IMG/VR virus record: IMGVR_UViG_3300032030_000077 | Strand: one strand, 5' to 3' | DNA from: an uncultured virus (IMG/VR IMGVR_UViG_3300032030_000077) | Taxonomy: Duplodnaviria; Heunggongvirae; Uroviricota; Caudoviricetes | Length of the DNA: 64,000 bases | Shown here: one piece after another, positions 1 through 64,000 of the stretch | Numbering within the stretch: the first letter of the stretch is position 1 | Layout of the letters: each line of letters begins with the position of its first letter | Position numbers and translations under genes: made by a program | The notes under the pieces: model-generated | Database searches by the model: none | What the model was told of the DNA's origin: nothing | Seen by the model: the letters and a program-made list of their open reading frames with translations, nothing else

Positions 1-4
1 ATAC

Positions 5-38
5 AGGGGGTGGGGGTGATTTTCGGAGACCCCCCCTA
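5..38. other. G-tract/C-tract element near the probable genome terminus (possible cos/packaging region)
   Basis: AGGGGGTGGGGGTG...ACCCCCCCT imperfect inverted repeat beyond the last gene; an HNH nuclease plus terminase suggests cos-type packaging (inference). Confidence 0.35.
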
Positions 39-169
39 TACCTTTGATATGGGTGCCAAAACGGATACTGGGCTCATAGAGCGGGTAACCATGCATTTTC
101 TCATTTAATTCTCTTTCTTTAATGCTATTTGTTGTATACAAGTTCAAACAGAAAACTAATAGATTTCTT

Positions 170-256
170 TTAATCATAGAGAATGCTAAGAAAACTAGTA
201 TTAATAATCTTCGCGATTATTCTCAAACTATTTAACTTAACATTCTCTATAATTAA
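170..256 (-). other. Long RNA hairpin in the 3' trailer of the RNAP operon
   Basis: 21-bp stem (236-256 with 170-190) with 2 G-U pairs on the minus strand; inner hairpin AAUAAUC-GCGAA-GAUUAUU. Confidence 0.6.
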
Positions 257-260
257 TTAC

Positions 261-388
261 ATAACACAAGAACACAAAACACCAAATGATACACACATTA
301 ATGGGGTGAGAGATCATTGTAGGTTTTGTCATAAAAGAGGGTAGAATGACCGATAGCAAACAGGTTGGTGCTAGTGCTCTTGTGTTAT
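261..388 (-). ncRNA. Putative multi-arm antisense RNA (3' trailer of the RNAP operon)
   Basis: 15-bp plus 8-bp closing stems with G-U pairs on the minus strand; two inner hairpins whose loops are complementary to the 5' UTR at 25410-25447. Confidence 0.6.
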
Positions 389-398
389 AGTAATCTAC

Positions 399-677
399 TT
401 AATAATCTTCGTCATCACCATAATCGATCTCTACTTCTTTTTGTACTTTTACATACATTTTTGTAGGATCACTGGCAATAAACGAATCAATGACACGTTC
501 AATATTTCTCGCTTCTACAGTTGGCGGCAAATTTTCCAAATCATCGTAAAGTCTTGCTAAAATTCCACAAGAATTGTAACCTTTTGAATTGTCAAAATTG
601 TACCAATTGTCAAAATCAGTAAAAGGATCATAAGGATTGTCAATTGTGGAGAGCATAGAATCAAGAACTTTTTCCAT
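399..677 (-). CDS. Small acidic hypothetical protein abutting the RNAP gene
   Basis: 92-aa ORF; AGGAGG RBS; starts immediately after the RNAP stop. Confidence 0.8.
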   Translation of the reverse strand: MEKVLDSMLSTIDNPYDPFTDFDNWYNFDNSKGYNSCGILARLYDDLENLPPTVEARNIERVIDSFIASDPTKMYVKVQKEVEIDYGDDEDY

Positions 678-3602
678 TTATGCCTCCTTTTTATTAAGTA
701 TGTTAGAAATCGTGCTTGTAGACACATTCATAACATCAGCAATTTGTGAAATTGTATAGACATTGTTGTTATACATAGCTAAAACTCTTGCTTTTTGAGC
801 CTCAGATAGACCGCTTCTAGAGGTAGGTTTAGGTGTTGCCCTTTCTCTAAGAACGTCAGGATCTGTAAACCTCAAGATGTCGGATAATACGGTATGCGAT
901 ACTGCCCTAGCCTGTATAGCCTCCCATTCCCTATCCGTGATCTCAAAGTTCCTATTCTTACGGTTAGAGCCTACTGCATCTCTAGCTCTATCTATGGCTC
1001 TTTGCCTATTCTTCTTATCTTCTTTCTTCCAAGGTTCTATAGACGGATCTAGCCTATACTGCCTCTGTATCTCTGCATTAGCTAATACCTGGGCATATGC
1101 TTCCCTTGGTGCCTGCTTAATAGCATTATTGAGCTTAGCTTTTAATGAAGCAACTTCTGCTTTATACATCTCTGCAGCAGCAGGATCTACTTTGTCTTTA
1201 ACAATGTATACCTGTTCTTTTCTTGCTTCATTGGCCATGTCTTTCATACGCTTAGCGTATTTAGCATATTCTTCTTCTACAGCAGTACCTGTGGATAGGC
1301 TATAGGGATCTCTGGTAGCAGCCATCTGAGTAGTCTTCTGTGTTACAGGTATCTGTACACTGTCATCATACTCATATCTTGTCTTACCATTCTCATCGAT
1401 ATACTTCTTGCCTTTCTTAGATCTTGTTTCACCACTAAGTTTGTATACCAAAGCTCCTTCAGGAAGAGTCTCATCATACCAAGGCTTTCCTTTTTGATTA
1501 ATTCTAGGATTACCCTGAGTTTTAGGTACTCTAGCTTCTCCTGTAGCTCTAGACAATAATGTTCCAGCACCACCAACTTTGACGTTTCCATCAGCATCTA
1601 CGTGTGTCTGGAATTCTTTCTTAAGAGACTTAATATCATTGTCTATTTCAGACTGTTTCCAATCGAGCTTATGCTTTTCAGCATCAATTACAGTCTGTGA
1701 ATGTCTTATTGCTCTTTCGAGCTTATCATTAGAAGCACCAGCAACAGTCATATCTGTAATAAGATTGGTTATCACACCCATCTGTTTCTGAGTTCCAGAA
1801 GAAGTCATAACAGTAATCGGAATGCCATTCTTATTTAAATATACTGTCTTGCCATTTCTCTCTACTGCTTTAGTGCCATAAGTCTCTTTAGCATCGAATC
1901 CAACAAGACCAGGAAAAGGCTTCTGATTCTGAATATCAATCTTACTTCCTTTGCCTGTAGGTATAACAAGAACATCATCACCATCAAAGTCAGCACCTGA
2001 AAGTCTATCGGCATTGAACTTATTAATGCCAACAGCATCTCTAGCCTGTTTAGTCATAACCTTAATGGCTTCAGGATTATTGTTGTTAACTGTAAGAATA
2101 GGTATTTCAGATGTAGATCCATGAGGGAATCTAATAAGAGCTACCTTTTCTCCATTCTTATAGTTCGGTGCATAAACTTCATCATCTTTCAAAGAAGGAA
2201 TAGGTAATATAACCTGATAAGCCTGTCTTGGAAATGCTGAAGCAGCAAGATTAACAGCATCTGAATCACACTTAGAAGCGAATTCTCTGAGATAATGTTC
2301 TCTTACAGCAGGATTGTTGATACGCATAATATCGTCAAACTCTGCTCTCTTCTCTTCATAAGTGTAATTAAGCTGTCTCTTAATGAGTTCAGGAGGCTGC
2401 TTTGATAGCATCTGTGAAGGAACAGTCTTAGAATATCCACCCCAATCTCCTTCAGGATGTACCATATTGATAGCACCTTGTCTTTCAACACCATTCTCAT
2501 CAGTATACTTTGGCTGTCCACCAGCCTGTATTACTGCACCAAAAGGATTATCAGGATCACTCTTGATAGGCTTAAGAACACCATTCTTGCCATCCATCAT
2601 CTTTGTGCCCTGATGCTTGTTAGTATTGAAACGAATATCAACACCATCAGGAAGATCATCAGAATATACAGCCATTCCTTTAAGATAATATCCATTATCA
2701 ACAAGGATTCTTACCTGTGCATAATGATTTCCACCAAGATTCAGATCCTTAGCGCCTCTTCTGATCTCAATAAGACCATCTTTATCTATTCCACCTTCTT
2801 CTGCATAACAAATAGAAACACGCTTTGAATCAACTGAAACAGGAGGCTTAGGTCTATTGAATGTTTCACCACCATCTTCAGAATGATACTCAATAACAGA
2901 ATTGATCTCTCCATTATCTCTAGCAATATACATAGCATGTGATACCTGCTTCTGAGAATATCCAGGAGGGAACTTACCAGCAAGTGTTCTGTTAGTCTGT
3001 TGTCCTTTGTTAGTAACCTGAGGAATACCTATTGTTGCTACAGAATATCCATCAAGTTTCATCATCTCCAAAGCCTGAGCCATGGTAGATTCAGAAACAT
3101 CTATAGCTTGTGGTACACCTTTACCAACATCGATTATTCCTTTCTCTTCAATCTGTCTCTCAAGAAAGTCTGCAGTGTTTCTTGCTTTGTTTGCATTTAC
3201 TTCAACAACATTATTCTTCCACCAATTACGAACAGTTCCTTCAGTAACGCCAAGAGCATTTGCAATCTCAACATTAGTCTTTCCTTCATCACGCATCTGC
3301 TTGGCAGTAGTTATTCTGGCTGACTGTCTCTGTCTACTAATAACTGACTTCCATCTGACTAACTCAGTTGTAGAGCATTCCATCTTATCAGCGATCTCTT
3401 TGTTAGAAAGACCCTGCTTCTTATACTCTTCAACTTCGTCAAGCCATTTACATGAATTTGCGTAAGCGTCATCATGCTGATATGGATTTTCTCCAGATCC
3501 CCAAGGAAATCTACCAGAACGACGCTTCACGCCATAGTGCTCTAAATATAAACCTTCTTCTAACTCGACGAAGGCTTTGAACTCTTCGTAAGAACTTGAC
3601 AT
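678..3602 (-). CDS. Putative single-subunit two-barrel DNA-dependent RNA polymerase (YonO/QDE-1-like) with HTH domains
   Basis: Catalytic GADFDGD (D538/540/542, nt 1977-1991), upstream RFPH, DGLIEI and QVR..LKGM motifs, downstream GVITN and VIDAEK; two N-terminal HTHs and one C-terminal HTH. Confidence 0.8.
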   Translation of the reverse strand: MSSSYEEFKAFVELEEGLYLEHYGVKRRSGRFPWGSGENPYQHDDAYANSCKWLDEVEEYKKQGLSNKEIADKMECSTTELVRWKSVISRQRQSARITTAKQMRDEGKTNVEIANALGVTEGTVRNWWKNNVVEVNANKARNTADFLERQIEEKGIIDVGKGVPQAIDVSESTMAQALEMMKLDGYSVATIGIPQVTNKGQQTNRTLAGKFPPGYSQKQVSHAMYIARDNGEINSVIEYHSEDGGETFNRPKPPVSVDSKRVSICYAEEGGIDKDGLIEIRRGAKDLNLGGNHYAQVRILVDNGYYLKGMAVYSDDLPDGVDIRFNTNKHQGTKMMDGKNGVLKPIKSDPDNPFGAVIQAGGQPKYTDENGVERQGAINMVHPEGDWGGYSKTVPSQMLSKQPPELIKRQLNYTYEEKRAEFDDIMRINNPAVREHYLREFASKCDSDAVNLAASAFPRQAYQVILPIPSLKDDEVYAPNYKNGEKVALIRFPHGSTSEIPILTVNNNNPEAIKVMTKQARDAVGINKFNADRLSGADFDGDDVLVIPTGKGSKIDIQNQKPFPGLVGFDAKETYGTKAVERNGKTVYLNKNGIPITVMTSSGTQKQMGVITNLITDMTVAGASNDKLERAIRHSQTVIDAEKHKLDWKQSEIDNDIKSLKKEFQTHVDADGNVKVGGAGTLLSRATGEARVPKTQGNPRINQKGKPWYDETLPEGALVYKLSGETRSKKGKKYIDENGKTRYEYDDSVQIPVTQKTTQMAATRDPYSLSTGTAVEEEYAKYAKRMKDMANEARKEQVYIVKDKVDPAAAEMYKAEVASLKAKLNNAIKQAPREAYAQVLANAEIQRQYRLDPSIEPWKKEDKKNRQRAIDRARDAVGSNRKNRNFEITDREWEAIQARAVSHTVLSDILRFTDPDVLRERATPKPTSRSGLSEAQKARVLAMYNNNVYTISQIADVMNVSTSTISNILNKKEA

Positions 3603-3603
3603 G

Positions 3604-4164
3604 TTAGTTCTCCTTTTCGTTTATTCCCCTCAAAAGCTTTGTTCCGGCAATGATCTTGTCCATGATTGGGACTATGTTTTCTACTGATGGTTCAAATATC
3701 AATATATCATCGTTCTGATAAATTCTTAGCTCCATTCCGATGTCACCAGGCTTCACGTGATACTCCAAACAAAAAAGAGCAGCGTATACTTCAAGCTGCT
3801 CCTTGTGTGCTGGTATTATTCCAGTCTTAAGATCGTGTATCCTTAAGAAACCTTTCTTCTCATCGAACTTAATTGCATCGGCTGTACCAAAACAATATTC
3901 GCTATAATATAAAATGACTTCAGGTGACATACCGAAGCCAATAGCGTCATTTACATAATTTGCAAGATTAGCAGTTCCTTTTAACTTCTGCCTTAACTTT
4001 ATACATTGCGCTGCGAACTCGTGTAACTCTGTTCCTCTTTCAGCAGCTTTGTAATTTCTATAGGCCTCAATAAGATGGTCATCACTGTAATTGATCCAGT
4101 GATACTTACTTGCTCCCATAAAAGCATGAAGCCCACTAAGAGTAGAATGATTGTTCCAGTTCAT
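3604..4164 (-). CDS. PD-(D/E)XK / Cas4-like exonuclease
   Basis: GTELH, GTADAI, IHDLKTG and QLEVY motifs. Confidence 0.75.
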   Translation of the reverse strand: MNWNNHSTLSGLHAFMGASKYHWINYSDDHLIEAYRNYKAAERGTELHEFAAQCIKLRQKLKGTANLANYVNDAIGFGMSPEVILYYSEYCFGTADAIKFDEKKGFLRIHDLKTGIIPAHKEQLEVYAALFCLEYHVKPGDIGMELRIYQNDDILIFEPSVENIVPIMDKIIAGTKLLRGINEKEN

Positions 4165-4432
4165 CTAAGACCTCCTCCTTATTCTCTGGAAATATAAATG
4201 CTGCGAATGACATGTCTCTCATCTTCTCAACGTAGTAATCCTGGTTGGGTTGATGTTTGGCATTTCTTGATCGTTTGCATTCCAAGGCGGCCCATTTGTT
4301 ATTAAACAAAATTAAGAGATCTGGAATTCCCTGAATATAATTTGCATCGTTCTTCATAACTACGCATCCAGGAAATCGTTCTTTTAACTCTTTGATAAGG
4401 TTGGCCTGGAATCTGTTTTCTCTTTCTGCCAT
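4136..4432 (-). CDS. VRR-NUC domain nuclease (possible Holliday junction resolvase)
   Basis: E..FQ, GIPDL, ALECK and QPNQ motifs; start moved to the ATG at 4432 after GGAGG. Confidence 0.8.
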   Translation of the reverse strand: MAERENRFQANLIKELKERFPGCVVMKNDANYIQGIPDLLILFNNKWAALECKRSRNAKHQPNQDYYVEKMRDMSFAAFIFPENKEEVLDELEQSFYS

Positions 4433-4444
4433 CAGAAACCTCCA

Positions 4445-4482
4445 AAAAGCAAAAGAGAGAAAGTTCACATTTTCTTTCTCTC
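4445..4482 (-). terminator. Promoter-proximal intrinsic terminator/attenuator
   Basis: GAGAGAAAG-10nt-CUUUCUCUC followed by UUUUGCUUUUU, directly after the 4483-4508 motif. Confidence 0.6.
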
Positions 4483-4508
4483 CATAAAAGGGCCTGTTTT
4501 TTTTACGA
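4483..4508 (-). promoter_or_regulatory. 26-nt phage promoter motif heading the nuclease-RNAP operon
   Basis: TCGTAAAAAAAACAGGCCCTTTTATG; one of 18 copies of identical length. Confidence 0.75.
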
Positions 4509-4544
4509 TTTGAAGAAATACCTGAAAATATTAATTTTTACCCG

Positions 4545-4811
4545 TGTGTTGTTTTTTTTTTTTTTTTACTTTCTCCTATATTTTTTTATTATTTTTTTAT
4601 AAAAGTATAAAAAAAAAATAACAAAACAACACAAAACCCCGCAAACCCAGTATCCATGCGGGTTTCAGCTGTGTTGTTTTTCAAATAAAAACAACACAAA
4701 AACAACACAAAACAACACAAAACCCCATTTTTTGGCCATTTTTCACCAAAAATATCATTTTCAATTTTCAAGTTTTCAAAAACAACACAAAAACAACACA
4801 AAAACAACACA
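4545..4811. repeat. Iteron-like repeat region, putative replication origin
   Basis: 7 direct AACAACACA copies (4625, 4690, 4701, 4711, 4781, 4792, 4803), 2 inverted copies (4545, 4670), an AT/poly-T tract and an AAACCC-N11-GGGTTT palindrome; non-coding. Confidence 0.6.
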
Positions 4812-4870
4812 AAAAAATAAAAGGAAAAAGGGCCTTTTCGACCCTTAATCCTTGATTAATTACAGGTTAA

Positions 4871-5209
4871 TCACCCCTCGGATTCCTCCAAATCCTCATT
4901 CTTTTTCTCAATTTTGAGGCTGTCATCGTACATCGCAGCCACGAAGCGAGGGTCCTTTCTTCCCTCGAAACCCTTACCTTTAGCAAGGAGATCAAGCTGC
5001 TCGTTCTGCTTACGGGTTGCCTTGCTTGAACTGACTACGCTTACCCCAATCATCAGCGCTAATGGCGCTACGATCGGAAGCATTGCTCCGCCAACTTCTG
5101 CAAGACCATCCTTAAACTTATCGAGCCTTTCCTGTCTCTTATGCTTTCGGTTGATCTTTTCGAGTTCTCTCTGTGCTCTCTCTTCTTCGGTCATCTGCTT
5201 CTTACTCAT
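4871..5209 (-). CDS. Hypothetical membrane-anchored protein
   Basis: ORF with GGAGG RBS and one hydrophobic segment; has its own promoter motif at 5255-5280. Confidence 0.75.
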   Translation of the reverse strand: MSKKQMTEEERAQRELEKINRKHKRQERLDKFKDGLAEVGGAMLPIVAPLALMIGVSVVSSSKATRKQNEQLDLLAKGKGFEGRKDPRFVAAMYDDSLKIEKKNEDLEESEG

Positions 5210-5254
5210 GTTCATTCCTCCTTATTTAGAAAACATGATTGTTTATAAGTTATC

Positions 5255-5280
5255 CATTAAATACCTAATAATTTTTACGA
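5255..5280 (-). promoter_or_regulatory. 26-nt phage promoter motif
   Basis: TCGTAAAAATTATTAGGTATTTAATG. Confidence 0.75.
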
Positions 5281-5284
5281 TTGC

Positions 5285-5323
5285 AAAAAGAAAAGAGCCT
5301 GATCAAATATCAATCAAGCTCTT
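5285..5323 (-). terminator. Intrinsic terminator
   Basis: AAGAGCUUGAU...AUCAGGCUCUU plus U-tract after the 5332-5514 gene. Confidence 0.7.
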
Positions 5324-5331
5324 ACTTTGAA

Positions 5332-5514
5332 TTAAAGTAGGTCTCCAGTTACATATTTCTTTGCCAACTTAACTACCATTCGTCCATCAGCATTGGAAAT
5401 CTCTGCGTGATCAAATCCAGGATGTCTATTAAACCATTTCCCAAATTTATCTGCAGGCATTCCACCTACGAACCAATAATAATAGTTACTGTCGCTCTTA
5501 ACACGTATACCCAT
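5332..5514 (-). CDS. Hypothetical protein
   Basis: 60-aa ORF with AAAGGAGG RBS, flanked by a promoter motif and a terminator. Confidence 0.75.
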   Translation of the reverse strand: MGIRVKSDSNYYYWFVGGMPADKFGKWFNRHPGFDHAEISNADGRMVVKLAKKYVTGDLL

Positions 5515-5534
5515 AGTATACCCTCCTTTCTCTT

Positions 5535-5560
5535 CATTAAATAATATGTATTATTTACGA
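5535..5560 (-). promoter_or_regulatory. 26-nt phage promoter motif
   Basis: TCGTAAATAATACATATTATTTAATG. Confidence 0.75.
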
Positions 5561-5583
5561 TTCAAAAGGAAAAGGGCCAAATA

Positions 5584-5781
5584 TCAGCCCTTAGTTTCCT
5601 CATTACTCCTGTCAGTGAATCCAAGTATCTTGGTTCTTTCCTTTTTGATTACTCCATTCTTAGCAGCTTTTTCGTGTCTTATGGACTTTCTTATGCCATT
5701 TATTATTCCGCTTAAGATCCCTCCAAATACTTCACTCAAAAAGAATGCTAAAGCCAGTTCAAATATAAATTCCCAATTCAT
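5584..5781 (-). CDS. Small membrane protein
   Basis: AGGAGGTG RBS before MNWEF; hydrophobic N-terminus. Confidence 0.7.
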   Translation of the reverse strand: MNWEFIFELALAFFLSEVFGGILSGIINGIRKSIRHEKAAKNGVIKKERTKILGFTDRSNEETKG

Positions 5782-5796
5782 AGTTTTCACCTCCTT

Positions 5797-5822
5797 CATA
5801 AAACGAGATGAATTATTTACGA
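5797..5822 (-). promoter_or_regulatory. 26-nt phage promoter motif
   Basis: TCGTAAATAATTCATCTCGTTTTATG, overlapping the helicase stop. Confidence 0.75.
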
Positions 5823-6968
5823 CATTCCTTTAACCCACGCCGATTCGTTGAAATTCTTTTTATCCGAAAGAGCCCTACTAATAGCCAAATCAATCCCTGC
5901 CCGCGACTTCAAATGGTAAAAATATAAATCGACGAATGGAGTATTAATTCGGTCAATTCGTCCTGCAGCTTGTTCTGTCTGTTTATACGAGTAGCTTTGA
6001 GAGTAGAATACAATCGTGTCGGTAAGAATACAATTCCATCCTTCTGACCCAGAATTGTATTGCACGAGATAGATCCAGCGGTCACTATTAATAGGAATCT
6101 CTTGATGCTTATGTCCATTCCATTCTGCAATTTCATAAGATCCGCCATTAAATCGCCTTTTAATGAGTTCAAGTTCGTAATCGTAATTGTAGAATATAAC
6201 AACTTTTCCCTTCCGTTCCGCAATTTCATATAATGCGTCAAGTCTTGAACGGTCAGAATTAACAATTTTCCTGAGGCAATAGCACATCGCTCCAGCATTT
6301 TGGAATGGTTCTTCTTTAAAGATGTCCCAGCGATCCTTAATAACACGCTTATAATCAGCAAGCGAATACGAACAATAAATATCTTCATGATGTCTTACCG
6401 TCTTCCTTTCAAAGTCCATAGGTACGAGTATCTTTCGTCTCAAGCCATTCAAATATCCAGTGTGAACATAGCCGTCAATTTTAGGAAAGGTAGTATAACG
6501 ATTCCATATAACATGCTTCTGATTGAATTCAGTACGATTCCTAAAATATCCATTAGCTATAAAGATAGGAACATAGTCAGTCCAGCAATCACCAGGTGTA
6601 GCAGATAGCACAATCCATTTGTTAGCCTTAGCAATCTTAAGAAATGCTTTCACCCATGCACCAGTGCCAGTAATACGATCTTCGTCAAATATAAAGAATG
6701 CACCCGTAACTTGCGAGTACTTCTTAATATTATTCCAGCTATCCACTACCTCAGCCTTCATGCGAGGAAAATATAAAATCTCCTGTTCCCATTCCATCTC
6801 ATCACGCTTCTTAGCAGTGGTGATAATGTAAAGCTTAAGATTCGAATGATTCCTATGATAGTATTCCAGCGCAGTCCGGGACTTGCCCGAACCAACGCCA
6901 CCAGCCAGAATACAACCGTTATGCATATTCAGAAGCGCTTTCTTCTGATGTTCGTATAGTTCGGGCAT
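5817..6968 (-). CDS. Superfamily 2 (SNF2/DEAD-like) helicase
   Basis: Q-motif LYEHQ, Walker A GVGSGKS, FDED, LSATPG and QAAGRIDR. Confidence 0.85.
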   Translation of the reverse strand: MPELYEHQKKALLNMHNGCILAGGVGSGKSRTALEYYHRNHSNLKLYIITTAKKRDEMEWEQEILYFPRMKAEVVDSWNNIKKYSQVTGAFFIFDEDRITGTGAWVKAFLKIAKANKWIVLSATPGDCWTDYVPIFIANGYFRNRTEFNQKHVIWNRYTTFPKIDGYVHTGYLNGLRRKILVPMDFERKTVRHHEDIYCSYSLADYKRVIKDRWDIFKEEPFQNAGAMCYCLRKIVNSDRSRLDALYEIAERKGKVVIFYNYDYELELIKRRFNGGSYEIAEWNGHKHQEIPINSDRWIYLVQYNSGSEGWNCILTDTIVFYSQSYSYKQTEQAAGRIDRINTPFVDLYFYHLKSRAGIDLAISRALSDKKNFNESAWVKGMS

Positions 6969-6973
6969 ATGAT

Positions 6974-7165
6974 TTACTCCATTTCTTTCCATTCATCCTT
7001 ATCCAATTTATCCGCTATCACAGCAAGAGACACAGAAATATCAGAAAGCAAACTTGCTATTGTTCCAAGATTCCAACAAATAAGCTCTTCACTTGTGCCT
7101 TTTTCTTTCTTATTCTTTATGATTACTGATAGGAGATCAGCGTTTTCTTTTACTCTATTGCTCAT
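6974..7165 (-). CDS. Hypothetical protein
   Basis: 63-aa ORF with AAAGGAG RBS. Confidence 0.7.
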   Translation of the reverse strand: MSNRVKENADLLSVIIKNKKEKGTSEELICWNLGTIASLLSDISVSLAVIADKLDKDEWKEME

Positions 7166-7188
7166 TTCTATTTCTCCTTTCCTTAATT

Positions 7189-7270
7189 GACTACCCTATG
7201 ACCTCTTGCTCCCAAGTAGTCTGCCGCTCGATTTCCACGCCTAACGAACACGAACGGTTCCCCAAGCAAA
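7189..7270 (-). ncRNA. Putative structured cis RNA with pseudoknot potential
   Basis: GC-rich intergenic gap; stems UUGCUU/GAGCAA, CCGUUCG/CGAGCGG and GACUACUU/GGGUAGUC, each with G-U pairs on the minus strand. Confidence 0.45.
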
Positions 7271-7282
7271 TATCTTTATAAG

Positions 7283-7567
7283 TTATATGTCATATGACCC
7301 AAATGTCATTCTCTCAATACCATGAATGTTCTTAGATTGTGCAGACTCCTTCTGAGGGAATAAGTCTTCATTAATCTTATTAAGAACATACTCATAAGCT
7401 GCATCACGATCTTCTTCTGACTCATATACGGCAAAGCATACGTCAGAATTGGTCTCGATGTGTAATTCGTAGCATGATCCTTTATTATTAATACTGATAT
7501 TAATGTCTTTCATAGGATCAATAAACAAAACGGTTTTGCGATTATCTTTTAAATCTAAACGTAACAT
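7283..7567 (-). CDS. Hypothetical protein
   Basis: 94-aa ORF with AGGAGG RBS. Confidence 0.7.
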   Translation of the reverse strand: MLRLDLKDNRKTVLFIDPMKDINISINNKGSCYELHIETNSDVCFAVYESEEDRDAAYEYVLNKINEDLFPQKESAQSKNIHGIERMTFGSYDI

Positions 7568-7568
7568 A

Positions 7569-7790
7569 TCATTCCTCCTTATTTCTTGCTAATAAACTAT
7601 CCCTAAATGACTCGATAAATCCAGTCTTCAGGATACTTAATTTGTAAGCTCTATGAATAAGTTCACGTATGATCCAGGCTTTACACATACCGGATTGCTT
7701 ACGAAGACTCTCAAGCTCTGCTGCAGTCTCAGCATCAAGTCTAACTCGATACTGAATATCTTTAGGATTTTCTTTCTTAGGTCTTGCCAT
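7569..7790 (-). CDS. Ribbon-helix-helix (CopG-like) DNA-binding protein
   Basis: MARPKKENPK..YRVRLD..L.....GM.KA.IIR pattern. Confidence 0.65.
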   Translation of the reverse strand: MARPKKENPKDIQYRVRLDAETAAELESLRKQSGMCKAWIIRELIHRAYKLSILKTGFIESFRDSLLARNKEE

Positions 7791-7795
7791 AAATA

Positions 7796-8062
7796 TCAAC
7801 CTCCTCTTCCGTTATTAAAAGCCTCAGCTAATTCTTCATTAGTATATTCATGCTTATCCTGTTCATCCAGCTTCATGCATGTCCATCCATCTCCGCGAGT
7901 CTTGATCTCAGTATCTTTCGGAGCAATCACAACCTCGCAGTAATCAGGAAGGATAATCACACCGTTTTCCTTCTGCTTAAGAATGCTCTCATACAGTTTC
8001 GTAGCCTGATCATTCTTCATCAAGAACGGGTATTTAACTATCAAAATATCATCTTTGTTCAT
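7796..8062 (-). CDS. Hypothetical protein
   Basis: 88-aa ORF in a tightly packed operon with GGAGG RBS. Confidence 0.7.
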   Translation of the reverse strand: MNKDDILIVKYPFLMKNDQATKLYESILKQKENGVIILPDYCEVVIAPKDTEIKTRGDGWTCMKLDEQDKHEYTNEELAEAFNNGRGG

Positions 8063-8276
8063 TCTGTATTCCTCCCATCACCATTTCACGAATCTCATCA
8101 ACACTAGGAGTAGTAAGTTCCTTTATCATTTCTTCATCCGCAGTGACAATCTTAAAATGAAAATCGTGCTCAATGCCAAAACCAACTGGCGTACCCAAAT
8201 CAGTCTCAAATATCAATCTATTAGCCTGGATTATTCTATCGTTTTCATCCAGAACTGTTACTATAGCTTTTAACAT
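8049..8276 (-). CDS. Hypothetical protein
   Basis: 75-aa ORF with AGGAGG RBS. Confidence 0.7.
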   Translation of the reverse strand: MLKAIVTVLDENDRIIQANRLIFETDLGTPVGFGIEHDFHFKIVTADEEMIKELTTPSVDEIREMVMGGIQNEQR

Positions 8277-8277
8277 G

Positions 8278-9027
8278 TTATTCCTCCTTCTTTACCTCTT
8301 TTCCTTTTCTCATCCAGCGCTTAAATACATGATAGTAATCTCTTTCGTTACCAAACACCTTCTTACACACAGCCATCGCAAATCCTTTTTCCTTATCGTA
8401 TTCCTCGCCATCCTGAGTTTTTACGACAGTCTTAGTACCGTCCTCCCAGAATATAATAGTAGCCGGATCACGGAAGATCACATCTTTGATCATGTTCGGA
8501 GTAGTGAACACTTTTTCCAGATGCTTGTAAACGGTCTTAGGATCAGTAGTGCTTCTTTTAGGCAGATGGAATGTCTCATCAATTTCAATTTTCTCAGGTT
8601 CTTTATTAATCAATTCAGAAAACCAATCACTAAAAGACTCATAGGCATAAAGTTCCTTCGCTCTGTTATCATGTATTTTAATAACTTCCTGACTGGCATA
8701 TTCCAAGTTAAAATAATCTTTCCATGCGGCAAAGCTATCTGCTATAAGTTTATCAACCATATAGTCCTTCAGGCGCCATGGAATTCTTAAAATATAACTT
8801 GAACTAACAGTGACATAATTCGGTACATACAAAACCCAATTATTACGCAGATAAATATAAAGACTTCTTATTGTATCTATATCGTTTTTCTCGACTAATA
8901 TGTCACCCGGTTTGAATCCGCCACTCCTCTGTTCAAATTTCGAGTGCATATTATTACATGACTTACAGGGTTCATCTTCGTAGTTAGAATTAATATACTT
9001 GCAATATACGCATCTCTTTTCTTCCAT
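8278..9027 (-). CDS. Hypothetical phage protein (N-terminal Cys cluster; C-terminal VIF.DPATI.FW.DGTKTVVK domain)
   Basis: 249-aa ORF; the C-terminal motif is recurrent in tailed phages. Confidence 0.75.
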   Translation of the reverse strand: MEEKRCVYCKYINSNYEDEPCKSCNNMHSKFEQRSGGFKPGDILVEKNDIDTIRSLYIYLRNNWVLYVPNYVTVSSSYILRIPWRLKDYMVDKLIADSFAAWKDYFNLEYASQEVIKIHDNRAKELYAYESFSDWFSELINKEPEKIEIDETFHLPKRSTTDPKTVYKHLEKVFTTPNMIKDVIFRDPATIIFWEDGTKTVVKTQDGEEYDKEKGFAMAVCKKVFGNERDYYHVFKRWMRKGKEVKKEE

Positions 9028-9029
9028 AA

Positions 9030-9635
9030 TTATTTACCTCCTACTTCCTTAGTAAGACCATTAAAAATATCAACCATTGGATAGAATCTCTCAGCCTGCA
9101 TATACTTAGATTCCATATCAGTCTTCCTTGCTACGGGAATATCAATAAGGAACGAATACGAATCGTTAAATACCTCATAAGAAACCTCGTAGTTGCAGTA
9201 GTAAAGAAGATCACTGACAACAGCTTCCTTAATATATTTCTCCATTGATTTTTCGAGGTCAAACAAATCCTTGTCATCCATGGTTTCTATGTTTTTAGCA
9301 ATTTTTCTAGGAACAGATATGCATGAACGTATGTGGTCAATGTTATATGATGCCTCTATGACCATTGGCTTGTCTTTCTGAACTGACTCGCACTGAATCT
9401 TTAACTTCTTGTATTTATCTTCCCAGTAAACTGCATCATCACAGCTTAGGTGCAGTTCTTCCATATATTTCGACACGTCTTTTATAAGCTGATCATTCTC
9501 TTTAAGAATATTCTTATTTGATTCAAACAGCTTTCTGCAGTTTTTCCTCAGATCTAACGAATAGAATATCAACGCTATCAGAATCGCTATTAGTATCAAC
9601 GTTACCGCAACCAGAATACTAAATGTTACTTCCAT
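9030..9635 (-). CDS. Membrane-anchored coiled-coil protein
   Basis: N-terminal transmembrane helix followed by a coiled coil. Confidence 0.75.
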   Translation of the reverse strand: MEVTFSILVAVTLILIAILIALIFYSLDLRKNCRKLFESNKNILKENDQLIKDVSKYMEELHLSCDDAVYWEDKYKKLKIQCESVQKDKPMVIEASYNIDHIRSCISVPRKIAKNIETMDDKDLFDLEKSMEKYIKEAVVSDLLYYCNYEVSYEVFNDSYSFLIDIPVARKTDMESKYMQAERFYPMVDIFNGLTKEVGGK

Positions 9636-9655
9636 AATTATTTACCTCTCTTCTT

Positions 9656-10228
9656 TTATGAAATATCCTTAGGTGAAATACGCCAAGCATTAGGTGAATG
9701 AAGTCTGAATTTACAAGATACATCATTAGCATCTGGATCAAAGAACGGACAATCACCACACAAAGTCCTACTTTCACAGTAATTGGTAATAACACTTGCT
9801 GCAACTGCAACCTGCTGAAACGAAGGCACTTTAGTTGTGTCCTCAGGAATATAAACGCCTGCTGCATTCTTACGAAGATTCAGCTTATCAGGTTCGTCGT
9901 CAATGCCTTTCTTCTCGACTTCCTCCTGAATTCCATATATTGAATTTTCTTTAACGCATTCAATAGCTTTATCTACAAACTCTTCTTTTTTATGTCTCTC
10001 TTCCTCCTTATCCACCAAGTGCTGCAGATACCAAATAGCCTTCTTTACATCCTGAATACCATTCTTCTTTTTCCATCTGAGAATATACTTAATCGCATTA
10101 GCCGTACACACAGCTTCTGTACCTGACAAGTCCTTAGTGAACTCGTCAATAATATCAATCACCTCATACTTACCGGACTTATAATGATCCGGATGACTCA
10201 CCATTTTATCTTCTGTTTCGTAGCTCAT
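9656..10228 (-). CDS. DUF3310-domain protein
   Basis: VSHPDHY..G..EVIDII...NAIKYILRW..KNG.QDV.KA.WYL. Confidence 0.85.
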   Translation of the reverse strand: MSYETEDKMVSHPDHYKSGKYEVIDIIDEFTKDLSGTEAVCTANAIKYILRWKKKNGIQDVKKAIWYLQHLVDKEEERHKKEEFVDKAIECVKENSIYGIQEEVEKKGIDDEPDKLNLRKNAAGVYIPEDTTKVPSFQQVAVAASVITNYCESRTLCGDCPFFDPDANDVSCKFRLHSPNAWRISPKDIS

Positions 10229-10539
10229 TAGTTTTCCTCGCTTTCTGCCTTGTAAAAATCACAATGGTTTCTAACTATTCCTGATTGAAATATACAGTTC
10301 TTAGTTGTGCAAGAATCACATAGGTTTTTATTAGCAACCACCACGTCCTCACTTTCTTTCTTAATCTCAGCCTTTGTCATTTGTTCGGTTAAAAGACGAT
10401 ATAAGATGTCTGCCTGCTCTCCTAATTCCATTTTCAACACAATGGTTTTTTCTCCACATTTCCGAGCAACGCACAATCCTGATCCATCATTAAATCCGCT
10501 GTCAAAGGAAACTGTCAATAAATCTGATGTATATTTCAT
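10228..10539 (-). CDS. Hypothetical protein with C-terminal Cys cluster
   Basis: 103-aa ORF with coupled start/stop. Confidence 0.7.
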   Translation of the reverse strand: MKYTSDLLTVSFDSGFNDGSGLCVARKCGEKTIVLKMELGEQADILYRLLTEQMTKAEIKKESEDVVVANKNLCDSCTTKNCIFQSGIVRNHCDFYKAESEEN

Positions 10540-10694
10540 TCCTCTTCATCCTTTTCTGCAACAATATAATATCTTTCTGTTAAAGTATCTGACTCAATCA
10601 CTAATACAAATCCTGCCTCTTCAAGCGCAGTTGCCACCTTATCGTAATAATCTGCTAATTTTCTTACAGTTAATTTTGCTAACTCCCTATTCAT
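10536..10694 (-). CDS. Small hypothetical protein (52 aa, not in ORF track)
   Basis: MNRELAKLTV...KDEEE; GGAGG RBS; fills the gap and overlaps the next start (ATGA). Confidence 0.6.
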   Translation of the reverse strand: MNRELAKLTVRKLADYYDKVATALEEAGFVLVIESDTLTERYYIVAEKDEEE

Positions 10695-10883
10695 TCACTC
10701 ACCTCCAATTCTTTTATTCCATGCTTCTATAACTTCTTCAAAACCTAACTGTAAGTTATCGCCATAAGAGCATCCACATTCTTCATTATCACATTCAACG
10801 GAATAAAACTCATATCCATTAACGCCCCAAACGCTTGCCGTGCTACCACAGAAAGGGCAAGGCTTTAATTTAATATCATTCAT
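10695..10883 (-). CDS. Lar-family restriction alleviation-like zinc-finger protein
   Basis: LKPCPFCG...VEC....CG...AWNKR. Confidence 0.8.
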   Translation of the reverse strand: MNDIKLKPCPFCGSTASVWGVNGYEFYSVECDNEECGCSYGDNLQLGFEEVIEAWNKRIGGE

Positions 10884-11100
10884 CAGCACTCACCTCCACT
10901 TCTACTCTATCCATATCGATCCTGTGCTTGCATACCGGACATGTGACAAAACGAGTATATCTTGCTCCAAGAGAAAATATAGGATACTCCTTCTCCAACT
11001 CTATGTCCTGATAGTTGTAAGAAAATACAGACTTACACTCATCACAAGTCATCTCTATAGGATCTACCATTGTGTTCTTAATTATCGTCTTCATCGTCAA
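10876..11100 (-). CDS. Zinc-ribbon protein
   Basis: CDEC...CPVC. Confidence 0.7.
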   Translation of the reverse strand: MTMKTIIKNTMVDPIEMTCDECKSVFSYNYQDIELEKEYPIFSLGARYTRFVTCPVCKHRIDMDRVEVEVSADE

Positions 11101-11329
11101 TACCCCTTTCTGTATGTGAAATATACTTTTCCATAATCATATCCCATTCCTCAGGATGCTCGGCTCTATAAGTCGTCAAAGCCCTAGAAAGCAATTCCTT
11201 AGGAATGATCTGCTGAATTACTTCCTCGCAATAAGGATGGATCATTTCAAATATAAATTTCTCGTAGTCCTCGGTTACTTTATGCCTAAATGTCTCTATA
11301 TGATTGAACACTTCGTCAAAGCTCGCCAT
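11078..11329 (-). CDS. Hypothetical protein
   Basis: 83-aa ORF overlapping its neighbours in the operon. Confidence 0.65.
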   Translation of the reverse strand: MASFDEVFNHIETFRHKVTEDYEKFIFEMIHPYCEEVIQQIIPKELLSRALTTYRAEHPEEWDMIMEKYISHTERGIDDEDDN

Positions 11330-11600
11330 TCATTTCCCCTTTCTCCTCCTCATCCAATTCATAAAATACCTTCATCATTTCAGCTCCGTCTTCATGACCC
11401 TGTATATAAAAGTCTTTAACTGTATCAAACTGATTATTTGTTATCACAAGCTCTATCTCTGATTGCCCGTTATCCAAAACCTTCCAGATAGACTTACAAT
11501 CTGAGCAAATATAATACACATGATTACCGTACTGTCGCTTATGCATCATCGCTTTGCATTCTGGACAAATCGGTACGTTCTGACTTATTGTGGTCAGCAT
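11316..11600 (-). CDS. Zinc-ribbon protein
   Basis: CPEC...CSDC; AGGAGG RBS. Confidence 0.7.
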   Translation of the reverse strand: MLTTISQNVPICPECKAMMHKRQYGNHVYYICSDCKSIWKVLDNGQSEIELVITNNQFDTVKDFYIQGHEDGAEMMKVFYELDEEEKGEMNGEL

Positions 11601-11811
11601 TTTTTACCTCCTTTATAAATTCTTTTATGAACTCCTCAAATGCTATTTCATTATCTATCGCTTCAGGAGGAACTTTCTTGCAACGTCTTAAGTTTTTCTC
11701 ATGATATAAATAGACTCCACTACTATCAATAAGTATATAAATGCCGTAAGCCGTAGCCAGACCTTTTAACGTACGCATAAGTCGTTCAAATCCTGTCATG
11801 TTCATTTCCAC
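11539..11811 (-). CDS. Hypothetical protein
   Basis: 90-aa ORF. Confidence 0.6.
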   Translation of the reverse strand: MEMNMTGFERLMRTLKGLATAYGIYILIDSSGVYLYHEKNLRRCKKVPPEAIDNEIAFEEFIKEFIKEVKNADHNKSERTDLSRMQSDDA

Positions 11812-12173
11812 ACGTACCCCTTTCCTTCAACACATTCGATAATATTTTTAGTAGTAGTGTTTGAAGTATGTTTCACATTCTCAACCTTCTTTCGATAATG
11901 TTCTCTCAGCATTTCAACAGCCTCAAGAATATCATTTTCATTCTTCACCAAGACCTTGCCATTACTAGATACGGTCATATATTGATCAGGTATACCAGTC
12001 ATCCAAGTAGGGTGATTATCTGGGAAAAATGTTCCGTTCTTAATACCATGTCTCACACGGATCTCATTCTTATATCGGTATACCAGGTAGCATTCAACTC
12101 CATGTCTTTTACATTCGTCCTTCCAACTTGTTCTCTTACATCCTTTAGCATTTCTATGTCCTGGATAAATCAT
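11802..12173 (-). CDS. Hypothetical protein
   Basis: 123-aa ORF. Confidence 0.65.
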   Translation of the reverse strand: MIYPGHRNAKGCKRTSWKDECKRHGVECYLVYRYKNEIRVRHGIKNGTFFPDNHPTWMTGIPDQYMTVSSNGKVLVKNENDILEAVEMLREHYRKKVENVKHTSNTTTKNIIECVEGKGYVWK

Positions 12174-12252
12174 ATGCGCCCCTTTCCTTCAAAAAGAATA
12201 AGAGAGCCTGATAAATATCAAGCCCTCTTGATTCATTACAAATCGTCTTTAC

Positions 12253-12489
12253 TTATGGTTCTTCACCGCTCTGTACATAATCAATGATCAGTTCATTAAA
12301 TGCGTGTGCAAACATTCTCGTATAGTCTGAAGAAGATTTATTAGTGTTTAATAATTCATTACCGCTTTTTCTATGTATTTCTTCCAAAGTCGATAACGAA
12401 TTATAACCATGCATAATCTCTTCAAGCTGTTTATAAAGCTTTGCACATTTAAAAATATCATCGTCTAGTACAATATTGTTATTCACCAT
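12253..12489 (-). CDS. Hypothetical protein in a self-contained promoter-gene-terminator cassette
   Basis: AAAGGAG RBS; promoter motif at 12519-12544; terminator hairpin at about 12191-12229. Confidence 0.75.
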   Translation of the reverse strand: MVNNNIVLDDDIFKCAKLYKQLEEIMHGYNSLSTLEEIHRKSGNELLNTNKSSSDYTRMFAHAFNELIIDYVQSGEEP

Positions 12490-12518
12490 TTTAGTACTCT
12501 CCTTTCCGACAATTCTGT

Positions 12519-12544
12519 CATAATAGGAGAATATATAATTACGA
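12519..12544 (-). promoter_or_regulatory. 26-nt phage promoter motif
   Basis: TCGTAATTATATATTCTCCTATTATG. Confidence 0.7.
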
Positions 12545-12778
12545 ATTCAGCTTCCTGTTAAATCCATACAGGATCTTTGACATCTCTTCATATGATCCTT
12601 TGATCAACCCGCTAGGTGTATCGTCAAGAAACGTCACGACGCAGGTGTTTGGATGTTCTGTATTTTCAGCCAGAAGCTTAATGTTATTGGTATTGATTAT
12701 CGCTCTTAATTCCTTGTCAGCCTCGGCATTGCTCTTACCAAATGTGACAAATGTTACTCCCATGAACATAAATATCAT
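12539..12778 (-). CDS. Hypothetical protein
   Basis: About 76-79 aa with AAAGGAG RBS. Confidence 0.65.
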   Translation of the reverse strand: MIFMFMGVTFVTFGKSNAEADKELRAIINTNNIKLLAENTEHPNTCVVTFLDDTPSGLIKGSYEEMSKILYGFNRKLNS

Positions 12779-12960
12779 TTCTCCTTTCGATACTGTTCAA
12801 TGAACTCAACAAAGCAATCAGGACACATGCAAAACAGATCTTTAAATGACTCTTCGTCTTCCTGCTTGAGATAGCATTTGCTTACTTTTTTGTGGCACTG
12901 GCAGCATTCTATCTCATGCCTAGACAATGGAACTTTACGGTCTTCCTTCAATTTGAACAT
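12775..12960 (-). CDS. Small zinc-finger protein
   Basis: CCQC...CPDC. Confidence 0.65.
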   Translation of the reverse strand: MFKLKEDRKVPLSRHEIECCQCHKKVSKCYLKQEDEESFKDLFCMCPDCFVEFIEQYRKEK

Positions 12961-12973
12961 GTTATTAACCCTC

Positions 12974-13441
12974 TCATTTAGTACTAAACCAGTGTCCTAA
13001 GTATTGAAACAACGGAACTGGACCATTGTAACCATCTGCACAAAAATATAATGCTCCTTGAGATTCATCCCAACCGTATTGAATCCAGTGCATTGCAACT
13101 TCACACTCTTTACTGAAGTTATTCGTAGGCATTCCTGCTGTTGCAAATTGACCCGTGGCAAATATCACAGAGTGTATATCGTCACCGTAGCCGTCATACC
13201 CAACACGATTAAGAACAACTCTCATAACTAAGGCCATTCCTTTGACACCTTGATTTCCTGCTTCACTAGTAGCTATGCCCATGAGATCTGTTCTCTCTTG
13301 AGCAGTAAAATATAAAGGAGTGACTGCTCCGTGAACAATCACTCCTTCTTCTACGAACTCTACATAATTTGGGTTTTTACTTCTAAATCCGCAGAGAAAT
13401 ATAAATGCCAAGGTCAAGACCAAGGTCATTTTTATTCTCAT
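12974..13441 (-). CDS. SleB/CwlJ-like cell wall hydrolase (Hydrolase_2) with signal peptide
   Basis: SEAGNQ..KG..LV..VVLNRV...I.SVIF..GQF...GALYF...GHWF. Confidence 0.85.
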   Translation of the reverse strand: MRIKMTLVLTLAFIFLCGFRSKNPNYVEFVEEGVIVHGAVTPLYFTAQERTDLMGIATSEAGNQGVKGMALVMRVVLNRVGYDGYGDDIHSVIFATGQFATAGMPTNNFSKECEVAMHWIQYGWDESQGALYFCADGYNGPVPLFQYLGHWFSTK

Positions 13442-13452
13442 TTGTGGTTTCC

Positions 13453-14010
13453 TTACTCTTCGGGGAGGTCTTCGAATTCCATTGAGATACGAGACTGGTT
13501 AATCCAGAAATAAGCTTCGTTACACCAGGTCTTAGCTCTCTCCTCACCGGTGTTACGATCGATTGAGGTGCTATTCGTGATGCAGAGATTTGCTTTGAGA
13601 ATATCAACCTCATCGAGCTGGTGGACTGAGTTTTCATCGAGAAGAATGGGCTTCCTGCCGGGCTTAACGAGGTACATCTGAGGAACGTATCTCGGATTAT
13701 CCGACTTATCATCAGGGTATCTGACTTCTACAGGGAGTCTGTATGTAGGGCGGTCTCCCTCTTCACGTCCAGGTCTTACAGACACACGATAGCCCATATT
13801 TGCCAGGGTCTGACCGAAATCAGGATCGGTGATAGGCTCGTCATCGAAATATACTTCGCTGTTCTCAGGATCGATGATAGCTGCGAATCCACGCTTACCC
13901 TCTGCATTAACGACCTGCATACGGCCATTAACATTAGCAGTTCTCTCAGCACCTGCAAAGTTCTTCCAATCAATCTGTCCGCCAATAATTTCAAGCTTAT
14001 GTCTCTTCAT
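13453..14010 (-). CDS. Putative single-stranded DNA-binding protein
   Basis: Next to the polymerase; WKNFAG..NAEGKRGF motif; acidic tail. Confidence 0.6.
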   Translation of the reverse strand: MKRHKLEIIGGQIDWKNFAGAERTANVNGRMQVVNAEGKRGFAAIIDPENSEVYFDDEPITDPDFGQTLANMGYRVSVRPGREEGDRPTYRLPVEVRYPDDKSDNPRYVPQMYLVKPGRKPILLDENSVHQLDEVDILKANLCITNSTSIDRNTGEERAKTWCNEAYFWINQSRISMEFEDLPEE

Positions 14011-14031
14011 TTTAAATTCTCCTTAAATATA

Positions 14032-17000
14032 TTATTTAAATGGTAACTCCAGAGGAACTGTGTCTACTGGAGGATTCATAAAAGGTACCTCCTCGGAAGA
14101 AGGCACCTCATACTCATAAGGTTTCGACAAGTCTACGAAGTCATCGTAGTTGCCGAATGCAACAATACTGCCCATAGCATCATGAGCCATTTTCTCATAG
14201 TAAGAAATATCAATGTCATCTTCCTTACCAAGATTTTCAACCATGCTTGATTCAAGCCATCTGTAACCCTTTGTTCCGGCTGCTGCATAGCTCTTACCAC
14301 CGTCAACTCTGTAAAGAATTCCGCCGTGTTTCATAGGACAGAACTGACCAACACGACCAACGAATCTCATCTCATTACCGTCTTCCATATCCAAATATAA
14401 AGCGCCCTTGGATACAGATTTGGTTTCACAGAGATCGTCAAATTCGATGTCTTCGTGAGTAAACAGCGTCTTGAACACATACGGCTGCTGGAACTCGGCA
14501 CCTGTAGCTTTCCAGCCTTCCTCGGTGTGACCAATGAATACAGCATCATTCACAAGACATATACGATCCCATTCGTCCTCAACTTCAAATGTGTAACCAT
14601 AACATTCTCCGAATCTCATAACGAAATTCTCAATGAACTCATCAGGATGATGGATCTTAATTGAGTCTGTCTTAATGTGAATGACTTTATACCCAAGTGA
14701 TTCAACAGCAAGCTGCAGATCGATCATGAACAAAGCACCACGTTTTGCAACAATGTTGTCAATGTTGCGAGGATCACGGAATGCGTTAATGAACTTAGCT
14801 GCAGTTAAACCATATACTGAGTTGATTGCTATCTTCAGTGCCTGTGCAAGTGTCTTAGCCTGATCAGGATCTGTCAGATACTTGGCAAGTCTTCCGCCAA
14901 ATCTCTTTCCAGCCCTTTCAAAGTCTTTGTGCTTAATATCAACACGTGCTTCAACAAGCTCTTTGAAGTTCTCAGTATACTCGTCACCAAACAGGATTTC
15001 CGCAAGAATACTGTGCGGATGCTGTGATGCCACATCAAACGTCTTTGCTCTACCATACGTACCAGGATTAGCATAGACACGACCGCCTTCACCTACCTCG
15101 TAACCACGATAAGTACTTACACCGTCTTTAAACTCATAGCCATCGAACCATACTTGTCCTTTAGGCTTAACATCAGTTTCGCCTTTTGCATAAGGCATAA
15201 CGTCTTTCCAAGTAAAGCTTGGTCCTTTAGGTTTTTCGCCAAGAAAACGGTAGTTAAAGTGGTCCTGAGGCTTACGATTTGCGCCAAATATCAATCGGGT
15301 TGTAAGCGTATTGGTCGTATCGTTTACTGTACCACCAGCAAGATCTGCCAGGATTTCTCTTGCAAGGAAATCACCTTGAGTGAAGTCGAATACAGCTTCG
15401 GTGACTATAACGTCATTATCACAGTATTCAGCAACCTGTTCCCACATATTTTCAGGAACAGGCTTATCCCAAGGAATACTCATTTCCATATGCTTAATGT
15501 CTACATCTATCCATTTCTCAAGGAAGAAAACACTTGCTTTAACTTTCTTGGAAATATCTTCCATGGACATTCCGCTAGCTCTGAGCTTTCTGGCTTTTTT
15601 GATAATAAGAAAGAGCTCAATTTCCCACTTCTTAAGTGACTGTTTCTTAGCGCAATAATCGTAAATATCAGTGTGGCTTACGTTATATGCCTCACTAAAG
15701 AAAGCATCCTTATCGCCCTTTGCTATTATCTTCTGTGACAGGTTGAACAGCTGCTCGTTAGAATATCCCATCATGCGAGCAAACAGCATGTGGTTATCGT
15801 AGCGTCGACAGTTGAAACCTACCAGCAGGTATTTCATTATGTCTTCGACTTCTTTTGGCGTAGGATTGATCATTCGATTAACTACCAATCCGCTGCCATG
15901 CTCTTTCCAATTTATTAAGAACAAATTGGGATAAACCTCGACGTCAAAGAATTTCAACGTAGGATCAGGAGGATTGACTTGAGGATATAATTCTTTTTCG
16001 TCGTCCAGAATCTCCTTAGATTTAAACCTCATTTGACCGACAAGCTTCACACATTCTGATGCGTGATGCGTACTACCTGCAGCAAATGCTACTACATCTG
16101 TATGCATGTCACTTACATCGTACTTAACATTGGATTCATAAGCGTCGTCCAATATCTTTTTGATAAAGTCAATACTCGGTTTGGTTCCTGCGTGATACTC
16201 TTTGTTGAGGTTTCGTTTAATGAGAGTTCTTATAGACTTCTCATTTGCCAAACCTTCAAAATTTGTCACGTCTTTGTCTCCTTTCAATGGCAGAATTCCA
16301 GTAGGAATCTCAGCTATTGGCAGGTTGTTACAATACGTGAGTCTTCGTCTTAAACTGCTATTACCTGTAGATACTTTTACTTCTATGTTTGGAGCAAAGA
16401 CAGCACTCAACTTACTAGTGTCGCCTTTGTAGAAGTACTCCAGATGAATGCCGGCTCCAGACTTCGAGAATTCTGCATATGTCGGTGGCCATTTAGACGC
16501 TTCTTCTGCATTCCTCTCAGGGTCTTTATTGCCATTTTCATCTTTAAAGTCAAAGTCTATAGTAACAATTTTGTCCGGAACTTTGACGTAGTGCTCACGG
16601 GTTGTATCCAGATCCGACAATTTAGTCGTGCAGTTAACCCACTTTCGACTAGGTATACCATCTGCCGTGGAATACTGTGCCGGATAGTCTTTACAGTAAA
16701 TATCAAACAAAGATTCTGTCGAAGTAAGATCTAACCATTCTCCAGATTTGGAAAGCTTCTTTAATTCTTTTTTCTCAGTTTCTCCTCCCAGGCTAAACTT
16801 GAATCCAGAATATAAATTGTACACGCTCATTTCATCAATTCGTGCGCGCTCTTCATACTTGTCAAAATAGTTCTTCAACTCCTCTTTAAATGCTCTTTTA
16901 CTGTAAGGAAAACCCACTCTAGCGTCTTCACAATACACTTTGTACATTTCCCAAGCTGCTTTTAAAGTCGTACTGTCTTCAGCCTTAAACACGTCATAGC

Positions 17001-18099
17001 TATCTTCAATGAAGTTATAGAAATCATTTGAAGCTCCGATCATGTTTACAGGAATATAACTCTGATAATAATGCGGATCTTCTTCATAAATTTCTCTGCA
17101 ATGCCATGCTATACCAGGAAGTTCAAAATTAATTATCGCGTCCATGGCTTTGTTATACTGTGTAGTAGGGACTTTATTACCAGTTGGAGATACATCAATT
17201 AAACGTCTTATAAGTCCTGACTTTGCATCTGTAATCTTTACAGGTTTGTTTGTACCCATGAACAAGAAGCAATGAAACGCATTTGTGTAGATCGACTTGT
17301 TCTTTGTATCAACGGGCATCGCTTCATGAGATACAAGCTGGTTAAGTCTGGTGTTATCCTCGATCTTACTCAGGTCACCGTCAAACTGTATTGCTACCAG
17401 AGGATTGTCCTTCAAAGGTTCAAGAGCAAACCTCGAATTAGAAGAACCTAATGCCTTTGCCTCAAATGTGCAGCAATAGCCTTTAAACAGTTCGCTGATA
17501 ATATCAAGTACAGTTCCTTTACCTGTACCAGCTGATCCATAAAGAACTTCAAACTTCTGTATCTTCTTACTGTCTCCATTAATAATCGAGCCAATTGCCC
17601 ACTCGATCTTACGCAGTTCGTCTGGAGAATATAAAACAGACATCAACTCGTGATAGTACGGAGTCTCCATCTGTTCCAAAGGATACGGCAACTTTTTACT
17701 CGCATAATCAGAACGCTTTGTTTCGTCATTTGAAAATATCAATTTACTGTCAAGTGTATGCCAGTTATCAGGACACTGACCTTTAACGAACTTATTCCAC
17801 TTGTCTATGGAACCAGTAGACGAATACTTCAAATAACATACCTTAACCAAGCAATCACCATCTTCGTTCTTGTGCTCTTCGGCGTACTTAGCCAATTCGT
17901 TGTCAATTAACGCGATAGCTCTAAAGGGATCTGTCGACCAAAGATTAGTTTCTTCGTCCCATATTGCAAAGAAGTCTCCGCCTTTAATCATCAGATCTTT
18001 TACGGGCTTATTGCTCGGTAATAGTACTTGAAAGTCCGGATAAATCTCGACTTCATTTCTTTTAGGATACTTTTTACATATCCTTAAAAAATCAAGCAT
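14032..18099 (-). CDS. Fused SF3 (D5-like) helicase / primase / family B DNA polymerase
   Basis: Walker A GSAGTGKGT and MGTN; prim-pol-like IDFD..SKSGAGIH; exonuclease FFDVE, FNCRRYD and YCDND; polymerase FDVASQHP, KIAINSVYG and KTDS. Confidence 0.85.
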   Translation of the reverse strand: MLDFLRICKKYPKRNEVEIYPDFQVLLPSNKPVKDLMIKGGDFFAIWDEETNLWSTDPFRAIALIDNELAKYAEEHKNEDGDCLVKVCYLKYSSTGSIDKWNKFVKGQCPDNWHTLDSKLIFSNDETKRSDYASKKLPYPLEQMETPYYHELMSVLYSPDELRKIEWAIGSIINGDSKKIQKFEVLYGSAGTGKGTVLDIISELFKGYCCTFEAKALGSSNSRFALEPLKDNPLVAIQFDGDLSKIEDNTRLNQLVSHEAMPVDTKNKSIYTNAFHCFLFMGTNKPVKITDAKSGLIRRLIDVSPTGNKVPTTQYNKAMDAIINFELPGIAWHCREIYEEDPHYYQSYIPVNMIGASNDFYNFIEDSYDVFKAEDSTTLKAAWEMYKVYCEDARVGFPYSKRAFKEELKNYFDKYEERARIDEMSVYNLYSGFKFSLGGETEKKELKKLSKSGEWLDLTSTESLFDIYCKDYPAQYSTADGIPSRKWVNCTTKLSDLDTTREHYVKVPDKIVTIDFDFKDENGNKDPERNAEEASKWPPTYAEFSKSGAGIHLEYFYKGDTSKLSAVFAPNIEVKVSTGNSSLRRRLTYCNNLPIAEIPTGILPLKGDKDVTNFEGLANEKSIRTLIKRNLNKEYHAGTKPSIDFIKKILDDAYESNVKYDVSDMHTDVVAFAAGSTHHASECVKLVGQMRFKSKEILDDEKELYPQVNPPDPTLKFFDVEVYPNLFLINWKEHGSGLVVNRMINPTPKEVEDIMKYLLVGFNCRRYDNHMLFARMMGYSNEQLFNLSQKIIAKGDKDAFFSEAYNVSHTDIYDYCAKKQSLKKWEIELFLIIKKARKLRASGMSMEDISKKVKASVFFLEKWIDVDIKHMEMSIPWDKPVPENMWEQVAEYCDNDVIVTEAVFDFTQGDFLAREILADLAGGTVNDTTNTLTTRLIFGANRKPQDHFNYRFLGEKPKGPSFTWKDVMPYAKGETDVKPKGQVWFDGYEFKDGVSTYRGYEVGEGGRVYANPGTYGRAKTFDVASQHPHSILAEILFGDEYTENFKELVEARVDIKHKDFERAGKRFGGRLAKYLTDPDQAKTLAQALKIAINSVYGLTAAKFINAFRDPRNIDNIVAKRGALFMIDLQLAVESLGYKVIHIKTDSIKIHHPDEFIENFVMRFGECYGYTFEVEDEWDRICLVNDAVFIGHTEEGWKATGAEFQQPYVFKTLFTHEDIEFDDLCETKSVSKGALYLDMEDGNEMRFVGRVGQFCPMKHGGILYRVDGGKSYAAAGTKGYRWLESSMVENLGKEDDIDISYYEKMAHDAMGSIVAFGNYDDFVDLSKPYEYEVPSSEEVPFMNPPVDTVPLELPFK

Positions 18100-18109
18100 A
18101 AACCCTCCC

Positions 18110-18637
18110 TTATTCGTAATTGCTTATCTCGGTTACATACCACATCGCCTGATACCAAATATCAACATTTCTTAAATCTTCTCTCGGATTGTCTAATACA
18201 AATATTCCTCCATTCCCGCCATCAGCATCGTATTCCCTCCTAATGAATCGCTCAATGCAAGAGTTGACGTAGGCGGGATCATAATTACGATCGCTCTGGG
18301 CTCCAACACCCATATTGACAAGCATTTCCCAAAACCATTGTGATGTTCTGTCTCCTTTTTCACGGTCATGCATGTAACATTCCTCAATTCGAATGGCTAA
18401 TGCTATTAACATTTCAAGGATCGAACAAGGTTTGTCTTGTAATATTTCGCCAAAGCCCAATTCGCGACGTAATCTAATTCCATCCTCTGCTCTATTCTCA
18501 TCTCTGGGAACAGATCGAGGCCAGGTAAAGTCGCAAGAATATAAATGCATAAATAAGTTATTGTATGTTTCAGAACCATACGTGCTCTTAAATATGATTG
18601 AAATCAGCTTGCGACAATACTTTTCTTCAGGAATCAT
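18110..18637 (-). CDS. Hypothetical protein
   Basis: 175-aa ORF directly upstream of the replicase. Confidence 0.8.
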   Translation of the reverse strand: MIPEEKYCRKLISIIFKSTYGSETYNNLFMHLYSCDFTWPRSVPRDENRAEDGIRLRRELGFGEILQDKPCSILEMLIALAIRIEECYMHDREKGDRTSQWFWEMLVNMGVGAQSDRNYDPAYVNSCIERFIRREYDADGGNGGIFVLDNPREDLRNVDIWYQAMWYVTEISNYE

Positions 18638-19239
18638 TCTTCAGACTCGTACTCGTCAGAGTCGTCTTCATCGTAGTATGAGTCTTCAGAAATGTTTATG
18701 CAGTTAACGATCTTGTTCTCTTCATCTACATAAAACACTTCTTCGACTGAGGCGTCAGTCATAGCGTCAACTCCATGCTCGCCAACATACTTCTCGGGGT
18801 TAATTACACGCATACCAGATGTCTCATCTACGAGTGTTCCGTCTCCCTGGTAAAACGTGTATGCTGCTTCATTGAACTTTTTATTAGTTACATAATTGAA
18901 GTAGCTATGTTCATCAACTTCGTGAATTTCCTGATCTTCTTTAACCACCTGAGGCTTCTTTACTTTATTTGTGGAGATCTCATTGTAGTCAATTTTGTTG
19001 TTTGCTTCTTCTGTTACTTTTTCAAATTTAGCGAGAGGCTCAAAGGGCTTGTTGTAATTAGCGGTTGCCTTCTGCCTGACATCCCTGAGAATATCATTGT
19101 CCTCTTTGAGCTCGGTCATCTTAGCCTTAACAGCTTCGATCTGCTCGTTAGCCTTAGTTCTCTCTATTTTACTTGTAACAAAGTAAGAGACTGCCGCACC
19201 AGCGACAGCCCCTACTATAAATCCTATTACACCTTTCAT
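18634..19239 (-). CDS. Membrane-anchored protein with acidic tail
   Basis: N-terminal GFIVGAVAGAAV helix and coiled coil. Confidence 0.8.
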   Translation of the reverse strand: MKGVIGFIVGAVAGAAVSYFVTSKIERTKANEQIEAVKAKMTELKEDNDILRDVRQKATANYNKPFEPLAKFEKVTEEANNKIDYNEISTNKVKKPQVVKEDQEIHEVDEHSYFNYVTNKKFNEAAYTFYQGDGTLVDETSGMRVINPEKYVGEHGVDAMTDASVEEVFYVDEENKIVNCINISEDSYYDEDDSDEYESEE

Positions 19240-19248
19240 AGTTCCTCC

Positions 19249-20214
19249 TTAAGATATCAATGAAGGACAAATTGATCCGCCAGTATTCCAAGTTATAAGC
19301 ATTCCATCAAGAAAAACCTTGGGATTCTCAGGATCAGGAACCGCTACATTCTTCCATCTTGCTCTTATCTCTCCGTCCGGGTGATTAATGTCCCATCCTG
19401 ATACATTATGCTCCTCAGTCCAATAATCCTTGTCGTCGACATCCTTGAAGTACTTGTTAATATCATTCATGTTAACCCTTACATTGGGCTTAGGATTGAT
19501 CAAGTACCTGCCGTTGTCGTCTTTCTTACCGAACAGCTTCCTGTTATAGTTCTTTGCAACATCGAGAATGTGATCAATTCTCCACTCTTCAATGGGGTCC
19601 CAATAAGGATCGCCTTCAACCCAAAGAGTTGTACAGAAAGGATCTATGCTGGCACTCGAAGCAGTCTTCTTGGTTTCCTTGACAACTTTAGTCTTACCAT
19701 TCTTGTCAACAACTTCTTTCTCTTCGGTTATCTCAGATACACCGTTAAATATCTTATCTGCTTCCTCTTCTCCAAGAGCATCATAAACCTTCTGCTTGTC
19801 GCTCATAGCTGCGTCAACAGTTGCCAGAAGAGTTGAAGTAAGAACCTTATTTCTGTGATCATAGATCTTAACTGAACCTACAAACAAACTTAAAGAAAGA
19901 CTTTCAAGTGCTATAGCCCTACCGTAAGTCTGTCCAAGTTTTCCGATAGTTCTTGCATACTGACCGAACATGTCGCGCTTATAATCTTTAATGCTGTAAT
20001 CAGGATTATTACTCTTTTTGGCTTCCTTTATCTTGTCAACCATATCTTTATGCTCTTCAAGAATATCAATAGCCTTAGGTGTTGCCTTAACGGCCTCTAC
20101 GACTGCTGCAACAGAAGTTATTGCCCCTGCAACAGCCATAATCTTAGGTGCGTTCTTATACAGAACTCGTCCAACAGTTGACACTGCGGACACAAGTTTA
20201 AATGGCAAATGCAT
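19249..20214 (-). CDS. DUF6353-like protein (paralog 1)
   Basis: PKI...GAI..V...V.ATPKA N-terminus shared with 21335 and 22132; family name from recall. Confidence 0.7.
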   Translation of the reverse strand: MHLPFKLVSAVSTVGRVLYKNAPKIMAVAGAITSVAAVVEAVKATPKAIDILEEHKDMVDKIKEAKKSNNPDYSIKDYKRDMFGQYARTIGKLGQTYGRAIALESLSLSLFVGSVKIYDHRNKVLTSTLLATVDAAMSDKQKVYDALGEEEADKIFNGVSEITEEKEVVDKNGKTKVVKETKKTASSASIDPFCTTLWVEGDPYWDPIEEWRIDHILDVAKNYNRKLFGKKDDNGRYLINPKPNVRVNMNDINKYFKDVDDKDYWTEEHNVSGWDINHPDGEIRARWKNVAVPDPENPKVFLDGMLITWNTGGSICPSLIS

Positions 20215-20228
20215 AAATATAAACCTCC

Positions 20229-20903
20229 TTAAACATTATCTATAGGCATAGCTTTAGGAAGAACCAGAAGCCATCCTCCAGATACTCTTTGTACTGTTGC
20301 TCCATTCAGACTTGACCAGCCATAGTCATAATCTGTAGGATTTCCTGTGAGACCAACCAGATCATACAGATCCTGTATACGCACAACAGAATATCTATCG
20401 ATTATTCCCTGCATACTCACAAGTACAGATTCAGCGTCAGCTCTTGCCTTTGCTGATCCACCCTGATTTGCAGGATAATCCTCGATCACGATATCGTCAT
20501 AAGAATACTTGCTCGCTGCCTGTGAAGGAGCCGTACTGGGAGCTATTCTTGACGATGATACTCTGTTGTAATCGTACTGCTGACTTACTCTCGATCTTGG
20601 TGCAAATGAATTGCTATTTGATGTACGACGATAAGTTCCACCGCCGCCTCTCCAGAAGTCAACAATATTCATCACCGTGTCAAATATCCCGTTCTTAAGT
20701 GCCGGCATTATTATGTCGGTGAGCATGTACTCCTTTGCATCAGACACATCTTCAGGAATGAATGTCTGTCTGAACAGTTTTCCGATTGTCAGACGATGCT
20801 TAACTTTCGACTGAACAACCGGCTTATTTACAACTCGTGTATCCTCTTTCTTTTCTAATGCTGTCTTTGAAGCATCAGAATTATTGGGTATTCTCGTTTC
20901 CAT
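20229..20903 (-). CDS. Hypothetical protein
   Basis: 224-aa ORF; C-terminal DLYDLVG...D..YGW motif. Confidence 0.8.
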   Translation of the reverse strand: METRIPNNSDASKTALEKKEDTRVVNKPVVQSKVKHRLTIGKLFRQTFIPEDVSDAKEYMLTDIIMPALKNGIFDTVMNIVDFWRGGGGTYRRTSNSNSFAPRSRVSQQYDYNRVSSSRIAPSTAPSQAASKYSYDDIVIEDYPANQGGSAKARADAESVLVSMQGIIDRYSVVRIQDLYDLVGLTGNPTDYDYGWSSLNGATVQRVSGGWLLVLPKAMPIDNV

Positions 20904-20964
20904 TTAAATATCCTTTCGAAAAGCAAAGAGGACTAGATTTCTCTAATCCTCTTTTAGTCGTTGA

Positions 20965-21273
20965 TTATTCAGTTGTAGTAATTTCCTCAGCCTGAGCCTC
21001 AGCAATTACATTGTCTGCTGCAGAGTCATCAGATTCGATCATATTGATCTCGTCTGAGGAATCTGACTGGGAATCAGCCTCCTTCTTTGCTGCTCCGCCA
21101 AGTGCAATACCTCCAACAAATGCCAGTGCTCCAACAACACCGACAATTATCTTTGTCTTGTGCTTAGCGAAGAAGTCCTTTACCGGATGCTTCTCTACCA
21201 TATCATTTGCCTCCTCGTTCTGATCAATTTCCTGATCTGTGTTCTGTCCAAGTTCAGTGTAATTTTCGCTCAT
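20965..21273 (-). CDS. Acidic single-pass membrane protein in its own cassette
   Basis: Transmembrane segment IIVGVVGALAFVGGIALG; promoter at 21315-21340; terminator at about 20919-20953. Confidence 0.8.
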   Translation of the reverse strand: MSENYTELGQNTDQEIDQNEEANDMVEKHPVKDFFAKHKTKIIVGVVGALAFVGGIALGGAAKKEADSQSDSSDEINMIESDDSAADNVIAEAQAEEITTTE

Positions 21274-21314
21274 TCTATTTTCCTCCTATGAACTGTTAAT
21301 AGTTACAACGTACC

Positions 21315-21340
21315 CATTAAATAATCTGTATTTTTTACGA
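21315..21340 (-). promoter_or_regulatory. 26-nt phage promoter motif
   Basis: TCGTAAAAAATACAGATTATTTAATG. Confidence 0.75.
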
Positions 21341-22123
21341 ATACTCTCTGTATTTGGGCGCCTTAGGATCTACTTCAGGCCTGAAATATCCACAAACCTC
21401 GCCTGTTTCGATCTCAAAGTAATCAAATATAAGTTCCGGTGCATCTTTACATACCTTATTTACATCTTCGAGCCTCCATTCCATAGCTCCAGTAGTTCTG
21501 GGATCAAGCTTTGGAAGCTGAAAACACTCAAGATAGTCATTGATGGTCACACTTTGCCGATTCCACAGATCCCTATTGAATACATTCAAACCTCTATCTA
21601 TAAAGTCCCTGGAAGCTCTCAAATATGTATTTGAATAAGGTTCATAATATAAAGTATTACCGGTTCTCGTATTGACCACATTGCCTTCAACATAAGGAGT
21701 TTCCTTGAGATTGTTCTCAGCAACCTTATGCTGTATCTTTTTATACTCTTTTTCGCCCACAACCTCGCGGGTTGCTTCGTCCATTTTCTGAGACGCTTCC
21801 TCCGTTACTTTGCAGGCTGTTAAGAGTGCTGCGGTTCTACCATTTTCGATCTTCCTGGCCCCAAGAATACATACAATTGACAGGATGGTTATTACTACAG
21901 GGAAAATATAAAACTTCCATGTATGCTTAACTACCTCTTTTCCTGTCAGTTTTTCTCCTTTTTCTTCCTCCGCCTGCGCAAGAACCTCTAATGCCTTAGG
22001 CGTGTTCTTAACAGCGGATACAGTAGAGGATATAAAACCGACAATTCCGAATGCTGTAAGTATCTCAGGACTATGCTCGACAATTATTTTGCCGATTTTC
22101 AATAGTCCTTTTGCTATTTTCAT
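21335..22123 (-). CDS. DUF6353-like protein (paralog 2)
   Basis: SPEILTAFGIVGFISSTVSAVKNTPKA. Confidence 0.75.
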   Translation of the reverse strand: MKIAKGLLKIGKIIVEHSPEILTAFGIVGFISSTVSAVKNTPKALEVLAQAEEEKGEKLTGKEVVKHTWKFYIFPVVITILSIVCILGARKIENGRTAALLTACKVTEEASQKMDEATREVVGEKEYKKIQHKVAENNLKETPYVEGNVVNTRTGNTLYYEPYSNTYLRASRDFIDRGLNVFNRDLWNRQSVTINDYLECFQLPKLDPRTTGAMEWRLEDVNKVCKDAPELIFDYFEIETGEVCGYFRPEVDPKAPKYREYS

Positions 22124-22131
22124 GTCTCCTC

Positions 22132-22944
22132 CTACTCATAAATTGGCGATAAATATCCACAGTCTTTTGCAACCTTCTCAGTTAACGGCCAAATACTGTA
22201 TTCGATTACTCGAGTTTCTCTTCCGCCGTTAATTTCCCAGTTCGTTGGAGCATTTTCTGTTCCAGGAACATTGATCTGCTTGAAGTCTATGTCGAGCCAG
22301 TTATAACCTCCCTGGTGCTCGAGTATGTAGTCTTCTGTCCACACAGATTTGGCTGCTTTAGGACTATTTTTTCTTACCTGAGGGAAAATATCACCAAGTT
22401 TTATGCCCTCGTTGCTCAAATGAAGTACTTTATTAGCCTCACATTTAGCGTCGTAGAACTCAGCCATTGTCATTTGAAATGCTGTTTCGCTTAACGGCTC
22501 AAAAAACCAATACTTATTCTCGTCGTGCAAACATGCTTCACGTTCTTCCGCAATTTCTTCCTTGACCTGACTGTCCAGAAGCTTAGCTTTTTCCTCGCCT
22601 ATAATCTCTTTGATCTTGTCTTTATGCTTTGCATATGCTGCTGACAGACCTGCTGTGGTGACTATTAGACCCTTAATCTGCCTCTGAGACACTGCACATG
22701 ACGCTATACCGGTTCCTACAGCCAGTGCAAGCGTTGCAGCCGTAGGCCAGTATACCTGAGCATAATCCTTGACCTTTTCTTTAGTTGTGAGATCAGTCTC
22801 ACCTGTAGGATCGATCTCTAATCTGTGATCATCTAACAGTTTTACGGCCTTAGGTGTCTCGTCAATTGCTAAAAATACAGAGGCAATTGTAGACACGACC
22901 GATATTCCAGTTAATATGATCGGTAATGCACCTTTAAAACCCAT
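22132..22944 (-). CDS. DUF6353-like protein (paralog 3)
   Basis: PIILTGISVVSTIASVFLAIDETPKA. Confidence 0.75.
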   Translation of the reverse strand: MGFKGALPIILTGISVVSTIASVFLAIDETPKAVKLLDDHRLEIDPTGETDLTTKEKVKDYAQVYWPTAATLALAVGTGIASCAVSQRQIKGLIVTTAGLSAAYAKHKDKIKEIIGEEKAKLLDSQVKEEIAEEREACLHDENKYWFFEPLSETAFQMTMAEFYDAKCEANKVLHLSNEGIKLGDIFPQVRKNSPKAAKSVWTEDYILEHQGGYNWLDIDFKQINVPGTENAPTNWEINGGRETRVIEYSIWPLTEKVAKDCGYLSPIYE

Positions 22945-23007
22945 TTTTTCTCCTTTCTAAATATAAAAGACTAAGAGAGCCTGATTTCTCAAGCCCTCTC
23001 GGTTTGG

Positions 23008-23421
23008 TTACTTAACCATTTTGGATATCAAGCCCGGAATTGTTCTTGACACCTGTGATGCGAACATATTACCACCCTTCTCAAAGTCCATTGCGGTGGC
23101 TGTCAGCTTTACTGCTGTGTTCGTACGGTACACATCCGTAGCCGCGTTCGCTGCGTTTCCTGCGAAACGATTGATCTCAGAACCTATTCCAAGCTTCAAT
23201 TCATTCTCACGTACCTTGAGCTCTCTTTCTTTAAGCTCCAGTTCACGTTCATGAGTTGAAATCATGTCTAGGGTCTTTAACAACTCGTTCACATTCTTGC
23301 GCTTTTCAAACGCGTTCTTCGTTGTGGGTTCCGTATCGACGCTGTCTGTAAAGTGATCGTCAATGCAAGACTCCAAGTCGTGAATGATAACATCTTTTAA
23401 CAGTTGTTTTATTCCTTCCAT
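23008..23421 (-). CDS. Coiled-coil hypothetical protein in its own cassette
   Basis: GGAGG RBS; promoter variant at 23453-23478; terminator at about 22965-23000. Confidence 0.75.
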   Translation of the reverse strand: MEGIKQLLKDVIIHDLESCIDDHFTDSVDTEPTTKNAFEKRKNVNELLKTLDMISTHERELELKERELKVRENELKLGIGSEINRFAGNAANAATDVYRTNTAVKLTATAMDFEKGGNMFASQVSRTIPGLISKMVK

Positions 23422-23452
23422 TGTTGTCCCTCCATAACTGATTAATAGTTAC

Positions 23453-23478
23453 CATAATACAACCGGAATTATTTACGT
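23453..23478 (-). promoter_or_regulatory. 26-nt phage promoter motif (ACG variant)
   Basis: ACGTAAATAATTCCGGTTGTATTATG. Confidence 0.6.
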
Positions 23479-23705
23479 TCTTTGTCGCCTGAATCCTTGT
23501 CTTTAAACGGTTCTTTTACCACTTTTATGACAACAAAATTGAACTTAAGCCACTCGTCAAGATCAAAGCGAAGAACCGGCTTAATATCATCAGGATTTCT
23601 ATCATCAAGCCAGAATTCTCCGTTAGTCTTAAAAAACCTGTAAATGAACAAGATGTTAAGAACAATCGACAGAGACAGAGCAAATATCAAGAAAGCTGTC
23701 AGCAT
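23469..23705 (-). CDS. Small membrane protein
   Basis: N-terminal transmembrane helix; AGGAGG RBS. Confidence 0.7.
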   Translation of the reverse strand: MLTAFLIFALSLSIVLNILFIYRFFKTNGEFWLDDRNPDDIKPVLRFDLDEWLKFNFVVIKVVKEPFKDKDSGDKERK

Positions 23706-24343
23706 GCTGTTTCCTCCTTCTTTTCTACATCATAATTAGGAAGCTTGATCTTATAGCAGCCAGCCTTTTTGCTATAGAATATCTTTGCTCCCTCGGTATA
23801 CTTAGGATGACTGTCGATCATTTTCTGAGCTTCTTTCTCAGTTGCAAAACGCATGAGATTGAACTTCATCCAGCGTCCTTCTCTAGCCTGAGTCTTCAAC
23901 AGATTGATCATGTCATCGCCGAAGGGATAATTATGATTATTAGACAGACAATCCATGTAAGACTCGTACTGCTTGCTGTAGAAGAAATTTTTAGCAGTGT
24001 TATAATGCATGGAATTCGGTCTTCCTGTATCCTTATTAAGAATATAAGTAGTCTCTGCCTCACCGAAATCCTTAACTGCACTGCTGATTATTGCTGCGAT
24101 TAGTGTCATTCCTCCGTCACGATCGTATTTGCAGTCTTCGCTGACATTTTCGTACTCCATTACTATGTCAGCAACACCGCCTTTTCCGTAAAGATAGACG
24201 TCCTCGAATGCAGTTCTTTCAACGCCTATTGTTTCGATAGTCTCTCTTGATACTTCAGGATGATCTGCCAAATATAAATCTGCAGCTATATCCCACATCG
24301 ACTTACCCATCTTTCTCTCAGCAATCACTGTCGCTATATTCAT
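23699..24343 (-). CDS. Hypothetical protein
   Basis: 214-aa ORF with GAGGAG RBS. Confidence 0.75.
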   Translation of the reverse strand: MNIATVIAERKMGKSMWDIAADLYLADHPEVSRETIETIGVERTAFEDVYLYGKGGVADIVMEYENVSEDCKYDRDGGMTLIAAIISSAVKDFGEAETTYILNKDTGRPNSMHYNTAKNFFYSKQYESYMDCLSNNHNYPFGDDMINLLKTQAREGRWMKFNLMRFATEKEAQKMIDSHPKYTEGAKIFYSKKAGCYKIKLPNYDVEKKEETAC

Positions 24344-24515
24344 TCTTTATCTCCTCTAAATTCTTATTCTCTGCACACTTTATACACAAATAGTACTTAG
24401 AACCGTTCTTTTCCTTGGTGTAGAACGATCTAAATATCTTTCTACTCATTCCTTCATACGGCTGATCAAATAACTTAATTCCGCATTGAGCACAGCATTC
24501 AGTTATCTGCTCCAT
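24318..24515 (-). CDS. Small zinc-finger protein
   Basis: CAQC...CIKC; start moved to MEQITE after AGGAGG. Confidence 0.65.
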   Translation of the reverse strand: MEQITECCAQCGIKLFDQPYEGMSRKIFRSFYTKEKNGSKYYLCIKCAENKNLEEIKNEYSDSDC

Positions 24516-24642
24516 TTTTCTCCTCCTTACGGCATCCTGCTCTCCACAGAAGTGCTTCCTCCTTGTGCCCATCAGACTTTCCGACCTTATAAGACACATA
24601 AATAGCAACCATGATTGCAACTCCACTAAATACTCTTCCCAT
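24499..24642 (-). CDS. Small membrane peptide (47 aa, not in ORF track)
   Basis: MGRVFSGVAIMVAIYVSYKVG...; AGGAGG RBS. Confidence 0.6.
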   Translation of the reverse strand: MGRVFSGVAIMVAIYVSYKVGKSDGHKEEALLWRAGCRKEEKNGADN

Positions 24643-24907
24643 ACTTAAGTTCCTCCTTCTTAATTAAGTTCTTGCTTATTGTTACCTTTGCAGTAGGCTG
24701 ATAGCCCAATTCCTTCTTAACCTGCCAAACCATATTTGAGTATGCTTTAGCAAGACTAACTGCCTGTGTCTTTAACTTGACATGCGCTATGGTCTTATCA
24801 AAAATGAAAACCGGCCCGTGATAGCTGTACGTGTCTTTGTACTTACTATCAGGAACCGGCGTGAACGATAACTGACCGTTCTTCTCGCGATATAGATTTT
24901 CCTGCAT
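24626..24907 (-). CDS. Hypothetical protein
   Basis: 93-aa ORF with GAGGTG RBS. Confidence 0.7.
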   Translation of the reverse strand: MQENLYREKNGQLSFTPVPDSKYKDTYSYHGPVFIFDKTIAHVKLKTQAVSLAKAYSNMVWQVKKELGYQPTAKVTISKNLIKKEELKYGKSI

Positions 24908-24910
24908 ATC

Positions 24911-25414
24911 TCACCTCATATTAGAATATCCAGCAGCCTTAGAGTTCTTGAAGTTCGGTTTCTCAAGGCATATACATTCGTTACAAGTACCTGCATAATA
25001 CTTATGAACCCAGATCTCTTCATTGAGACCAAGTTCATTCACAGCCGTTTGCCATCTGGTCTTAAAGCCGTCAATGCTTTTTACTTTCTTACCGGATGAA
25101 AGATCGTCTTCCATCTTAAAATCGATACTCTTACCTTTTCCGAGATAAAAATCTTCTACTGCATCGATATACCACTTGAGATCATATCCTCTTCCTGTCA
25201 AAGAACCTCTATAACGACGCTTCTTAGGCTCTTCTGGAATAGATGGATGCATGGCAGCTACGTCAACCATAACTGCATCGACCTTGGTAGGTTCCTTATA
25301 CTTATCAAGAAGCCATACAAAAATATCAATTGCATTAGCTTCCTTTGCCGCACCTACGAGATTGTTGTAACTGCTCTCACCAAATGTCTCTACGAACTTC
25401 TCTTTGTTTGTCAT
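24911..25414 (-). CDS. Hypothetical protein, first gene of the operon under promoter 25482-25507
   Basis: 167-aa ORF; its 5' UTR is the apparent target of the 261-388 RNA. Confidence 0.75.
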   Translation of the reverse strand: MTNKEKFVETFGESSYNNLVGAAKEANAIDIFVWLLDKYKEPTKVDAVMVDVAAMHPSIPEEPKKRRYRGSLTGRGYDLKWYIDAVEDFYLGKGKSIDFKMEDDLSSGKKVKSIDGFKTRWQTAVNELGLNEEIWVHKYYAGTCNECICLEKPNFKNSKAAGYSNMR

Positions 25415-25447
25415 GTTTTACCCTCTTTTCTTAATGTGTGTGTTTGC

Positions 25448-25481
25448 AAAAAGAAATGAAGAGCAGAATTAATCTACTCTC
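25448..25481 (-). terminator. Promoter-proximal hairpin/attenuator
   Basis: GAGAGUAGA-UUAAU-UCUGCUCUU then AUUUCUUUUU, directly after the promoter motif. Confidence 0.5.
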
Positions 25482-25493
25482 CATTACATAACA

Positions 25494-25778
25494 TTATTTT
25501 TTTACGACTGCTTTTACTATGCTGTATATAGCAATAGGCCAAATCGCTCCACCAATAAAACTTACTCCGAATAAAAACATAGCTATTTTTGCATCGTTAT
25601 GTCCAAACATTTCTTCAATATCTTCACGTACGTCTTTTGCTGAATCGCCGTCGAATACAGGGTTAGGCATAATGTCTAATACACTGTTTCTATAAGCGCT
25701 CCAATAAAATGCGCAAACGTTAGTACAGAAATATAAAGCTCCAATAACAACGTATGCAAATACTAAATATTTAATCAT
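25494..25778 (-). CDS. Early membrane protein (2 TM)
   Basis: Two hydrophobic helices; own promoter motif. Confidence 0.75.
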   Translation of the reverse strand: MIKYLVFAYVVIGALYFCTNVCAFYWSAYRNSVLDIMPNPVFDGDSAKDVREDIEEMFGHNDAKIAMFLFGVSFIGGAIWPIAIYSIVKAVVKK

Positions 25779-25886
25779 TTATTGTCCTCTCTTTCTGTGC
25801 TGATTAATAGCCTTCATTAAAGAGTCAAAATTAATTGCGAAAAAGACAAGAGACCAACAACTTGTTAGTCTCTCATCTTACATACT

Positions 25887-26009
25887 TCATAGCTTTTTAA
25901 TGATGGCGATCAATCCGCCAATGCCCAGCAATATCGCTATTATTGGTATTAAATATATCGCCAAAAATAGAAATATAACCCCGGCCATTTGAGCTATTGC
26001 TTCCCACAT
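25887..26009 (-). CDS. Early hydrophobic peptide (40 aa, not in ORF track)
   Basis: MWEAIAQMAGVIFLFLAIYLIPIIAILLGIGGLIAIIKKL; AAAGGAGG RBS; promoter and terminator. Confidence 0.75.
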   Translation of the reverse strand: MWEAIAQMAGVIFLFLAIYLIPIIAILLGIGGLIAIIKKL

Positions 26010-26085
26010 TAAATCCTCCTTTCGTATCCATTAAAGAAATATAATTCTTTACGAAAAGATTTAAAGAGCAAGACCAATGTTCGAT

Positions 26086-26226
26086 TTAGTCTTCCTCGTC
26101 TTCTTTATGTGCTTTCCTGTTAAAACTCTCTCTATAGTTATCATCGTCATGAATCTCATCGAGCATCTGCTCAATTGTCTTTCCACGATAAAGTTCCATT
26201 TCAATTGTGTCGTAAGTATTTGCCAT
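26086..26226 (-). CDS. Early acidic peptide (46 aa, not in ORF track)
   Basis: MANTYDTIEMELYRGK...KEDEED; GGAGG RBS. Confidence 0.7.
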   Translation of the reverse strand: MANTYDTIEMELYRGKTIEQMLDEIHDDDNYRESFNRKAHKEDEED

Positions 26227-26333
26227 AATAGTTTCCTCCGTAAATATAAATTTAGTTACGGCCTTACTCTTTATCCTCTATTCCTCCTTCATTAAATAGT
26301 TAATAAAAATTACGAAAAAGAGAAGAGAGCCAA

Positions 26334-26483
26334 TTAAGACTCTCTCCACATACGTTTCATATCCTCGAGTTCTCTTTCACGTCTTTTACCCTCTTCCATA
26401 CCTTTGGATTCTCCAAACGCATATCCAAGACCAAAGATCACTATTGAAAATACTCCTAATACGATAGTATATGCTAATGTCAT
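26334..26483 (-). CDS. Early single-pass membrane peptide (49 aa, not in ORF track)
   Basis: MTLAYTIVLGVFSIVIFGLGYAFG...; GAGGAG RBS. Confidence 0.75.
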   Translation of the reverse strand: MTLAYTIVLGVFSIVIFGLGYAFGESKGMEEGKRRERELEDMKRMWRES

Positions 26484-26582
26484 ATTAATCTCCTCTCTTA
26501 TCAGAGCACTCATTGCTCTTCATAATATGAGTACATTTTTTTACGAAAAGAAAAACAGGGAGACTTAAAATATAATTTTGTC

Positions 26583-26897
26583 TCAAACTGCTTTACCTTC
26601 AAGTGCATCTATCTCTGTTTCAATCTGATCGAATATATCGACTACGTCGAATTCCCAGTCATTTAAAAACGTTTCACCTACTGGAATTCCAACAGTGAAG
26701 AATACCATGTGATTCTTAGTGTCATACAAGCATCCGGTGTGTCCACCGAAGTTGTAAAACTCGTTGTAATCACGAAGTCTCTTCCTGATTTCATCCATTA
26801 CATGAATGTTCGTCGACTTGACAATAAACGTTACGTCATAATACTCGGTTCCATTTCTATCGATTTTTGTTCTGATGTAATCACAAGTTCTTTCCAT
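26583..26897 (-). CDS. Early hypothetical protein
   Basis: 104-aa ORF; AAAGGA RBS; own promoter and terminator. Confidence 0.75.
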   Translation of the reverse strand: MERTCDYIRTKIDRNGTEYYDVTFIVKSTNIHVMDEIRKRLRDYNEFYNFGGHTGCLYDTKNHMVFFTVGIPVGETFLNDWEFDVVDIFDQIETEIDALEGKAV

Positions 26898-26966
26898 AAT
26901 TTGTCCTTTCCGTCTCCCTTCATAAAAGAAGAAAATATAATTACGAAAAGAAAAGAGGACTAAACG

Positions 26967-27074
26967 TCAGTCCTCATTTAAATGTCTGAATACATATTTG
27001 ATTGCTCCTACGACAATTGCTATCGTAGAAACAACGATCAATACAAATCCGACCATTCCAAATATAAGTGCCAT
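26967..27074 (-). CDS. Early hydrophobic peptide (35 aa, not in ORF track)
   Basis: MALIFGMVGFVLIVVSTIAIVVGAIKYVFRHLNED; AAAGGAGG RBS. Confidence 0.75.
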   Translation of the reverse strand: MALIFGMVGFVLIVVSTIAIVVGAIKYVFRHLNED

Positions 27075-27124
27075 AAAGCGCCTCCTTTCTTCTTCATTAA
27101 AGGATGCAAAAATTTTACGACAAA

Positions 27125-27214
27125 TAAAAAAGAGACTTAGGTTATCTGCTAACGCCCACGAGGGGCTCTTCTTCGAGTTTTCACTCTCAGTGCTTCAAAG
27201 ACTTCCATATCTCT
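27125..27214 (-). ncRNA. Putative structured small RNA C (~90 nt)
   Basis: Between a promoter motif and a U-tract, with no RBS; 5'/3' closing stem AGAGAU/GUCUCU enclosing three hairpins. Confidence 0.65.
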
Positions 27215-27243
27215 CATTAAAGGATGCAAAAATTTTACGACAT

Positions 27244-27371
27244 AAAAAAAGTACGAGAATGACGATCGTCGTTATTTTATCATGGGCCAATTGTCAGGAT
27301 TTCTCCTCAGCCACGATCCCGATTAGTTCCCACTTCTGGGTCTTCAAACTTCACATACCGTTCACTCTCTT
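27244..27371 (-). ncRNA. Putative structured small RNA B (~125 nt)
   Basis: Between a promoter motif and a U7 tract; closing stem GAGAGUGA(A)CGGU/AUCGUCAUUCUC; inner stems CCC/GGG, AUCGUGG/CCAUGAU and GGA-GAAA-UCC. Confidence 0.65.
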
Positions 27372-27397
27372 CATTAAAGGATGCATAAATTTTACGA

Positions 27398-27554
27398 AAA
27401 AGAAAAGGAGTAAGAATAACTTGCATACTATTTCGCGCATATACAAACCCGTCTCTCGAACTACTTGCCGTATAGGTCTCTTGGGTATTAATTCCAAGAT
27501 AGCGCGTGCAAGAAACCTAGACTTTTATCGTCTAAGTTTTACCTCTTACTCTCT
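27398..27554 (-). ncRNA. Putative structured small RNA A (~155 nt)
   Basis: Closing stem GAGUAAGAG/UUCUUACUC; stems AAACUUAGAC/GUCUAGGUUU, CUUGCA/UGCAAG, CGCGC/GCGCG and UCUUGG/CCAAGA; no RBS or ORF. Confidence 0.7.
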
Positions 27555-27598
27555 CATTAAATAACTCATAAATTTTACGATTAAAAAAGGAAGAGGGC

Positions 27599-27832
27599 TT
27601 ATTCAGCCCTATCCTCCTTTTGTTCCTTTGTTTCTTCTTCGTCTTTAAACAAGTTCCCGATTGTTTTCTCCATAACTTTCGGCATTGCTTCGTCTAAATA
27701 CCAGTCAAGGACGTTTCCAAACATTTCCTTGTATCCAACAAATATCTTGAATACAACGAATGCTATGGTAATAAGTCCCATGGCACAAAAAGTTGCAGCC
27801 AAAGCTATTAAAGCTAATAATAGTTCGCTCAT
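27599..27832 (-). CDS. Early single-pass membrane protein (first early cassette)
   Basis: GGAGG RBS before MSELLL; transmembrane helix. Confidence 0.75.
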   Translation of the reverse strand: MSELLLALIALAATFCAMGLITIAFVVFKIFVGYKEMFGNVLDWYLDEAMPKVMEKTIGNLFKDEEETKEQKEDRAE

Positions 27833-27896
27833 ATTTTTTACCTCCATAAAAACAAACAATAGTTACCATAATACTATTGAATATTTTTACGAAGTT

Positions 27897-28103
27897 AAAA
27901 AAGAAAAGGGGTAAATAATTTTGCTATCAAATATCAACTTGGTATAGGAGTGGTGTAGGAATGTAGGAGGTTTTAGTGTTCCTAACCACTCTTAACCAAG
28001 TCTAAGAAAGGCCCATTTTACGGGCACTCTGCGTAGTTATCATGTTTTTATGATATGGCAGAATCATTTTCCATAAATTAAGGGAGGAGTGATAACTACG
28101 CAG
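27897..28103 (-). ncRNA. Structured 3' trailer of the late operon with anti-RBS loops
   Basis: Perfect 14-bp inverted repeat 28029-28042/28090-28103, short GCCC(G)U/AUGGGC hairpin, and a ~22-bp hairpin at 27937-28001; loops contain CUCCUCCCU and ACCUCCU. Confidence 0.55.
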
Positions 28104-28115
28104 TTTCTATTGGGT

Positions 28116-28310
28116 TTATGTAGGATTAGTGTAAGGATGGTCCAAGACTTCTATGAATGACTTGTATATACCATCCTTATCCATCCTAACATCGACTTTA
28201 TCCACGACCATCAATTGTACAGGACGTGGAATATCTTTTGGACCGTATTCAATTCCTTTTATGACAAAAGGCGTATCATACCTTAAGTCAACCAAGTCTT
28301 TGACTATCAT
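28116..28310 (-). CDS. Hypothetical protein
   Basis: 64-aa ORF, last of the late operon; weak RBS. Confidence 0.6.
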   Translation of the reverse strand: MIVKDLVDLRYDTPFVIKGIEYGPKDIPRPVQLMVVDKVDVRMDKDGIYKSFIEVLDHPYTNPT

Positions 28311-28313
28311 GGA

Positions 28314-28511
28314 TTACAGAGCTTCAATAGCAGCAACAAAATCAGCATAGGTTTCAGCGCCTTCTGCGAGAGTCTTAAGATCTGATACTCTTATAACAGC
28401 GTCTCCCTTGAACAGATCCTTGGGCTCGCCTACACTGAGATCGACACCTCTGTTAAGGAATTCAATCTTTCCAGTTGTTTTGTTTGTTCTTGTTTCTCCT
28501 CTTGCTGACAT
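28314..28511 (-). CDS. Hypothetical (possible head fibre/decoration-like) protein
   Basis: 65-aa ORF with AAGGAGG RBS. Confidence 0.7.
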   Translation of the reverse strand: MSARGETRTNKTTGKIEFLNRGVDLSVGEPKDLFKGDAVIRVSDLKTLAEGAETYADFVAAIEAL

Positions 28512-28557
28512 AATAATGTCCTCCTTTTATTATAAATATTAATAAGTAACAACTAAG

Positions 28558-29340
28558 TTAGTTTGCCGTGCGTCCTTCTGCTTTGCCAAAAATCACATAA
28601 TGCAGATAATACATCGGATTATTATCGCCATAAGCGGACGCAAGGTCAGGATAACGGTCCTTATAGATCTGAGGATTAAATTCAGCTGATGCCTGACGGA
28701 ATTCGTTCATGCCAAAAAGCTGGAAATGCAACCATAATGCGTTAGCATCTGCGCCGAAAGCACTCTTTAAATCTGGATACTTATCCGCATAAAAGGTCGG
28801 ATCAAATACCGGTGAATAGTCAAAACCATTTATAAAATATCCTTCGTTTACAGCAGGATTAATTATACAGCCTCTAAACTTGTACTCAGGTCCAGCACCC
28901 CAGTTTCCATTTGCATTGGTTCTTGTTTGCGTCCAGAAAGCATTCTTAGCGTTGTATCCAGATTCGCTTGTAATGATCTTATTTTCGTTGACAATCTTCT
29001 CGACAACACAGACGTGACCTGCGCCATCCTTACCACCTAAAGTGCTTCCTTTCTGCCAAACCATAATTCCACCAAGAGTAGGTTTGTTTGAAATTTTGAG
29101 TCCCATAGACATTGCTCTTTCAATAAAGTTCTCGGCATTGCACACAAGTTGATACTCTATACAGGGTTTTCCAATTATCTCTGCAAAACGCCCATTAGCA
29201 TATCCAACGCAATTAGCAAGTACCGTCGCTTTAGGATCGGTAGGTCTACCTTTACAAGCATCAGAATATCCACCATCAGCTTTGCGAATGTAGTAAGGAA
29301 TATTCTGTGGTTTGGTTGTTCTCATTGTAAATTGTGCCAT
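28558..29340 (-). CDS. Endolysin: CHAP domain plus C-terminal cell-wall-binding repeats
   Basis: ANCVGYA (Cys) and GAGHVCVVE (His); two F.P..Y...YPDL.SA(F/Y)G...LH...FG..E.R repeats. Confidence 0.85.
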   Translation of the reverse strand: MAQFTMRTTKPQNIPYYIRKADGGYSDACKGRPTDPKATVLANCVGYANGRFAEIIGKPCIEYQLVCNAENFIERAMSMGLKISNKPTLGGIMVWQKGSTLGGKDGAGHVCVVEKIVNENKIITSESGYNAKNAFWTQTRTNANGNWGAGPEYKFRGCIINPAVNEGYFINGFDYSPVFDPTFYADKYPDLKSAFGADANALWLHFQLFGMNEFRQASAEFNPQIYKDRYPDLASAYGDNNPMYYLHYVIFGKAEGRTAN

Positions 29341-29353
29341 ACGAGTCTCCTTA

Positions 29354-29569
29354 TCACATCCACCTATCATTTACTTCATCTTTCATTCGATTGAGAAGCT
29401 GCTGCTCTATAGGAACCATTTCTGCTTGACAAAATGGACAAGTGTCAAGGGTGACGTCTCCCATGACCACGGTCATAGCTTTTAGTTTGTGATGGCAGTG
29501 GCTGCACTCGATCCCCGCTCCCAGTTCCGCTAGGACATAACTCCACTTCGCTTTCTTCTGGTTCGGCAT
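29354..29569 (-). CDS. Zinc-ribbon protein overlapping the upstream gene
   Basis: CSHC...CPFC; GGAGGTG RBS. Confidence 0.7.
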   Translation of the reverse strand: MPNQKKAKWSYVLAELGAGIECSHCHHKLKAMTVVMGDVTLDTCPFCQAEMVPIEQQLLNRMKDEVNDRWM

Positions 29570-30044
29570 CTTTCACCTCCTCTTCCTCTTCTACAGGTTC
29601 GGCTACATCTGTAGAATAGACAACATCGTCGATCTTACCGTGAGAAACCCATCCGTCTATAATTGTGTATCCAATTCCGTTAGGGCTACATGTAACAACT
29701 TTACCGTCACCAACATATATGCCGATTCTTTCAGGCATAAATACCACTTCTCCAGGTACGATTTCCGAGAAATTCTTTGAAATATCATGGCAAAGATACA
29801 TAACCTCGCCTACAACACGACACTTGTATCCGCTGATCTCGGCGAACATTCCAAACTCGTCGTAAGCACGGGTGTCTTCACTTGCTGCAAATATAATATT
29901 GGTTCTCTTAGCGTTATATGGATTGGTTCCGGTGAACTTAAACTTGTTGTTCTGATTAAGAACCTGCCCATTTCCGCCTTTTACATAAAGAGTCTTCGAA
30001 GCAGCAAGTGCTTTAGCTCTTTCACAAATATCATTCGCTGTCAT
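29445..30044 (-). CDS. NlpC/P60-like protein, apparently catalytically degenerate
   Basis: A....TLYV.G, YDEFGM in place of DCSGL, and PGEVVF...RIGIYVGDG.V in place of HIGIY. Confidence 0.6.
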   Translation of the reverse strand: MTANDICERAKALAASKTLYVKGGNGQVLNQNNKFKFTGTNPYNAKRTNIIFAASEDTRAYDEFGMFAEISGYKCRVVGEVMYLCHDISKNFSEIVPGEVVFMPERIGIYVGDGKVVTCSPNGIGYTIIDGWVSHGKIDDVVYSTDVAEPVEEEEEVKDAEPEESEVELCPSGTGSGDRVQPLPSQTKSYDRGHGRRHP

Positions 30045-30252
30045 TAGGTTTTACCTCCTCTTTCTTCTTATACTGGATGTGAGATATCCCGAGCCAAGTG
30101 CCAAGCATAAAAGCTATTGCGTCGATAGTTCCAGCTATAGCATCAGCATAGGGAAGACCCCAAAGTGCAAATATAATTCTTATCGCACTAGCAAGTCCAG
30201 GAAGTCCAAGAATTGCAACCCATTTTAAACGGTCATACCATTTGTTACTCAT
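30031..30252 (-). CDS. Holin (Dp-1-like)
   Basis: MSNKWYDRLKWVA.LGLP.L......IF..WGLP...I.GTI.AI..MLG..LGIS; 2 TM. Confidence 0.8.
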   Translation of the reverse strand: MSNKWYDRLKWVAILGLPGLASAIRIIFALWGLPYADAIAGTIDAIAFMLGTWLGISHIQYKKKEEVKPNDSE

Positions 30253-30613
30253 GACTTTTCTCCTTTCTTATAGGTAAAGCGTCAATTGCATGCATCATGG
30301 CATCTCCGGATCCATTACCGCCAGCATTATGATAAGGAGACCAAAGATACTTTCTGAAATCCTCACGTTCATCTATCGTAATCCAGCCTCTACTCAAATA
30401 TCCAGATCCGACATGGATTATTCGATCATACGCCAATCCCATACATAAATTAGAAACTTTTTCTAAACGCTCCTCTATTTCTTTTAAATCTTCTGCTTTA
30501 TTCTTTTTCTTTTCGTCTTTTCTACTTATAAGAAATTGAACAAAAGCAAATAAACTTGAAATAGTAACGCCAACTACAGATGATGTTAGAATCACTGCTA
30601 TTGTTGGATCCAT
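30245..30613 (-). CDS. Holin-like/lysis accessory membrane protein
   Basis: N-terminal TM; DRI......YL.RG.IT...PYH..GGNG motif; position in the lysis module. Confidence 0.65.
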   Translation of the reverse strand: MDPTIAVILTSSVVGVTISSLFAFVQFLISRKDEKKKNKAEDLKEIEERLEKVSNLCMGLAYDRIIHVGSGYLSRGWITIDEREDFRKYLWSPYHNAGGNGSGDAMMHAIDALPIRKEKSHE

Positions 30614-30624
30614 TGGTATTCCTC

Positions 30625-32382
30625 CTATTCGAATGCGTCTTGATTATTCTTGTAAGCAATGAAAGCGTCCATAGAACTTGCTACAGGGTCAATCTTGGCT
30701 TCATAACGTTTCTTAAGAAGCTTACGGTTTCCATTTGTATCTTCCATAACGATGCAGTTACCCATGGCAAATTGCATTATCCCCTCATCAAATATCCATA
30801 GCTTTTCAAAAGCCAGCTTCTTGATCTCGCCAAGAGGTACAGACTCGGTTCTACTTCCCTGAATGACTTTCTCTATGCCAAAAGGCCCGTTCTCGGAAGC
30901 CCATCTCTCTACAAATTCTTTAGCATTATACGGGTCGTATCCAAAGCATCTGACATCGTATTCCATCTTTGTGATGAAATTGTCCAACTCGTCATAAACC
31001 TGCATTATGTCAAGAATTACACCGTTTAATACAATCAAAGATCCTTCATTAATAAACTCTTCATACTTGATTCGCATAGCCTGAGGAAGTTTGTCCAATG
31101 TCTTACTTGAAATATAATTCCTTGTCTTGATTGCAAATGCTCCGCCAGGTAAAGGGAACAAAAACGAGAACGAACAGAAGTCGTCACCCTGCGATAAGTC
31201 TGCACCCATAGCACATCCCATACCACGTAGTGAATGCAGTCTTTGCGTTTTTGTCTCTTCGTAAGTAAAGAAATAAGTGAAACCTTCCATAGGTATTCCA
31301 AATCTCTTTGCTAAAATATCATTTCTGGCGCTTGGAACATTTTCTGCTCTTTCTACTTCCTGCTGATATGTCTCATAGCTAACCGTCTTTCCAAGATTCG
31401 GATTTGCTTTAAGCCACATTTCAGGCATACCGACCTCGTCAAGACTGTCAAGCTTATACCACCATATGCTTACATGCGGATTATAGTATTCACCACGTAA
31501 TATCTTTGTAAGCTCAATCTTAATGTCGTCACCAGGGCCATTTCTTACAGTACCTTCCGACGAAGTTGATACTATAAGCCAATGACCGTCGCCCTGCATT
31601 GCATTCTTAGCACAAGACTGCTCCAAAGGTGTCATAACATCTTCTGAAATAGCTCCAGAAAGCCACTCATCAATTGTAGCTATCTTACATCTGCTACCCT
31701 GAAGCTTATCAATATCCATAGGAACCGTTTCAAGCTTAGAATTCGTCAGGAAATTCTGTATTCCAAGTTTTGTAGAAGCCAATTTAGGTCTATTAGCTCT
31801 ATTTCCTGTTGTATTTTGAATTGATCCTGCAGTTAGGAACTTAAACACAGGTCCTCTAGCACGAGTTATAGCTGTCTTGAGCGAAGACATAACCTCGTCA
31901 GCCTGTCTAATGGTCGGTGCTGTAGTAACCTGATTTGTGGTTGACCTATCTGCCACCAGATAGTAGCCGTGAATACAACTCTCATACAGGGTTTTTGCAG
32001 CACCTCTTCCTATTATTAAGTACTGTTTGTTTATAAGTCGTGTTTTAACCTGTTTCTGGACGTAATGTCCACCTGTTCCATCAGGGTTTTTCTCGAATAC
32101 AGAGCGTTCTATAAAGTAATACCATCCAAAGATCTGTTCCCCCCACAACTTGAACGTGTCAAGCAAATATAAATCAGATCCGTCGGTTAAGGTTAATTCT
32201 CCTTCGCAAAATGCTATCCACGCCTCAACTGCTCGATCATCATAGTAAATATCCGGGTCACGTATAAGTTCATCAATTCTATTCATCTCCATTGAGACTT
32301 CCCTGTTAACAGGTATTTCTCCTCTTAATACCGCATCCCGGAATTGACCGTAATAATACGGTGTTGCAGTGTTAGATAGCAT
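30625..32382 (-). CDS. terL: Terminase large subunit
   Basis: Walker A GRGAAKT, Walker B ATIDE, nuclease GADLS.GDD, GYDPYN and KIDPV. Confidence 0.9.
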   Translation of the reverse strand: MLSNTATPYYYGQFRDAVLRGEIPVNREVSMEMNRIDELIRDPDIYYDDRAVEAWIAFCEGELTLTDGSDLYLLDTFKLWGEQIFGWYYFIERSVFEKNPDGTGGHYVQKQVKTRLINKQYLIIGRGAAKTLYESCIHGYYLVADRSTTNQVTTAPTIRQADEVMSSLKTAITRARGPVFKFLTAGSIQNTTGNRANRPKLASTKLGIQNFLTNSKLETVPMDIDKLQGSRCKIATIDEWLSGAISEDVMTPLEQSCAKNAMQGDGHWLIVSTSSEGTVRNGPGDDIKIELTKILRGEYYNPHVSIWWYKLDSLDEVGMPEMWLKANPNLGKTVSYETYQQEVERAENVPSARNDILAKRFGIPMEGFTYFFTYEETKTQRLHSLRGMGCAMGADLSQGDDFCSFSFLFPLPGGAFAIKTRNYISSKTLDKLPQAMRIKYEEFINEGSLIVLNGVILDIMQVYDELDNFITKMEYDVRCFGYDPYNAKEFVERWASENGPFGIEKVIQGSRTESVPLGEIKKLAFEKLWIFDEGIMQFAMGNCIVMEDTNGNRKLLKKRYEAKIDPVASSMDAFIAYKNNQDAFE

Positions 32383-32394
32383 AGTAACCTCCCT

Positions 32395-32703
32395 TTACCA
32401 ATACAAGCTAAACACGTCATGTTGCAGGTTATCACTCACGTAATGATTGTCGTACTTAATCATCTCAAAGCTCTCAACAACCTGCTTAATTATGTCCGGA
32501 TCAGGATCATAACTTATGTAAGTGAGTGAATATCTTGGAACAAATTTAAAAGTTTTATTGTTTGCGTAATTGTGATTTGCAGACCCTCTTGTAAACACAA
32601 AACAAGGATAAGTCATGTGATAATTGCTAGGAGGCTGAAAATATACGTTATCGGAACCGAGTATTTCTTTAAGCTTGTTTTGAAGAGCTAGCGTTGTTCC
32701 CAT
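32395..32703 (-). CDS. Tail terminator / tail completion protein
   Basis: NVYFQPP..M.YPC motif; overlaps the head-closure gene. Confidence 0.65.
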   Translation of the reverse strand: MGTTLALQNKLKEILGSDNVYFQPPSNYHMTYPCFVFTRGSANHNYANNKTFKFVPRYSLTYISYDPDPDIIKQVVESFEMIKYDNHYVSDNLQHDVFSLYW

Positions 32704-33025
32704 CTCTATATTCACCTCCTATATTAATTGTAAGTCTAGGCGGCTCGACAGTTATTTCCTTAACTTCCCATTTTCGTCCTCCCCATTCAATCCATTTCAT
32801 ATTAAAGAAATTCTCATTAGCAAACGGATCACTTATGACTGAAAACTGGTTGTTAATGGAAATATCATTGTTAACCTTATCGCCGTTATCGTATCTTTTT
32901 ATTAATCTATTAACATCTCCATAGTAATGTCGTTCTACAATCTTAGGTCTCCAGACGGTAGCTTTATTTTCGCCAAGAGAAACCTCAACCTGGGTCTCAA
33001 ATCCAATTTTTCCATGCCACTTCAT
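32669..33025 (-). CDS. Head closure (stopper) protein
   Basis: KW.GKIGF...YYGDV...I..DPFA...W.G.KW.V..I.V.PPRL; SPP1 gp16-like size and pattern. Confidence 0.65.
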   Translation of the reverse strand: MKWHGKIGFETQVEVSLGENKATVWRPKIVERHYYGDVNRLIKRYDNGDKVNNDISINNQFSVISDPFANENFFNMKWIEWGGRKWEVKEITVEPPRLTINIGGEYRDGNNASSSKQA

Positions 33026-33037
33026 TTGAGTCCCTCC

Positions 33038-33448
33038 TTACCATAATCTAGTGTCGCCGGGCATTCGTTCGTTGAAATAATTTATTGGAAGCATGCTTTC
33101 GTCGCCATAATGGATAGCTTGATGTGTATTGAAACTAACGCAAATCAAGTTCTCCAAATCGAATAATGCCGGGCTACGATCCAAAATATCTTTCTCGGTT
33201 ATCGGATTGATATGATGGATGTAGACCCGGTCATTAATCTCAAACCCTTCCATACCTAAATCGCATCCATTATCGCGGATGATGACGCGGTTACGTACCG
33301 ATTTCCATTCAGGCGATCTGTAATAAGCTTGATTTAAATATCTGTGAGAGCCAAAGGTCTCTTCTGCTACAATCCCTGACTGCTTAAGGTATTCATAACG
33401 TTCTTGAAAGGTTGGAAAGGTTATGAGCTCTGAATAAGAAAGTATCAA
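33038..33448 (-). CDS. HNH endonuclease (packaging-associated)
   Basis: W...R..VI.RD..C...VYIHHI.P...ENL..V...H..IH. Confidence 0.85.
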   Translation of the reverse strand: MILSYSELITFPTFQERYEYLKQSGIVAEETFGSHRYLNQAYYRSPEWKSVRNRVIIRDNGCDLGMEGFEINDRVYIHHINPITEKDILDRSPALFDLENLICVSFNTHQAIHYGDESMLPINYFNERMPGDTRLW

Positions 33449-33873
33449 CTATGTTTGAGCGATTCTATAGCGTCAACGTAAGCCATGCGTTCCTTATCAT
33501 TCTTAGCATTATTCATCATATGCTCGAGCTTATAAATCATTTCTTCTTTTTCGTCATGCCCACCATAACTGTTACGACCATTACTACGATTATTTTCATA
33601 TCTCATATTATCGTAACTGTTTTCATATGAATAACTATCACGATACATTCCGGGGTATCTGGACATTCTTCTTGTAGAATATCCACGATTCTCCATAGAG
33701 TACATGTCGTCTTCCTGACCGTACTCCTTCATTGCACAGATTGTTTCGATATCCTTAAGAATATCAACGGCGTCACCCAATGCCTTAATCTCGGTAGGAG
33801 TGATTTCACCTTTACTAGTCACTTTATCGATTTCTCTTTCGATAACAGACTTGAGATTATCTAAACTGTTCAT
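33445..33873 (-). CDS. Hypothetical protein of a conserved accessory cassette
   Basis: 142 aa; Y/S/R-rich middle; GGGAGGAG RBS. Confidence 0.75.
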   Translation of the reverse strand: MNSLDNLKSVIEREIDKVTSKGEITPTEIKALGDAVDILKDIETICAMKEYGQEDDMYSMENRGYSTRRMSRYPGMYRDSYSYENSYDNMRYENNRSNGRNSYGGHDEKEEMIYKLEHMMNNAKNDKERMAYVDAIESLKHS

Positions 33874-33887
33874 CTCGAACTCCTCCC

Positions 33888-34343
33888 TTATGCTATTCTA
33901 TCTACAGTAATTGACGCATTACGTCTAATTCCAATAGACGGTGTGGGTGTAGTAGCAGGATCATCTTCTGTTCCATCTACATAAACTGCTGATACAGATA
34001 CACAACATCCACAAGGTACTGTAATAGGTGCATCAGTGTTTATAAACTGATACTCTTCTACAGCTGCCGGCGTTATGATTGCAACGCTTTCAGGGATTAT
34101 TGATCCGTTTACAGTTATACCTATAGCTATAGGAGTGACAGCTCCACCAGTAGGAATCTTAACATTTGCCTTAACTTTTACATTGTATCTGGCGAATCTG
34201 TTAGGAGTATTGCCTTTCAGATTAAGAACCCCAGCTGCAAGAGGAACAACATTACCACTATTGCAAGGGATAGAAACAGTGCTAAATGGAATAGTTCCAT
34301 TGAGAGCAACTGTTACGTCGCTCGCTGTTAAATATTCTGCCAT
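33888..34343 (-). CDS. Beta-sandwich (BclA-C/C1q-like) hypothetical protein of the accessory cassette
   Basis: MAEY start after AGGAGG; beta-rich; PCGCC motif; fold is an inference. Confidence 0.65.
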   Translation of the reverse strand: MAEYLTASDVTVALNGTIPFSTVSIPCNSGNVVPLAAGVLNLKGNTPNRFARYNVKVKANVKIPTGGAVTPIAIGITVNGSIIPESVAIITPAAVEEYQFINTDAPITVPCGCCVSVSAVYVDGTEDDPATTPTPSIGIRRNASITVDRIA

Positions 34344-34358
34344 AGTCAATACCTCCTA

Positions 34359-35069
34359 TTAGTTAAAAAAGGTATTTCCGTTGCATCCGCAGTTTCCATT
34401 GTTACGGCAAGTAAAGATTGGCTGCTCGCCATATACAGGAACTGTTCCTACAGGGCACTGATTGAGACGATTGTAAATATCATTTACGATGGTTGCATTC
34501 TGCTGGACCTGAGAAGCCTGTCCTCTAGCATAGAGGATTTCCTGACGAAGCTGAGAAATCTCATCATTCTTAGCATCGATCTTATCCTGGCAAAGCTGAT
34601 CCTTAATAGACTGAATACCACCATTAATTGTGTTAAGGAGAGACTGGGTATTCTGCGTATCATTTGCACGAGTAGCACATGCTTCACTTGCAATGGTAGC
34701 GCCAAGATTAGCAGTAGCAAGTCTATTTTCACAGCAACAATTAGCAAGCTGACTTGAAATATCAAAAGTCTGCTGCATGTTTGCAACCTGGAGATTGGAG
34801 ACACCATCACGTATGGAGTTAATATTGTCATTGATCATCTGATCCCTGAAACCGCCGTTGACCTGGTTTGCCTGATTCATCCAAGGATAGATTTCTCCTG
34901 ATCCGCCGCCGAAGCCGCCCCAGCCGTTATTGCCCATAAGAGCAAACAGGAAAAGGATAACCCACCAGCCATCGCCGCATCCAAATCCGCCGAAGCCACC
35001 GTTACCACCGTACATAGGACCTACAGGCATAACCATTCCATTTCCAGCACCATTTTCAGTAAGAGACAT
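34359..35069 (-). CDS. Gly-rich, coiled-coil, Cys-tailed protein of the accessory cassette
   Basis: GGFG..WW.ILFLF..GWG, QLANCCCE, CGC tail. Confidence 0.8.
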   Translation of the reverse strand: MSLTENGAGNGMVMPVGPMYGGNGGFGGFGCGDGWWVILFLFALMGNNGWGGFGGGSGEIYPWMNQANQVNGGFRDQMINDNINSIRDGVSNLQVANMQQTFDISSQLANCCCENRLATANLGATIASEACATRANDTQNTQSLLNTINGGIQSIKDQLCQDKIDAKNDEISQLRQEILYARGQASQVQQNATIVNDIYNRLNQCPVGTVPVYGEQPIFTCRNNGNCGCNGNTFFN

Positions 35070-35218
35070 AATTTTTTCTCCTTTATAAAAATATAAATTG
35101 GTTAATAAGTTACTATATCACTCGTGCGTGCCCGAGCAATAAATAAAGTTAAGGTGTCTCCTTTCCTGAATAGACTATCTATAATAACTCTGATATTAGA
35201 GTTTTTATTGATTTACCC

Positions 35219-35728
35219 TCAATCTGTTGTGATATATGACCCCGAAACAAACACGATTTCACTGCTATTTATTGTTCCTACGTTGAGCTGAACTTGTTTT
35301 GCTGAAATAGTAGCAAAAGTACAAGACATTTTCGTAGAAGCGACAACCCCCAAAAAGTCATATCTTGAATCAGGCGTCCACGGTAGAGTGAAAACCACAT
35401 CGGATGGTGCAAGGGCTGAAGTGGAAGTAAAGGCTATTGTAAAAATAACCAACTTCCCCATCTTCTTAATTGTCTGAGTGTTTATGGTTACTTTCCCTGT
35501 TTCTCCTGTTGCTGTTCCACTTGTTATGAGTAACAAATCATCAAGTGCATCTGCTACTGTTCCGCTGCCATACGACACATTCTCTGCCGAAATATCAACA
35601 TAATCTTTATCAGTGCATTCCCAATAAGTTGGTCTTTCACTAACAGGAAGTGCTAAATACTCTGCCATTGTCATTTTAGGAAGTGTATTAGCACCGCCTA
35701 TTAAAATTCCATTTACATAATAAGCCAT
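35219..35728 (-). CDS. Tail fibre/receptor-binding-like protein
   Basis: MT.AEY.AL motif and beta-rich C-terminus (K.GKLV..., F.LP..P). Confidence 0.6.
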   Translation of the reverse strand: MAYYVNGILIGGANTLPKMTMAEYLALPVSERPTYWECTDKDYVDISAENVSYGSGTVADALDDLLLITSGTATGETGKVTINTQTIKKMGKLVIFTIAFTSTSALAPSDVVFTLPWTPDSRYDFLGVVASTKMSCTFATISAKQVQLNVGTINSSEIVFVSGSYITTD

Positions 35729-35745
35729 GATTGCACCTCCTTTAC

Positions 35746-36180
35746 TTAGACCATATATGTGACAGAGCCAAGTAGAAATGCTTTAGGATCTGTATGCCAT
35801 CCATATGCGCCATCTACTATAGGCTTAATCTGAACACTTCCACTGCTAGTTATAATACATAAAGCCGTATACACATAATTGGCAGTTAGATCAGAGGAAG
35901 AACTTGCCATATACACTATTAATCCAGTTTTCCAAGCTTTAGGCAAATCTTTAGCGTCCAAAACTACAGCCCCAGAACCTTCTGATCGGCATATGGAACC
36001 AGATAAAATATTTACATTATACTGCTGGTTAAAAGAAAGCGTCCTGACATTTCCGAATCTTTCTATGGTTATTCCCCTATACTCTTCGGTGCCATCGTGT
36101 TTAAACGCATAATCCGATTCCTTAGTGATTGGCATTATCAACCCACCAATAACCTCTGTTCCTTTCATTATTGCTGACAT
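35746..36180 (-). CDS. Tail fibre-tip-like protein
   Basis: R.GNV.TL...I.SSG.V.I...GSVTY pattern. Confidence 0.55.
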   Translation of the reverse strand: MSAIMKGTEVIGGLIMPITKESDYAFKHDGTEEYRGITIERFGNVRTLSFNQQYNVNILSGSICRSEGSGAVVLDAKDLPKAWKTGLIVYMASSSSDLTANYVYTALCIITSSGSVQIKPIVDGAYGWHTDPKAFLLGSVTYMV

Positions 36181-36193
36181 AATTGTTTCTCCT

Positions 36194-36739
36194 TTATGAC
36201 TTACAATAGATTAAGGTGACGCCAATTTGGATAGTTTCGCCTGTCGCAATCACTCCCCCATTTGCTTTTTGAACAAATCCAGTGATTCTTGACGCACTTC
36301 TTATTCTTGCTTGTATAGTATACCCGACCGAATTTGATGCTATGTCGAGTCCTATCAGTTTATAGCCTGTCATGGGATATTCTTGCTCTACGTCTATATA
36401 GACAAGCCCTGTCCCTATTAAGGTGAAATATTGGTCGTAAACAATTTTGATATAATCACCCTCATAAGGATTATCGGGTTCATCGGTTGTATGAATCACA
36501 CCTTTTTTAGCATCAGTACTTAAAGCATCCATCTGTGCTTTGGTCATTTCTCTAACGATGTTTACCTTGGTTTTATGATTGGTAGAATCATCTTCGGAGT
36601 AGACCCCAACAAACTGTAATGCTGATTCCTGTGGTAGAGCTGTGCCGCTGTCATTTTGAATTGTGTGACCGCCACTTCCACCACTACCGCCTTGACCAAA
36701 AATCATACTACCATTTTCTACTCTTACTACATTTTTCAT
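36194..36739 (-). CDS. Tail fibre-like protein
   Basis: GGHTIQN.SGT.L.Q...LQF module shared with 36750-37850. Confidence 0.6.
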   Translation of the reverse strand: MKNVVRVENGSMIFGQGGSGGSGGHTIQNDSGTALPQESALQFVGVYSEDDSTNHKTKVNIVREMTKAQMDALSTDAKKGVIHTTDEPDNPYEGDYIKIVYDQYFTLIGTGLVYIDVEQEYPMTGYKLIGLDIASNSVGYTIQARIRSASRITGFVQKANGGVIATGETIQIGVTLIYCKS

Positions 36740-36749
36740 GTGCTACTCC

Positions 36750-37850
36750 TTATACTTCTAATGGATAAAACTCTGCGTAAGTTGTTCCCGAAGATGAACG
36801 AACATTTATACGCATACCTTTTTTCACAAATACCGCCGAAGGTATACCTCCTATTGTTGCTCCTGTAATAAAGGATATTGCATTTGTAGCACTACTGACT
36901 CTTCCCGTTATAGAACCACCACTTGCACAAGAAACGGAAAAATAACCATCACACGGACAAACATAAGGGTTAGATTCTGTGTAACTTGCAATGCTTATGT
37001 ATGGCTGTAAATTGTTCACCGTAAGTGCATCCTCAACACTCGTTTCACCATCAGAGAGCATACACTTACTTGCAGAAGTTGATACGTTTGCTACAAGTGC
37101 TGACATATCAACATTTACAGAGGATTTGAGGCCGTAGACAGCAACAGGAATGATTCTACCATTTGTAATGGTTTGAGCAGCACTTGATGATGTAGCGGAG
37201 TATGCATCTTCTACAATAAGAGAAGTATCAGAATCATGCTTAATCCATCTTCTTGCAACGCCGAAGGCAGAACCACCAGTATGGGAACCATTTAGATAAG
37301 TACCCTGTGATTTTGCAAGTATTGCAGTGGCTTGTGTGTCGGTAACTGTATTTGAAAAATTAGCAAGAATAAGCAAAAAATCATAATCATCGTTTGGTAA
37401 AGTAATACTCTGTGCCGCAAAAGTTGCTGACGGATCTGGATTAGTCCACAACGTCTTTATGAGTTCTACAGGAATAGAACCACTTACGGAAGGAACATTG
37501 ACAATATCAAGTTTCTTTCCTGTCGAATAAGCTGTACGCTGTGCTTCTGTCATAGCGTTCCATGTAGACCAATCGACTTCTTCGGCTAAATCAGACACCT
37601 TTGTAACACCATTTGTAGCGTCATCGGTTGCTTTCAGCATCCCACCAAATTGGAGTTTTGGTTCTTGTGCGAGATCAGTACCCGAAGCATTCTGAATAAT
37701 ATGACCGCCAGAACCAGTATTCGATCCAGTTCTCTGCTGTCCGCTAGCATCATGAAAAGTCTTACCCTGGGCGACGTCTTCTGCTGTAGCAGTATCAGAA
37801 GTAAGGTCAACTAATGTCTGATCGCCATAAACGACTTTATTTATAGCCAT
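36750..37850 (-). CDS. Tail fibre protein
   Basis: MAINKVV..QTL.DLT.DT N-terminus shared with 37882-38472; LWTNP.P...FAAQ and PCDGY modules. Confidence 0.65.
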   Translation of the reverse strand: MAINKVVYGDQTLVDLTSDTATAEDVAQGKTFHDASGQQRTGSNTGSGGHIIQNASGTDLAQEPKLQFGGMLKATDDATNGVTKVSDLAEEVDWSTWNAMTEAQRTAYSTGKKLDIVNVPSVSGSIPVELIKTLWTNPDPSATFAAQSITLPNDDYDFLLILANFSNTVTDTQATAILAKSQGTYLNGSHTGGSAFGVARRWIKHDSDTSLIVEDAYSATSSSAAQTITNGRIIPVAVYGLKSSVNVDMSALVANVSTSASKCMLSDGETSVEDALTVNNLQPYISIASYTESNPYVCPCDGYFSVSCASGGSITGRVSSATNAISFITGATIGGIPSAVFVKKGMRINVRSSSGTTYAEFYPLEV

Positions 37851-37881
37851 ATCTTCTCCCTTCCTATCTTAGAAATATCAA

Positions 37882-38472
37882 TTAAGGAGTCGGAGCAACA
37901 GTTCCTATAGTAGCAGTGTTTCCTCCAGCAGCATTAGGAGTTTCAACATATGCAATTGCAGCAATGTCTACTTCTGCCAAATAATCATATCCTGCATCAG
38001 GAAGAATCGTCTGAGCTGTGGTATAAGGAGTTGCTGACTTAGTCTGAGCAGTTACACCCTCGCCGGTATAAGTACCTAATACACCAAGGATCTGTACACC
38101 GTCCTTAATATTTCCAGCAATAATTTTTGACTGCTCAGTAGCATCGATCTGAACAGTTCCAGATCCATCATGATAACCCTGAGGTACTGATACGACCTGA
38201 TCTTTTGTGGTAATATCAGCATCCATAGCGCCGTTATTAGGCATTGTACCTGTCAGCTGAACTCCTCTAGCATAAGCAGTCTTTCCACTGAGTATCTCGC
38301 CGACAAGTGCTGTGGCGTCAGATGTATCGCTGTCTTTAGTGCTAGTACCAGTTATGGCAGCGCCACTGGCATCATGAGCTGTTACTCCGCTCTGAAGATC
38401 AGCAGCTGTTATTGTATCTGCAGTAAGATCTATAAGTGTCTGGTTTCCAAACACAACTTTATTTATTGCCAT
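37882..38472 (-). CDS. Minor tail protein
   Basis: Start moved to MAINKVV after GGAGG; IL.GKTAY.G..TGTM.NNG, P.GYHDG.G and NIK.GV.ILGV.GT repeats. Confidence 0.7.
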   Translation of the reverse strand: MAINKVVFGNQTLIDLTADTITAADLQSGVTAHDASGAAITGTSTKDSDTSDATALVGEILSGKTAYARGVQLTGTMPNNGAMDADITTKDQVVSVPQGYHDGSGTVQIDATEQSKIIAGNIKDGVQILGVLGTYTGEGVTAQTKSATPYTTAQTILPDAGYDYLAEVDIAAIAYVETPNAAGGNTATIGTVAPTP

Positions 38473-38473
38473 G

Positions 38474-38725
38474 TCAATTTCCTCCGATAATAAATGTAAT
38501 GCCTTTAATGTTGCTAGTTTCGTAATACGGAATTTCTTCAACAATTATATTTTCGAGAACAGTCTTCTTAGCAGTTTCAAGTTCTGTCTGCTCTTTAACT
38601 TTAGGAGTTATAACTGTTTCTCCAGAATAAATAGGGAATATTCCTCCACCGCTATCGCTGACTTTCAGTTTAATAACCGGTTCGTCCACGATTTTTAGAG
38701 GAATATGAATTTCAAGAGGTAACAT
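38474..38725 (-). CDS. Small tail-associated protein
   Basis: Y.GE..ITP...Q..L.T..K...NI.V..IPY.ETSN..G.T..IG motif. Confidence 0.65.
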   Translation of the reverse strand: MLPLEIHIPLKIVDEPVIKLKVSDSGGGIFPIYSGETVITPKVKEQTELETAKKTVLENIIVEEIPYYETSNIKGITFIIGGN

Positions 38726-38726
38726 A

Positions 38727-39032
38727 TTAAATCACCCCTTCCTTAAGTATCCTTCCAATATTAATATCAGCGATTGTGGTAGCATAAGCCAAATCGTTCT
38801 GATCTCTGAACCTAACCTGAACCATGCAATTCCCGTTGTATAATTTCAGAGTTTCTTCCTGAGTCAGTACAACAGTCATTGTCTTTAATGTGTCATCTAC
38901 CATAACATCATTTATGGTCTTGGTTACTTCAACGGTAGATGTCTTGAAAGTAACCCATATTTCTGCAAGATTTTCGAGAGATAACTCGGTGTCCAACTCC
39001 AATACAAGAGTCGGAGTTGTTCCTCTATACAT
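38727..39032 (-). CDS. BppU-N-like baseplate/tail adaptor protein
   Basis: MYRGTTPT...LTQEETL...VQVR...ILKEGVI. Confidence 0.6.
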   Translation of the reverse strand: MYRGTTPTLVLELDTELSLENLAEIWVTFKTSTVEVTKTINDVMVDDTLKTMTVVLTQEETLKLYNGNCMVQVRFRDQNDLAYATTIADINIGRILKEGVI

Positions 39033-39045
39033 ACACTATCCCTCC

Positions 39046-39267
39046 TTAAATTTTTATTCCTGTGCTTTGGCAAAACTGGGCAAAACTATTGAATGCATTC
39101 TGCTGCATAGTTCCATTATTCAGCAAATACTGAACCGCTCCACGAGGGTCATTTTGAAATTGCTGAGGAATGTTAATTCGCCTCATGGCAAGATACTGAA
39201 TCGGATTCTGGCAAAAATGGCTATATTCCTGCCCCATAGAGTTCATAGGATTAATTGGATTGTTCAT
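39046..39267 (-). CDS. Q/N-rich small protein of the accessory cassette
   Basis: NP....DP...VQYLLNNG.M.Q. Confidence 0.75.
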   Translation of the reverse strand: MNNPINPMNSMGQEYSHFCQNPIQYLAMRRINIPQQFQNDPRGAVQYLLNNGTMQQNAFNSFAQFCQSTGIKI

Positions 39268-39652
39268 TATTCCTATCTCCCTTCTTATTATTGTTATAAT
39301 AATGAGGCTTGTTGTTTATAGCAGCCATCAGTTCATCAAACTTCTTATTAAGCTCTTCTTTGGTAACATATGGTGATTCCTCAGGTTCAGGCTGAATCTC
39401 TTCATACTTAAACTTCCTTAGAGGCTGTATCATTCCATTGTTATCAGTTGATTTGAGATAAAAGATCTGATTCTCTGAATCCATAAGCTGAACTATGGAG
39501 TTCATTCCACCAATAGGATAGGAATTGGCTCCAGCTTCACCCTGAACAAATACTCGGTTGTCATTGAAAATCCTATTCTGGATTGGAGTCTGAACCGGAT
39601 TATTCTGAGGGTAAAAGTTTGGCTGAAATTGATTGTAGTTCTGACACACCAT
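39251..39652 (-). CDS. Q/N-rich protein of the accessory cassette
   Basis: VQGEAGA.SYP...LMDSE...FYLKS.D..G...YVTKEE. Confidence 0.8.
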   Translation of the reverse strand: MVCQNYNQFQPNFYPQNNPVQTPIQNRIFNDNRVFVQGEAGANSYPIGGMNSIVQLMDSENQIFYLKSTDNNGMIQPLRKFKYEEIQPEPEESPYVTKEELNKKFDELMAAINNKPHYYNNNKKGDRNNEQSN

Positions 39653-40033
39653 TTATGTCTCCTTTCTCCAATAATAAATGGGCACTTCATCTCCGCTATC
39701 CCAAGTGTCATAGTAGTTGCCATCTATAACAGAAACTGCATGAGTACCTGTGGCTAGCAGAAATGTTCCTTTTGGATAGTCTTTGCAGAAATCTTTAATT
39801 GTGTAGCAATCTGGGCAAGTATTAGGTATTACATAACGGTTAAAACCTTTAGAATATAAATACCCTCCCCAAACATTGTTCGAAGAGGGCATGTCTTTGA
39901 CCATATAACCTTGTAATGCAACACCTAGATAAGTTGTATCCCAATCCTGATTTGTAACTTTTGAAATTGCTCGGATTACGCAATCACCTACAGAATTACG
40001 TCTAGGGTTGGGATTGAATGAAATGTAACTCAT
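39653..40033 (-). CDS. Papain-like (Cys-His-Asp) putative peptidase of the accessory cassette
   Basis: NPNP....GDCVIRAI...GTHAV.V.DG.YYDTWDSG. Confidence 0.65.
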   Translation of the reverse strand: MSYISFNPNPRRNSVGDCVIRAISKVTNQDWDTTYLGVALQGYMVKDMPSSNNVWGGYLYSKGFNRYVIPNTCPDCYTIKDFCKDYPKGTFLLATGTHAVSVIDGNYYDTWDSGDEVPIYYWRKET

Positions 40034-41292
40034 GTATCAACTACCCATGAATAAGTAGGAACACCGTCTGTTACTGTGCATTTAAGAGTGTAGGTTCCGT
40101 CGGTCGACGGAGGAGTTACTGCAATAGCAGGAACGCCGTTTAAATATAATGCACCATTAGCACTCAATTCTAATAAGTTATGCCTATCGCTAGTGCTAGT
40201 TCCGTTGCCAATTGTAAAAGCTGTGATTTTATTCGGATCGTTTTCGTATGTTTCTCCCGTATCGTTCCATTTGGTCGGGTCCCATTCTCCAGGGCTCGTT
40301 ATAGTTTGTTTACAACTATAAATATGACTGTCATTGTCATGTTTGACTAACTGACCCCTAACGTAATATGAAGCGTTAGGATCATATTCGCTAACATCAC
40401 TTCTACTTGATCTGGAAACATTATGCTTACCAAAAGAAACTTCATAAGCATTTTCAGAATTAACTCCGTCTCCGTGAGCGAACGATGATGCACCTTTAGC
40501 CTTAGATCCTCTTCCTCCAGAATGAGAACAAGTTCCAGAAGAAATACTAGAATTTCCTTCAGCGTGAGAATATTGTCCTGTAGATTCTGATAAATATCCC
40601 TCAGCATGAGAATATGCTGCTCGTGCTTTTGTATAATAGCCTTCTGCATGAGAATCATTACCATTTGCTTCGGTATTATCACCTTCAGCGTGCGAGTTTT
40701 CTCCGCTTGCTTGTGTCGCGCGTCCCTCAATATGAGAACCCGCAGAATATGAGGGTACACTTGTGCTGTTAAACGATTCACTGCCGTAAGTTGATTGAGA
40801 ATATTCTCTTTTATCTCTTTTTCCTGGTTTTAATAGAATTTCACTAAAAACGTTATCTATTAAATCCCAATAATCTGGATCAAATTCAACGGGACCATGA
40901 TCAGAGTCATACCATACTTCAGTATTGCACTTATATGCGTTACCATTATAGTAACAATACTCACCGACGACATACAAATATCCACTTACATATTCGTCTG
41001 GGTATTCTGGATCTGGAGGGTCTATATGATCTTTGTAATTTTCTGGCATGAGAAACAAAGGTGTAGAGCCTCCTCCGCCAGAAGAATTAATCCATTTAGA
41101 CCTTGAAGAGTCATACGACAATATCTGACCATTCGACGGAGAAGATATTGCGACGTCATTCAATCCGGCAAGAGTACTAGATCCGCCTCCACCACCAGAG
41201 TTGTTTATAGCCTCAATTATTCCTTGAAGTTTAGTTAGCATAGCCTGACCAGTGGAGTCAAGCATCATAGGACTATCTGGTAAGGTACTCAT
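40030..41292 (-). CDS. Adhesin-like tail fibre: YadA-head-like SHAEG repeats flanked by CBM5/12-like modules
   Basis: About 6 tandem 14-aa S-H-A-E-G repeats; Y..G..V.Y....Y.C......WDP..W modules. Confidence 0.75.
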   Translation of the reverse strand: MSTLPDSPMMLDSTGQAMLTKLQGIIEAINNSGGGGGSSTLAGLNDVAISSPSNGQILSYDSSRSKWINSSGGGGSTPLFLMPENYKDHIDPPDPEYPDEYVSGYLYVVGEYCYYNGNAYKCNTEVWYDSDHGPVEFDPDYWDLIDNVFSEILLKPGKRDKREYSQSTYGSESFNSTSVPSYSAGSHIEGRATQASGENSHAEGDNTEANGNDSHAEGYYTKARAAYSHAEGYLSESTGQYSHAEGNSSISSGTCSHSGGRGSKAKGASSFAHGDGVNSENAYEVSFGKHNVSRSSRSDVSEYDPNASYYVRGQLVKHDNDSHIYSCKQTITSPGEWDPTKWNDTGETYENDPNKITAFTIGNGTSTSDRHNLLELSANGALYLNGVPAIAVTPPSTDGTYTLKCTVTDGVPTYSWVVDT

Positions 41293-41453
41293 GTCTCATC
41301 CTCCAAAACCTGGTATAACGCATTAACAGTATTCCCATTGACGTCCGTATAGGAATGAACTTCAAATCTCGAATCTTCTGATGGCGTCGGAGCATAATTA
41401 TTAATCCAATTTACAATATCCTGAATAACTTTAAAGTGACCAGTATATTCAAT
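41289..41453 (-). CDS. Small hypothetical protein
   Basis: GAGGAGG RBS before MIEYTG; coupled to its neighbours. Confidence 0.6.
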   Translation of the reverse strand: MEYTGHFKVIQDIVNWINNYAPTPSEDSRFEVHSYTDVNGNTVNALYQVLEDET

Positions 41454-41808
41454 CATCAGGTACCTCCTCAAATCCAGGATCTACCATGACATTAATACGC
41501 CATTCAAGCTCTGCTATCTGCTGCTCGTGAGCAGAATTCATTGAACCTGAAGTGGGTGTATCAAATATCATTCTAACTTTTAGGTACATATAGGTCTTAA
41601 CCATCTCCAAGAGTTTATTGTCCTGGAGATAGTCAGACCATTTAGCTGAATTGTCAGAGATAGCATACCCCTCTTTGGGGCCGACACCCAGCTGTGTCAG
41701 TATGCCGAATACAGTATTGATCGACATAATTATATCGAGGTCAAAACCATTGTCTTCATCGGCTATACCGAGGTATTTCTTTACAGAGAAAAGTATACTA
41801 TCTTCCAT
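41449..41808 (-). CDS. Head-tail adaptor (connector) protein
   Basis: SIL.SVKK.LG...FD.DI...IN...L.QLGVG...Y.YLKVR..FD.P...E.EWR. Confidence 0.7.
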   Translation of the reverse strand: MEDSILFSVKKYLGIADEDNGFDLDIIMSINTVFGILTQLGVGPKEGYAISDNSAKWSDYLQDNKLLEMVKTYMYLKVRMIFDTPTSGSMNSAHEQQIAELEWRINVMVDPGFEEVPDD

Positions 41809-41822
41809 TTTGAATTTTCTCC

Positions 41823-44720
41823 TTATCCGATTATTTGATAGTGAGTAAACATTGGATCTGGATCGTAAGTGTATCCATTATTTCTAAAATCTAATAATGA
41901 TTCAGCGATTAAAGTCTTATACCATCCAGGTATTCTATCTCCGCCTTCTCTAAATATTACTTTTACAAGTTTATTATCAAGATCATCCTCCCAATAAACT
42001 TGATAAAGACCCTGAAATGCCCCGCTTGGAATTGGTGCATATTCCCTTACGAGTTTGTGCTTCCCATTCCAATAGTTCGTTAATTGAAAAAATTGAAAAT
42101 AGTTTGGCCATCTTGATGGATCAGTTGTCTCGTGATATCTAAGCTTCTTAAGCATTGATACATCGGTCATGACTGGAGGATTGCTAGTTCCTGTTCTTTC
42201 AAATCTATCACAATTTCTATATCCTATGAACGGTGGATAATTATCGTGTACCGTTTGAGTTCCGCTCCCCTGTGGATCATAATCGAAATAATCAGATGGA
42301 TCATATTCACCATAATAAGATTTTGTTATATCTATATCTGATAAAGTATTTAAAGAACCAACTCCACTACTAATCGATGTGTTGCAAAACATTCCTTTAC
42401 CCTTGATTCTAATTCCGCTGCAATTAGAAATTGAACTGATATCGGATAAACTAACGCAATTAATAAACATCTTTGTACAGTCATAAATATGAGATGATTC
42501 TCCAAGGAATACTCTTGACGGAAAACTAGTTAAGTTATCGCATTCAGCAAACATACATTGTGCATTAACATTTTTGGTTTGTCCTCCATATTCCCAATTA
42601 GTAGAATCAGAACCTATATACAATTGAGTAAATGGCGAATATCGTATTCCACTACGTGCAAACATGCCTTGAGCATTGACAACTTTAGGCATGTACCACT
42701 TTTTTATAGATCCGAAATCGCTGACCTTATCTAATTCGTAAAACATAAAATCAGTATAAATTGCGTATCGAATTATCTCTAATGGCCATTCGTTAAGAAA
42801 AGAAATACTAACTAGACTTTTGCATTTTGCAAACATGTGAGAATAATCAGCACCTATCTCATATTCATCTTCAGCTATCTGATGCCTGTACGGATTTATA
42901 ATTGTTGGAATATCAGATATTTTTGAGAAATTTAGTCCACTATACAGAAATGATAGGTCTTCGTTCGTAAGATATTCTTGACCGCAAAAACCTAACGCAA
43001 TTCTATTATACATTAAATCGCTTCTTTGTTTTAATCCAGAATATTTAGCTCGTATTTTTAACTTTTTAAAATCTATTAGTCTTTTACATAAAAAACCACT
43101 TAAGCGCTTTAAAGAAGTTAATTCTTCTGGCTCGTATGTATGCTTTGGCTGTGAGAACCGTAGCAATTGATTACCGGATATTGCTATGCCATATGTTGAT
43201 AAATAAATTCCACTTACTGGGCCTTTTGCAGCCCATTTAAGAACATACGTCATTTCTTTGCCGTCATGATTCTGTTCACCACCATGTAAATCGCGTATAT
43301 AATTTAATATTCCTGATGGAATGGCTATAGAATCATAGGCTTCAGACCAATAATCATAATCGTCGCCGTCATCCGAGGCATTCGTTGATCTATGGGCGTC
43401 TCCTGTTATTTCTATTAACCCGTCAGTGGATTCATGATCATATAAAGTATAAATTAATCCTCCAGACCTTGCAGAGATTCTGGCAGTAGAATTAATTTTT
43501 ACAATATTCAAACTGTCAGTAAATGTTTGCTGCATATATCCAACATACAATTCGGCAGTAAGAGTAGTATCTTCGGTTATCAAAGTTCCTTCAGCTATGT
43601 TATATGTGCAATTATACGTAACATCTATTTCATCACCATTTTCAAACAAAGCCATTACAGTATAGTTATCCAAATCGAAATAATATTCGCTATAAAACTG
43701 AGTTATTCCGCTCAATTCTATAGCTACGATAGGACTTATCTCTATCTGTAAACTAGCTGACAGTCTTGTATACATTGCGATTAACTCTACTGGTGCGGTT
43801 ATAGCTTCTCCGGGAGCAGGAACGTAATCGCACATTTTCGTAACGTCATACACATCTCCATTAGAATACTCGCAAAGAACCTCATAATCATTTGGATCAA
43901 ACAAATATCCATAAGGAACTAATGTTTTACCAGTAATACTTAAAGAAACCGGAACATCGTCAAAAATATTATCTCCAGTCATACCAGCTGACGATACAGT
44001 TATGATCGCATCGCCATATTCCGGGTTATCGGAAATACCTATCTCAACAGTTCCTCCAGTAACAATAAGCTTAACACCAATATAATTAGAAACTTCATGC
44101 TTAAGTGCTGGATTCCAGTAAAGAAGTCTTAAAATATTGTATTCATCATCTCTTGTTACGGTATAATGATTAACCGGGTGTGGTCTCATTGTTCTGTCTG
44201 ATTCATCGTTTAAAATATAAAATGCTTCAACCCTAATATTACCAGTTATATTATTAGGGCTAAGATTCATTTTCATCTGAACTTCAACTTCAGCATGAAT
44301 ATACGAGTCTTTAACCAACGGTATTGCGGTAAAGAGAATAGTTGTGGCTTTAGCTTCTCTTTCATCTTCTGTCATACCGGTAACGTCTATGTCATTAATG
44401 ACAATTGGAACGTTACTAACATTTGTATTAAACGACGTTATTCTTCCCTGCTCAAAGTCCGAGCTTTCCTGTCTTGCCTGAGCATTACTAAGGTCAACCA
44501 CTACCTCATCATCCCAACAATAATCTGGATATGACGGATTCCTGTAACCAAATGTTCTGGCTGTCTCTGAATAATTTATTCTGTCAGGGTCCCAAATCCA
44601 CCCATCATAAGTATTTCCAGCCCCAGAAGAATACAAGGTTAGATAAGTAACCCCATACTCCCCTTGAGCTGGTAAAACACCATCATCATGGTAAGCGTAC
44701 TTCCTATCTATGTTACTCAT
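41823..44720 (-). CDS. Large tail/receptor-binding protein with Ig-like and BspA/DUF285-like repeats
   Basis: Follows Tal; two Y.V...Y/F.NG...DVT Ig-like units; repeated MF..C..L units. Confidence 0.7.
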   Translation of the reverse strand: MSNIDRKYAYHDDGVLPAQGEYGVTYLTLYSSGAGNTYDGWIWDPDRINYSETARTFGYRNPSYPDYCWDDEVVVDLSNAQARQESSDFEQGRITSFNTNVSNVPIVINDIDVTGMTEDEREAKATTILFTAIPLVKDSYIHAEVEVQMKMNLSPNNITGNIRVEAFYILNDESDRTMRPHPVNHYTVTRDDEYNILRLLYWNPALKHEVSNYIGVKLIVTGGTVEIGISDNPEYGDAIITVSSAGMTGDNIFDDVPVSLSITGKTLVPYGYLFDPNDYEVLCEYSNGDVYDVTKMCDYVPAPGEAITAPVELIAMYTRLSASLQIEISPIVAIELSGITQFYSEYYFDLDNYTVMALFENGDEIDVTYNCTYNIAEGTLITEDTTLTAELYVGYMQQTFTDSLNIVKINSTARISARSGGLIYTLYDHESTDGLIEITGDAHRSTNASDDGDDYDYWSEAYDSIAIPSGILNYIRDLHGGEQNHDGKEMTYVLKWAAKGPVSGIYLSTYGIAISGNQLLRFSQPKHTYEPEELTSLKRLSGFLCKRLIDFKKLKIRAKYSGLKQRSDLMYNRIALGFCGQEYLTNEDLSFLYSGLNFSKISDIPTIINPYRHQIAEDEYEIGADYSHMFAKCKSLVSISFLNEWPLEIIRYAIYTDFMFYELDKVSDFGSIKKWYMPKVVNAQGMFARSGIRYSPFTQLYIGSDSTNWEYGGQTKNVNAQCMFAECDNLTSFPSRVFLGESSHIYDCTKMFINCVSLSDISSISNCSGIRIKGKGMFCNTSISSGVGSLNTLSDIDITKSYYGEYDPSDYFDYDPQGSGTQTVHDNYPPFIGYRNCDRFERTGTSNPPVMTDVSMLKKLRYHETTDPSRWPNYFQFFQLTNYWNGKHKLVREYAPIPSGAFQGLYQVYWEDDLDNKLVKVIFREGGDRIPGWYKTLIAESLLDFRNNGYTYDPDPMFTHYQIIG

Positions 44721-44729
44721 AGTGTCTCC

Positions 44730-46178
44730 TTAAGTTGTATGACTTACCTCATAGTTAACAAGGTCTGAATAGTTCCAATCAATAGTTCTCATTCTGTTAT
44801 AAACAACAGTTGTTCCATCAATCCTGTTGTAAACAGATGTATTATCTTTAAGAATTGTAATCCGCCACTGATTTGTGCTGCTGTAATATTTGATGCTCAT
44901 TAACTGAGTTGTCATCTTAACATCTGAATGGCTCAAATAAGTTATGGAAGCATCTTCTGACGATCCATAAGGATCAGTCCACTTAACAGCAAGTCCTGCA
45001 GTAGCAAGAGTGTTGGAAGTTGTTTCAACAGTTTCAGTGATTGTAGTCTGCGTTGAACTTCCGCTAGAAGTATCGCCTTCTTCTTTAGACTTCGACTCAA
45101 GAGTAGGAATACAAGAATATCCATCAGCTTCCCAGGTCTGAACAACTTCAGTAACTCTAACCTGGTCGCTCATTCCATACTCATTTCGTATCTCACAAAT
45201 ATCTCCTATGTCAAAGTCTTCGCGATACTTAAACATTATAGTTGAATCAATCTCGCCTTCGAAAGCAGTCTCAGGAACAAGGTCAACAAGTTTCTCAACA
45301 CCCTTCTGGACAAGTACATTTGTATACTGCTGTACATCCATTACAGTGTTACTACTTGTGATAGAGCTAACATCATGACAATCGATGTAGATCTCTCTCC
45401 TTGCTAAGCCAACTTTCTCTGAAGCATGATCATCATCAAACTCCAAATAGTGAGTTATAAATGTCTGAGTTGCTCCTTCACCTTCTCCAGCGATCCTCAG
45501 CACATTCTTATAGTTCTTAATTGACTCGAGATAGTTGCTTGAAAGAAGATTGTCGTGAGACGGACTGAAAACCACATAGGAATTGGCTGTCTGGCCATAG
45601 CTTCTATCGGTTCCAGCGAATAAAGAAAACTCAAAATTTGATCCATTTTGAATTATCTTAAACCCAAGATGAAATGCCTGACACACCTTCTTAACAATGT
45701 CCAGAATTGTGTCACCCATATACTGAGCGACCTGACTGTAATTGACAGTTGTTACCCTAAGATCTTCACTTGGAACAAATACAAAATTATTTATTCGTCT
45801 TCTTGTGTCGACGGGACTGATTATTGCTTCATTTATTATGGAATGAAGTGCATTCTGTACAGATCCGTTAACCTGGGTCTGTTTCCAGACTATTCTTCTA
45901 TCGAGAATTGACTCAAGAGAACGCCCAGTTATGTTATAAGTGTTTCCTTCTTCGCTGTCGGTTTCGATTTTTATAGATTCAACTATCATCAACCGATCAG
46001 AAGTTGGAATTGACAAGAAGTAATCTTTCTTTATGCTCTGGGCATACTTGGAAGTAACTGGTAAACAAAGTTCGAACTCTCCGGTGTCGTTGTATCGGTC
46101 AGTCCAAATGAAAGAACTGTATTTCTCAATTACTCCAATACGCTCCAATTCGGAGTTCAGAACATAAATTTCTATCAT
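44730..46178 (-). CDS. Baseplate hub/Tal (ReqiPepy6 Gp37-like)
   Basis: Y.SFIW..RY...GEFEL; GRSLE.IL.RR; G..RRE.YID; D(F).IGDI; follows Dit. Confidence 0.8.
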   Translation of the reverse strand: MIEIYVLNSELERIGVIEKYSSFIWTDRYNDTGEFELCLPVTSKYAQSIKKDYFLSIPTSDRLMIVESIKIETDSEEGNTYNITGRSLESILDRRIVWKQTQVNGSVQNALHSIINEAIISPVDTRRRINNFVFVPSEDLRVTTVNYSQVAQYMGDTILDIVKKVCQAFHLGFKIIQNGSNFEFSLFAGTDRSYGQTANSYVVFSPSHDNLLSSNYLESIKNYKNVLRIAGEGEGATQTFITHYLEFDDDHASEKVGLARREIYIDCHDVSSITSSNTVMDVQQYTNVLVQKGVEKLVDLVPETAFEGEIDSTIMFKYREDFDIGDICEIRNEYGMSDQVRVTEVVQTWEADGYSCIPTLESKSKEEGDTSSGSSTQTTITETVETTSNTLATAGLAVKWTDPYGSSEDASITYLSHSDVKMTTQLMSIKYYSSTNQWRITILKDNTSVYNRIDGTTVVYNRMRTIDWNYSDLVNYEVSHTT

Positions 46179-46180
46179 GA

Positions 46181-47047
46181 TTAAACTCCTTCATAGCATA
46201 CAGGATTTACAAAACTTGCTTCACTAATAGCATTATTAGGATCATTTATGTGAATAGTGTTAAGACCAGATTTAAATGTAATCCAGTCTGGATTCTGGTT
46301 GATAAGGTTTAATGCATTATGGTCGGCATCAGCAGTGTCAGTCCATATGCATCCCTTATTACCGAGGACACTTGTTAAGGTTATGATGTCACCTTCAACA
46401 AAACCGCCAATAGGTGTAAAGACATCTATTAACTGCGCATCTCCGTCAGGATTTGCACAAGTTATGGTAAAAGCAGGAACTCCAGCATGAACCGGAGCTT
46501 CGACTGCAGAACCGATTGTGATTGTCAAATATCCACCGGTTTCTACCTCACCCTCATACTCTATAGTAGTGTTTGCATTCGGAATTATCGGTGTAGTCAC
46601 ATCACCATTCGAGTCGTACCATTTAGGGTCTGGACATATAAGGCTTACTTGTGTCTTGCACATGTCACTAAATATCAACGGCTCATTCTTCTCAACATAA
46701 CCATATGTCCAAACGGTTCGATTATCTGCTTCTATCTCTATGCATACTTTTTTTTTAATCGGAAAGAGTTGGTAGGAATACTGGCGTGTGCTTTCTATAC
46801 CCGAACCGCTCTCCGAATAGAATATCAGTTCTATAACAATATTCCTTTTACCAACTCTTGCCGAATTAAACAGGTCTCCATCTACTACCATCTCTGTGGT
46901 GTTTATGTCTGCCTCTACAGGACCAAGACCGTCTATATTATCGATGGCAAAACCTGTTTTATCTGTAACATTTGTCGGATCTGTAAGTACCATAGTAAAG
47001 GCATCCGACTTATCCGGCTTCTGAAAAACCGTCACTTTTTTAATCAT
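46181..47047 (-). CDS. Distal tail protein (Dit)
   Basis: Follows the TMP; I.GLGP..A.IN...DG......RNIV...CPDP motif. Confidence 0.75.
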   Translation of the reverse strand: MIKKVTVFQKPDKSDAFTMVLTDPTNVTDKTGFAIDNIDGLGPVEADINTTEMVVDGDLFNSARVGKRNIVIELIFYSESGSGIESTRQYSYQLFPIKKKVCIEIEADNRTVWTYGYVEKNEPLIFSDMCKTQVSLICPDPKWYDSNGDVTTPIIPNANTTIEYEGEVETGGYLTITIGSAVEAPVHAGVPAFTITCANPDGDAQLIDVFTPIGGFVEGDIITLTSVLGNKGCIWTDTADADHNALNLINQNPDWITFKSGLNTIHINDPNNAISEASFVNPVCYEGV

Positions 47048-47069
47048 TTTGAATTTTCTCCTTTACTAT

Positions 47070-47104
47070 AAAAAGACCTCTGCAAGCTGTGACACCTGCA
47101 GAGG
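47070..47104 (-). terminator. Intrinsic terminator after the TMP
   Basis: CCUCUGCAGG-UGUCACAG-CUUGCAGAGG-UCUUUUU. Confidence 0.75.
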
Positions 47105-47127
47105 CACAGAAAGAAAAGAGGTACAAA

Positions 47128-50100
47128 TTAGGAAATAGCATTAACAAGTTGTGAGAAACCGTTACGAGTCTGACGATAGATCTCAGTCCTGCTAAGTGCT
47201 TTAGGGCTATTGTTAGTCTGATTGAATGTGATTGACTTAGGCTCTGCATTCTGCTCAGCTATAATATTGCCAAGCTGAGTAATCATTTCTGCCTGCTGGT
47301 CATCGTTTCTAGCCTGAATAGCTATCTGACGACCATTAAACATGTTTGCAAGAGCTGCAGATCTAGCATTAACCTGAGACAAATCCAAAGTAGGAGTTAT
47401 GACAGGATTAATGTCTATACTGCCATCAAGCATTCCAGACAGCTGCTGAATAGCTTCTTGTACGGGAGATAATGTTCCTAAAGCCATTTCTCCTGAAGCA
47501 TCTTCAGCTAAACCTGAATAATTACGAAGACCTATTGCTAAGCCTTCATCGATGAATTTACCGATTTGCATGAACACTCTGGACGGCGATTTAATTTGCA
47601 GTTCGTCTCTTGCTGCTCTGGAAGCTCTAATAGCAACCGTTCTAGCAGCCTGTTCAACTCCGGCTATAGCGTTTTCTGAGCTGATTCCTCTTCCAATTCC
47701 TCTTGTGATCTGTTCACCGATAGAAAGCCACTGATGCTCAGCATTAACGGTCAATGCATAATTAATACCATAAATCAAGTCGTTAAAAGTATTTGTAAAT
47801 CCAGCGCCTCTTCTTTCAAGGTCTATTCCAGCACAAATCTGGTCAATAAATTTATGTCCTACTTCTTTAAACGAATCTATGGCATTGTCAAATATGTTTG
47901 TTATCGTTTCTATTACCAATCTAGCATTAGCTTCGACTCTTGCTATGGCGTCACGGTCAGACATACCGTTTGCTACTTCATTCACATAACCTGTTCCGGC
48001 CGACCTTGCTGATCCGCTATTGCTTATGCCATCAGAAGCACTATTAGCAATATTGGTTCCTGCTGTACGACCAAGTTCAGAAGTTGCAGAATCTGTAGAA
48101 ATACGGTTTGTCAAATCGCTCATACCGTTCTTGTAAGAAATATAAAATTCCTCAATGTCAAGAGGCTCTCCTAATGCTGCACTCAATTCAGCAGAGAGTT
48201 CATTCTTAAGAGCTTTTGCTTCCCTAGCAATTTTCTGATTATACATTTCTGTATAAGAGTCTAATTGTGCATCGGTCATGCTATTAAGCATCTTAAGCTC
48301 AGCCAGTGAATCTACACCCATGCTAGCAATGGCTTCTCTGAGGTTCATATCTGAAATACGATTCATCAAAGATCCAACTGTAGCGTTGTATTCGTTGAGC
48401 TGGTCGATCTGAGCCTGCAAATTCGTGATTAACTGGTTTGTAGATTCATTAGTCGCGACGTAACTTGCGATGTCTGTATACTCTCCAGTTATCTGAGATA
48501 TGCTTCCAGTCAATTCATTTTGAATTTTGTTCTGGTTGGCCTGAACTTTCTGTCTGTACATTTCCTGATAGCTCGACAGATCTCTATCATTCATCCTATA
48601 AAGCGCTCTAAGCTCGGGAAGTTTGTCGACATCCATCTGAGAAATGGCTGCTCTCAGGTTTTCATCGGTTACTCTTCCACTAAGCGACGCTACAATTGTA
48701 TTGAGCTCGTTGACCTGGTTAACCTGATCCTCGAGATTCTTCATTAATGTCTCAGGAGCAAAAGACTCATCTTCCATCTTAACTTCTGCAAAGAGATCCT
48801 GACTGTTCGTTCTCTCTACTGCAGACTGATAGATGTTCTCGTACTGATTCATTATGTCTTTGATAGTATCGAGGAAGTCATCGCCCTGAGAATCTACACC
48901 CTTGAATAAGTCTTTATTAGCATTTGTCTTGGCATCGTCCCACAGATCTTCATATTTCTCCATGAGACCGTCAATCTTCTGCATAAGTTCATCTGTTTGT
49001 CTAGATGCACTAGAAGCTGAAGAACCAACTCCACCCATAGATCCACCAAGATCGTCAAGAGATCCAGATGTCAAATCAGAGATGTTACCAAGATTAGACA
49101 ATGAATTCTCGAAATCTTTAAGAAGATCTGTAAATGTCGAACCATAATCAAGAATACCTTCATCGGTTTCCTGTAAGTTCTGGCTAGCCTGTTCTGCCTG
49201 GTATGCTAAATACTCTTCGGGGCTTCTAAAGTTCCTTATAAAGTTTTCTTCATAAGCTCTCTGCTGAGCAGTTGCAAGTCTGCCAGCATCAGCTCTTACT
49301 CTAGCAGTATCATACCAACCAGCTTTCTTACCGGTCTTACCTTTTCCGCCACCGCTAACCAAGTCAAATATTCCAGAGAGGTCAAGATTTCCACTTAAAC
49401 CAGCTTTGAAATTAGCAGCAAAACTTTCAGCGGAATTAGCTCCAGCATTACCGAATACACTTATTCCTTCAAGATTTACAAAATCACCCATTTGAGCTGT
49501 TGCGGATCTGAGTATGGATTCAGCACTGGCATTAGTCAAACCTGCACCGGCTCCAGCAACCATGTTTCCGCCCCATTCGTCTTCAGTTCTGGTCGAAGGT
49601 GAATGTATGCCCATTTCTTCTTTAAACTTATTATCAATTATAGCAGCCATACCGATAGCGCTGGTTTCAAGAATGGCTTTAGCATGCTCATTTATCAAAC
49701 CTTTAGCCAATCCAGCGACTATCTGTAAGCTTGCATAATTTGTAACAGCGTCTGCTATACGGAGAATGTCATTTGTTGCCTTAATAAACTCGTCAGCATT
49801 GAGACCACCAAGAATAGTTGACATGTTGAAAATATCAACAAGATCTGTCATCATCTTGGTCGCTGCTTCAAGACCGGCATCGATAGCAGATTTCATTGAT
49901 GCAATAGCAACAAGAGGCCCAACTGCCAGTAAAAGACCAGCATTTATTGCTCCGACTTTGACTACACCTAAAACATTAGCTCCAGCGAGCATGTTAAGTG
50001 CAGTTACAAATATAAGTATTCCTTCAAGCTTAATTCCTGTCATTATTTCAGTAATTCTTTTTATAGAATCGCATACAAATGTGATCAGACCTATTCCTGA

Positions 50101-53100
50101 AATAACTGCATTTTGAATTGTGGCAAATGAACCAACTATTCCAAAAAGTCCTAACAGAGAAATTACAGCTCCCTGGAGTATTGCAAGTCCGGCAATCGCA
50201 GGAATTCCTAACGCACCGACTGCTATAATCATCAACATAGTTACTGTTAGACTTCTCATGGACTGAGTAATTGCTTCCATGACAGTAACAGTATTCTCAA
50301 CATTACCAATTGCTCCAACTCCGGCTAAAAGAGCAGCAAAGCCTGCAATAGATGTCAAAAGTATTGCAAACATTGCGTTTCCGAGAAGGATCATCGGTCC
50401 AAGATTTCCTAAGAAACTCAATACTACAGAAAATACCAATAAGAATGGAAGTAAACCGTTCATTGCCTTGGTTAACGATTCCATTATGGTTACGGTATTG
50501 TCTACATTTCCTATTGTCCCTATGTATGCCATGAAAGCGCCGAACGACGCAACAAGTCCGAGCAGCATAGTAAATCCAGCAACACTTAGGAAGAACTCTT
50601 TATTGACATTTAAAACACTAAGTACTGACATGGTTATTAACAAGAATGGTAATAATCCGGTCATTGTTAAAACCATTCCTTGCATTATTGTCAAAGTGTC
50701 TGAAGGATCTCCTATTAACCCTATGAGAGACATGAGAAGACCAAACACACTTATTACACTAAGTAACGCAGAGAAAGCGCCAACACCTTTATAAATCTGG
50801 TCTGTAGCATTAATCTTACTGAGCAAGAATATAATTCCAGTGATAACGAACGATAAAGAACTCATCGCAACGACAATTCCGGTCAATGCATTTATCGAAT
50901 TTGTAGACCCAATTATTGCTGCTGATGACGCGAAAAATAACGACATGAAACCCAATACAGCTGTAATTCCACTAAAAGCCTTTATCGCGTTAGCAGGTAT
51001 TTGAGTAACCTTGCTTAACAAAACCAGTGTTTCGGCAACAACAATGGACAATACAGACATGCTCATAGCTATAGCAAGCAAAGCACCTTTATCAGCGACA
51101 GGTATCTTGCTAAGCGCAAATATGTCAGCAGTCAAGATAGCCAAAGTGTAAATCATGGCTTTAAGAGTATTGTCGTCAAGTTTTACAGGCTTTATATGAC
51201 TAAGCGAGTACGATAATGCAGTAAGTATAATGCCAATTGAAACTGCTGAACTAAGCACTGAATCCCACTGAACATTAGCGAGCACAGCAAGAGCACCGGT
51301 AAGGACGATTATAAGACTAACCATCTGGAGAATTGTCTTTCCATTTTGATTTTGCTTAAGTCCGAAACCGTTAAGCTTTTCTGCGGCGACAGCTATGGCT
51401 CCAAGAACTAATGCCATTCCACCTGCAGCAGCTACAGCTCTATATGGATCAAGAATTGTCATTATTGAGATCATCATTGTCATCGTAAAGATGAGCCCAA
51501 CAAGTCCTCTAAGTGACGATCCATTGGTTCCCTGAAGTGCTTTTATTGATGCATATATTCCAACAAACGAAGCTACTATAATACTTAATGTTTTAGCAAT
51601 GTCCTGCCATGAATACTTAGAAATTGTTTCCATGGTAGAACCATATGCTTTAAGCAATACAGCAACAGCCATGAGACTAAGTATTACACCCATGAGACCG
51701 CTCTGAGATGACTTATTGTAATACAAACCACCTTTTAAGCTTGCTGTAAATGTCTTATCAGCAGTGCCTAAAGTTCTTGTTATAAGCCATATTGCTCCTG
51801 CAAACAGAACTAATACCGATGCTGCTTTTGCCCAGCTTGAATAGAATGTATCAGCATCAAACTTGGCATATGCACTGATAATGTCTGTAAACTGATTAAG
51901 CACGATCAAGAATGCCATCATATCTACAGCACTTGCCATGAGCCCAAATCCAGCCTTCTTACATGCTGCGCCCATGATAGCAACTGATCCAGCCATAATA
52001 AGCATAGCCAGTCCGATTTCAGCAAATACAAACCATACAGAATTAGCATCGTCTTTGCTTCTGAAACGTCTGTTCATGTCAGCAAATGTTTCAACAACAG
52101 AAGCGAATCCTTTTAAAACAGCTGTAAATGCCAACATCACAACTGCAGCTCCGAGTAATCCTCCGCCAGCTTTCTTGCAAGTTGTACCGAGTATTGCCAC
52201 AGCAGCGATAATTGTAGCTAAAACAGCACCCATTCGATCAAAGCCGAGCCACATTTCTTCTTCAGGAATATTAGCCCAAGCTACAACAGCTTTATACAAA
52301 ATATAAATAGAACCAGCTATGCTCACAAGAAGAAGTGCAATACTTGTGAATAAAGATGCTCTTCCAATATTCTTTAAGAAAGACTGTATTCCTTTAGCTA
52401 CTCTTTCCATAGATCTGGAAAGTGAAGCCATAAACGAGGAAACAGCTTTCTCCCACGGTTTAACTTTATCTTTTGACTGGTTCATCGCAGTCACAGCGTT
52501 CATTATTCTCTGAATAGCAAAGCTTACTCCCATTATTGCAAGAGTAACTGCCATAAGAACACCTATTGTATTAAGTATTCTATCTGCAGGAACGAAGCTG
52601 AGAACAACAATTGCTGCTGCAAATATCAAGAACGCAGTAGCCATCTTCTTAATAGAACTTGCTGCAAGAGACAGAGCTTCGGCATTGTTCTTATTCGCCC
52701 AAGATGTTACTGCTCTAGAAATTGCAGAGCCAACTCTAAGCACATTGTATAAAACGCCAAAAGTAAGAAGTGACTCGATGATTGCGACTACCGATGTAAG
52801 TCCTAAGAACTTTGTCGATATGAACTCATAAACGGACATAAATGCATTCTTAATCCGTTCGCCAATATTTGCAAATATTTCTATGAGACCTGCACCAGTG
52901 CTCTTCATCTTATCGAAGACCGATGCCATGGTTTCTCTAAGATTTGTAAATGCTCTTGCTATTCCAACAAAGAACAACCCAATTGCTCCGAGGAACGACA
53001 GAATTGCTCTCTGAATAACAGGAAGCATTCCGCCAGTCAAGAATGTTCCGACGAGCTGTCTGAAAGCTCTTATCATCTCATAGACTCTGGAAAGATCGAT

Positions 53101-55155
53101 ATTCTTCAAACTTTCACCAAGAAGCTTAAATACTTCAGCAACTTCCCTTATGGCAAGTCCAACAAGGCCTATAATAATTCCAAGAACAGTTATTATAGCT
53201 CTTCCGGCATAAGTGAAAGTGGTAGTAAGGATTCTTACAACAGAGTCAAGAATCTTAGATTCAGCTATGAAATCGACTATATAAGCAATTATTTCTGCAA
53301 AAATAGAAACAAATGCAATAACTACATCAACCAATGGAGTAAAAGCTCCAACAATCTTAATTACTCCACCAGCTAATTTAGCGATTACACTAATTCCAGT
53401 TTTTACTATCTTAAAAAATGTCGTAAATATTTTTACAAGATTTCTCTGAGCAGGAACCGAAAGCTTAAGTTTCGAAGTAAAATCCGAAATAGCTTCAGTT
53501 ATTCCAACAACTCCCTGAACTCCGTTTCCTGTAAATACTTTTAAAAATGCTTCAATAGCAGGGCCAACAACTGAAGAAATACCATTACCAAGGTTAATTG
53601 CTACAGAAAGGACATTCTTTAAAATGTTGGCAAGCTGTGAAATTCTGGTTTCTGCAACAGTATTACCGAATGCAGCAGACATAGCGTTGGAAAACTGCTC
53701 AAATGAGATTTCGCCATTATGGCACATCATAACTATCTCATCTTCAGTCTTGTCCATAGACTCAGCAAGGTTCTTGTAAACCTTACCCATGTCATTTCCG
53801 CTATTATGCATAATCTGCGTAAGTACAGTTATTGCAGACTGTGAATTCCTTGCACCAGATTCAACATCATCAAATACCGATTTAATAAATCCAAAACTGC
53901 TTCCTGACAGTTGAGCAATTGCTGACATGGTCTGCTCTATAACATTCTGTCCACCATGCCAAACATTGAACAAATCATGAGCTTTTTCAGTTAATCTAGT
54001 AATAGCATTAACAAATAGCTCAACGATACTTGCTTCTTTTTCTACTCCAGGAAACTTTATTTTGAAATTTAACGCTTTTCTTACCTGGTTGATAGCTATT
54101 CTCACATCGTTAAGAATAGGAATCATCTTTTCTCTGAAAGGACCAATGAAATCCGCACCTATCTTAGACAGAGCGAACTTCATGTTACTAAATGCACCAG
54201 TGAAAGTGTTGTTAGCATCCTTAGCATGATCGCCATAAGTGGCATCCATAGCCTTTGCAAAAGTCATGAAGTCGATCTGACCTTTGGAAACCATGTCACG
54301 GATGTCTTTCTCTGTTGCATTGGCTGTAACACCAATATCATTCAGGTAATCTCTCAAAGTAGCTGCGGCATTAAGACCTCTAGCAGAAAGACTCTGCAGG
54401 TCTATTGCCATTACCCTACCATTACCAGAAATTCTCTCAAACACATGGGCGATATCGTCATAAGACGCATTAGCCATTGCCGCAGTACCAGAAATGGATC
54501 TCAATGCAACCTGCATTTCTGTTCTTAACAGACCGTTTGCATCTTTCAGATCTTCCGAGAAATGAAGAACATCGACACCTGAAGTAGCAAGAACTGATGC
54601 CGCTTTAGCAGCTGAGTCCAGTCCATAAGCAGTGTCTGCAACAGCATAATCAGCTGCATTCATTGCTACTATAAGGTCTTCAGACATTCCAACCATGTTT
54701 GCAATCTCCGAAGAAGATGCTCTCATGGTCATGTTAAGTTTAGCTATTCCTTCGTCAGTCTTACCAAACAGACCTTCCAACTGGAACTGAGCCTGAGCAA
54801 TATTGGCAGCTCTGTTGGTACCACCAGTAATGATCTGCTGCCAAGGTTTAGCTAAAACTCGCCCTAATTTACCAGCGAGATTCATTACTTCATTGGTAAT
54901 TCGCTGAATAGCAGTCATACCAACGATTCCAAAAGTCGAGAATCTATCAGACAAGCTTTCAAGACTTGATGTAATACCGGAAAGATCTATGTTTCTTGTG
55001 GCTCTTTCGAGAGAATCAAAGCTATTTGCATCAAACTGAAGGCTGTCTTTTAACTCATTTACAATATCTATGGTCTGGGAGACATTCTCTACAAACTTCG
55101 AGTTGTCAAATTTAATCTCTACCACATTAGTATCAATTACATCGTTCTCATTCAT
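47128..55155 (-). CDS. Tape measure protein
   Basis: 2675 aa, Ala/Gly/hydrophobic helical repeats, located upstream of Dit/Tal. Confidence 0.9.
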   Translation of the reverse strand: MNENDVIDTNVVEIKFDNSKFVENVSQTIDIVNELKDSLQFDANSFDSLERATRNIDLSGITSSLESLSDRFSTFGIVGMTAIQRITNEVMNLAGKLGRVLAKPWQQIITGGTNRAANIAQAQFQLEGLFGKTDEGIAKLNMTMRASSSEIANMVGMSEDLIVAMNAADYAVADTAYGLDSAAKAASVLATSGVDVLHFSEDLKDANGLLRTEMQVALRSISGTAAMANASYDDIAHVFERISGNGRVMAIDLQSLSARGLNAAATLRDYLNDIGVTANATEKDIRDMVSKGQIDFMTFAKAMDATYGDHAKDANNTFTGAFSNMKFALSKIGADFIGPFREKMIPILNDVRIAINQVRKALNFKIKFPGVEKEASIVELFVNAITRLTEKAHDLFNVWHGGQNVIEQTMSAIAQLSGSSFGFIKSVFDDVESGARNSQSAITVLTQIMHNSGNDMGKVYKNLAESMDKTEDEIVMMCHNGEISFEQFSNAMSAAFGNTVAETRISQLANILKNVLSVAINLGNGISSVVGPAIEAFLKVFTGNGVQGVVGITEAISDFTSKLKLSVPAQRNLVKIFTTFFKIVKTGISVIAKLAGGVIKIVGAFTPLVDVVIAFVSIFAEIIAYIVDFIAESKILDSVVRILTTTFTYAGRAIITVLGIIIGLVGLAIREVAEVFKLLGESLKNIDLSRVYEMIRAFRQLVGTFLTGGMLPVIQRAILSFLGAIGLFFVGIARAFTNLRETMASVFDKMKSTGAGLIEIFANIGERIKNAFMSVYEFISTKFLGLTSVVAIIESLLTFGVLYNVLRVGSAISRAVTSWANKNNAEALSLAASSIKKMATAFLIFAAAIVVLSFVPADRILNTIGVLMAVTLAIMGVSFAIQRIMNAVTAMNQSKDKVKPWEKAVSSFMASLSRSMERVAKGIQSFLKNIGRASLFTSIALLLVSIAGSIYILYKAVVAWANIPEEEMWLGFDRMGAVLATIIAAVAILGTTCKKAGGGLLGAAVVMLAFTAVLKGFASVVETFADMNRRFRSKDDANSVWFVFAEIGLAMLIMAGSVAIMGAACKKAGFGLMASAVDMMAFLIVLNQFTDIISAYAKFDADTFYSSWAKAASVLVLFAGAIWLITRTLGTADKTFTASLKGGLYYNKSSQSGLMGVILSLMAVAVLLKAYGSTMETISKYSWQDIAKTLSIIVASFVGIYASIKALQGTNGSSLRGLVGLIFTMTMMISIMTILDPYRAVAAAGGMALVLGAIAVAAEKLNGFGLKQNQNGKTILQMVSLIIVLTGALAVLANVQWDSVLSSAVSIGIILTALSYSLSHIKPVKLDDNTLKAMIYTLAILTADIFALSKIPVADKGALLAIAMSMSVLSIVVAETLVLLSKVTQIPANAIKAFSGITAVLGFMSLFFASSAAIIGSTNSINALTGIVVAMSSLSFVITGIIFLLSKINATDQIYKGVGAFSALLSVISVFGLLMSLIGLIGDPSDTLTIMQGMVLTMTGLLPFLLITMSVLSVLNVNKEFFLSVAGFTMLLGLVASFGAFMAYIGTIGNVDNTVTIMESLTKAMNGLLPFLLVFSVVLSFLGNLGPMILLGNAMFAILLTSIAGFAALLAGVGAIGNVENTVTVMEAITQSMRSLTVTMLMIIAVGALGIPAIAGLAILQGAVISLLGLFGIVGSFATIQNAVISGIGLITFVCDSIKRITEIMTGIKLEGILIFVTALNMLAGANVLGVVKVGAINAGLLLAVGPLVAIASMKSAIDAGLEAATKMMTDLVDIFNMSTILGGLNADEFIKATNDILRIADAVTNYASLQIVAGLAKGLINEHAKAILETSAIGMAAIIDNKFKEEMGIHSPSTRTEDEWGGNMVAGAGAGLTNASAESILRSATAQMGDFVNLEGISVFGNAGANSAESFAANFKAGLSGNLDLSGIFDLVSGGGKGKTGKKAGWYDTARVRADAGRLATAQQRAYEENFIRNFRSPEEYLAYQAEQASQNLQETDEGILDYGSTFTDLLKDFENSLSNLGNISDLTSGSLDDLGGSMGGVGSSASSASRQTDELMQKIDGLMEKYEDLWDDAKTNANKDLFKGVDSQGDDFLDTIKDIMNQYENIYQSAVERTNSQDLFAEVKMEDESFAPETLMKNLEDQVNQVNELNTIVASLSGRVTDENLRAAISQMDVDKLPELRALYRMNDRDLSSYQEMYRQKVQANQNKIQNELTGSISQITGEYTDIASYVATNESTNQLITNLQAQIDQLNEYNATVGSLMNRISDMNLREAIASMGVDSLAELKMLNSMTDAQLDSYTEMYNQKIAREAKALKNELSAELSAALGEPLDIEEFYISYKNGMSDLTNRISTDSATSELGRTAGTNIANSASDGISNSGSARSAGTGYVNEVANGMSDRDAIARVEANARLVIETITNIFDNAIDSFKEVGHKFIDQICAGIDLERRGAGFTNTFNDLIYGINYALTVNAEHQWLSIGEQITRGIGRGISSENAIAGVEQAARTVAIRASRAARDELQIKSPSRVFMQIGKFIDEGLAIGLRNYSGLAEDASGEMALGTLSPVQEAIQQLSGMLDGSIDINPVITPTLDLSQVNARSAALANMFNGRQIAIQARNDDQQAEMITQLGNIIAEQNAEPKSITFNQTNNSPKALSRTEIYRQTRNGFSQLVNAIS

Positions 55156-55538
55156 AGAGCTTCTATCTCCTTTCTCATATCTTCGGCTATCTGAACAAAT
55201 ACCGGTAACATAGCCGGAGTAATGTAGTCATTTGGAGGAACCCATACACCTGATCTGGTACCGTGGCCATAGTAAACAAGTAACGCCACGTTTTTACCAT
55301 TCTCTATGTCTGTGTTATAAAATATCAAACTGACAGAATTACGTGTTCTGCGTATCTTATAATGCCAAGATGACGCCAATAATCCCGTAACTTTAGGAGT
55401 TGTTTCAGCCAAAGCTGCAACTCCAAGCTTTCCGTAATAGTCCAGTCTACCTAACTTGATGAATTCCAAACATTTTTCAAGGAAAGAATTTGTTTTCTTG
55501 AAATCTCCTTTGAGACTGCATGTGATAGCTGAACTCAT
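55152..55538 (-). CDS. HK97 gp10-like tail/neck component
   Basis: TP..TG.LA.SW, A..V.YGH.T..G..V....YI.PA; start moved to MSSAIT. Confidence 0.7.
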   Translation of the reverse strand: MSSAITCSLKGDFKKTNSFLEKCLEFIKLGRLDYYGKLGVAALAETTPKVTGLLASSWHYKIRRTRNSVSLIFYNTDIENGKNVALLVYYGHGTRSGVWVPPNDYITPAMLPVFVQIAEDMRKEIEAL

Positions 55539-55548
55539 TTTGAATTTC

Positions 55549-56112
55549 CTAGCCTTTCGAGTTATACTTGGCTCTTCTTGCAGCATTCAAAGCCATGTTA
55601 CGTTGCATAATCTCACTTTTTCCCATCTTCTTAGGCGGTGTATTCTTAGCATTGCATACTTCGATAAGCCTAATGAGCCTGTTAAGATGCCATTTTTCGA
55701 ACTCACAAGGTATCTGAAGGGCTATCATCCAGTAATAGATAAGTTCTGAAGTTACAACCTCTTTGGGACCTGACTTTTGACCAGGAACTTCACGTATGGT
55801 TGTAGCAGTCATCGGATCGTTTATGTAATCAGAAATCTTTTTTATATCATCGGCTGTCAAATAGTTGTAAACGACATCAGGTACATTCTGGTTTATTGTC
55901 ATACACTTGATGTAGTGTATAGTCTGCTCTTCTGTATGCTGCTCTTTTGACATAAACGGAATATGCCACTTTGATTCCCATTTCGAAATCGATATTAGGG
56001 AATGCTCTAGATTAAGATCAATAGCTCTATTGCCAGGAATTTTGCGGAACTCCTCTTTCTTGGGGTCCCAATAGTCCTTTTCAGGATGCTCATCGATGTG
56101 AATCGTGATCAT
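55549..56112 (-). CDS. Putative tail assembly chaperone (second, GT-like part)
   Basis: EHSL.SISKWE.KW, TSELIYYWM and WHLNRL motifs; near the TMP; start at MITIH after AAAGGAG. Confidence 0.55.
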   Translation of the reverse strand: MITIHIDEHPEKDYWDPKKEEFRKIPGNRAIDLNLEHSLISISKWESKWHIPFMSKEQHTEEQTIHYIKCMTINQNVPDVVYNYLTADDIKKISDYINDPMTATTIREVPGQKSGPKEVVTSELIYYWMIALQIPCEFEKWHLNRLIRLIEVCNAKNTPPKKMGKSEIMQRNMALNAARRAKYNSKG

Positions 56113-56128
56113 TGGTGTCTCCTTTACC

Positions 56129-56164
56129 AATAAAACCAGGTGGAGCTTTGACACCCCACCCGGC
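56129..56164 (-). terminator. Intrinsic terminator after the capsid gene
   Basis: GCCGGGUGGGG-UGUCAAAG-CUCCACCUGGU-UUUAUU. Confidence 0.75.
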
Positions 56165-56181
56165 TGAATAAAAACTTAAGA

Positions 56182-58362
56182 TCAAGCCTTCTGAGCAGAC
56201 TCGATAACGATTGCACTGTAAGGAACAGTGAGAGCACCAGAGCATCTGGTCTCGATCAGATACTTCATCTGGTTGTAGTCGATGTCGAAATCATCGAACA
56301 TAGAAACTGCTCCGCCCTTATCAGCGCCTACAGTGTAGTCAGAAAGGTTAACAATGATACCGATAAGATCTCTCTGAACGTTACTTACAGTTCTCTGCTG
56401 TCCTTCCATTACCTGAACGGTAACGATGCGGCTTACACGCATAGCGGAAGCAACCTCAGCCTCGGACTTGTAAAGTCTGTGGCCCATGTTGTCCTCAAGA
56501 AGGAGCATATCTGTAAGAACATCTTCAGTGGTGAAGAATACAGGATTTCCTGATCCCTTGTAGTTCTTACGAGCCTTAACTGCTGCACGGATGTAAGCCC
56601 TAGCCTTGTCATCGTCAGTAGCGTCTGCTTCATACTCAACAAACTGCTTTATGGTGAAGAGATCGTCATCGGTCCAGATAGGTCTGATGTGATCATGCTT
56701 GATGTGATCGTTAGATGCGGTAGATCTTCCGTCACCGATAAGAATTGCTCTAGCGATTTCCTCGTCGAGCATCATTCTCATCTCGCCCTTGATCCATGCA
56801 ACTACGTCGAAATCGGTGATGTCGATAACATCATCACGATCCATCTTCTGCTTCTTATAGATGGTCTGAGGATCAGTGGATCTCTTGAGCAGAGTGAAGA
56901 CTTCCTCAGTCTTTCTCTGTCCCTTGAGGTAACCCTTAGCACGTGCTTCATCCTCAGTGATGTCTGCAAATACAGACTTAATGCGGCTGAAAGGAACATG
57001 CTTGGTTCCACCAAGTACTCCGGCAACCCAATCAGTGTTTCTCTTGATCCAAGCAGGAGGATTGTTGAGAGACTTTGCTTCAGGGAACAGGAATGAAGGA
57101 TCATTTACCATGTAAGCCTGAACATCCTCGGAACGCTCGATATCGGTTCCATGCTGAAGAACCATATCACTGATTCCCATCTCCTCTTTGTGAGCCAGGA
57201 AGGACTCCTTAAGAGATCCATACTTCTTCATGTCAGCGATGATGCTGTTCTGCTCGTCAAGAGTCATGCTGTGAGCAAGAACTGCGCCCTGGCTATCGTT
57301 GTCAAATACATTGTGCTTCATATCTTCTTCTCCTTTATCAGAATTTTCGTCAGCTTTCTTCAAAGCCTCGCTGACGCAGTAATTAAGAACTTTCTTCTGT
57401 TCTTCGTTCATGGTGTCGATAACATCCTGAACGGTCCTCTTACCTTCGCCGTCAGCATGCTCGAGATGTTCATTTTCCATATCGCTGTCCTCTTCTGAAT
57501 GTCTAATTCCAACTCCATTAAGCTGATTACTGGTTTGAGCTAATGCCGACTGAAGCTGATTATGCATATTTCTAGCCATCTGTGTAAGTCTTCCATCATC
57601 CCAAACAGCTCTTGAGTTTTTATAATCATTGAGATATCCAGTTCCATATCTCTTTATAAGATCTTTACACCAGTCGACGCTCATGGAATTAAATACAAAA
57701 TCGCCATTATTATTCCTATGATAACCCTCAAGAGTAGTATCAACAGGACTCTGATCTATAGTCCAACTGACATGTATCTTATCATCGTTCTTATTATAAG
57801 ATGCTCTAGGACTTTTAACATCAGAATTCAAAGGAAGATAATGCGTAGCTTTAATTCCTACAGCATGCTCGAGTGACTCATCGTCATTAGATTCGATGTC
57901 ATTAGACTCGATGTCATCATCGCTGAATATAACAGCTTCTTCCGGATCAATGCCGTCTTCACTGTGCGCTATTGCTGTATCAATGAATGCACCGGGATTT
58001 GCACCGGCCAGAACCAAAGACACCTCACGGATTATTCCATGAACAACATCGCTACCGTTCTGATGCTTAAGCTGATTTGCATATATGGAAAGAGACTTTA
58101 TGTCGCCATTATCGACGAGCTCTCTCGCATTCTTGCCCTGAGTTGTATCATTCAGGAAAATATCAGCATAAACGCCTTCGTCTTTGCAGTGAAGGAGAGC
58201 ATGACCGAGTACATTAAGAGGGGAATCATGCTTGTGATCCCACACGAGCGGAACGGTCTGTCCATCGCACTCATCAAATGCTCCGGGTTTTATAGTTCTT
58301 CCATCTGCACACTTGATGTTAAAGCGGGTAGCCCATCCACCAAAGTCTCTAGTCTTACCCAT
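56182..58362 (-). CDS. Prohead protease - scaffold - major capsid fusion (HK97-type)
   Basis: N-terminal protease PLVWDH, SLSI and EVSLV..GANP.A; C-terminal HK97-fold capsid (EE...AIL.GDG); internal RBS+ATG at 57480 and 57321. Confidence 0.85.
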   Translation of the reverse strand: MGKTRDFGGWATRFNIKCADGRTIKPGAFDECDGQTVPLVWDHKHDSPLNVLGHALLHCKDEGVYADIFLNDTTQGKNARELVDNGDIKSLSIYANQLKHQNGSDVVHGIIREVSLVLAGANPGAFIDTAIAHSEDGIDPEEAVIFSDDDIESNDIESNDDESLEHAVGIKATHYLPLNSDVKSPRASYNKNDDKIHVSWTIDQSPVDTTLEGYHRNNNGDFVFNSMSVDWCKDLIKRYGTGYLNDYKNSRAVWDDGRLTQMARNMHNQLQSALAQTSNQLNGVGIRHSEEDSDMENEHLEHADGEGKRTVQDVIDTMNEEQKKVLNYCVSEALKKADENSDKGEEDMKHNVFDNDSQGAVLAHSMTLDEQNSIIADMKKYGSLKESFLAHKEEMGISDMVLQHGTDIERSEDVQAYMVNDPSFLFPEAKSLNNPPAWIKRNTDWVAGVLGGTKHVPFSRIKSVFADITEDEARAKGYLKGQRKTEEVFTLLKRSTDPQTIYKKQKMDRDDVIDITDFDVVAWIKGEMRMMLDEEIARAILIGDGRSTASNDHIKHDHIRPIWTDDDLFTIKQFVEYEADATDDDKARAYIRAAVKARKNYKGSGNPVFFTTEDVLTDMLLLEDNMGHRLYKSEAEVASAMRVSRIVTVQVMEGQQRTVSNVQRDLIGIIVNLSDYTVGADKGGAVSMFDDFDIDYNQMKYLIETRCSGALTVPYSAIVIESAQKA

Positions 58363-58390
58363 TTTGATTTTTCCTCCATTTTCTTACTTG

Positions 58391-59623
58391 CTATGACTCC
58401 ATAGATACGTCTATTTCTTCACTCTCGGCTTCTTCCAGAGCTTCTTTTGGCTGTGAAAGGTTGTTGTTGACCAACTGATCTGCCTGAGGATCGTCGACCG
58501 GCTTCATTCCAATTGCCTGTCTAATTTCATTAGAAGTTGCGATACAGTTCCTAGTAAGCTTATCTGCCAACTCTGCGAAATCAGCTATAGGCATAAGTTT
58601 GAACGGGTCTCTGAAGAACATTATTGACTGACCCTGAGTCATGGCTGTCTTAGTAAGAAATTTGCGTTTCATTTCATCAGTTATTGCTGAAACTATAGGT
58701 TCAATTGTCCTGGTATAATAGTTCTGCATGACTTTTTCGTCTGCGGTTCCATCCATTACTGCCTGAGTTATTCCAAGCTGGCTGTACAGCATGTTTGTGA
58801 AATACTCAACCTGTTCGATCATGTTGTTATCTATTGATCTATTAAGCTGGGTTATCTTTTCAGTTCCATCTGCGTATGCGATGCCATACTTGGAGCTGGA
58901 CAATTGCATCTCTATGTCTTTACGTCTTCTCTCGGCCTGCTGTCTTCTAGCCGGAGTTTTAATAATGTAAGGAAGCTGGATGATCATATCCAGTTTTCCA
59001 GTGGAATTATGCTCGTCAATTGTGTCCAATAAATTAAGCTTCCTTATAAGCCTTGAAGCCGTGGAACTTGGTTCATTCATTACTGAATAGAACGGGTTCT
59101 CTATAATGGCTACTGACTCTTTGGGAAGTGTTATCTCTTGCTCATGGCCTATTCGGTCGTTGTACACTTTTACACGAACGTAATCCGGATACCACTGCAC
59201 TATCTTGCCGACTCTCATTGAGAGAATATCAAAGGCACCTTTTCTAATGTCGGTATTCGTGTCTATCGGTACTATTGCTATGCATCCCTCGTCGAGAAGT
59301 GACATAACAACATCCTGAATAAACTGTCTTCCATTCTGGTCTTTGTTTGCAGATAGTGATAGGCAATTGTTGAAATCACTTTTGATTTCTTCTTTGTATC
59401 TTCCATCTTCGTCAGTTCTTACATGACGAATATTTATGGTTGAAGCATCTATAGCTATTCGATTATAGACAGCATTTATCATCGAACGCTCATTTCCTCT
59501 CGTGAATCTAACACGATCAGGTCTTGTATAATAAGCTTCACCATAATTCCTATAATCATAGTACGGGCCGTCTCTACCGAGAAAGGCGTTCCATCCATGA
59601 TGAAGTCTATCTTTTAAACTCAT
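58391..59623 (-). CDS. Portal protein
   Basis: 410 aa upstream of the protease-capsid gene; RIA.D, LL.EG, T.NEIR..IGM.P...AD.L motifs. Confidence 0.85.
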   Translation of the reverse strand: MSLKDRLHHGWNAFLGRDGPYYDYRNYGEAYYTRPDRVRFTRGNERSMINAVYNRIAIDASTINIRHVRTDEDGRYKEEIKSDFNNCLSLSANKDQNGRQFIQDVVMSLLDEGCIAIVPIDTNTDIRKGAFDILSMRVGKIVQWYPDYVRVKVYNDRIGHEQEITLPKESVAIIENPFYSVMNEPSSTASRLIRKLNLLDTIDEHNSTGKLDMIIQLPYIIKTPARRQQAERRRKDIEMQLSSSKYGIAYADGTEKITQLNRSIDNNMIEQVEYFTNMLYSQLGITQAVMDGTADEKVMQNYYTRTIEPIVSAITDEMKRKFLTKTAMTQGQSIMFFRDPFKLMPIADFAELADKLTRNCIATSNEIRQAIGMKPVDDPQADQLVNNNLSQPKEALEEAESEEIDVSMES

Positions 59624-59643
59624 TTTGAATTTTTCCTTTCTCG

Positions 59644-61848
59644 TTATCTTCGACGAAGCTCTTCTCTAACAGCATCTACATAGCTACTTATTCTTTCATT
59701 GTCGGGAAGCGAAGCCATGTCAACATTGCTGACCTGACTTATGACAGGAGCTGCAGTACGCTGATACTTGATAGCATCTTCCTGATACTTATAGCTTCCG
59801 CCATAGTTTCCATAACCGATCTGAGCTTCAGCCTGAGCGGTATAATAGCCGTCTTTTAACTGACGTATCCTGTTATTGTAATAATCCTGAGAATCGAATT
59901 TACGTCCGGAATCGTTCTTTATTTCAGTAGCTATCTGGTTTTTAATAAAACCGTATGCTCCTGAACTTCTTGTTGAACTGAAACCTGCATCGTTAAGGGC
60001 TCTTTCAAGTAATCCCATACGATTGTTCTGGGTGGTGTTTCGTGCATTGTTATACGCGTCAGCAGTATCTTTCTTAATGTCTTTAACTCCACTTGAAACT
60101 GCATCCTGTACTTTACCTATAGTTTTAGCTATATCATCGGTCTTATCATTTGCAGTCTTCATAGCGTTAGACACTTTATCTGCTACGTCTTCACCTTTTT
60201 TAGAGTCTGCAGGTTTACCGGAATTGTTTTGCTGCCGATTCTGCTGATTATTAGGCTTTTGCGGTTGCTTCTGCTGATTCTGTTGCTGATTACCAGGTTT
60301 TTGCTGCTGATTGTTCTGCTGGTTATTATTGTTATTGCCACTTCCACCAGTAGCTAAGCTCTTGATGTACTCTGACAAATACTGTTTAACACCAGAAGAA
60401 ATTCCAGCAGGGATGTCCTCGATCAAATGATCTTTAAGATTGCTTATAAGCTGTTCACCTGCAGTCTTTGGCGGGGCAGGATTATTTTTAGCGTACTCTT
60501 CCTTGTAAAGTCTTTCGTTACGCATTCTTTCTGTAGCAATCTTAAGTTCTTCGTCTGTCATTTCAGAAGGCTTCTTATTTTCGTAAGACTTCTTCTGCTG
60601 ACCAGGATCATTAACATCCGTATCAGTATCTATTCGCTTTCCTTTATAGTCGTATGTACCATGCGATGTCTTAAATGTAGTCTTCTTATTAATCTTCTTA
60701 TTCTTACCTGTTCGGAGATTGTAACTTCTGATCATGTTTTTCATCTGATCTGGAGTTAATATATCTCCGTATCTTCTCCTACCTTCCTCAGTCAAAGAGC
60801 CGTCCGGGTTCTGAAACCGTCTAATGCCCCATTTCTGACCGAGAATACCATGATGCTCCAAATGTTCATCTTCATCCATTGCTGAATGTCTGGCAGATCT
60901 CAGATCTCTAATTTCAGCATTGAGTCTATCCCAATCAGACTGGGTCATCTCTGATGCTTTAATGTCTGACATGCCAAGGTTCTCAGCTGCTTCATTTACA
61001 TACCACCATGTATTATAATCATGACTTCCTTCAAAGTGGTCAACTATTTCTTTAGCTTTATCGACACTCTTTAAATCACTTTCCGTATATTTGTAGCCAC
61101 CATCATTAAATAAAACCAGATAAAATGCATCCGACTCCGGCTTATTTTTGGCTTCAAATTTATACATCATAGTTGTTGCTAAACTATTAGATAAATGGAA
61201 ATTCTTTTCGAGTTCGTCTGCGCCAACTTCTTCAAAAGCGTTAGACAATGTTTCTTTCAAAGAGTCTTTAGTAGACTTAAAAACATCATCGTATTTTGCT
61301 TCAAGCTCTCGCGCTTTTTCAGTCTTACCGTTTTCGTTAAGATAATACGATACGGCATTAACTGATTGCTGTTGACCATCTTCGAGACATCCCATAAATC
61401 CTTCGTTGCCAATGTCTTCAATTGTTAAATCTTCAGGATTCTTTTTATAATAAAGCGCGCTTGCTGCTATTTCAGTAGCTGCTTCATAGTAAGACATTGT
61501 TCCTTTATCTAAACCTTCAACCAATTCATCACATTCGTCAGATATGTCTTTTAATTTCTTAGTATACTCTTCACAGATATCATAAGATTTATTCTTAGCA
61601 TCAGAAGACGCACCAGTCATCCTGAACAGTTTTTCTACACCGCTCATATCGCTGTCATTCGCGTAAATACCTTCTAACGTCTTCTTTATTAAATCTTTCT
61701 GCAATTTGTTTGTCTTACGATATCTAAGCATACCTTCGGAAGTAAGGCTACCATCCCGATTCTGAAACCGTCTGATACCCCATTTCATACCGAGTATGCC
61801 ATGATGCTCCAAATAATCTGGAGACCTTTCGACGTAGTAATTGCTCAT
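59644..61848 (-). CDS. Putative internal virion (cargo/ejection) polyprotein with two HHG(I/V)LG.KWG.RR modules
   Basis: Start moved to MSNYY after AGGAG; the motif LEHHGILG(M/Q)KWGIRRFQN.DGSLT occurs twice; Q/N-rich linker. Confidence 0.7.
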   Translation of the reverse strand: MSNYYVERSPDYLEHHGILGMKWGIRRFQNRDGSLTSEGMLRYRKTNKLQKDLIKKTLEGIYANDSDMSGVEKLFRMTGASSDAKNKSYDICEEYTKKLKDISDECDELVEGLDKGTMSYYEAATEIAASALYYKKNPEDLTIEDIGNEGFMGCLEDGQQQSVNAVSYYLNENGKTEKARELEAKYDDVFKSTKDSLKETLSNAFEEVGADELEKNFHLSNSLATTMMYKFEAKNKPESDAFYLVLFNDGGYKYTESDLKSVDKAKEIVDHFEGSHDYNTWWYVNEAAENLGMSDIKASEMTQSDWDRLNAEIRDLRSARHSAMDEDEHLEHHGILGQKWGIRRFQNPDGSLTEEGRRRYGDILTPDQMKNMIRSYNLRTGKNKKINKKTTFKTSHGTYDYKGKRIDTDTDVNDPGQQKKSYENKKPSEMTDEELKIATERMRNERLYKEEYAKNNPAPPKTAGEQLISNLKDHLIEDIPAGISSGVKQYLSEYIKSLATGGSGNNNNNQQNNQQQKPGNQQQNQQKQPQKPNNQQNRQQNNSGKPADSKKGEDVADKVSNAMKTANDKTDDIAKTIGKVQDAVSSGVKDIKKDTADAYNNARNTTQNNRMGLLERALNDAGFSSTRSSGAYGFIKNQIATEIKNDSGRKFDSQDYYNNRIRQLKDGYYTAQAEAQIGYGNYGGSYKYQEDAIKYQRTAAPVISQVSNVDMASLPDNERISSYVDAVREELRRR

Positions 61849-61865
61849 TTTAGATCTCCTCTTTA

Positions 61866-61978
61866 TAAGAATCCCCATGCTGTAAGAAAATGCAGAAGCC
61901 ATGCCCACTGATGCCAAGGAAAGGAGACAAAGAATGGCGGCACAACTCCTGCACTCTCTTATAGCACAGGGATTCTTA
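61866..61978 (-). ncRNA. Long hairpin RNA with an anti-Shine-Dalgarno loop
   Basis: 40-position stem (61939-61978 with 61866-61905) with 8 G-U pairs and 1 mismatch on the minus strand; 18-nt loop UUCUUUGUCUCCUUUCCU. Confidence 0.75.
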
Positions 61979-61986
61979 AAATATCT

Positions 61987-62439
61987 TTACTTGGAAAGAG
62001 GATAGATCTTAGATGTAACCTCATCCAAGCTGCCGTCAGCTTTTGCCTTTTCGATAGCCTCAGCTGCATTTTCAGGTATTACTTTGTTAATAAACTCGGC
62101 AGCCGCTTCATGATTTGTTGCAAGCTCCATGAAAAGTACCGGATATGCAGCCGTCTGCTCGAATTCTTCGGAAAGCGGTCTTCCTGTCTGCGGATCTTTC
62201 TTATAGAACGATTTGCCATCAAGTGATCTCTCACCGTAAGCCATAAGGATCAGGCTCTTAAAGAGTTTAATAAGCTCCGGTGTGTTCTGGGCATTTGCAA
62301 TTCTGGTGATCCACTGATCGAATCCACCATCCTTTGAAAGTTCCATTTCCATAATCTCAGCATCGCTGAAATTGAAGTAGAAATCTTCCTTTCTCTTGTT
62401 TCCTGAGTAATCGGTATACTCAATCGTTTTAATGTACAT
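61987..62439 (-). CDS. Tail assembly chaperone (G-like)
   Basis: Directly after the major tail gene; KTI.YTDY.G..R.EDFYFN motif; start at MYIKT after AAAGGAG. Confidence 0.65.
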   Translation of the reverse strand: MYIKTIEYTDYSGNKRKEDFYFNFSDAEIMEMELSKDGGFDQWITRIANAQNTPELIKLFKSLILMAYGERSLDGKSFYKKDPQTGRPLSEEFEQTAAYPVLFMELATNHEAAAEFINKVIPENAAEAIEKAKADGSLDEVTSKIYPLSK

Positions 62440-62463
62440 AATTTTCTCCTTTCTAGACATAAC

Positions 62464-62491
62464 AAAAGGGGCCAGCGGTTAAGCCAGCCCC
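62464..62491 (-). terminator. Intrinsic terminator after the major tail gene
   Basis: GGGGCUGGC-UUAACC-GCUGGCCCC-UUUUG. Confidence 0.7.
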
Positions 62492-62510
62492 AAAATCATT
62501 TTGATCAACC

Positions 62511-63215
62511 TTATGCAAGCATTGCAATAACTGCATCAGGAAGAGGAAGATAAGGATCTGTAGCAACAGACTGAGGATCCTCAGGATCTGCATCGGTTCC
62601 GAAGAGTGCATCCGTAAGTCTCTTAAGCTTAGCCTTTGCCTCTTCGGTTGTGAAAGCAGTGCTGTCAATAGTAAGCAGAGAGGTAGGCTTATAGACATTG
62701 TCAGAAGCATCTTTAGAAGTAAGGGTAACAGGAGTGGTTGTGAACTCCCAGCTGAACTCGATAGCATCAGGGCTATCATTGATGGTCTGATAATCTCTCT
62801 CTGAAGGAGATGCCATGCATCCGTATACAAGGTGAATCTTGTATCCATGATCGTTACCGTCGGTGTCGTTACCAAGAACGGTTCTGTAAGCAAGACCAAA
62901 GCTCTTTCTTGACTGCTGTCCGATAGTAAGTCCACCAACCTTAGCTTCGCCGTTGCAAAGTGCCCACTCATCGGGATACATGAATGCCTTGATTGTTCCC
63001 TTGAAGGTCTCTGCTGAATAAATGCTGAGATACTTAATGTTATCAGCATACTTGTCGTTAGGCTCTGCTCCTTCAGGAGTCTCGGTAACACCGGTAAGGC
63101 CATTCCAAGCTACTCCAAGAGGATAAGCTCCTCCAGACTGAAGATAAAGTACACCATGATCGATACCTGTCTCAAAGAGACGCTCGCCGATCTGATCCCA
63201 CTGTAAAGCGCTCAT
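62511..63215 (-). CDS. Major tail protein
   Basis: WD..GER.FETG.D.GVLY, AWNGLT.V.E, YADNIKY and FSWE.TTTP. Confidence 0.85.
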   Translation of the reverse strand: MSALQWDQIGERLFETGIDHGVLYLQSGGAYPLGVAWNGLTGVTETPEGAEPNDKYADNIKYLSIYSAETFKGTIKAFMYPDEWALCNGEAKVGGLTIGQQSRKSFGLAYRTVLGNDTDGNDHGYKIHLVYGCMASPSERDYQTINDSPDAIEFSWEFTTTPVTLTSKDASDNVYKPTSLLTIDSTAFTTEEAKAKLKRLTDALFGTDADPEDPQSVATDPYLPLPDAVIAMLA

Positions 63216-63339
63216 AATATTTCTCCTTTAAAAATGTTAATTTGTTACTTTAGCCACCATTAGAAGTTTACTAGGACATCTAACAGTTATGCTTGGAATA
63301 AAAATCCCACTCATCTATTGATTGTAGTGGGAATTAATA

Positions 63340-64000
63340 CTATCTCCTTCTCACGTTAACCCTTATCGGTTCTACAGGCTCGTTTCCTGATCTATGAAAG
63401 TCTATCATGTCAGCTCTGTCTTTGATCTGGGAAAGCTGCATGCTTTTAACATTATTGATAAGGCTGGCTGCTGATGTAGCAGCAATGGCGGCTGGTAATA
63501 CCAATCCAGCAACGGGCATTGCTAATACTGCAGGGTTTAATATTACCGAACTGATCAACGCACTTCCCAAAACTGAAGAAGCTCCGGCCATGCCTTTACG
63601 CTTAGAAATTTCTTTCTTAATTGCCTGGCGGCTTTCGTTATCTACATAACTTCCGTCTTTGTTCGTGTACCTTTTCTTACCTTCGTCAGTTAAGGTTCCA
63701 TCTTCATTTTGATACCTTCTGACGCCCCATTTCATACCAAGAACGCCATGATGCTCAAGATAGTCATAAGAATGACTAAGATTAGGACTATAATAACCTT
63801 CATGCTGAGGCTTATCCTGATACTTGTAATACAAAGAAATTGCCTGCTTGATTATTTCGTGTCTTACACTATCAGGCGCCTGCCTCCAATAAGATGGATA
63901 AGAATTCCTAACAGTATTTAAAAACGAATCTACTGCTGAAACTGCATCTTTATGTCTATGAAGAGCTATAATAAAATCTGGCATTCTTCCAGCTTTACCA
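63340..64000 (-). CDS. Partial HHGVLGMKWG-motif protein (probably 5'-truncated by the window edge)
   Basis: Frame is open to the edge; LSHSYDYLEHHGVLGMKWGVRRYQNEDGTLT followed by a hydrophobic hairpin. Confidence 0.7.
   Translation of the reverse strand, partial: GKAGRMPDFIIALHRHKDAVSAVDSFLNTVRNSYPSYWRQAPDSVRHEIIKQAISLYYKYQDKPQHEGYYSPNLSHSYDYLEHHGVLGMKWGVRRYQNEDGTLTDEGKKRYTNKDGSYVDNESRQAIKKEISKRKGMAGASSVLGSALISSVILNPAVLAMPVAGLVLPAAIAATSAASLINNVKSMQLSQIKDRADMIDFHRSGNEPVEPIRVNVRRR

What the first reader, a model, noticed from the sequence alone, without database searches (positions are those of the whole stretch)
61866..61978. 40-bp RNA hairpin whose loop is a perfect 15-nt antisense to the polymerase's internal RBS
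Seen: the stem has 8 G-U pairs and 1 mismatch on the minus strand (8 mismatches on plus), so it appears selected as RNA. Loop bases 61919-61933 (UCUUUGUCUCCUUUC) exactly complement 16271-16285 (GAAAGGAGACAAAGA). Shorter matches hit other AAAGGAGACA sites: 35155-35167 (13 nt), 39656-39666 (11 nt) and 56116-56125 (10 nt, the RBS of the second chaperone). Inference: a late, possibly RNase III-released sRNA that shuts off polymerase synthesis at the switch to packaging and/or tunes late genes.
Basis: partly seen in the sequence, partly recalled or inferred. Interest (0 to 1): 0.85.

Follow-up and report, generated by a model that had tools for sequence, protein, structure and literature searches.

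The report
Phage RNA hairpin with anti-Shine-Dalgarno loop
A long, conserved RNA hairpin in a gut-phage late transcript displays a loop that is the exact complement of the phage's ribosome-binding sites; it belongs to a wider unannotated class of such hairpins and is probably a general, not polymerase-specific, regulator.

Summary
The hairpin at 61866-61978 is real and is selected as sense-strand (minus) RNA. It folds at -64.3 kcal/mol against -44.0 for the plus strand. In 8 relatives, 16 of its 34 main-stem pairs show compensatory changes. A covarying 4-6 bp mini-stem presents a pyrimidine loop whose core GUCUCCUUUC is kept in 9 of 10 distinct relatives.

The 15-nt match to 16271-16285 exists, but it is not conserved. 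It falls to 14, 10 and 9 nt in three related complete genomes. Among sequences that look like ribosome-binding sites, a match this long is only marginally unusual (about 0.06).

The loop is a generic anti-Shine-Dalgarno (anti-SD) sequence. It is the complement of the phage's consensus ribosome-binding site (RBS), GAAAGGAGA.

More distant relatives carry an equivalent long hairpin with a CUCCUUU loop. There it sits about 60 nt inside the genome's physical left end, ahead of the first late gene. It was found in 31 of 75 loci that were chosen without reference to the motif. No Rfam family matches.

The likeliest function is SD pairing by an RNA module embedded in, or processed from, the late transcript. 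The long stem would serve as a stability element or RNase III substrate. This function was not tested.

The polymerase's internal RBS is itself well supported: 69 of 75 homologues keep it.

The parts
61866..61978 (-). Whole hairpin: a 39-bp main stem interrupted by one mismatch, plus an apical mini-stem and loop.
   Evidence: fold; 34 main-stem pairs, 16 with both-side changes, 98.9% of cells paired, 0 of 500 shuffles reach this.
61939..61978 (-). 5' arm of the main stem (purine-rich).
61866..61905 (-). 3' arm of the main stem (pyrimidine-rich, many G-U partners).
61913..61938 (-). Apical mini-stem GCCA/UGGC enclosing an 18-nt loop. The mini-stem covaries (CCG/CGG, UCG/CGA, GUCGC/GCGAC).
   Evidence: helix 4: 3 of 4 pairs with both-side changes.
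61919..61928 (-). Invariant loop core GUCUCCUUUC, an anti-SD sequence. Its CUCCUUUC octamer is, from recall, the same as in the 3' tail of Firmicutes 16S rRNA.
   Evidence: Invariant in alignment A3. 9 of 10 distinct relatives keep it; L023 has UUCUCCUUUC. It is the only UCUCCUUU on the coding strand of the window.
61993..62010 (-). Last codons of the tail-chaperone (TAC) ORF. They are pyrimidine-rich and predicted to pair with the downstream SD at the base of the hairpin.
   Evidence: The 7 pairs are invariant, so there is no covariation support.
61846..61863 (-). SD (GAGGAG) and AUG of the downstream 734-aa DUF7211 gene.
   Evidence: Predicted P(unpaired) is 0.13-0.19 against a window median of 0.42.
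61987..62439 (-). Upstream gene: tail assembly chaperone (Pfam Phage_TAC_17). The hairpin follows it in every member of this clade.
59644..61848 (-). Downstream gene: 734-aa DUF7211 protein, followed by the portal gene. In G007 the downstream gene is instead a DUF7253 gene.
16267..16285 (-). Internal SD (GAAAGGAGA) plus in-frame GUG at codon 611 of the 1355-aa primase-polymerase.

Best explanation
The element is a structured RNA module carried on the sense strand of the phage's long late transcript. The phage is a siphophage of gut or rumen Clostridia that encodes a YonO-like RNA polymerase.

A rigid 40-50 bp helix, capped by a small covarying mini-stem, presents a single-stranded pyrimidine loop. 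The invariant core of that loop, (G/U)UCUCCUUUC, lies at the 3' edge of the loop. It is the exact complement of the family's consensus Shine-Dalgarno sequence GAAAGGAGA.

Each genome examined holds at most one copy. In this clade it lies just after the tail-chaperone gene. In more distant relatives it lies about 60 nt inside the physical left end, in the leader of the first late gene.

Inferred mechanism: the loop base-pairs with SD sequences and so competes with the 16S rRNA tail for them. The targets would be start regions on the same transcript or on other phage or host mRNAs. The pairing would lower initiation and could create RNase III substrates. The long stem would give nuclease resistance and is itself a likely RNase III site that could release the apical hairpin.

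Targeting is generic, through a 7-10 nt SD core, rather than specific to the polymerase.

Shown: the structure, the strand, the covariation, the loop invariance, the family distribution and the lack of target covariation.
Inferred: the pairing with SDs, the processing, and the direction of any regulation.
For: - Sense-strand RNA selection: -64.3 against -44.0 kcal/mol. 16 of 34 main-stem pairs have both-side changes, and 0 of 500 shuffles reach the observed value.
- The loop core is invariant while the stems diverge completely in L023 and L024.
- The loop complement equals the RBS consensus. AAAGGAGA occurs 20 times on the coding strand, 10 of them preceded by G. The antisense UCUCCUUU occurs once.
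- One copy per genome in the window, G002, G003 and G007.
- Flanks vary. The downstream gene is DUF7211, DUF7253 or phrog_4259. Upstream is the tail-chaperone gene or the genome end. A module that keeps its form in different contexts argues against gene-specific control.
- Same architecture in distant relatives. Of 75 distinct loci selected only by the left-end motif, 54 have CUCCUU within 230 nt, against a background of 0.03-0.05. In 31 it is unpaired and enclosed by 25 or more pairs. The 7th base is U in 23 of 23 distinct contexts. The sense strand is the more stable in 25 of 31.
- Some members carry two or three loops with CCUCC or ACCUCC.
- Precedents read as passages only: the icaR 3'UTR motif UCCCCUG pairs with an SD and recruits RNase III (PMC3868564). 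B. subtilis RNase III cuts long intramolecular duplexes (PMC11780869). YonO transcribes the SPbeta late genes as one operon that starts upstream of an unannotated non-coding RNA (PMC5467207).
Against: - No experimental RNA data exist. No target shows compensatory change with the loop. Flanks of the tail-chaperone SD, the downstream SD and the polymerase site do not covary.
- No orthologous start region ranks consistently high. The best mean rank is 11 among 41 groups shared by four genomes.
- A generic anti-SD would also hit the phage's own late genes, so the benefit is unclear.
- The base preceding CUCC in the loop (U, C, A or G) did not match the base following GGAG in the adjacent SD. This is my reading of the examples, not a count.
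- G010 has no such hairpin at either position, so the element is dispensable in some relatives.
- Membership in the left-end class rests on minimum-free-energy folds, not on a curated alignment.
Confidence: 0.45

Rival explanations
1. A purely cis mRNA processing or stability element. The long duplex would be an RNase III site, a 3'-end protector for the tail-protein message or a 5' stabiliser for the downstream message. It would also gate translation of the next gene by holding its SD in a basal helix. On this reading the loop is conserved because a protein binds it or for folding reasons, not for SD pairing in trans.
For: - A near-perfect helix of 39 bp or more is a typical RNase III substrate (passages of PMC11780869).
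- The SD of the next gene is predicted to be mostly paired. P(unpaired) is 0.00-0.53 in 9 relatives and below 0.3 in 7 of them, against a window median of 0.42.
- In L023, L024, G013 and G014 a pyrimidine tract 5' of the hairpin pairs with the SD across the hairpin.
- Canonical terminators precede the hairpin in L023 and L024.
Against: - It does not explain the invariance of CUCCUUU across unrelated stems, or the multiple anti-SD loops in some members.
- In the window the SD is not unusually occluded: it ranks 11 of 82.
- In most close relatives the SD's predicted partner is the downstream coding sequence rather than the basal helix.
- The basal helix shows no covariation.
- There is only one such hairpin in 64 kb, so it is not a general processing scheme.
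Confidence: 0.25
2. One reading: a late, processed small RNA whose loop specifically blocks the internal ribosome-binding site of the polymerase gene and shuts off the shorter polymerase product.
For: - A perfect 15-nt complement exists in the window, or 19 of 21 nt if the mini-stem is counted.
- The polymerase site is the best predicted duplex among all start regions in the window (-32.6 kcal/mol) and in G002.
- The internal SD plus start is real and conserved in 69 of 75 homologues.
Against: - Complementarity shrinks to the SD core in G003 (10 nt, rank 7 of 87) and G007 (9 nt, rank 44 of 87), without compensatory change.
- The empirical chance of a match of 15 nt or more among RBS-like sites is about 0.06.
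- One contig has the polymerase internal site (L121) but no hairpin after the chaperone gene (L077), none at the left end and no hit to covariance model R1.
- In contig 3300045988_075312 the loop reads ACUCCUUUU while the polymerase SD reads GAAAGGAGAA.
Confidence: 0.07
3. A transcription-level signal acting on RNA polymerase: a terminator or attenuator, or a put-like RNA that makes the polymerase read through later terminators.
For: - It lies at the very start of the late gene block in distant relatives.
- Intrinsic terminators lie downstream, for example after the capsid gene at 56165-56134.
- The 3' arm ends in a U-rich stretch in the close relatives.
Against: - The terminator scan does not call it. 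The stem and loop are far outside terminator dimensions and there is no clean U-tract.
- Canonical terminators lie immediately upstream of it in L023 and L024.
- Nothing in this model explains an anti-SD loop.
- YonO-type polymerases lack the flap used for hairpin-dependent pausing, a discussion point in PMC5467207.
Confidence: 0.08
4. A DNA-level feature: a single-stranded DNA hairpin or cruciform used in replication priming or packaging, or a small plus-strand gene whose RBS and ATG lie in the loop.
For: - In distant relatives it lies about 60 nt from the physical genome end. Sequencing adapters are attached directly to those ends.
- G-T pairs could also be tolerated in one DNA strand.
- On the plus strand the loop reads as a perfect RBS followed by ATG.
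Against: - In this clade the element is 3.6-7.9 kb from the end.
- The plus-strand ATG is absent in L003, L006, L007, L023 and L024.
- Ten G-U pairs would be costly in DNA.
- The motif is meaningful as RNA, being the complement of the SD.
Confidence: 0.05

Closest known systems
C/U-rich anti-SD hairpin loops of Firmicutes regulatory RNAs (S. aureus RNAIII hairpins, RsaE, and the icaR 3'UTR UCCCCUG motif)
   Same: An unpaired pyrimidine motif complementary to the SD is displayed in an apical loop. It can sit inside an mRNA, as in icaR and RNAIII. The proposed outcome is a block of initiation plus RNase III cleavage (passages of PMC3868564).
   Different: The motif here is CUCCUUU, like the 16S tail, not UCCC. 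The stem is 40-50 bp, far longer than in those RNAs. The element is phage-encoded in a late operon. No specific target and no pairing have been shown.
RNase III processing hairpins in phage polycistronic mRNAs (T7 R sites, lambda sib and N leader, SP82 sites; recalled, not read here)
   Same: An intercistronic long duplex in a phage transcript. Cleavage could separate messages and change their stability or translation.
   Different: Those sites have no conserved loop sequence and occur several times per genome. Here there is one copy with an invariant anti-SD loop. Cleavage is untested.
5' SD-like mRNA stabilisers of Bacillus (cryIIIA STAB-SD, SP82 polypurine stabiliser; recalled)
   Same: A short element related to the SD:anti-SD interaction, placed in a leader and acting at the level of the whole transcript.
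   Different: The polarity is opposite. Those elements are purine-rich and bind the 16S tail. This one imitates the 16S tail and would bind SDs.
HK022 put and other cis-acting antitermination RNAs (recalled)
   Same: A structured RNA at the start of a phage operon that acts without being tied to a particular gene.
   Different: put has two short stem-loops and no SD-related motif. No effect on polymerase is shown here.

Membership tests
Any Rfam 15 family | Score at or above the family's gathering threshold. | tested here: not met
   No hit in the whole window. The only hit at E<=10 in 61700-62150 is MIR538 at 13.6 bits against a threshold of 100. No hit in 11 related loci, including left-end members.
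Anti-SD loop regulatory RNAs (RNAIII / RsaE / icaR 3'UTR type) | An unpaired pyrimidine motif complementary to the SD in an apical loop. | tested here: met
Anti-SD loop regulatory RNAs (RNAIII / RsaE / icaR 3'UTR type) | Pairing with a defined target SD, supported by compensatory change or experiment. | tested here: inconclusive
   Only the 7-10 nt SD core is complementary. There is no covariation with the tail-chaperone SD, the downstream SD or the polymerase site.
Anti-SD loop regulatory RNAs (RNAIII / RsaE / icaR 3'UTR type) | Repression of translation or RNase III-dependent decay of the target. | not testable with these tools
   Needs toeprinting, reporters and an rnc mutant.
Phage RNase III processing sites | An intramolecular duplex of about 20 bp or more in the sense transcript, between cistrons. 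| tested here: met
Phage RNase III processing sites | Staggered cleavage leaving 2-nt 3' overhangs, in vivo or in vitro. | not testable with these tools
   No raw RNA reads were available; contigs only.
Intrinsic (Rho-independent) terminator | A short G+C-rich stem with a loop of 3-8 nt, followed by a U-tract. | tested here: not met
   The scan does not report it, although it finds terminators at 62491-62468 and 56165-56134. The stem has 39+ bp, the loop 18 nt.
Type I toxin-antitoxin or small plus-strand ORF | A conserved small ORF with start codon on the opposite strand. | tested here: not met
   The ATG at 61934 is absent in L003, L006, L007, L023 and L024.
Programmed read-through or bypass joining the chaperone gene to the next gene | An in-frame, stop-free spacer conserved among relatives. 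| tested here: not met
   The spacer is open and in frame in only 2 of 10 (the window and L020).

The most novel reading that the evidence does not exclude
The hairpin, and its many counterparts at the left end of related phage genomes, is a phage-made mimic of the 16S rRNA 3' tail. It would be an abundant RNA derived from the late transcript, possibly released by RNase III, whose CUCCUUU loop or loops soak up Shine-Dalgarno sequences. It would then act as a global translational switch late in infection, shutting off host and/or early phage messages, including the internal polymerase start. That would make it an RNA counterpart of the T4 RegA/RegB proteins. If so, it is a new class of viral riboregulator, widespread in gut Clostridia phages that carry a YonO-like RNA polymerase.
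Probability: 0.2. Interest if true: 0.85.

Novelty: new variant of a known kind. Interest (0 to 1): 0.62.

Why it matters
If the loop does pair with Shine-Dalgarno sequences, this is a phage-encoded RNA that competes with the ribosome's own anti-SD tail. It would be built into the late transcript of a large, uncultured group of gut and rumen phages.

The class now has 10 distinct members after the tail-chaperone gene and at least 31 near the genome end. It has strong structural conservation, a 7-nt invariant motif and no Rfam entry. That makes it a ready candidate for a new RNA family and for simple tests: gel shift, toeprint and RNase III cleavage.

The work also gives a clean case of a conserved internal translation start in a primase-polymerase gene. 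In addition, it maps the physical ends of these genomes.

Tried and rejected
- RNA evidence. One search found two sheep-gut metatranscriptome runs, X1 and X2, kept as contigs. When laid on 59600-63200, no RNA contig covered 61653-62046 and depth was 2-8. Nothing can be concluded about expression, ends or processing.
- Plus-strand 23-aa ORF starting at ATG 61934: not conserved.
- Read-through fusion of the chaperone gene to the 734-aa gene. The 46 intervening codons are open and in frame in the window. This holds in only 2 of 10 relatives.
- Ribosomal bypass from AAG to AAG: the landing frame meets a stop in L003 (reading).
- Sigma-70 promoter inside the hairpin: none reported there. The candidate -35 region is not conserved.
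- Specific target search. Duplex energies of the loop against all start regions in four genomes gave no orthologue that ranks consistently high.
- Loop against the tail-chaperone SD: 8-9 nt in 10 of 10 relatives, but the flanks do not covary.
- DNA search of GenBank phages with 61500-62500: no match.
- Relatives of the 734-aa protein: only one near-identical locus.
- Pattern scans for more members of the window's type. One gave 5 stretches, 2 of which were L023 and L024 again and 3 chance hits. The other gave 116+ stretches, 80 loci were fetched, and only G003 again was a true R1 hit.
- Metagenome scan with the chaperone protein: 2 close loci, one identical to L017 in this region.
- 78 bacterial-genome loci with chaperone relatives of 60% identity or less: none has CTCCTT within 200 nt downstream.
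- L112 and L113 records are not held, so loop and polymerase site could not be paired for the L017-type phage.
- Literature. Searches returned no paper describing this element. I saw listings only, except for passages of PMC3868564, PMC11780869 and PMC5467207.

Full report
**Setting.** The window is almost the whole genome of a siphophage whose genes all lie on the minus strand.
- Annotated genes:
  - major tail protein 62511..63215
  - tail assembly chaperone, Pfam Phage_TAC_17, 61987..62439
  - 734-aa DUF7211 protein 59644..61848
  - portal 58391..59623
  - protease-capsid fusion 56182..58362
  - tape measure 47128..55155
  - large terminase 30625..32382
  - 1355-aa primase-polymerase 14032..18099
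  - YonO-like RNA polymerase with HTH domains 678..3602
- A near-identical virus record, G001, holds the hairpin region at 100% identity.
- Chaperone relatives occur mostly in Clostridia assemblies: Lachnospiraceae, Oscillospiraceae, Ruminococcus and others.

**The observation.**
- The 136-nt gap between the chaperone stop (61989-61987) and the next AUG (61848) holds one hairpin, 61978..61866. It has 47 predicted pairs, 10 of them G-U, at -64.3 kcal/mol (z -7.2). The plus strand gives -44.0 kcal/mol.
- It is the longest inverted repeat in the window.
- The 15-mer GAAAGGAGACAAAGA occurs exactly twice, at 61919-61933 (plus) and 16271-16285 (minus).

**It is a selected RNA.**
- Chaperone-based searches gave 9 viral loci (L016-L024) and 2 metagenome loci (L112, L113) that carry the hairpin, 10 distinct sequences in all.
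- In the alignment of the 8 closest, 16 of the 34 main-stem pairs have changes on both sides. 98.9% of cells are paired. 0 of 500 shuffles reach the observed values, and sliding the partner columns drops pairing to 40-54%.
- L023 and L024 (76% and 61% chaperone identity) have unrelated stem sequences but the same architecture.
- A 4-6 bp mini-stem under the loop covaries: CCA/UGG, CCG/CGG, UCG/CGA, GUCGC/GCGAC.
- The loop core GUCUCCUUUC is unchanged in 9 of 10 sequences; L023 has UUCUCCUUUC.
- The plus-strand ORF that the loop would start is not conserved.
- Covariance model R1 finds exactly one copy in each of the window, G002, G003 and G007.
- No Rfam family matches.

**What the loop is.**
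- AAAGGAGA occurs 20 times on the coding strand, almost always 5-9 nt before a start codon. Ten of these are preceded by G.
- The antisense UCUCCUUU occurs once on that strand, in the loop.
- So the loop is the complement of the phage's consensus RBS. From recall, its CUCCUUUC octamer is the same as in the 3' tail of Firmicutes 16S rRNA.

**The polymerase link.**
- The internal site is real. At the aligned position, 69 of 75 polymerase homologues (42 distinct sequences) have an SD followed by an in-frame ATG, GTG or TTG, with 8-nt spacing in 51. Only 1.2% of other in-frame codons in these fragments look like that. The SD is kept even where the amino acids differ.
- The extended complementarity to the hairpin loop is not conserved. 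It is 15 nt in the window, 14 nt with one wobble in G002 (same loop), 10 nt in G003 and 9 nt in G007. The loop flank changed without a matching change in the site.
- By duplex energy the site ranks 1 of 89, 1 of 95, 7 of 87 and 44 of 87 in those four genomes.
- Among 2145 pairs of AAGGAG sites in the window, 2 share 15 nt or more. The match is therefore about a 0.06 event for a sequence that looks like an RBS.
- No orthologous annotated start region is a consistent top target; the best mean rank is 11.
- The chaperone gene's own SD matches the loop over 8-9 nt in 10 of 10 sequences, again without flank covariation.

**Context in this clade.**
- In the other 70 chaperone loci that could be examined (60% identity or less), the chaperone gene is followed directly by another gene, and CTCCTT does not occur within 260 nt.
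- In the 12 of these that I compared with the window's proteins, that next gene is the homologue of window 55549..56112, followed by the homologue of 55152..55538.
- In the hairpin-bearing genomes this adjacency is broken. The hairpin sits at the breakpoint, with different downstream genes: DUF7211 in the window, G002, G003 and L023, and DUF7253 in G007.
- In L023 and L024 a canonical terminator follows the chaperone gene, and its U-tract forms the 5' base of the long stem, opposite the next gene's SD.
- In the close relatives the last chaperone codons are predicted to pair with that SD. These 7 pairs never vary.
- The ensemble more often pairs the SD with a GGUCUCC in the downstream coding region.
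- The window's SD is only moderately occluded, ranking 11 of 82. SD locking by the hairpin base is therefore plausible but not established.

**A wider class.**
- Five complete relatives lack the hairpin after the chaperone gene (G010-G014). In them the coding-strand motif UCUCCUUUC occurs only 1-2 times per genome, against 7-26 for its complement.
- In G013 and G014 one of these copies lies in the apical loop of another hairpin of about 40 bp with a mini-stem. In G012 the copy at this position is cut off by the contig end. G011 has a copy at the corresponding place (62610), but I did not fetch it.
- These hairpins are more stable as sense RNA: -85 against -67, and -80 against -65 kcal/mol.
- They lie about 60 nt from the record start, after the RNA polymerase gene block on the other end. 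They precede the first late gene (phrog_4259), which is followed by an HNH endonuclease.
- Record ends carry sequencing-adapter remnants and share conserved end motifs in G001, G002, G003, G010, G013 and G014. They are therefore physical genome ends. Window position 1 is the right end.
- To avoid selecting on the anti-SD motif, I fetched loci by the left-end motif alone. Results for the 75 distinct loci:
  - 54 have CUCCUU within 230 nt downstream, against an expected 0.03-0.05.
  - In 31 it is unpaired and enclosed by 25 or more pairs.
  - The next base is U in all 23 distinct contexts, followed by C in 15.
  - The sense strand is the more stable in 25 of 31.
- The motif sits at the 3' edge of the loop. 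Some members have two or three loops with CCUCC or ACCUCC.
- Window-type genomes have no hairpin in their left-end leader; the first ORF starts at base 63 of G001.
- G010 has none at either place.
- R1 does not detect the left-end hairpins. Common descent with the window's hairpin is therefore not shown, only common design.

**Interpretation.**
- The firm result is an autonomous sense-strand RNA module: long helix, mini-stem and invariant anti-SD loop. It is present at most once per genome and is independent of its neighbouring genes.
- That pattern argues for action through the loop on SD sequences, or on something that recognises the 16S tail sequence, rather than control of one gene.
- Known parallels are the pyrimidine loops of Firmicutes regulatory RNAs and the icaR 3'UTR, which pair with SDs and recruit RNase III.
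- The helix is in the size range cut by B. subtilis RNase III.
- YonO-type polymerases make one long late transcript. In SPbeta it starts upstream of an unannotated non-coding RNA. Post-transcriptional control is therefore expected.
- I put the SD-pairing module at 0.45, a purely cis processing or stability element at 0.25, a transcription signal at 0.08, polymerase-specific shut-off at 0.07 and a DNA-level role at 0.05.

**Limits.**
- There are no usable RNA reads.
- Membership of the left-end class rests on minimum-free-energy folds.
- The host is unknown.
- Statements about the 16S tail, T7, lambda, SP82, put and STAB-SD are recalled, not read here.

Noticed in passing
window 16267-16285 (minus), and loci L118-L190, G002, G003, G007: The primase-polymerase gene carries a conserved internal SD plus an in-frame GTG, ATG or TTG at codon 611. 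69 of 75 homologues keep it, with 8-nt spacing in 51. The SD is kept even where the encoded residues differ. This implies a second product of about 745 aa holding the polymerase half.
   Followed up: yes
window 1 and G001 1-70; ends of G002, G003, G010, G013, G014: Record ends are homologous. The left end starts CTT...TTCTCCGG and the right end is a G-run/C-run hairpin. Two records carry sequencing-adapter remnants at these ends. They are therefore physical (cos-type) genome ends. Window base 1 is the right end, and the full genome is about 65.5 kb.
   Followed up: partly
window 55152-63215 compared with G007, G013, G014 and L010-L092: Structural-gene order is heavily rearranged between relatives. 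Here the head genes (DUF7211 protein, portal, capsid) sit between the tail chaperone and its usual neighbour (55549..56112). G007 has a third arrangement.
   Followed up: partly
window 62468-62491 and 56134-56165 (minus): Canonical intrinsic terminators lie right after the major tail protein gene and after the protease-capsid gene. This fits boosted expression of the two most abundant virion proteins.
   Followed up: no
window 678-3602 (minus): A YonO-like single-chain RNA polymerase (phrog_4291) with HTH / sigma region 4-like domains at both ends. It is the last large gene before the right genome end.
   Followed up: no
window 35155-35167 (minus), in the 149-nt gap 35070-35218: A strong SD-like sequence (AGGAAAGGAGACA) with no start codon at normal spacing, in an intergenic gap. 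It could be a 5' stabiliser or the start of an unusual small ORF.
   Followed up: partly
window 4545-4720: A cluster of long T-runs and A-runs forming many overlapping inverted repeats. The G001 record ends beside it. It may be a replication origin or promoter region, or an assembly breakpoint.
   Followed up: no
window 60848-61798 (734-aa gene): A related contig in run X4 skips 951 nt inside the DUF7211 gene, and G002's homologue is much shorter. The middle of this protein is a variable insert.
   Followed up: no
window 19249-22944 (minus): Three consecutive paralogous DUF6353 / phrog_2152 genes.
   Followed up: no
window 61846-61989: The chaperone stop codon is in frame with the next AUG, and the 46 codons between are stop-free in the window and in L020 only. 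This is probably chance.
   Followed up: yes
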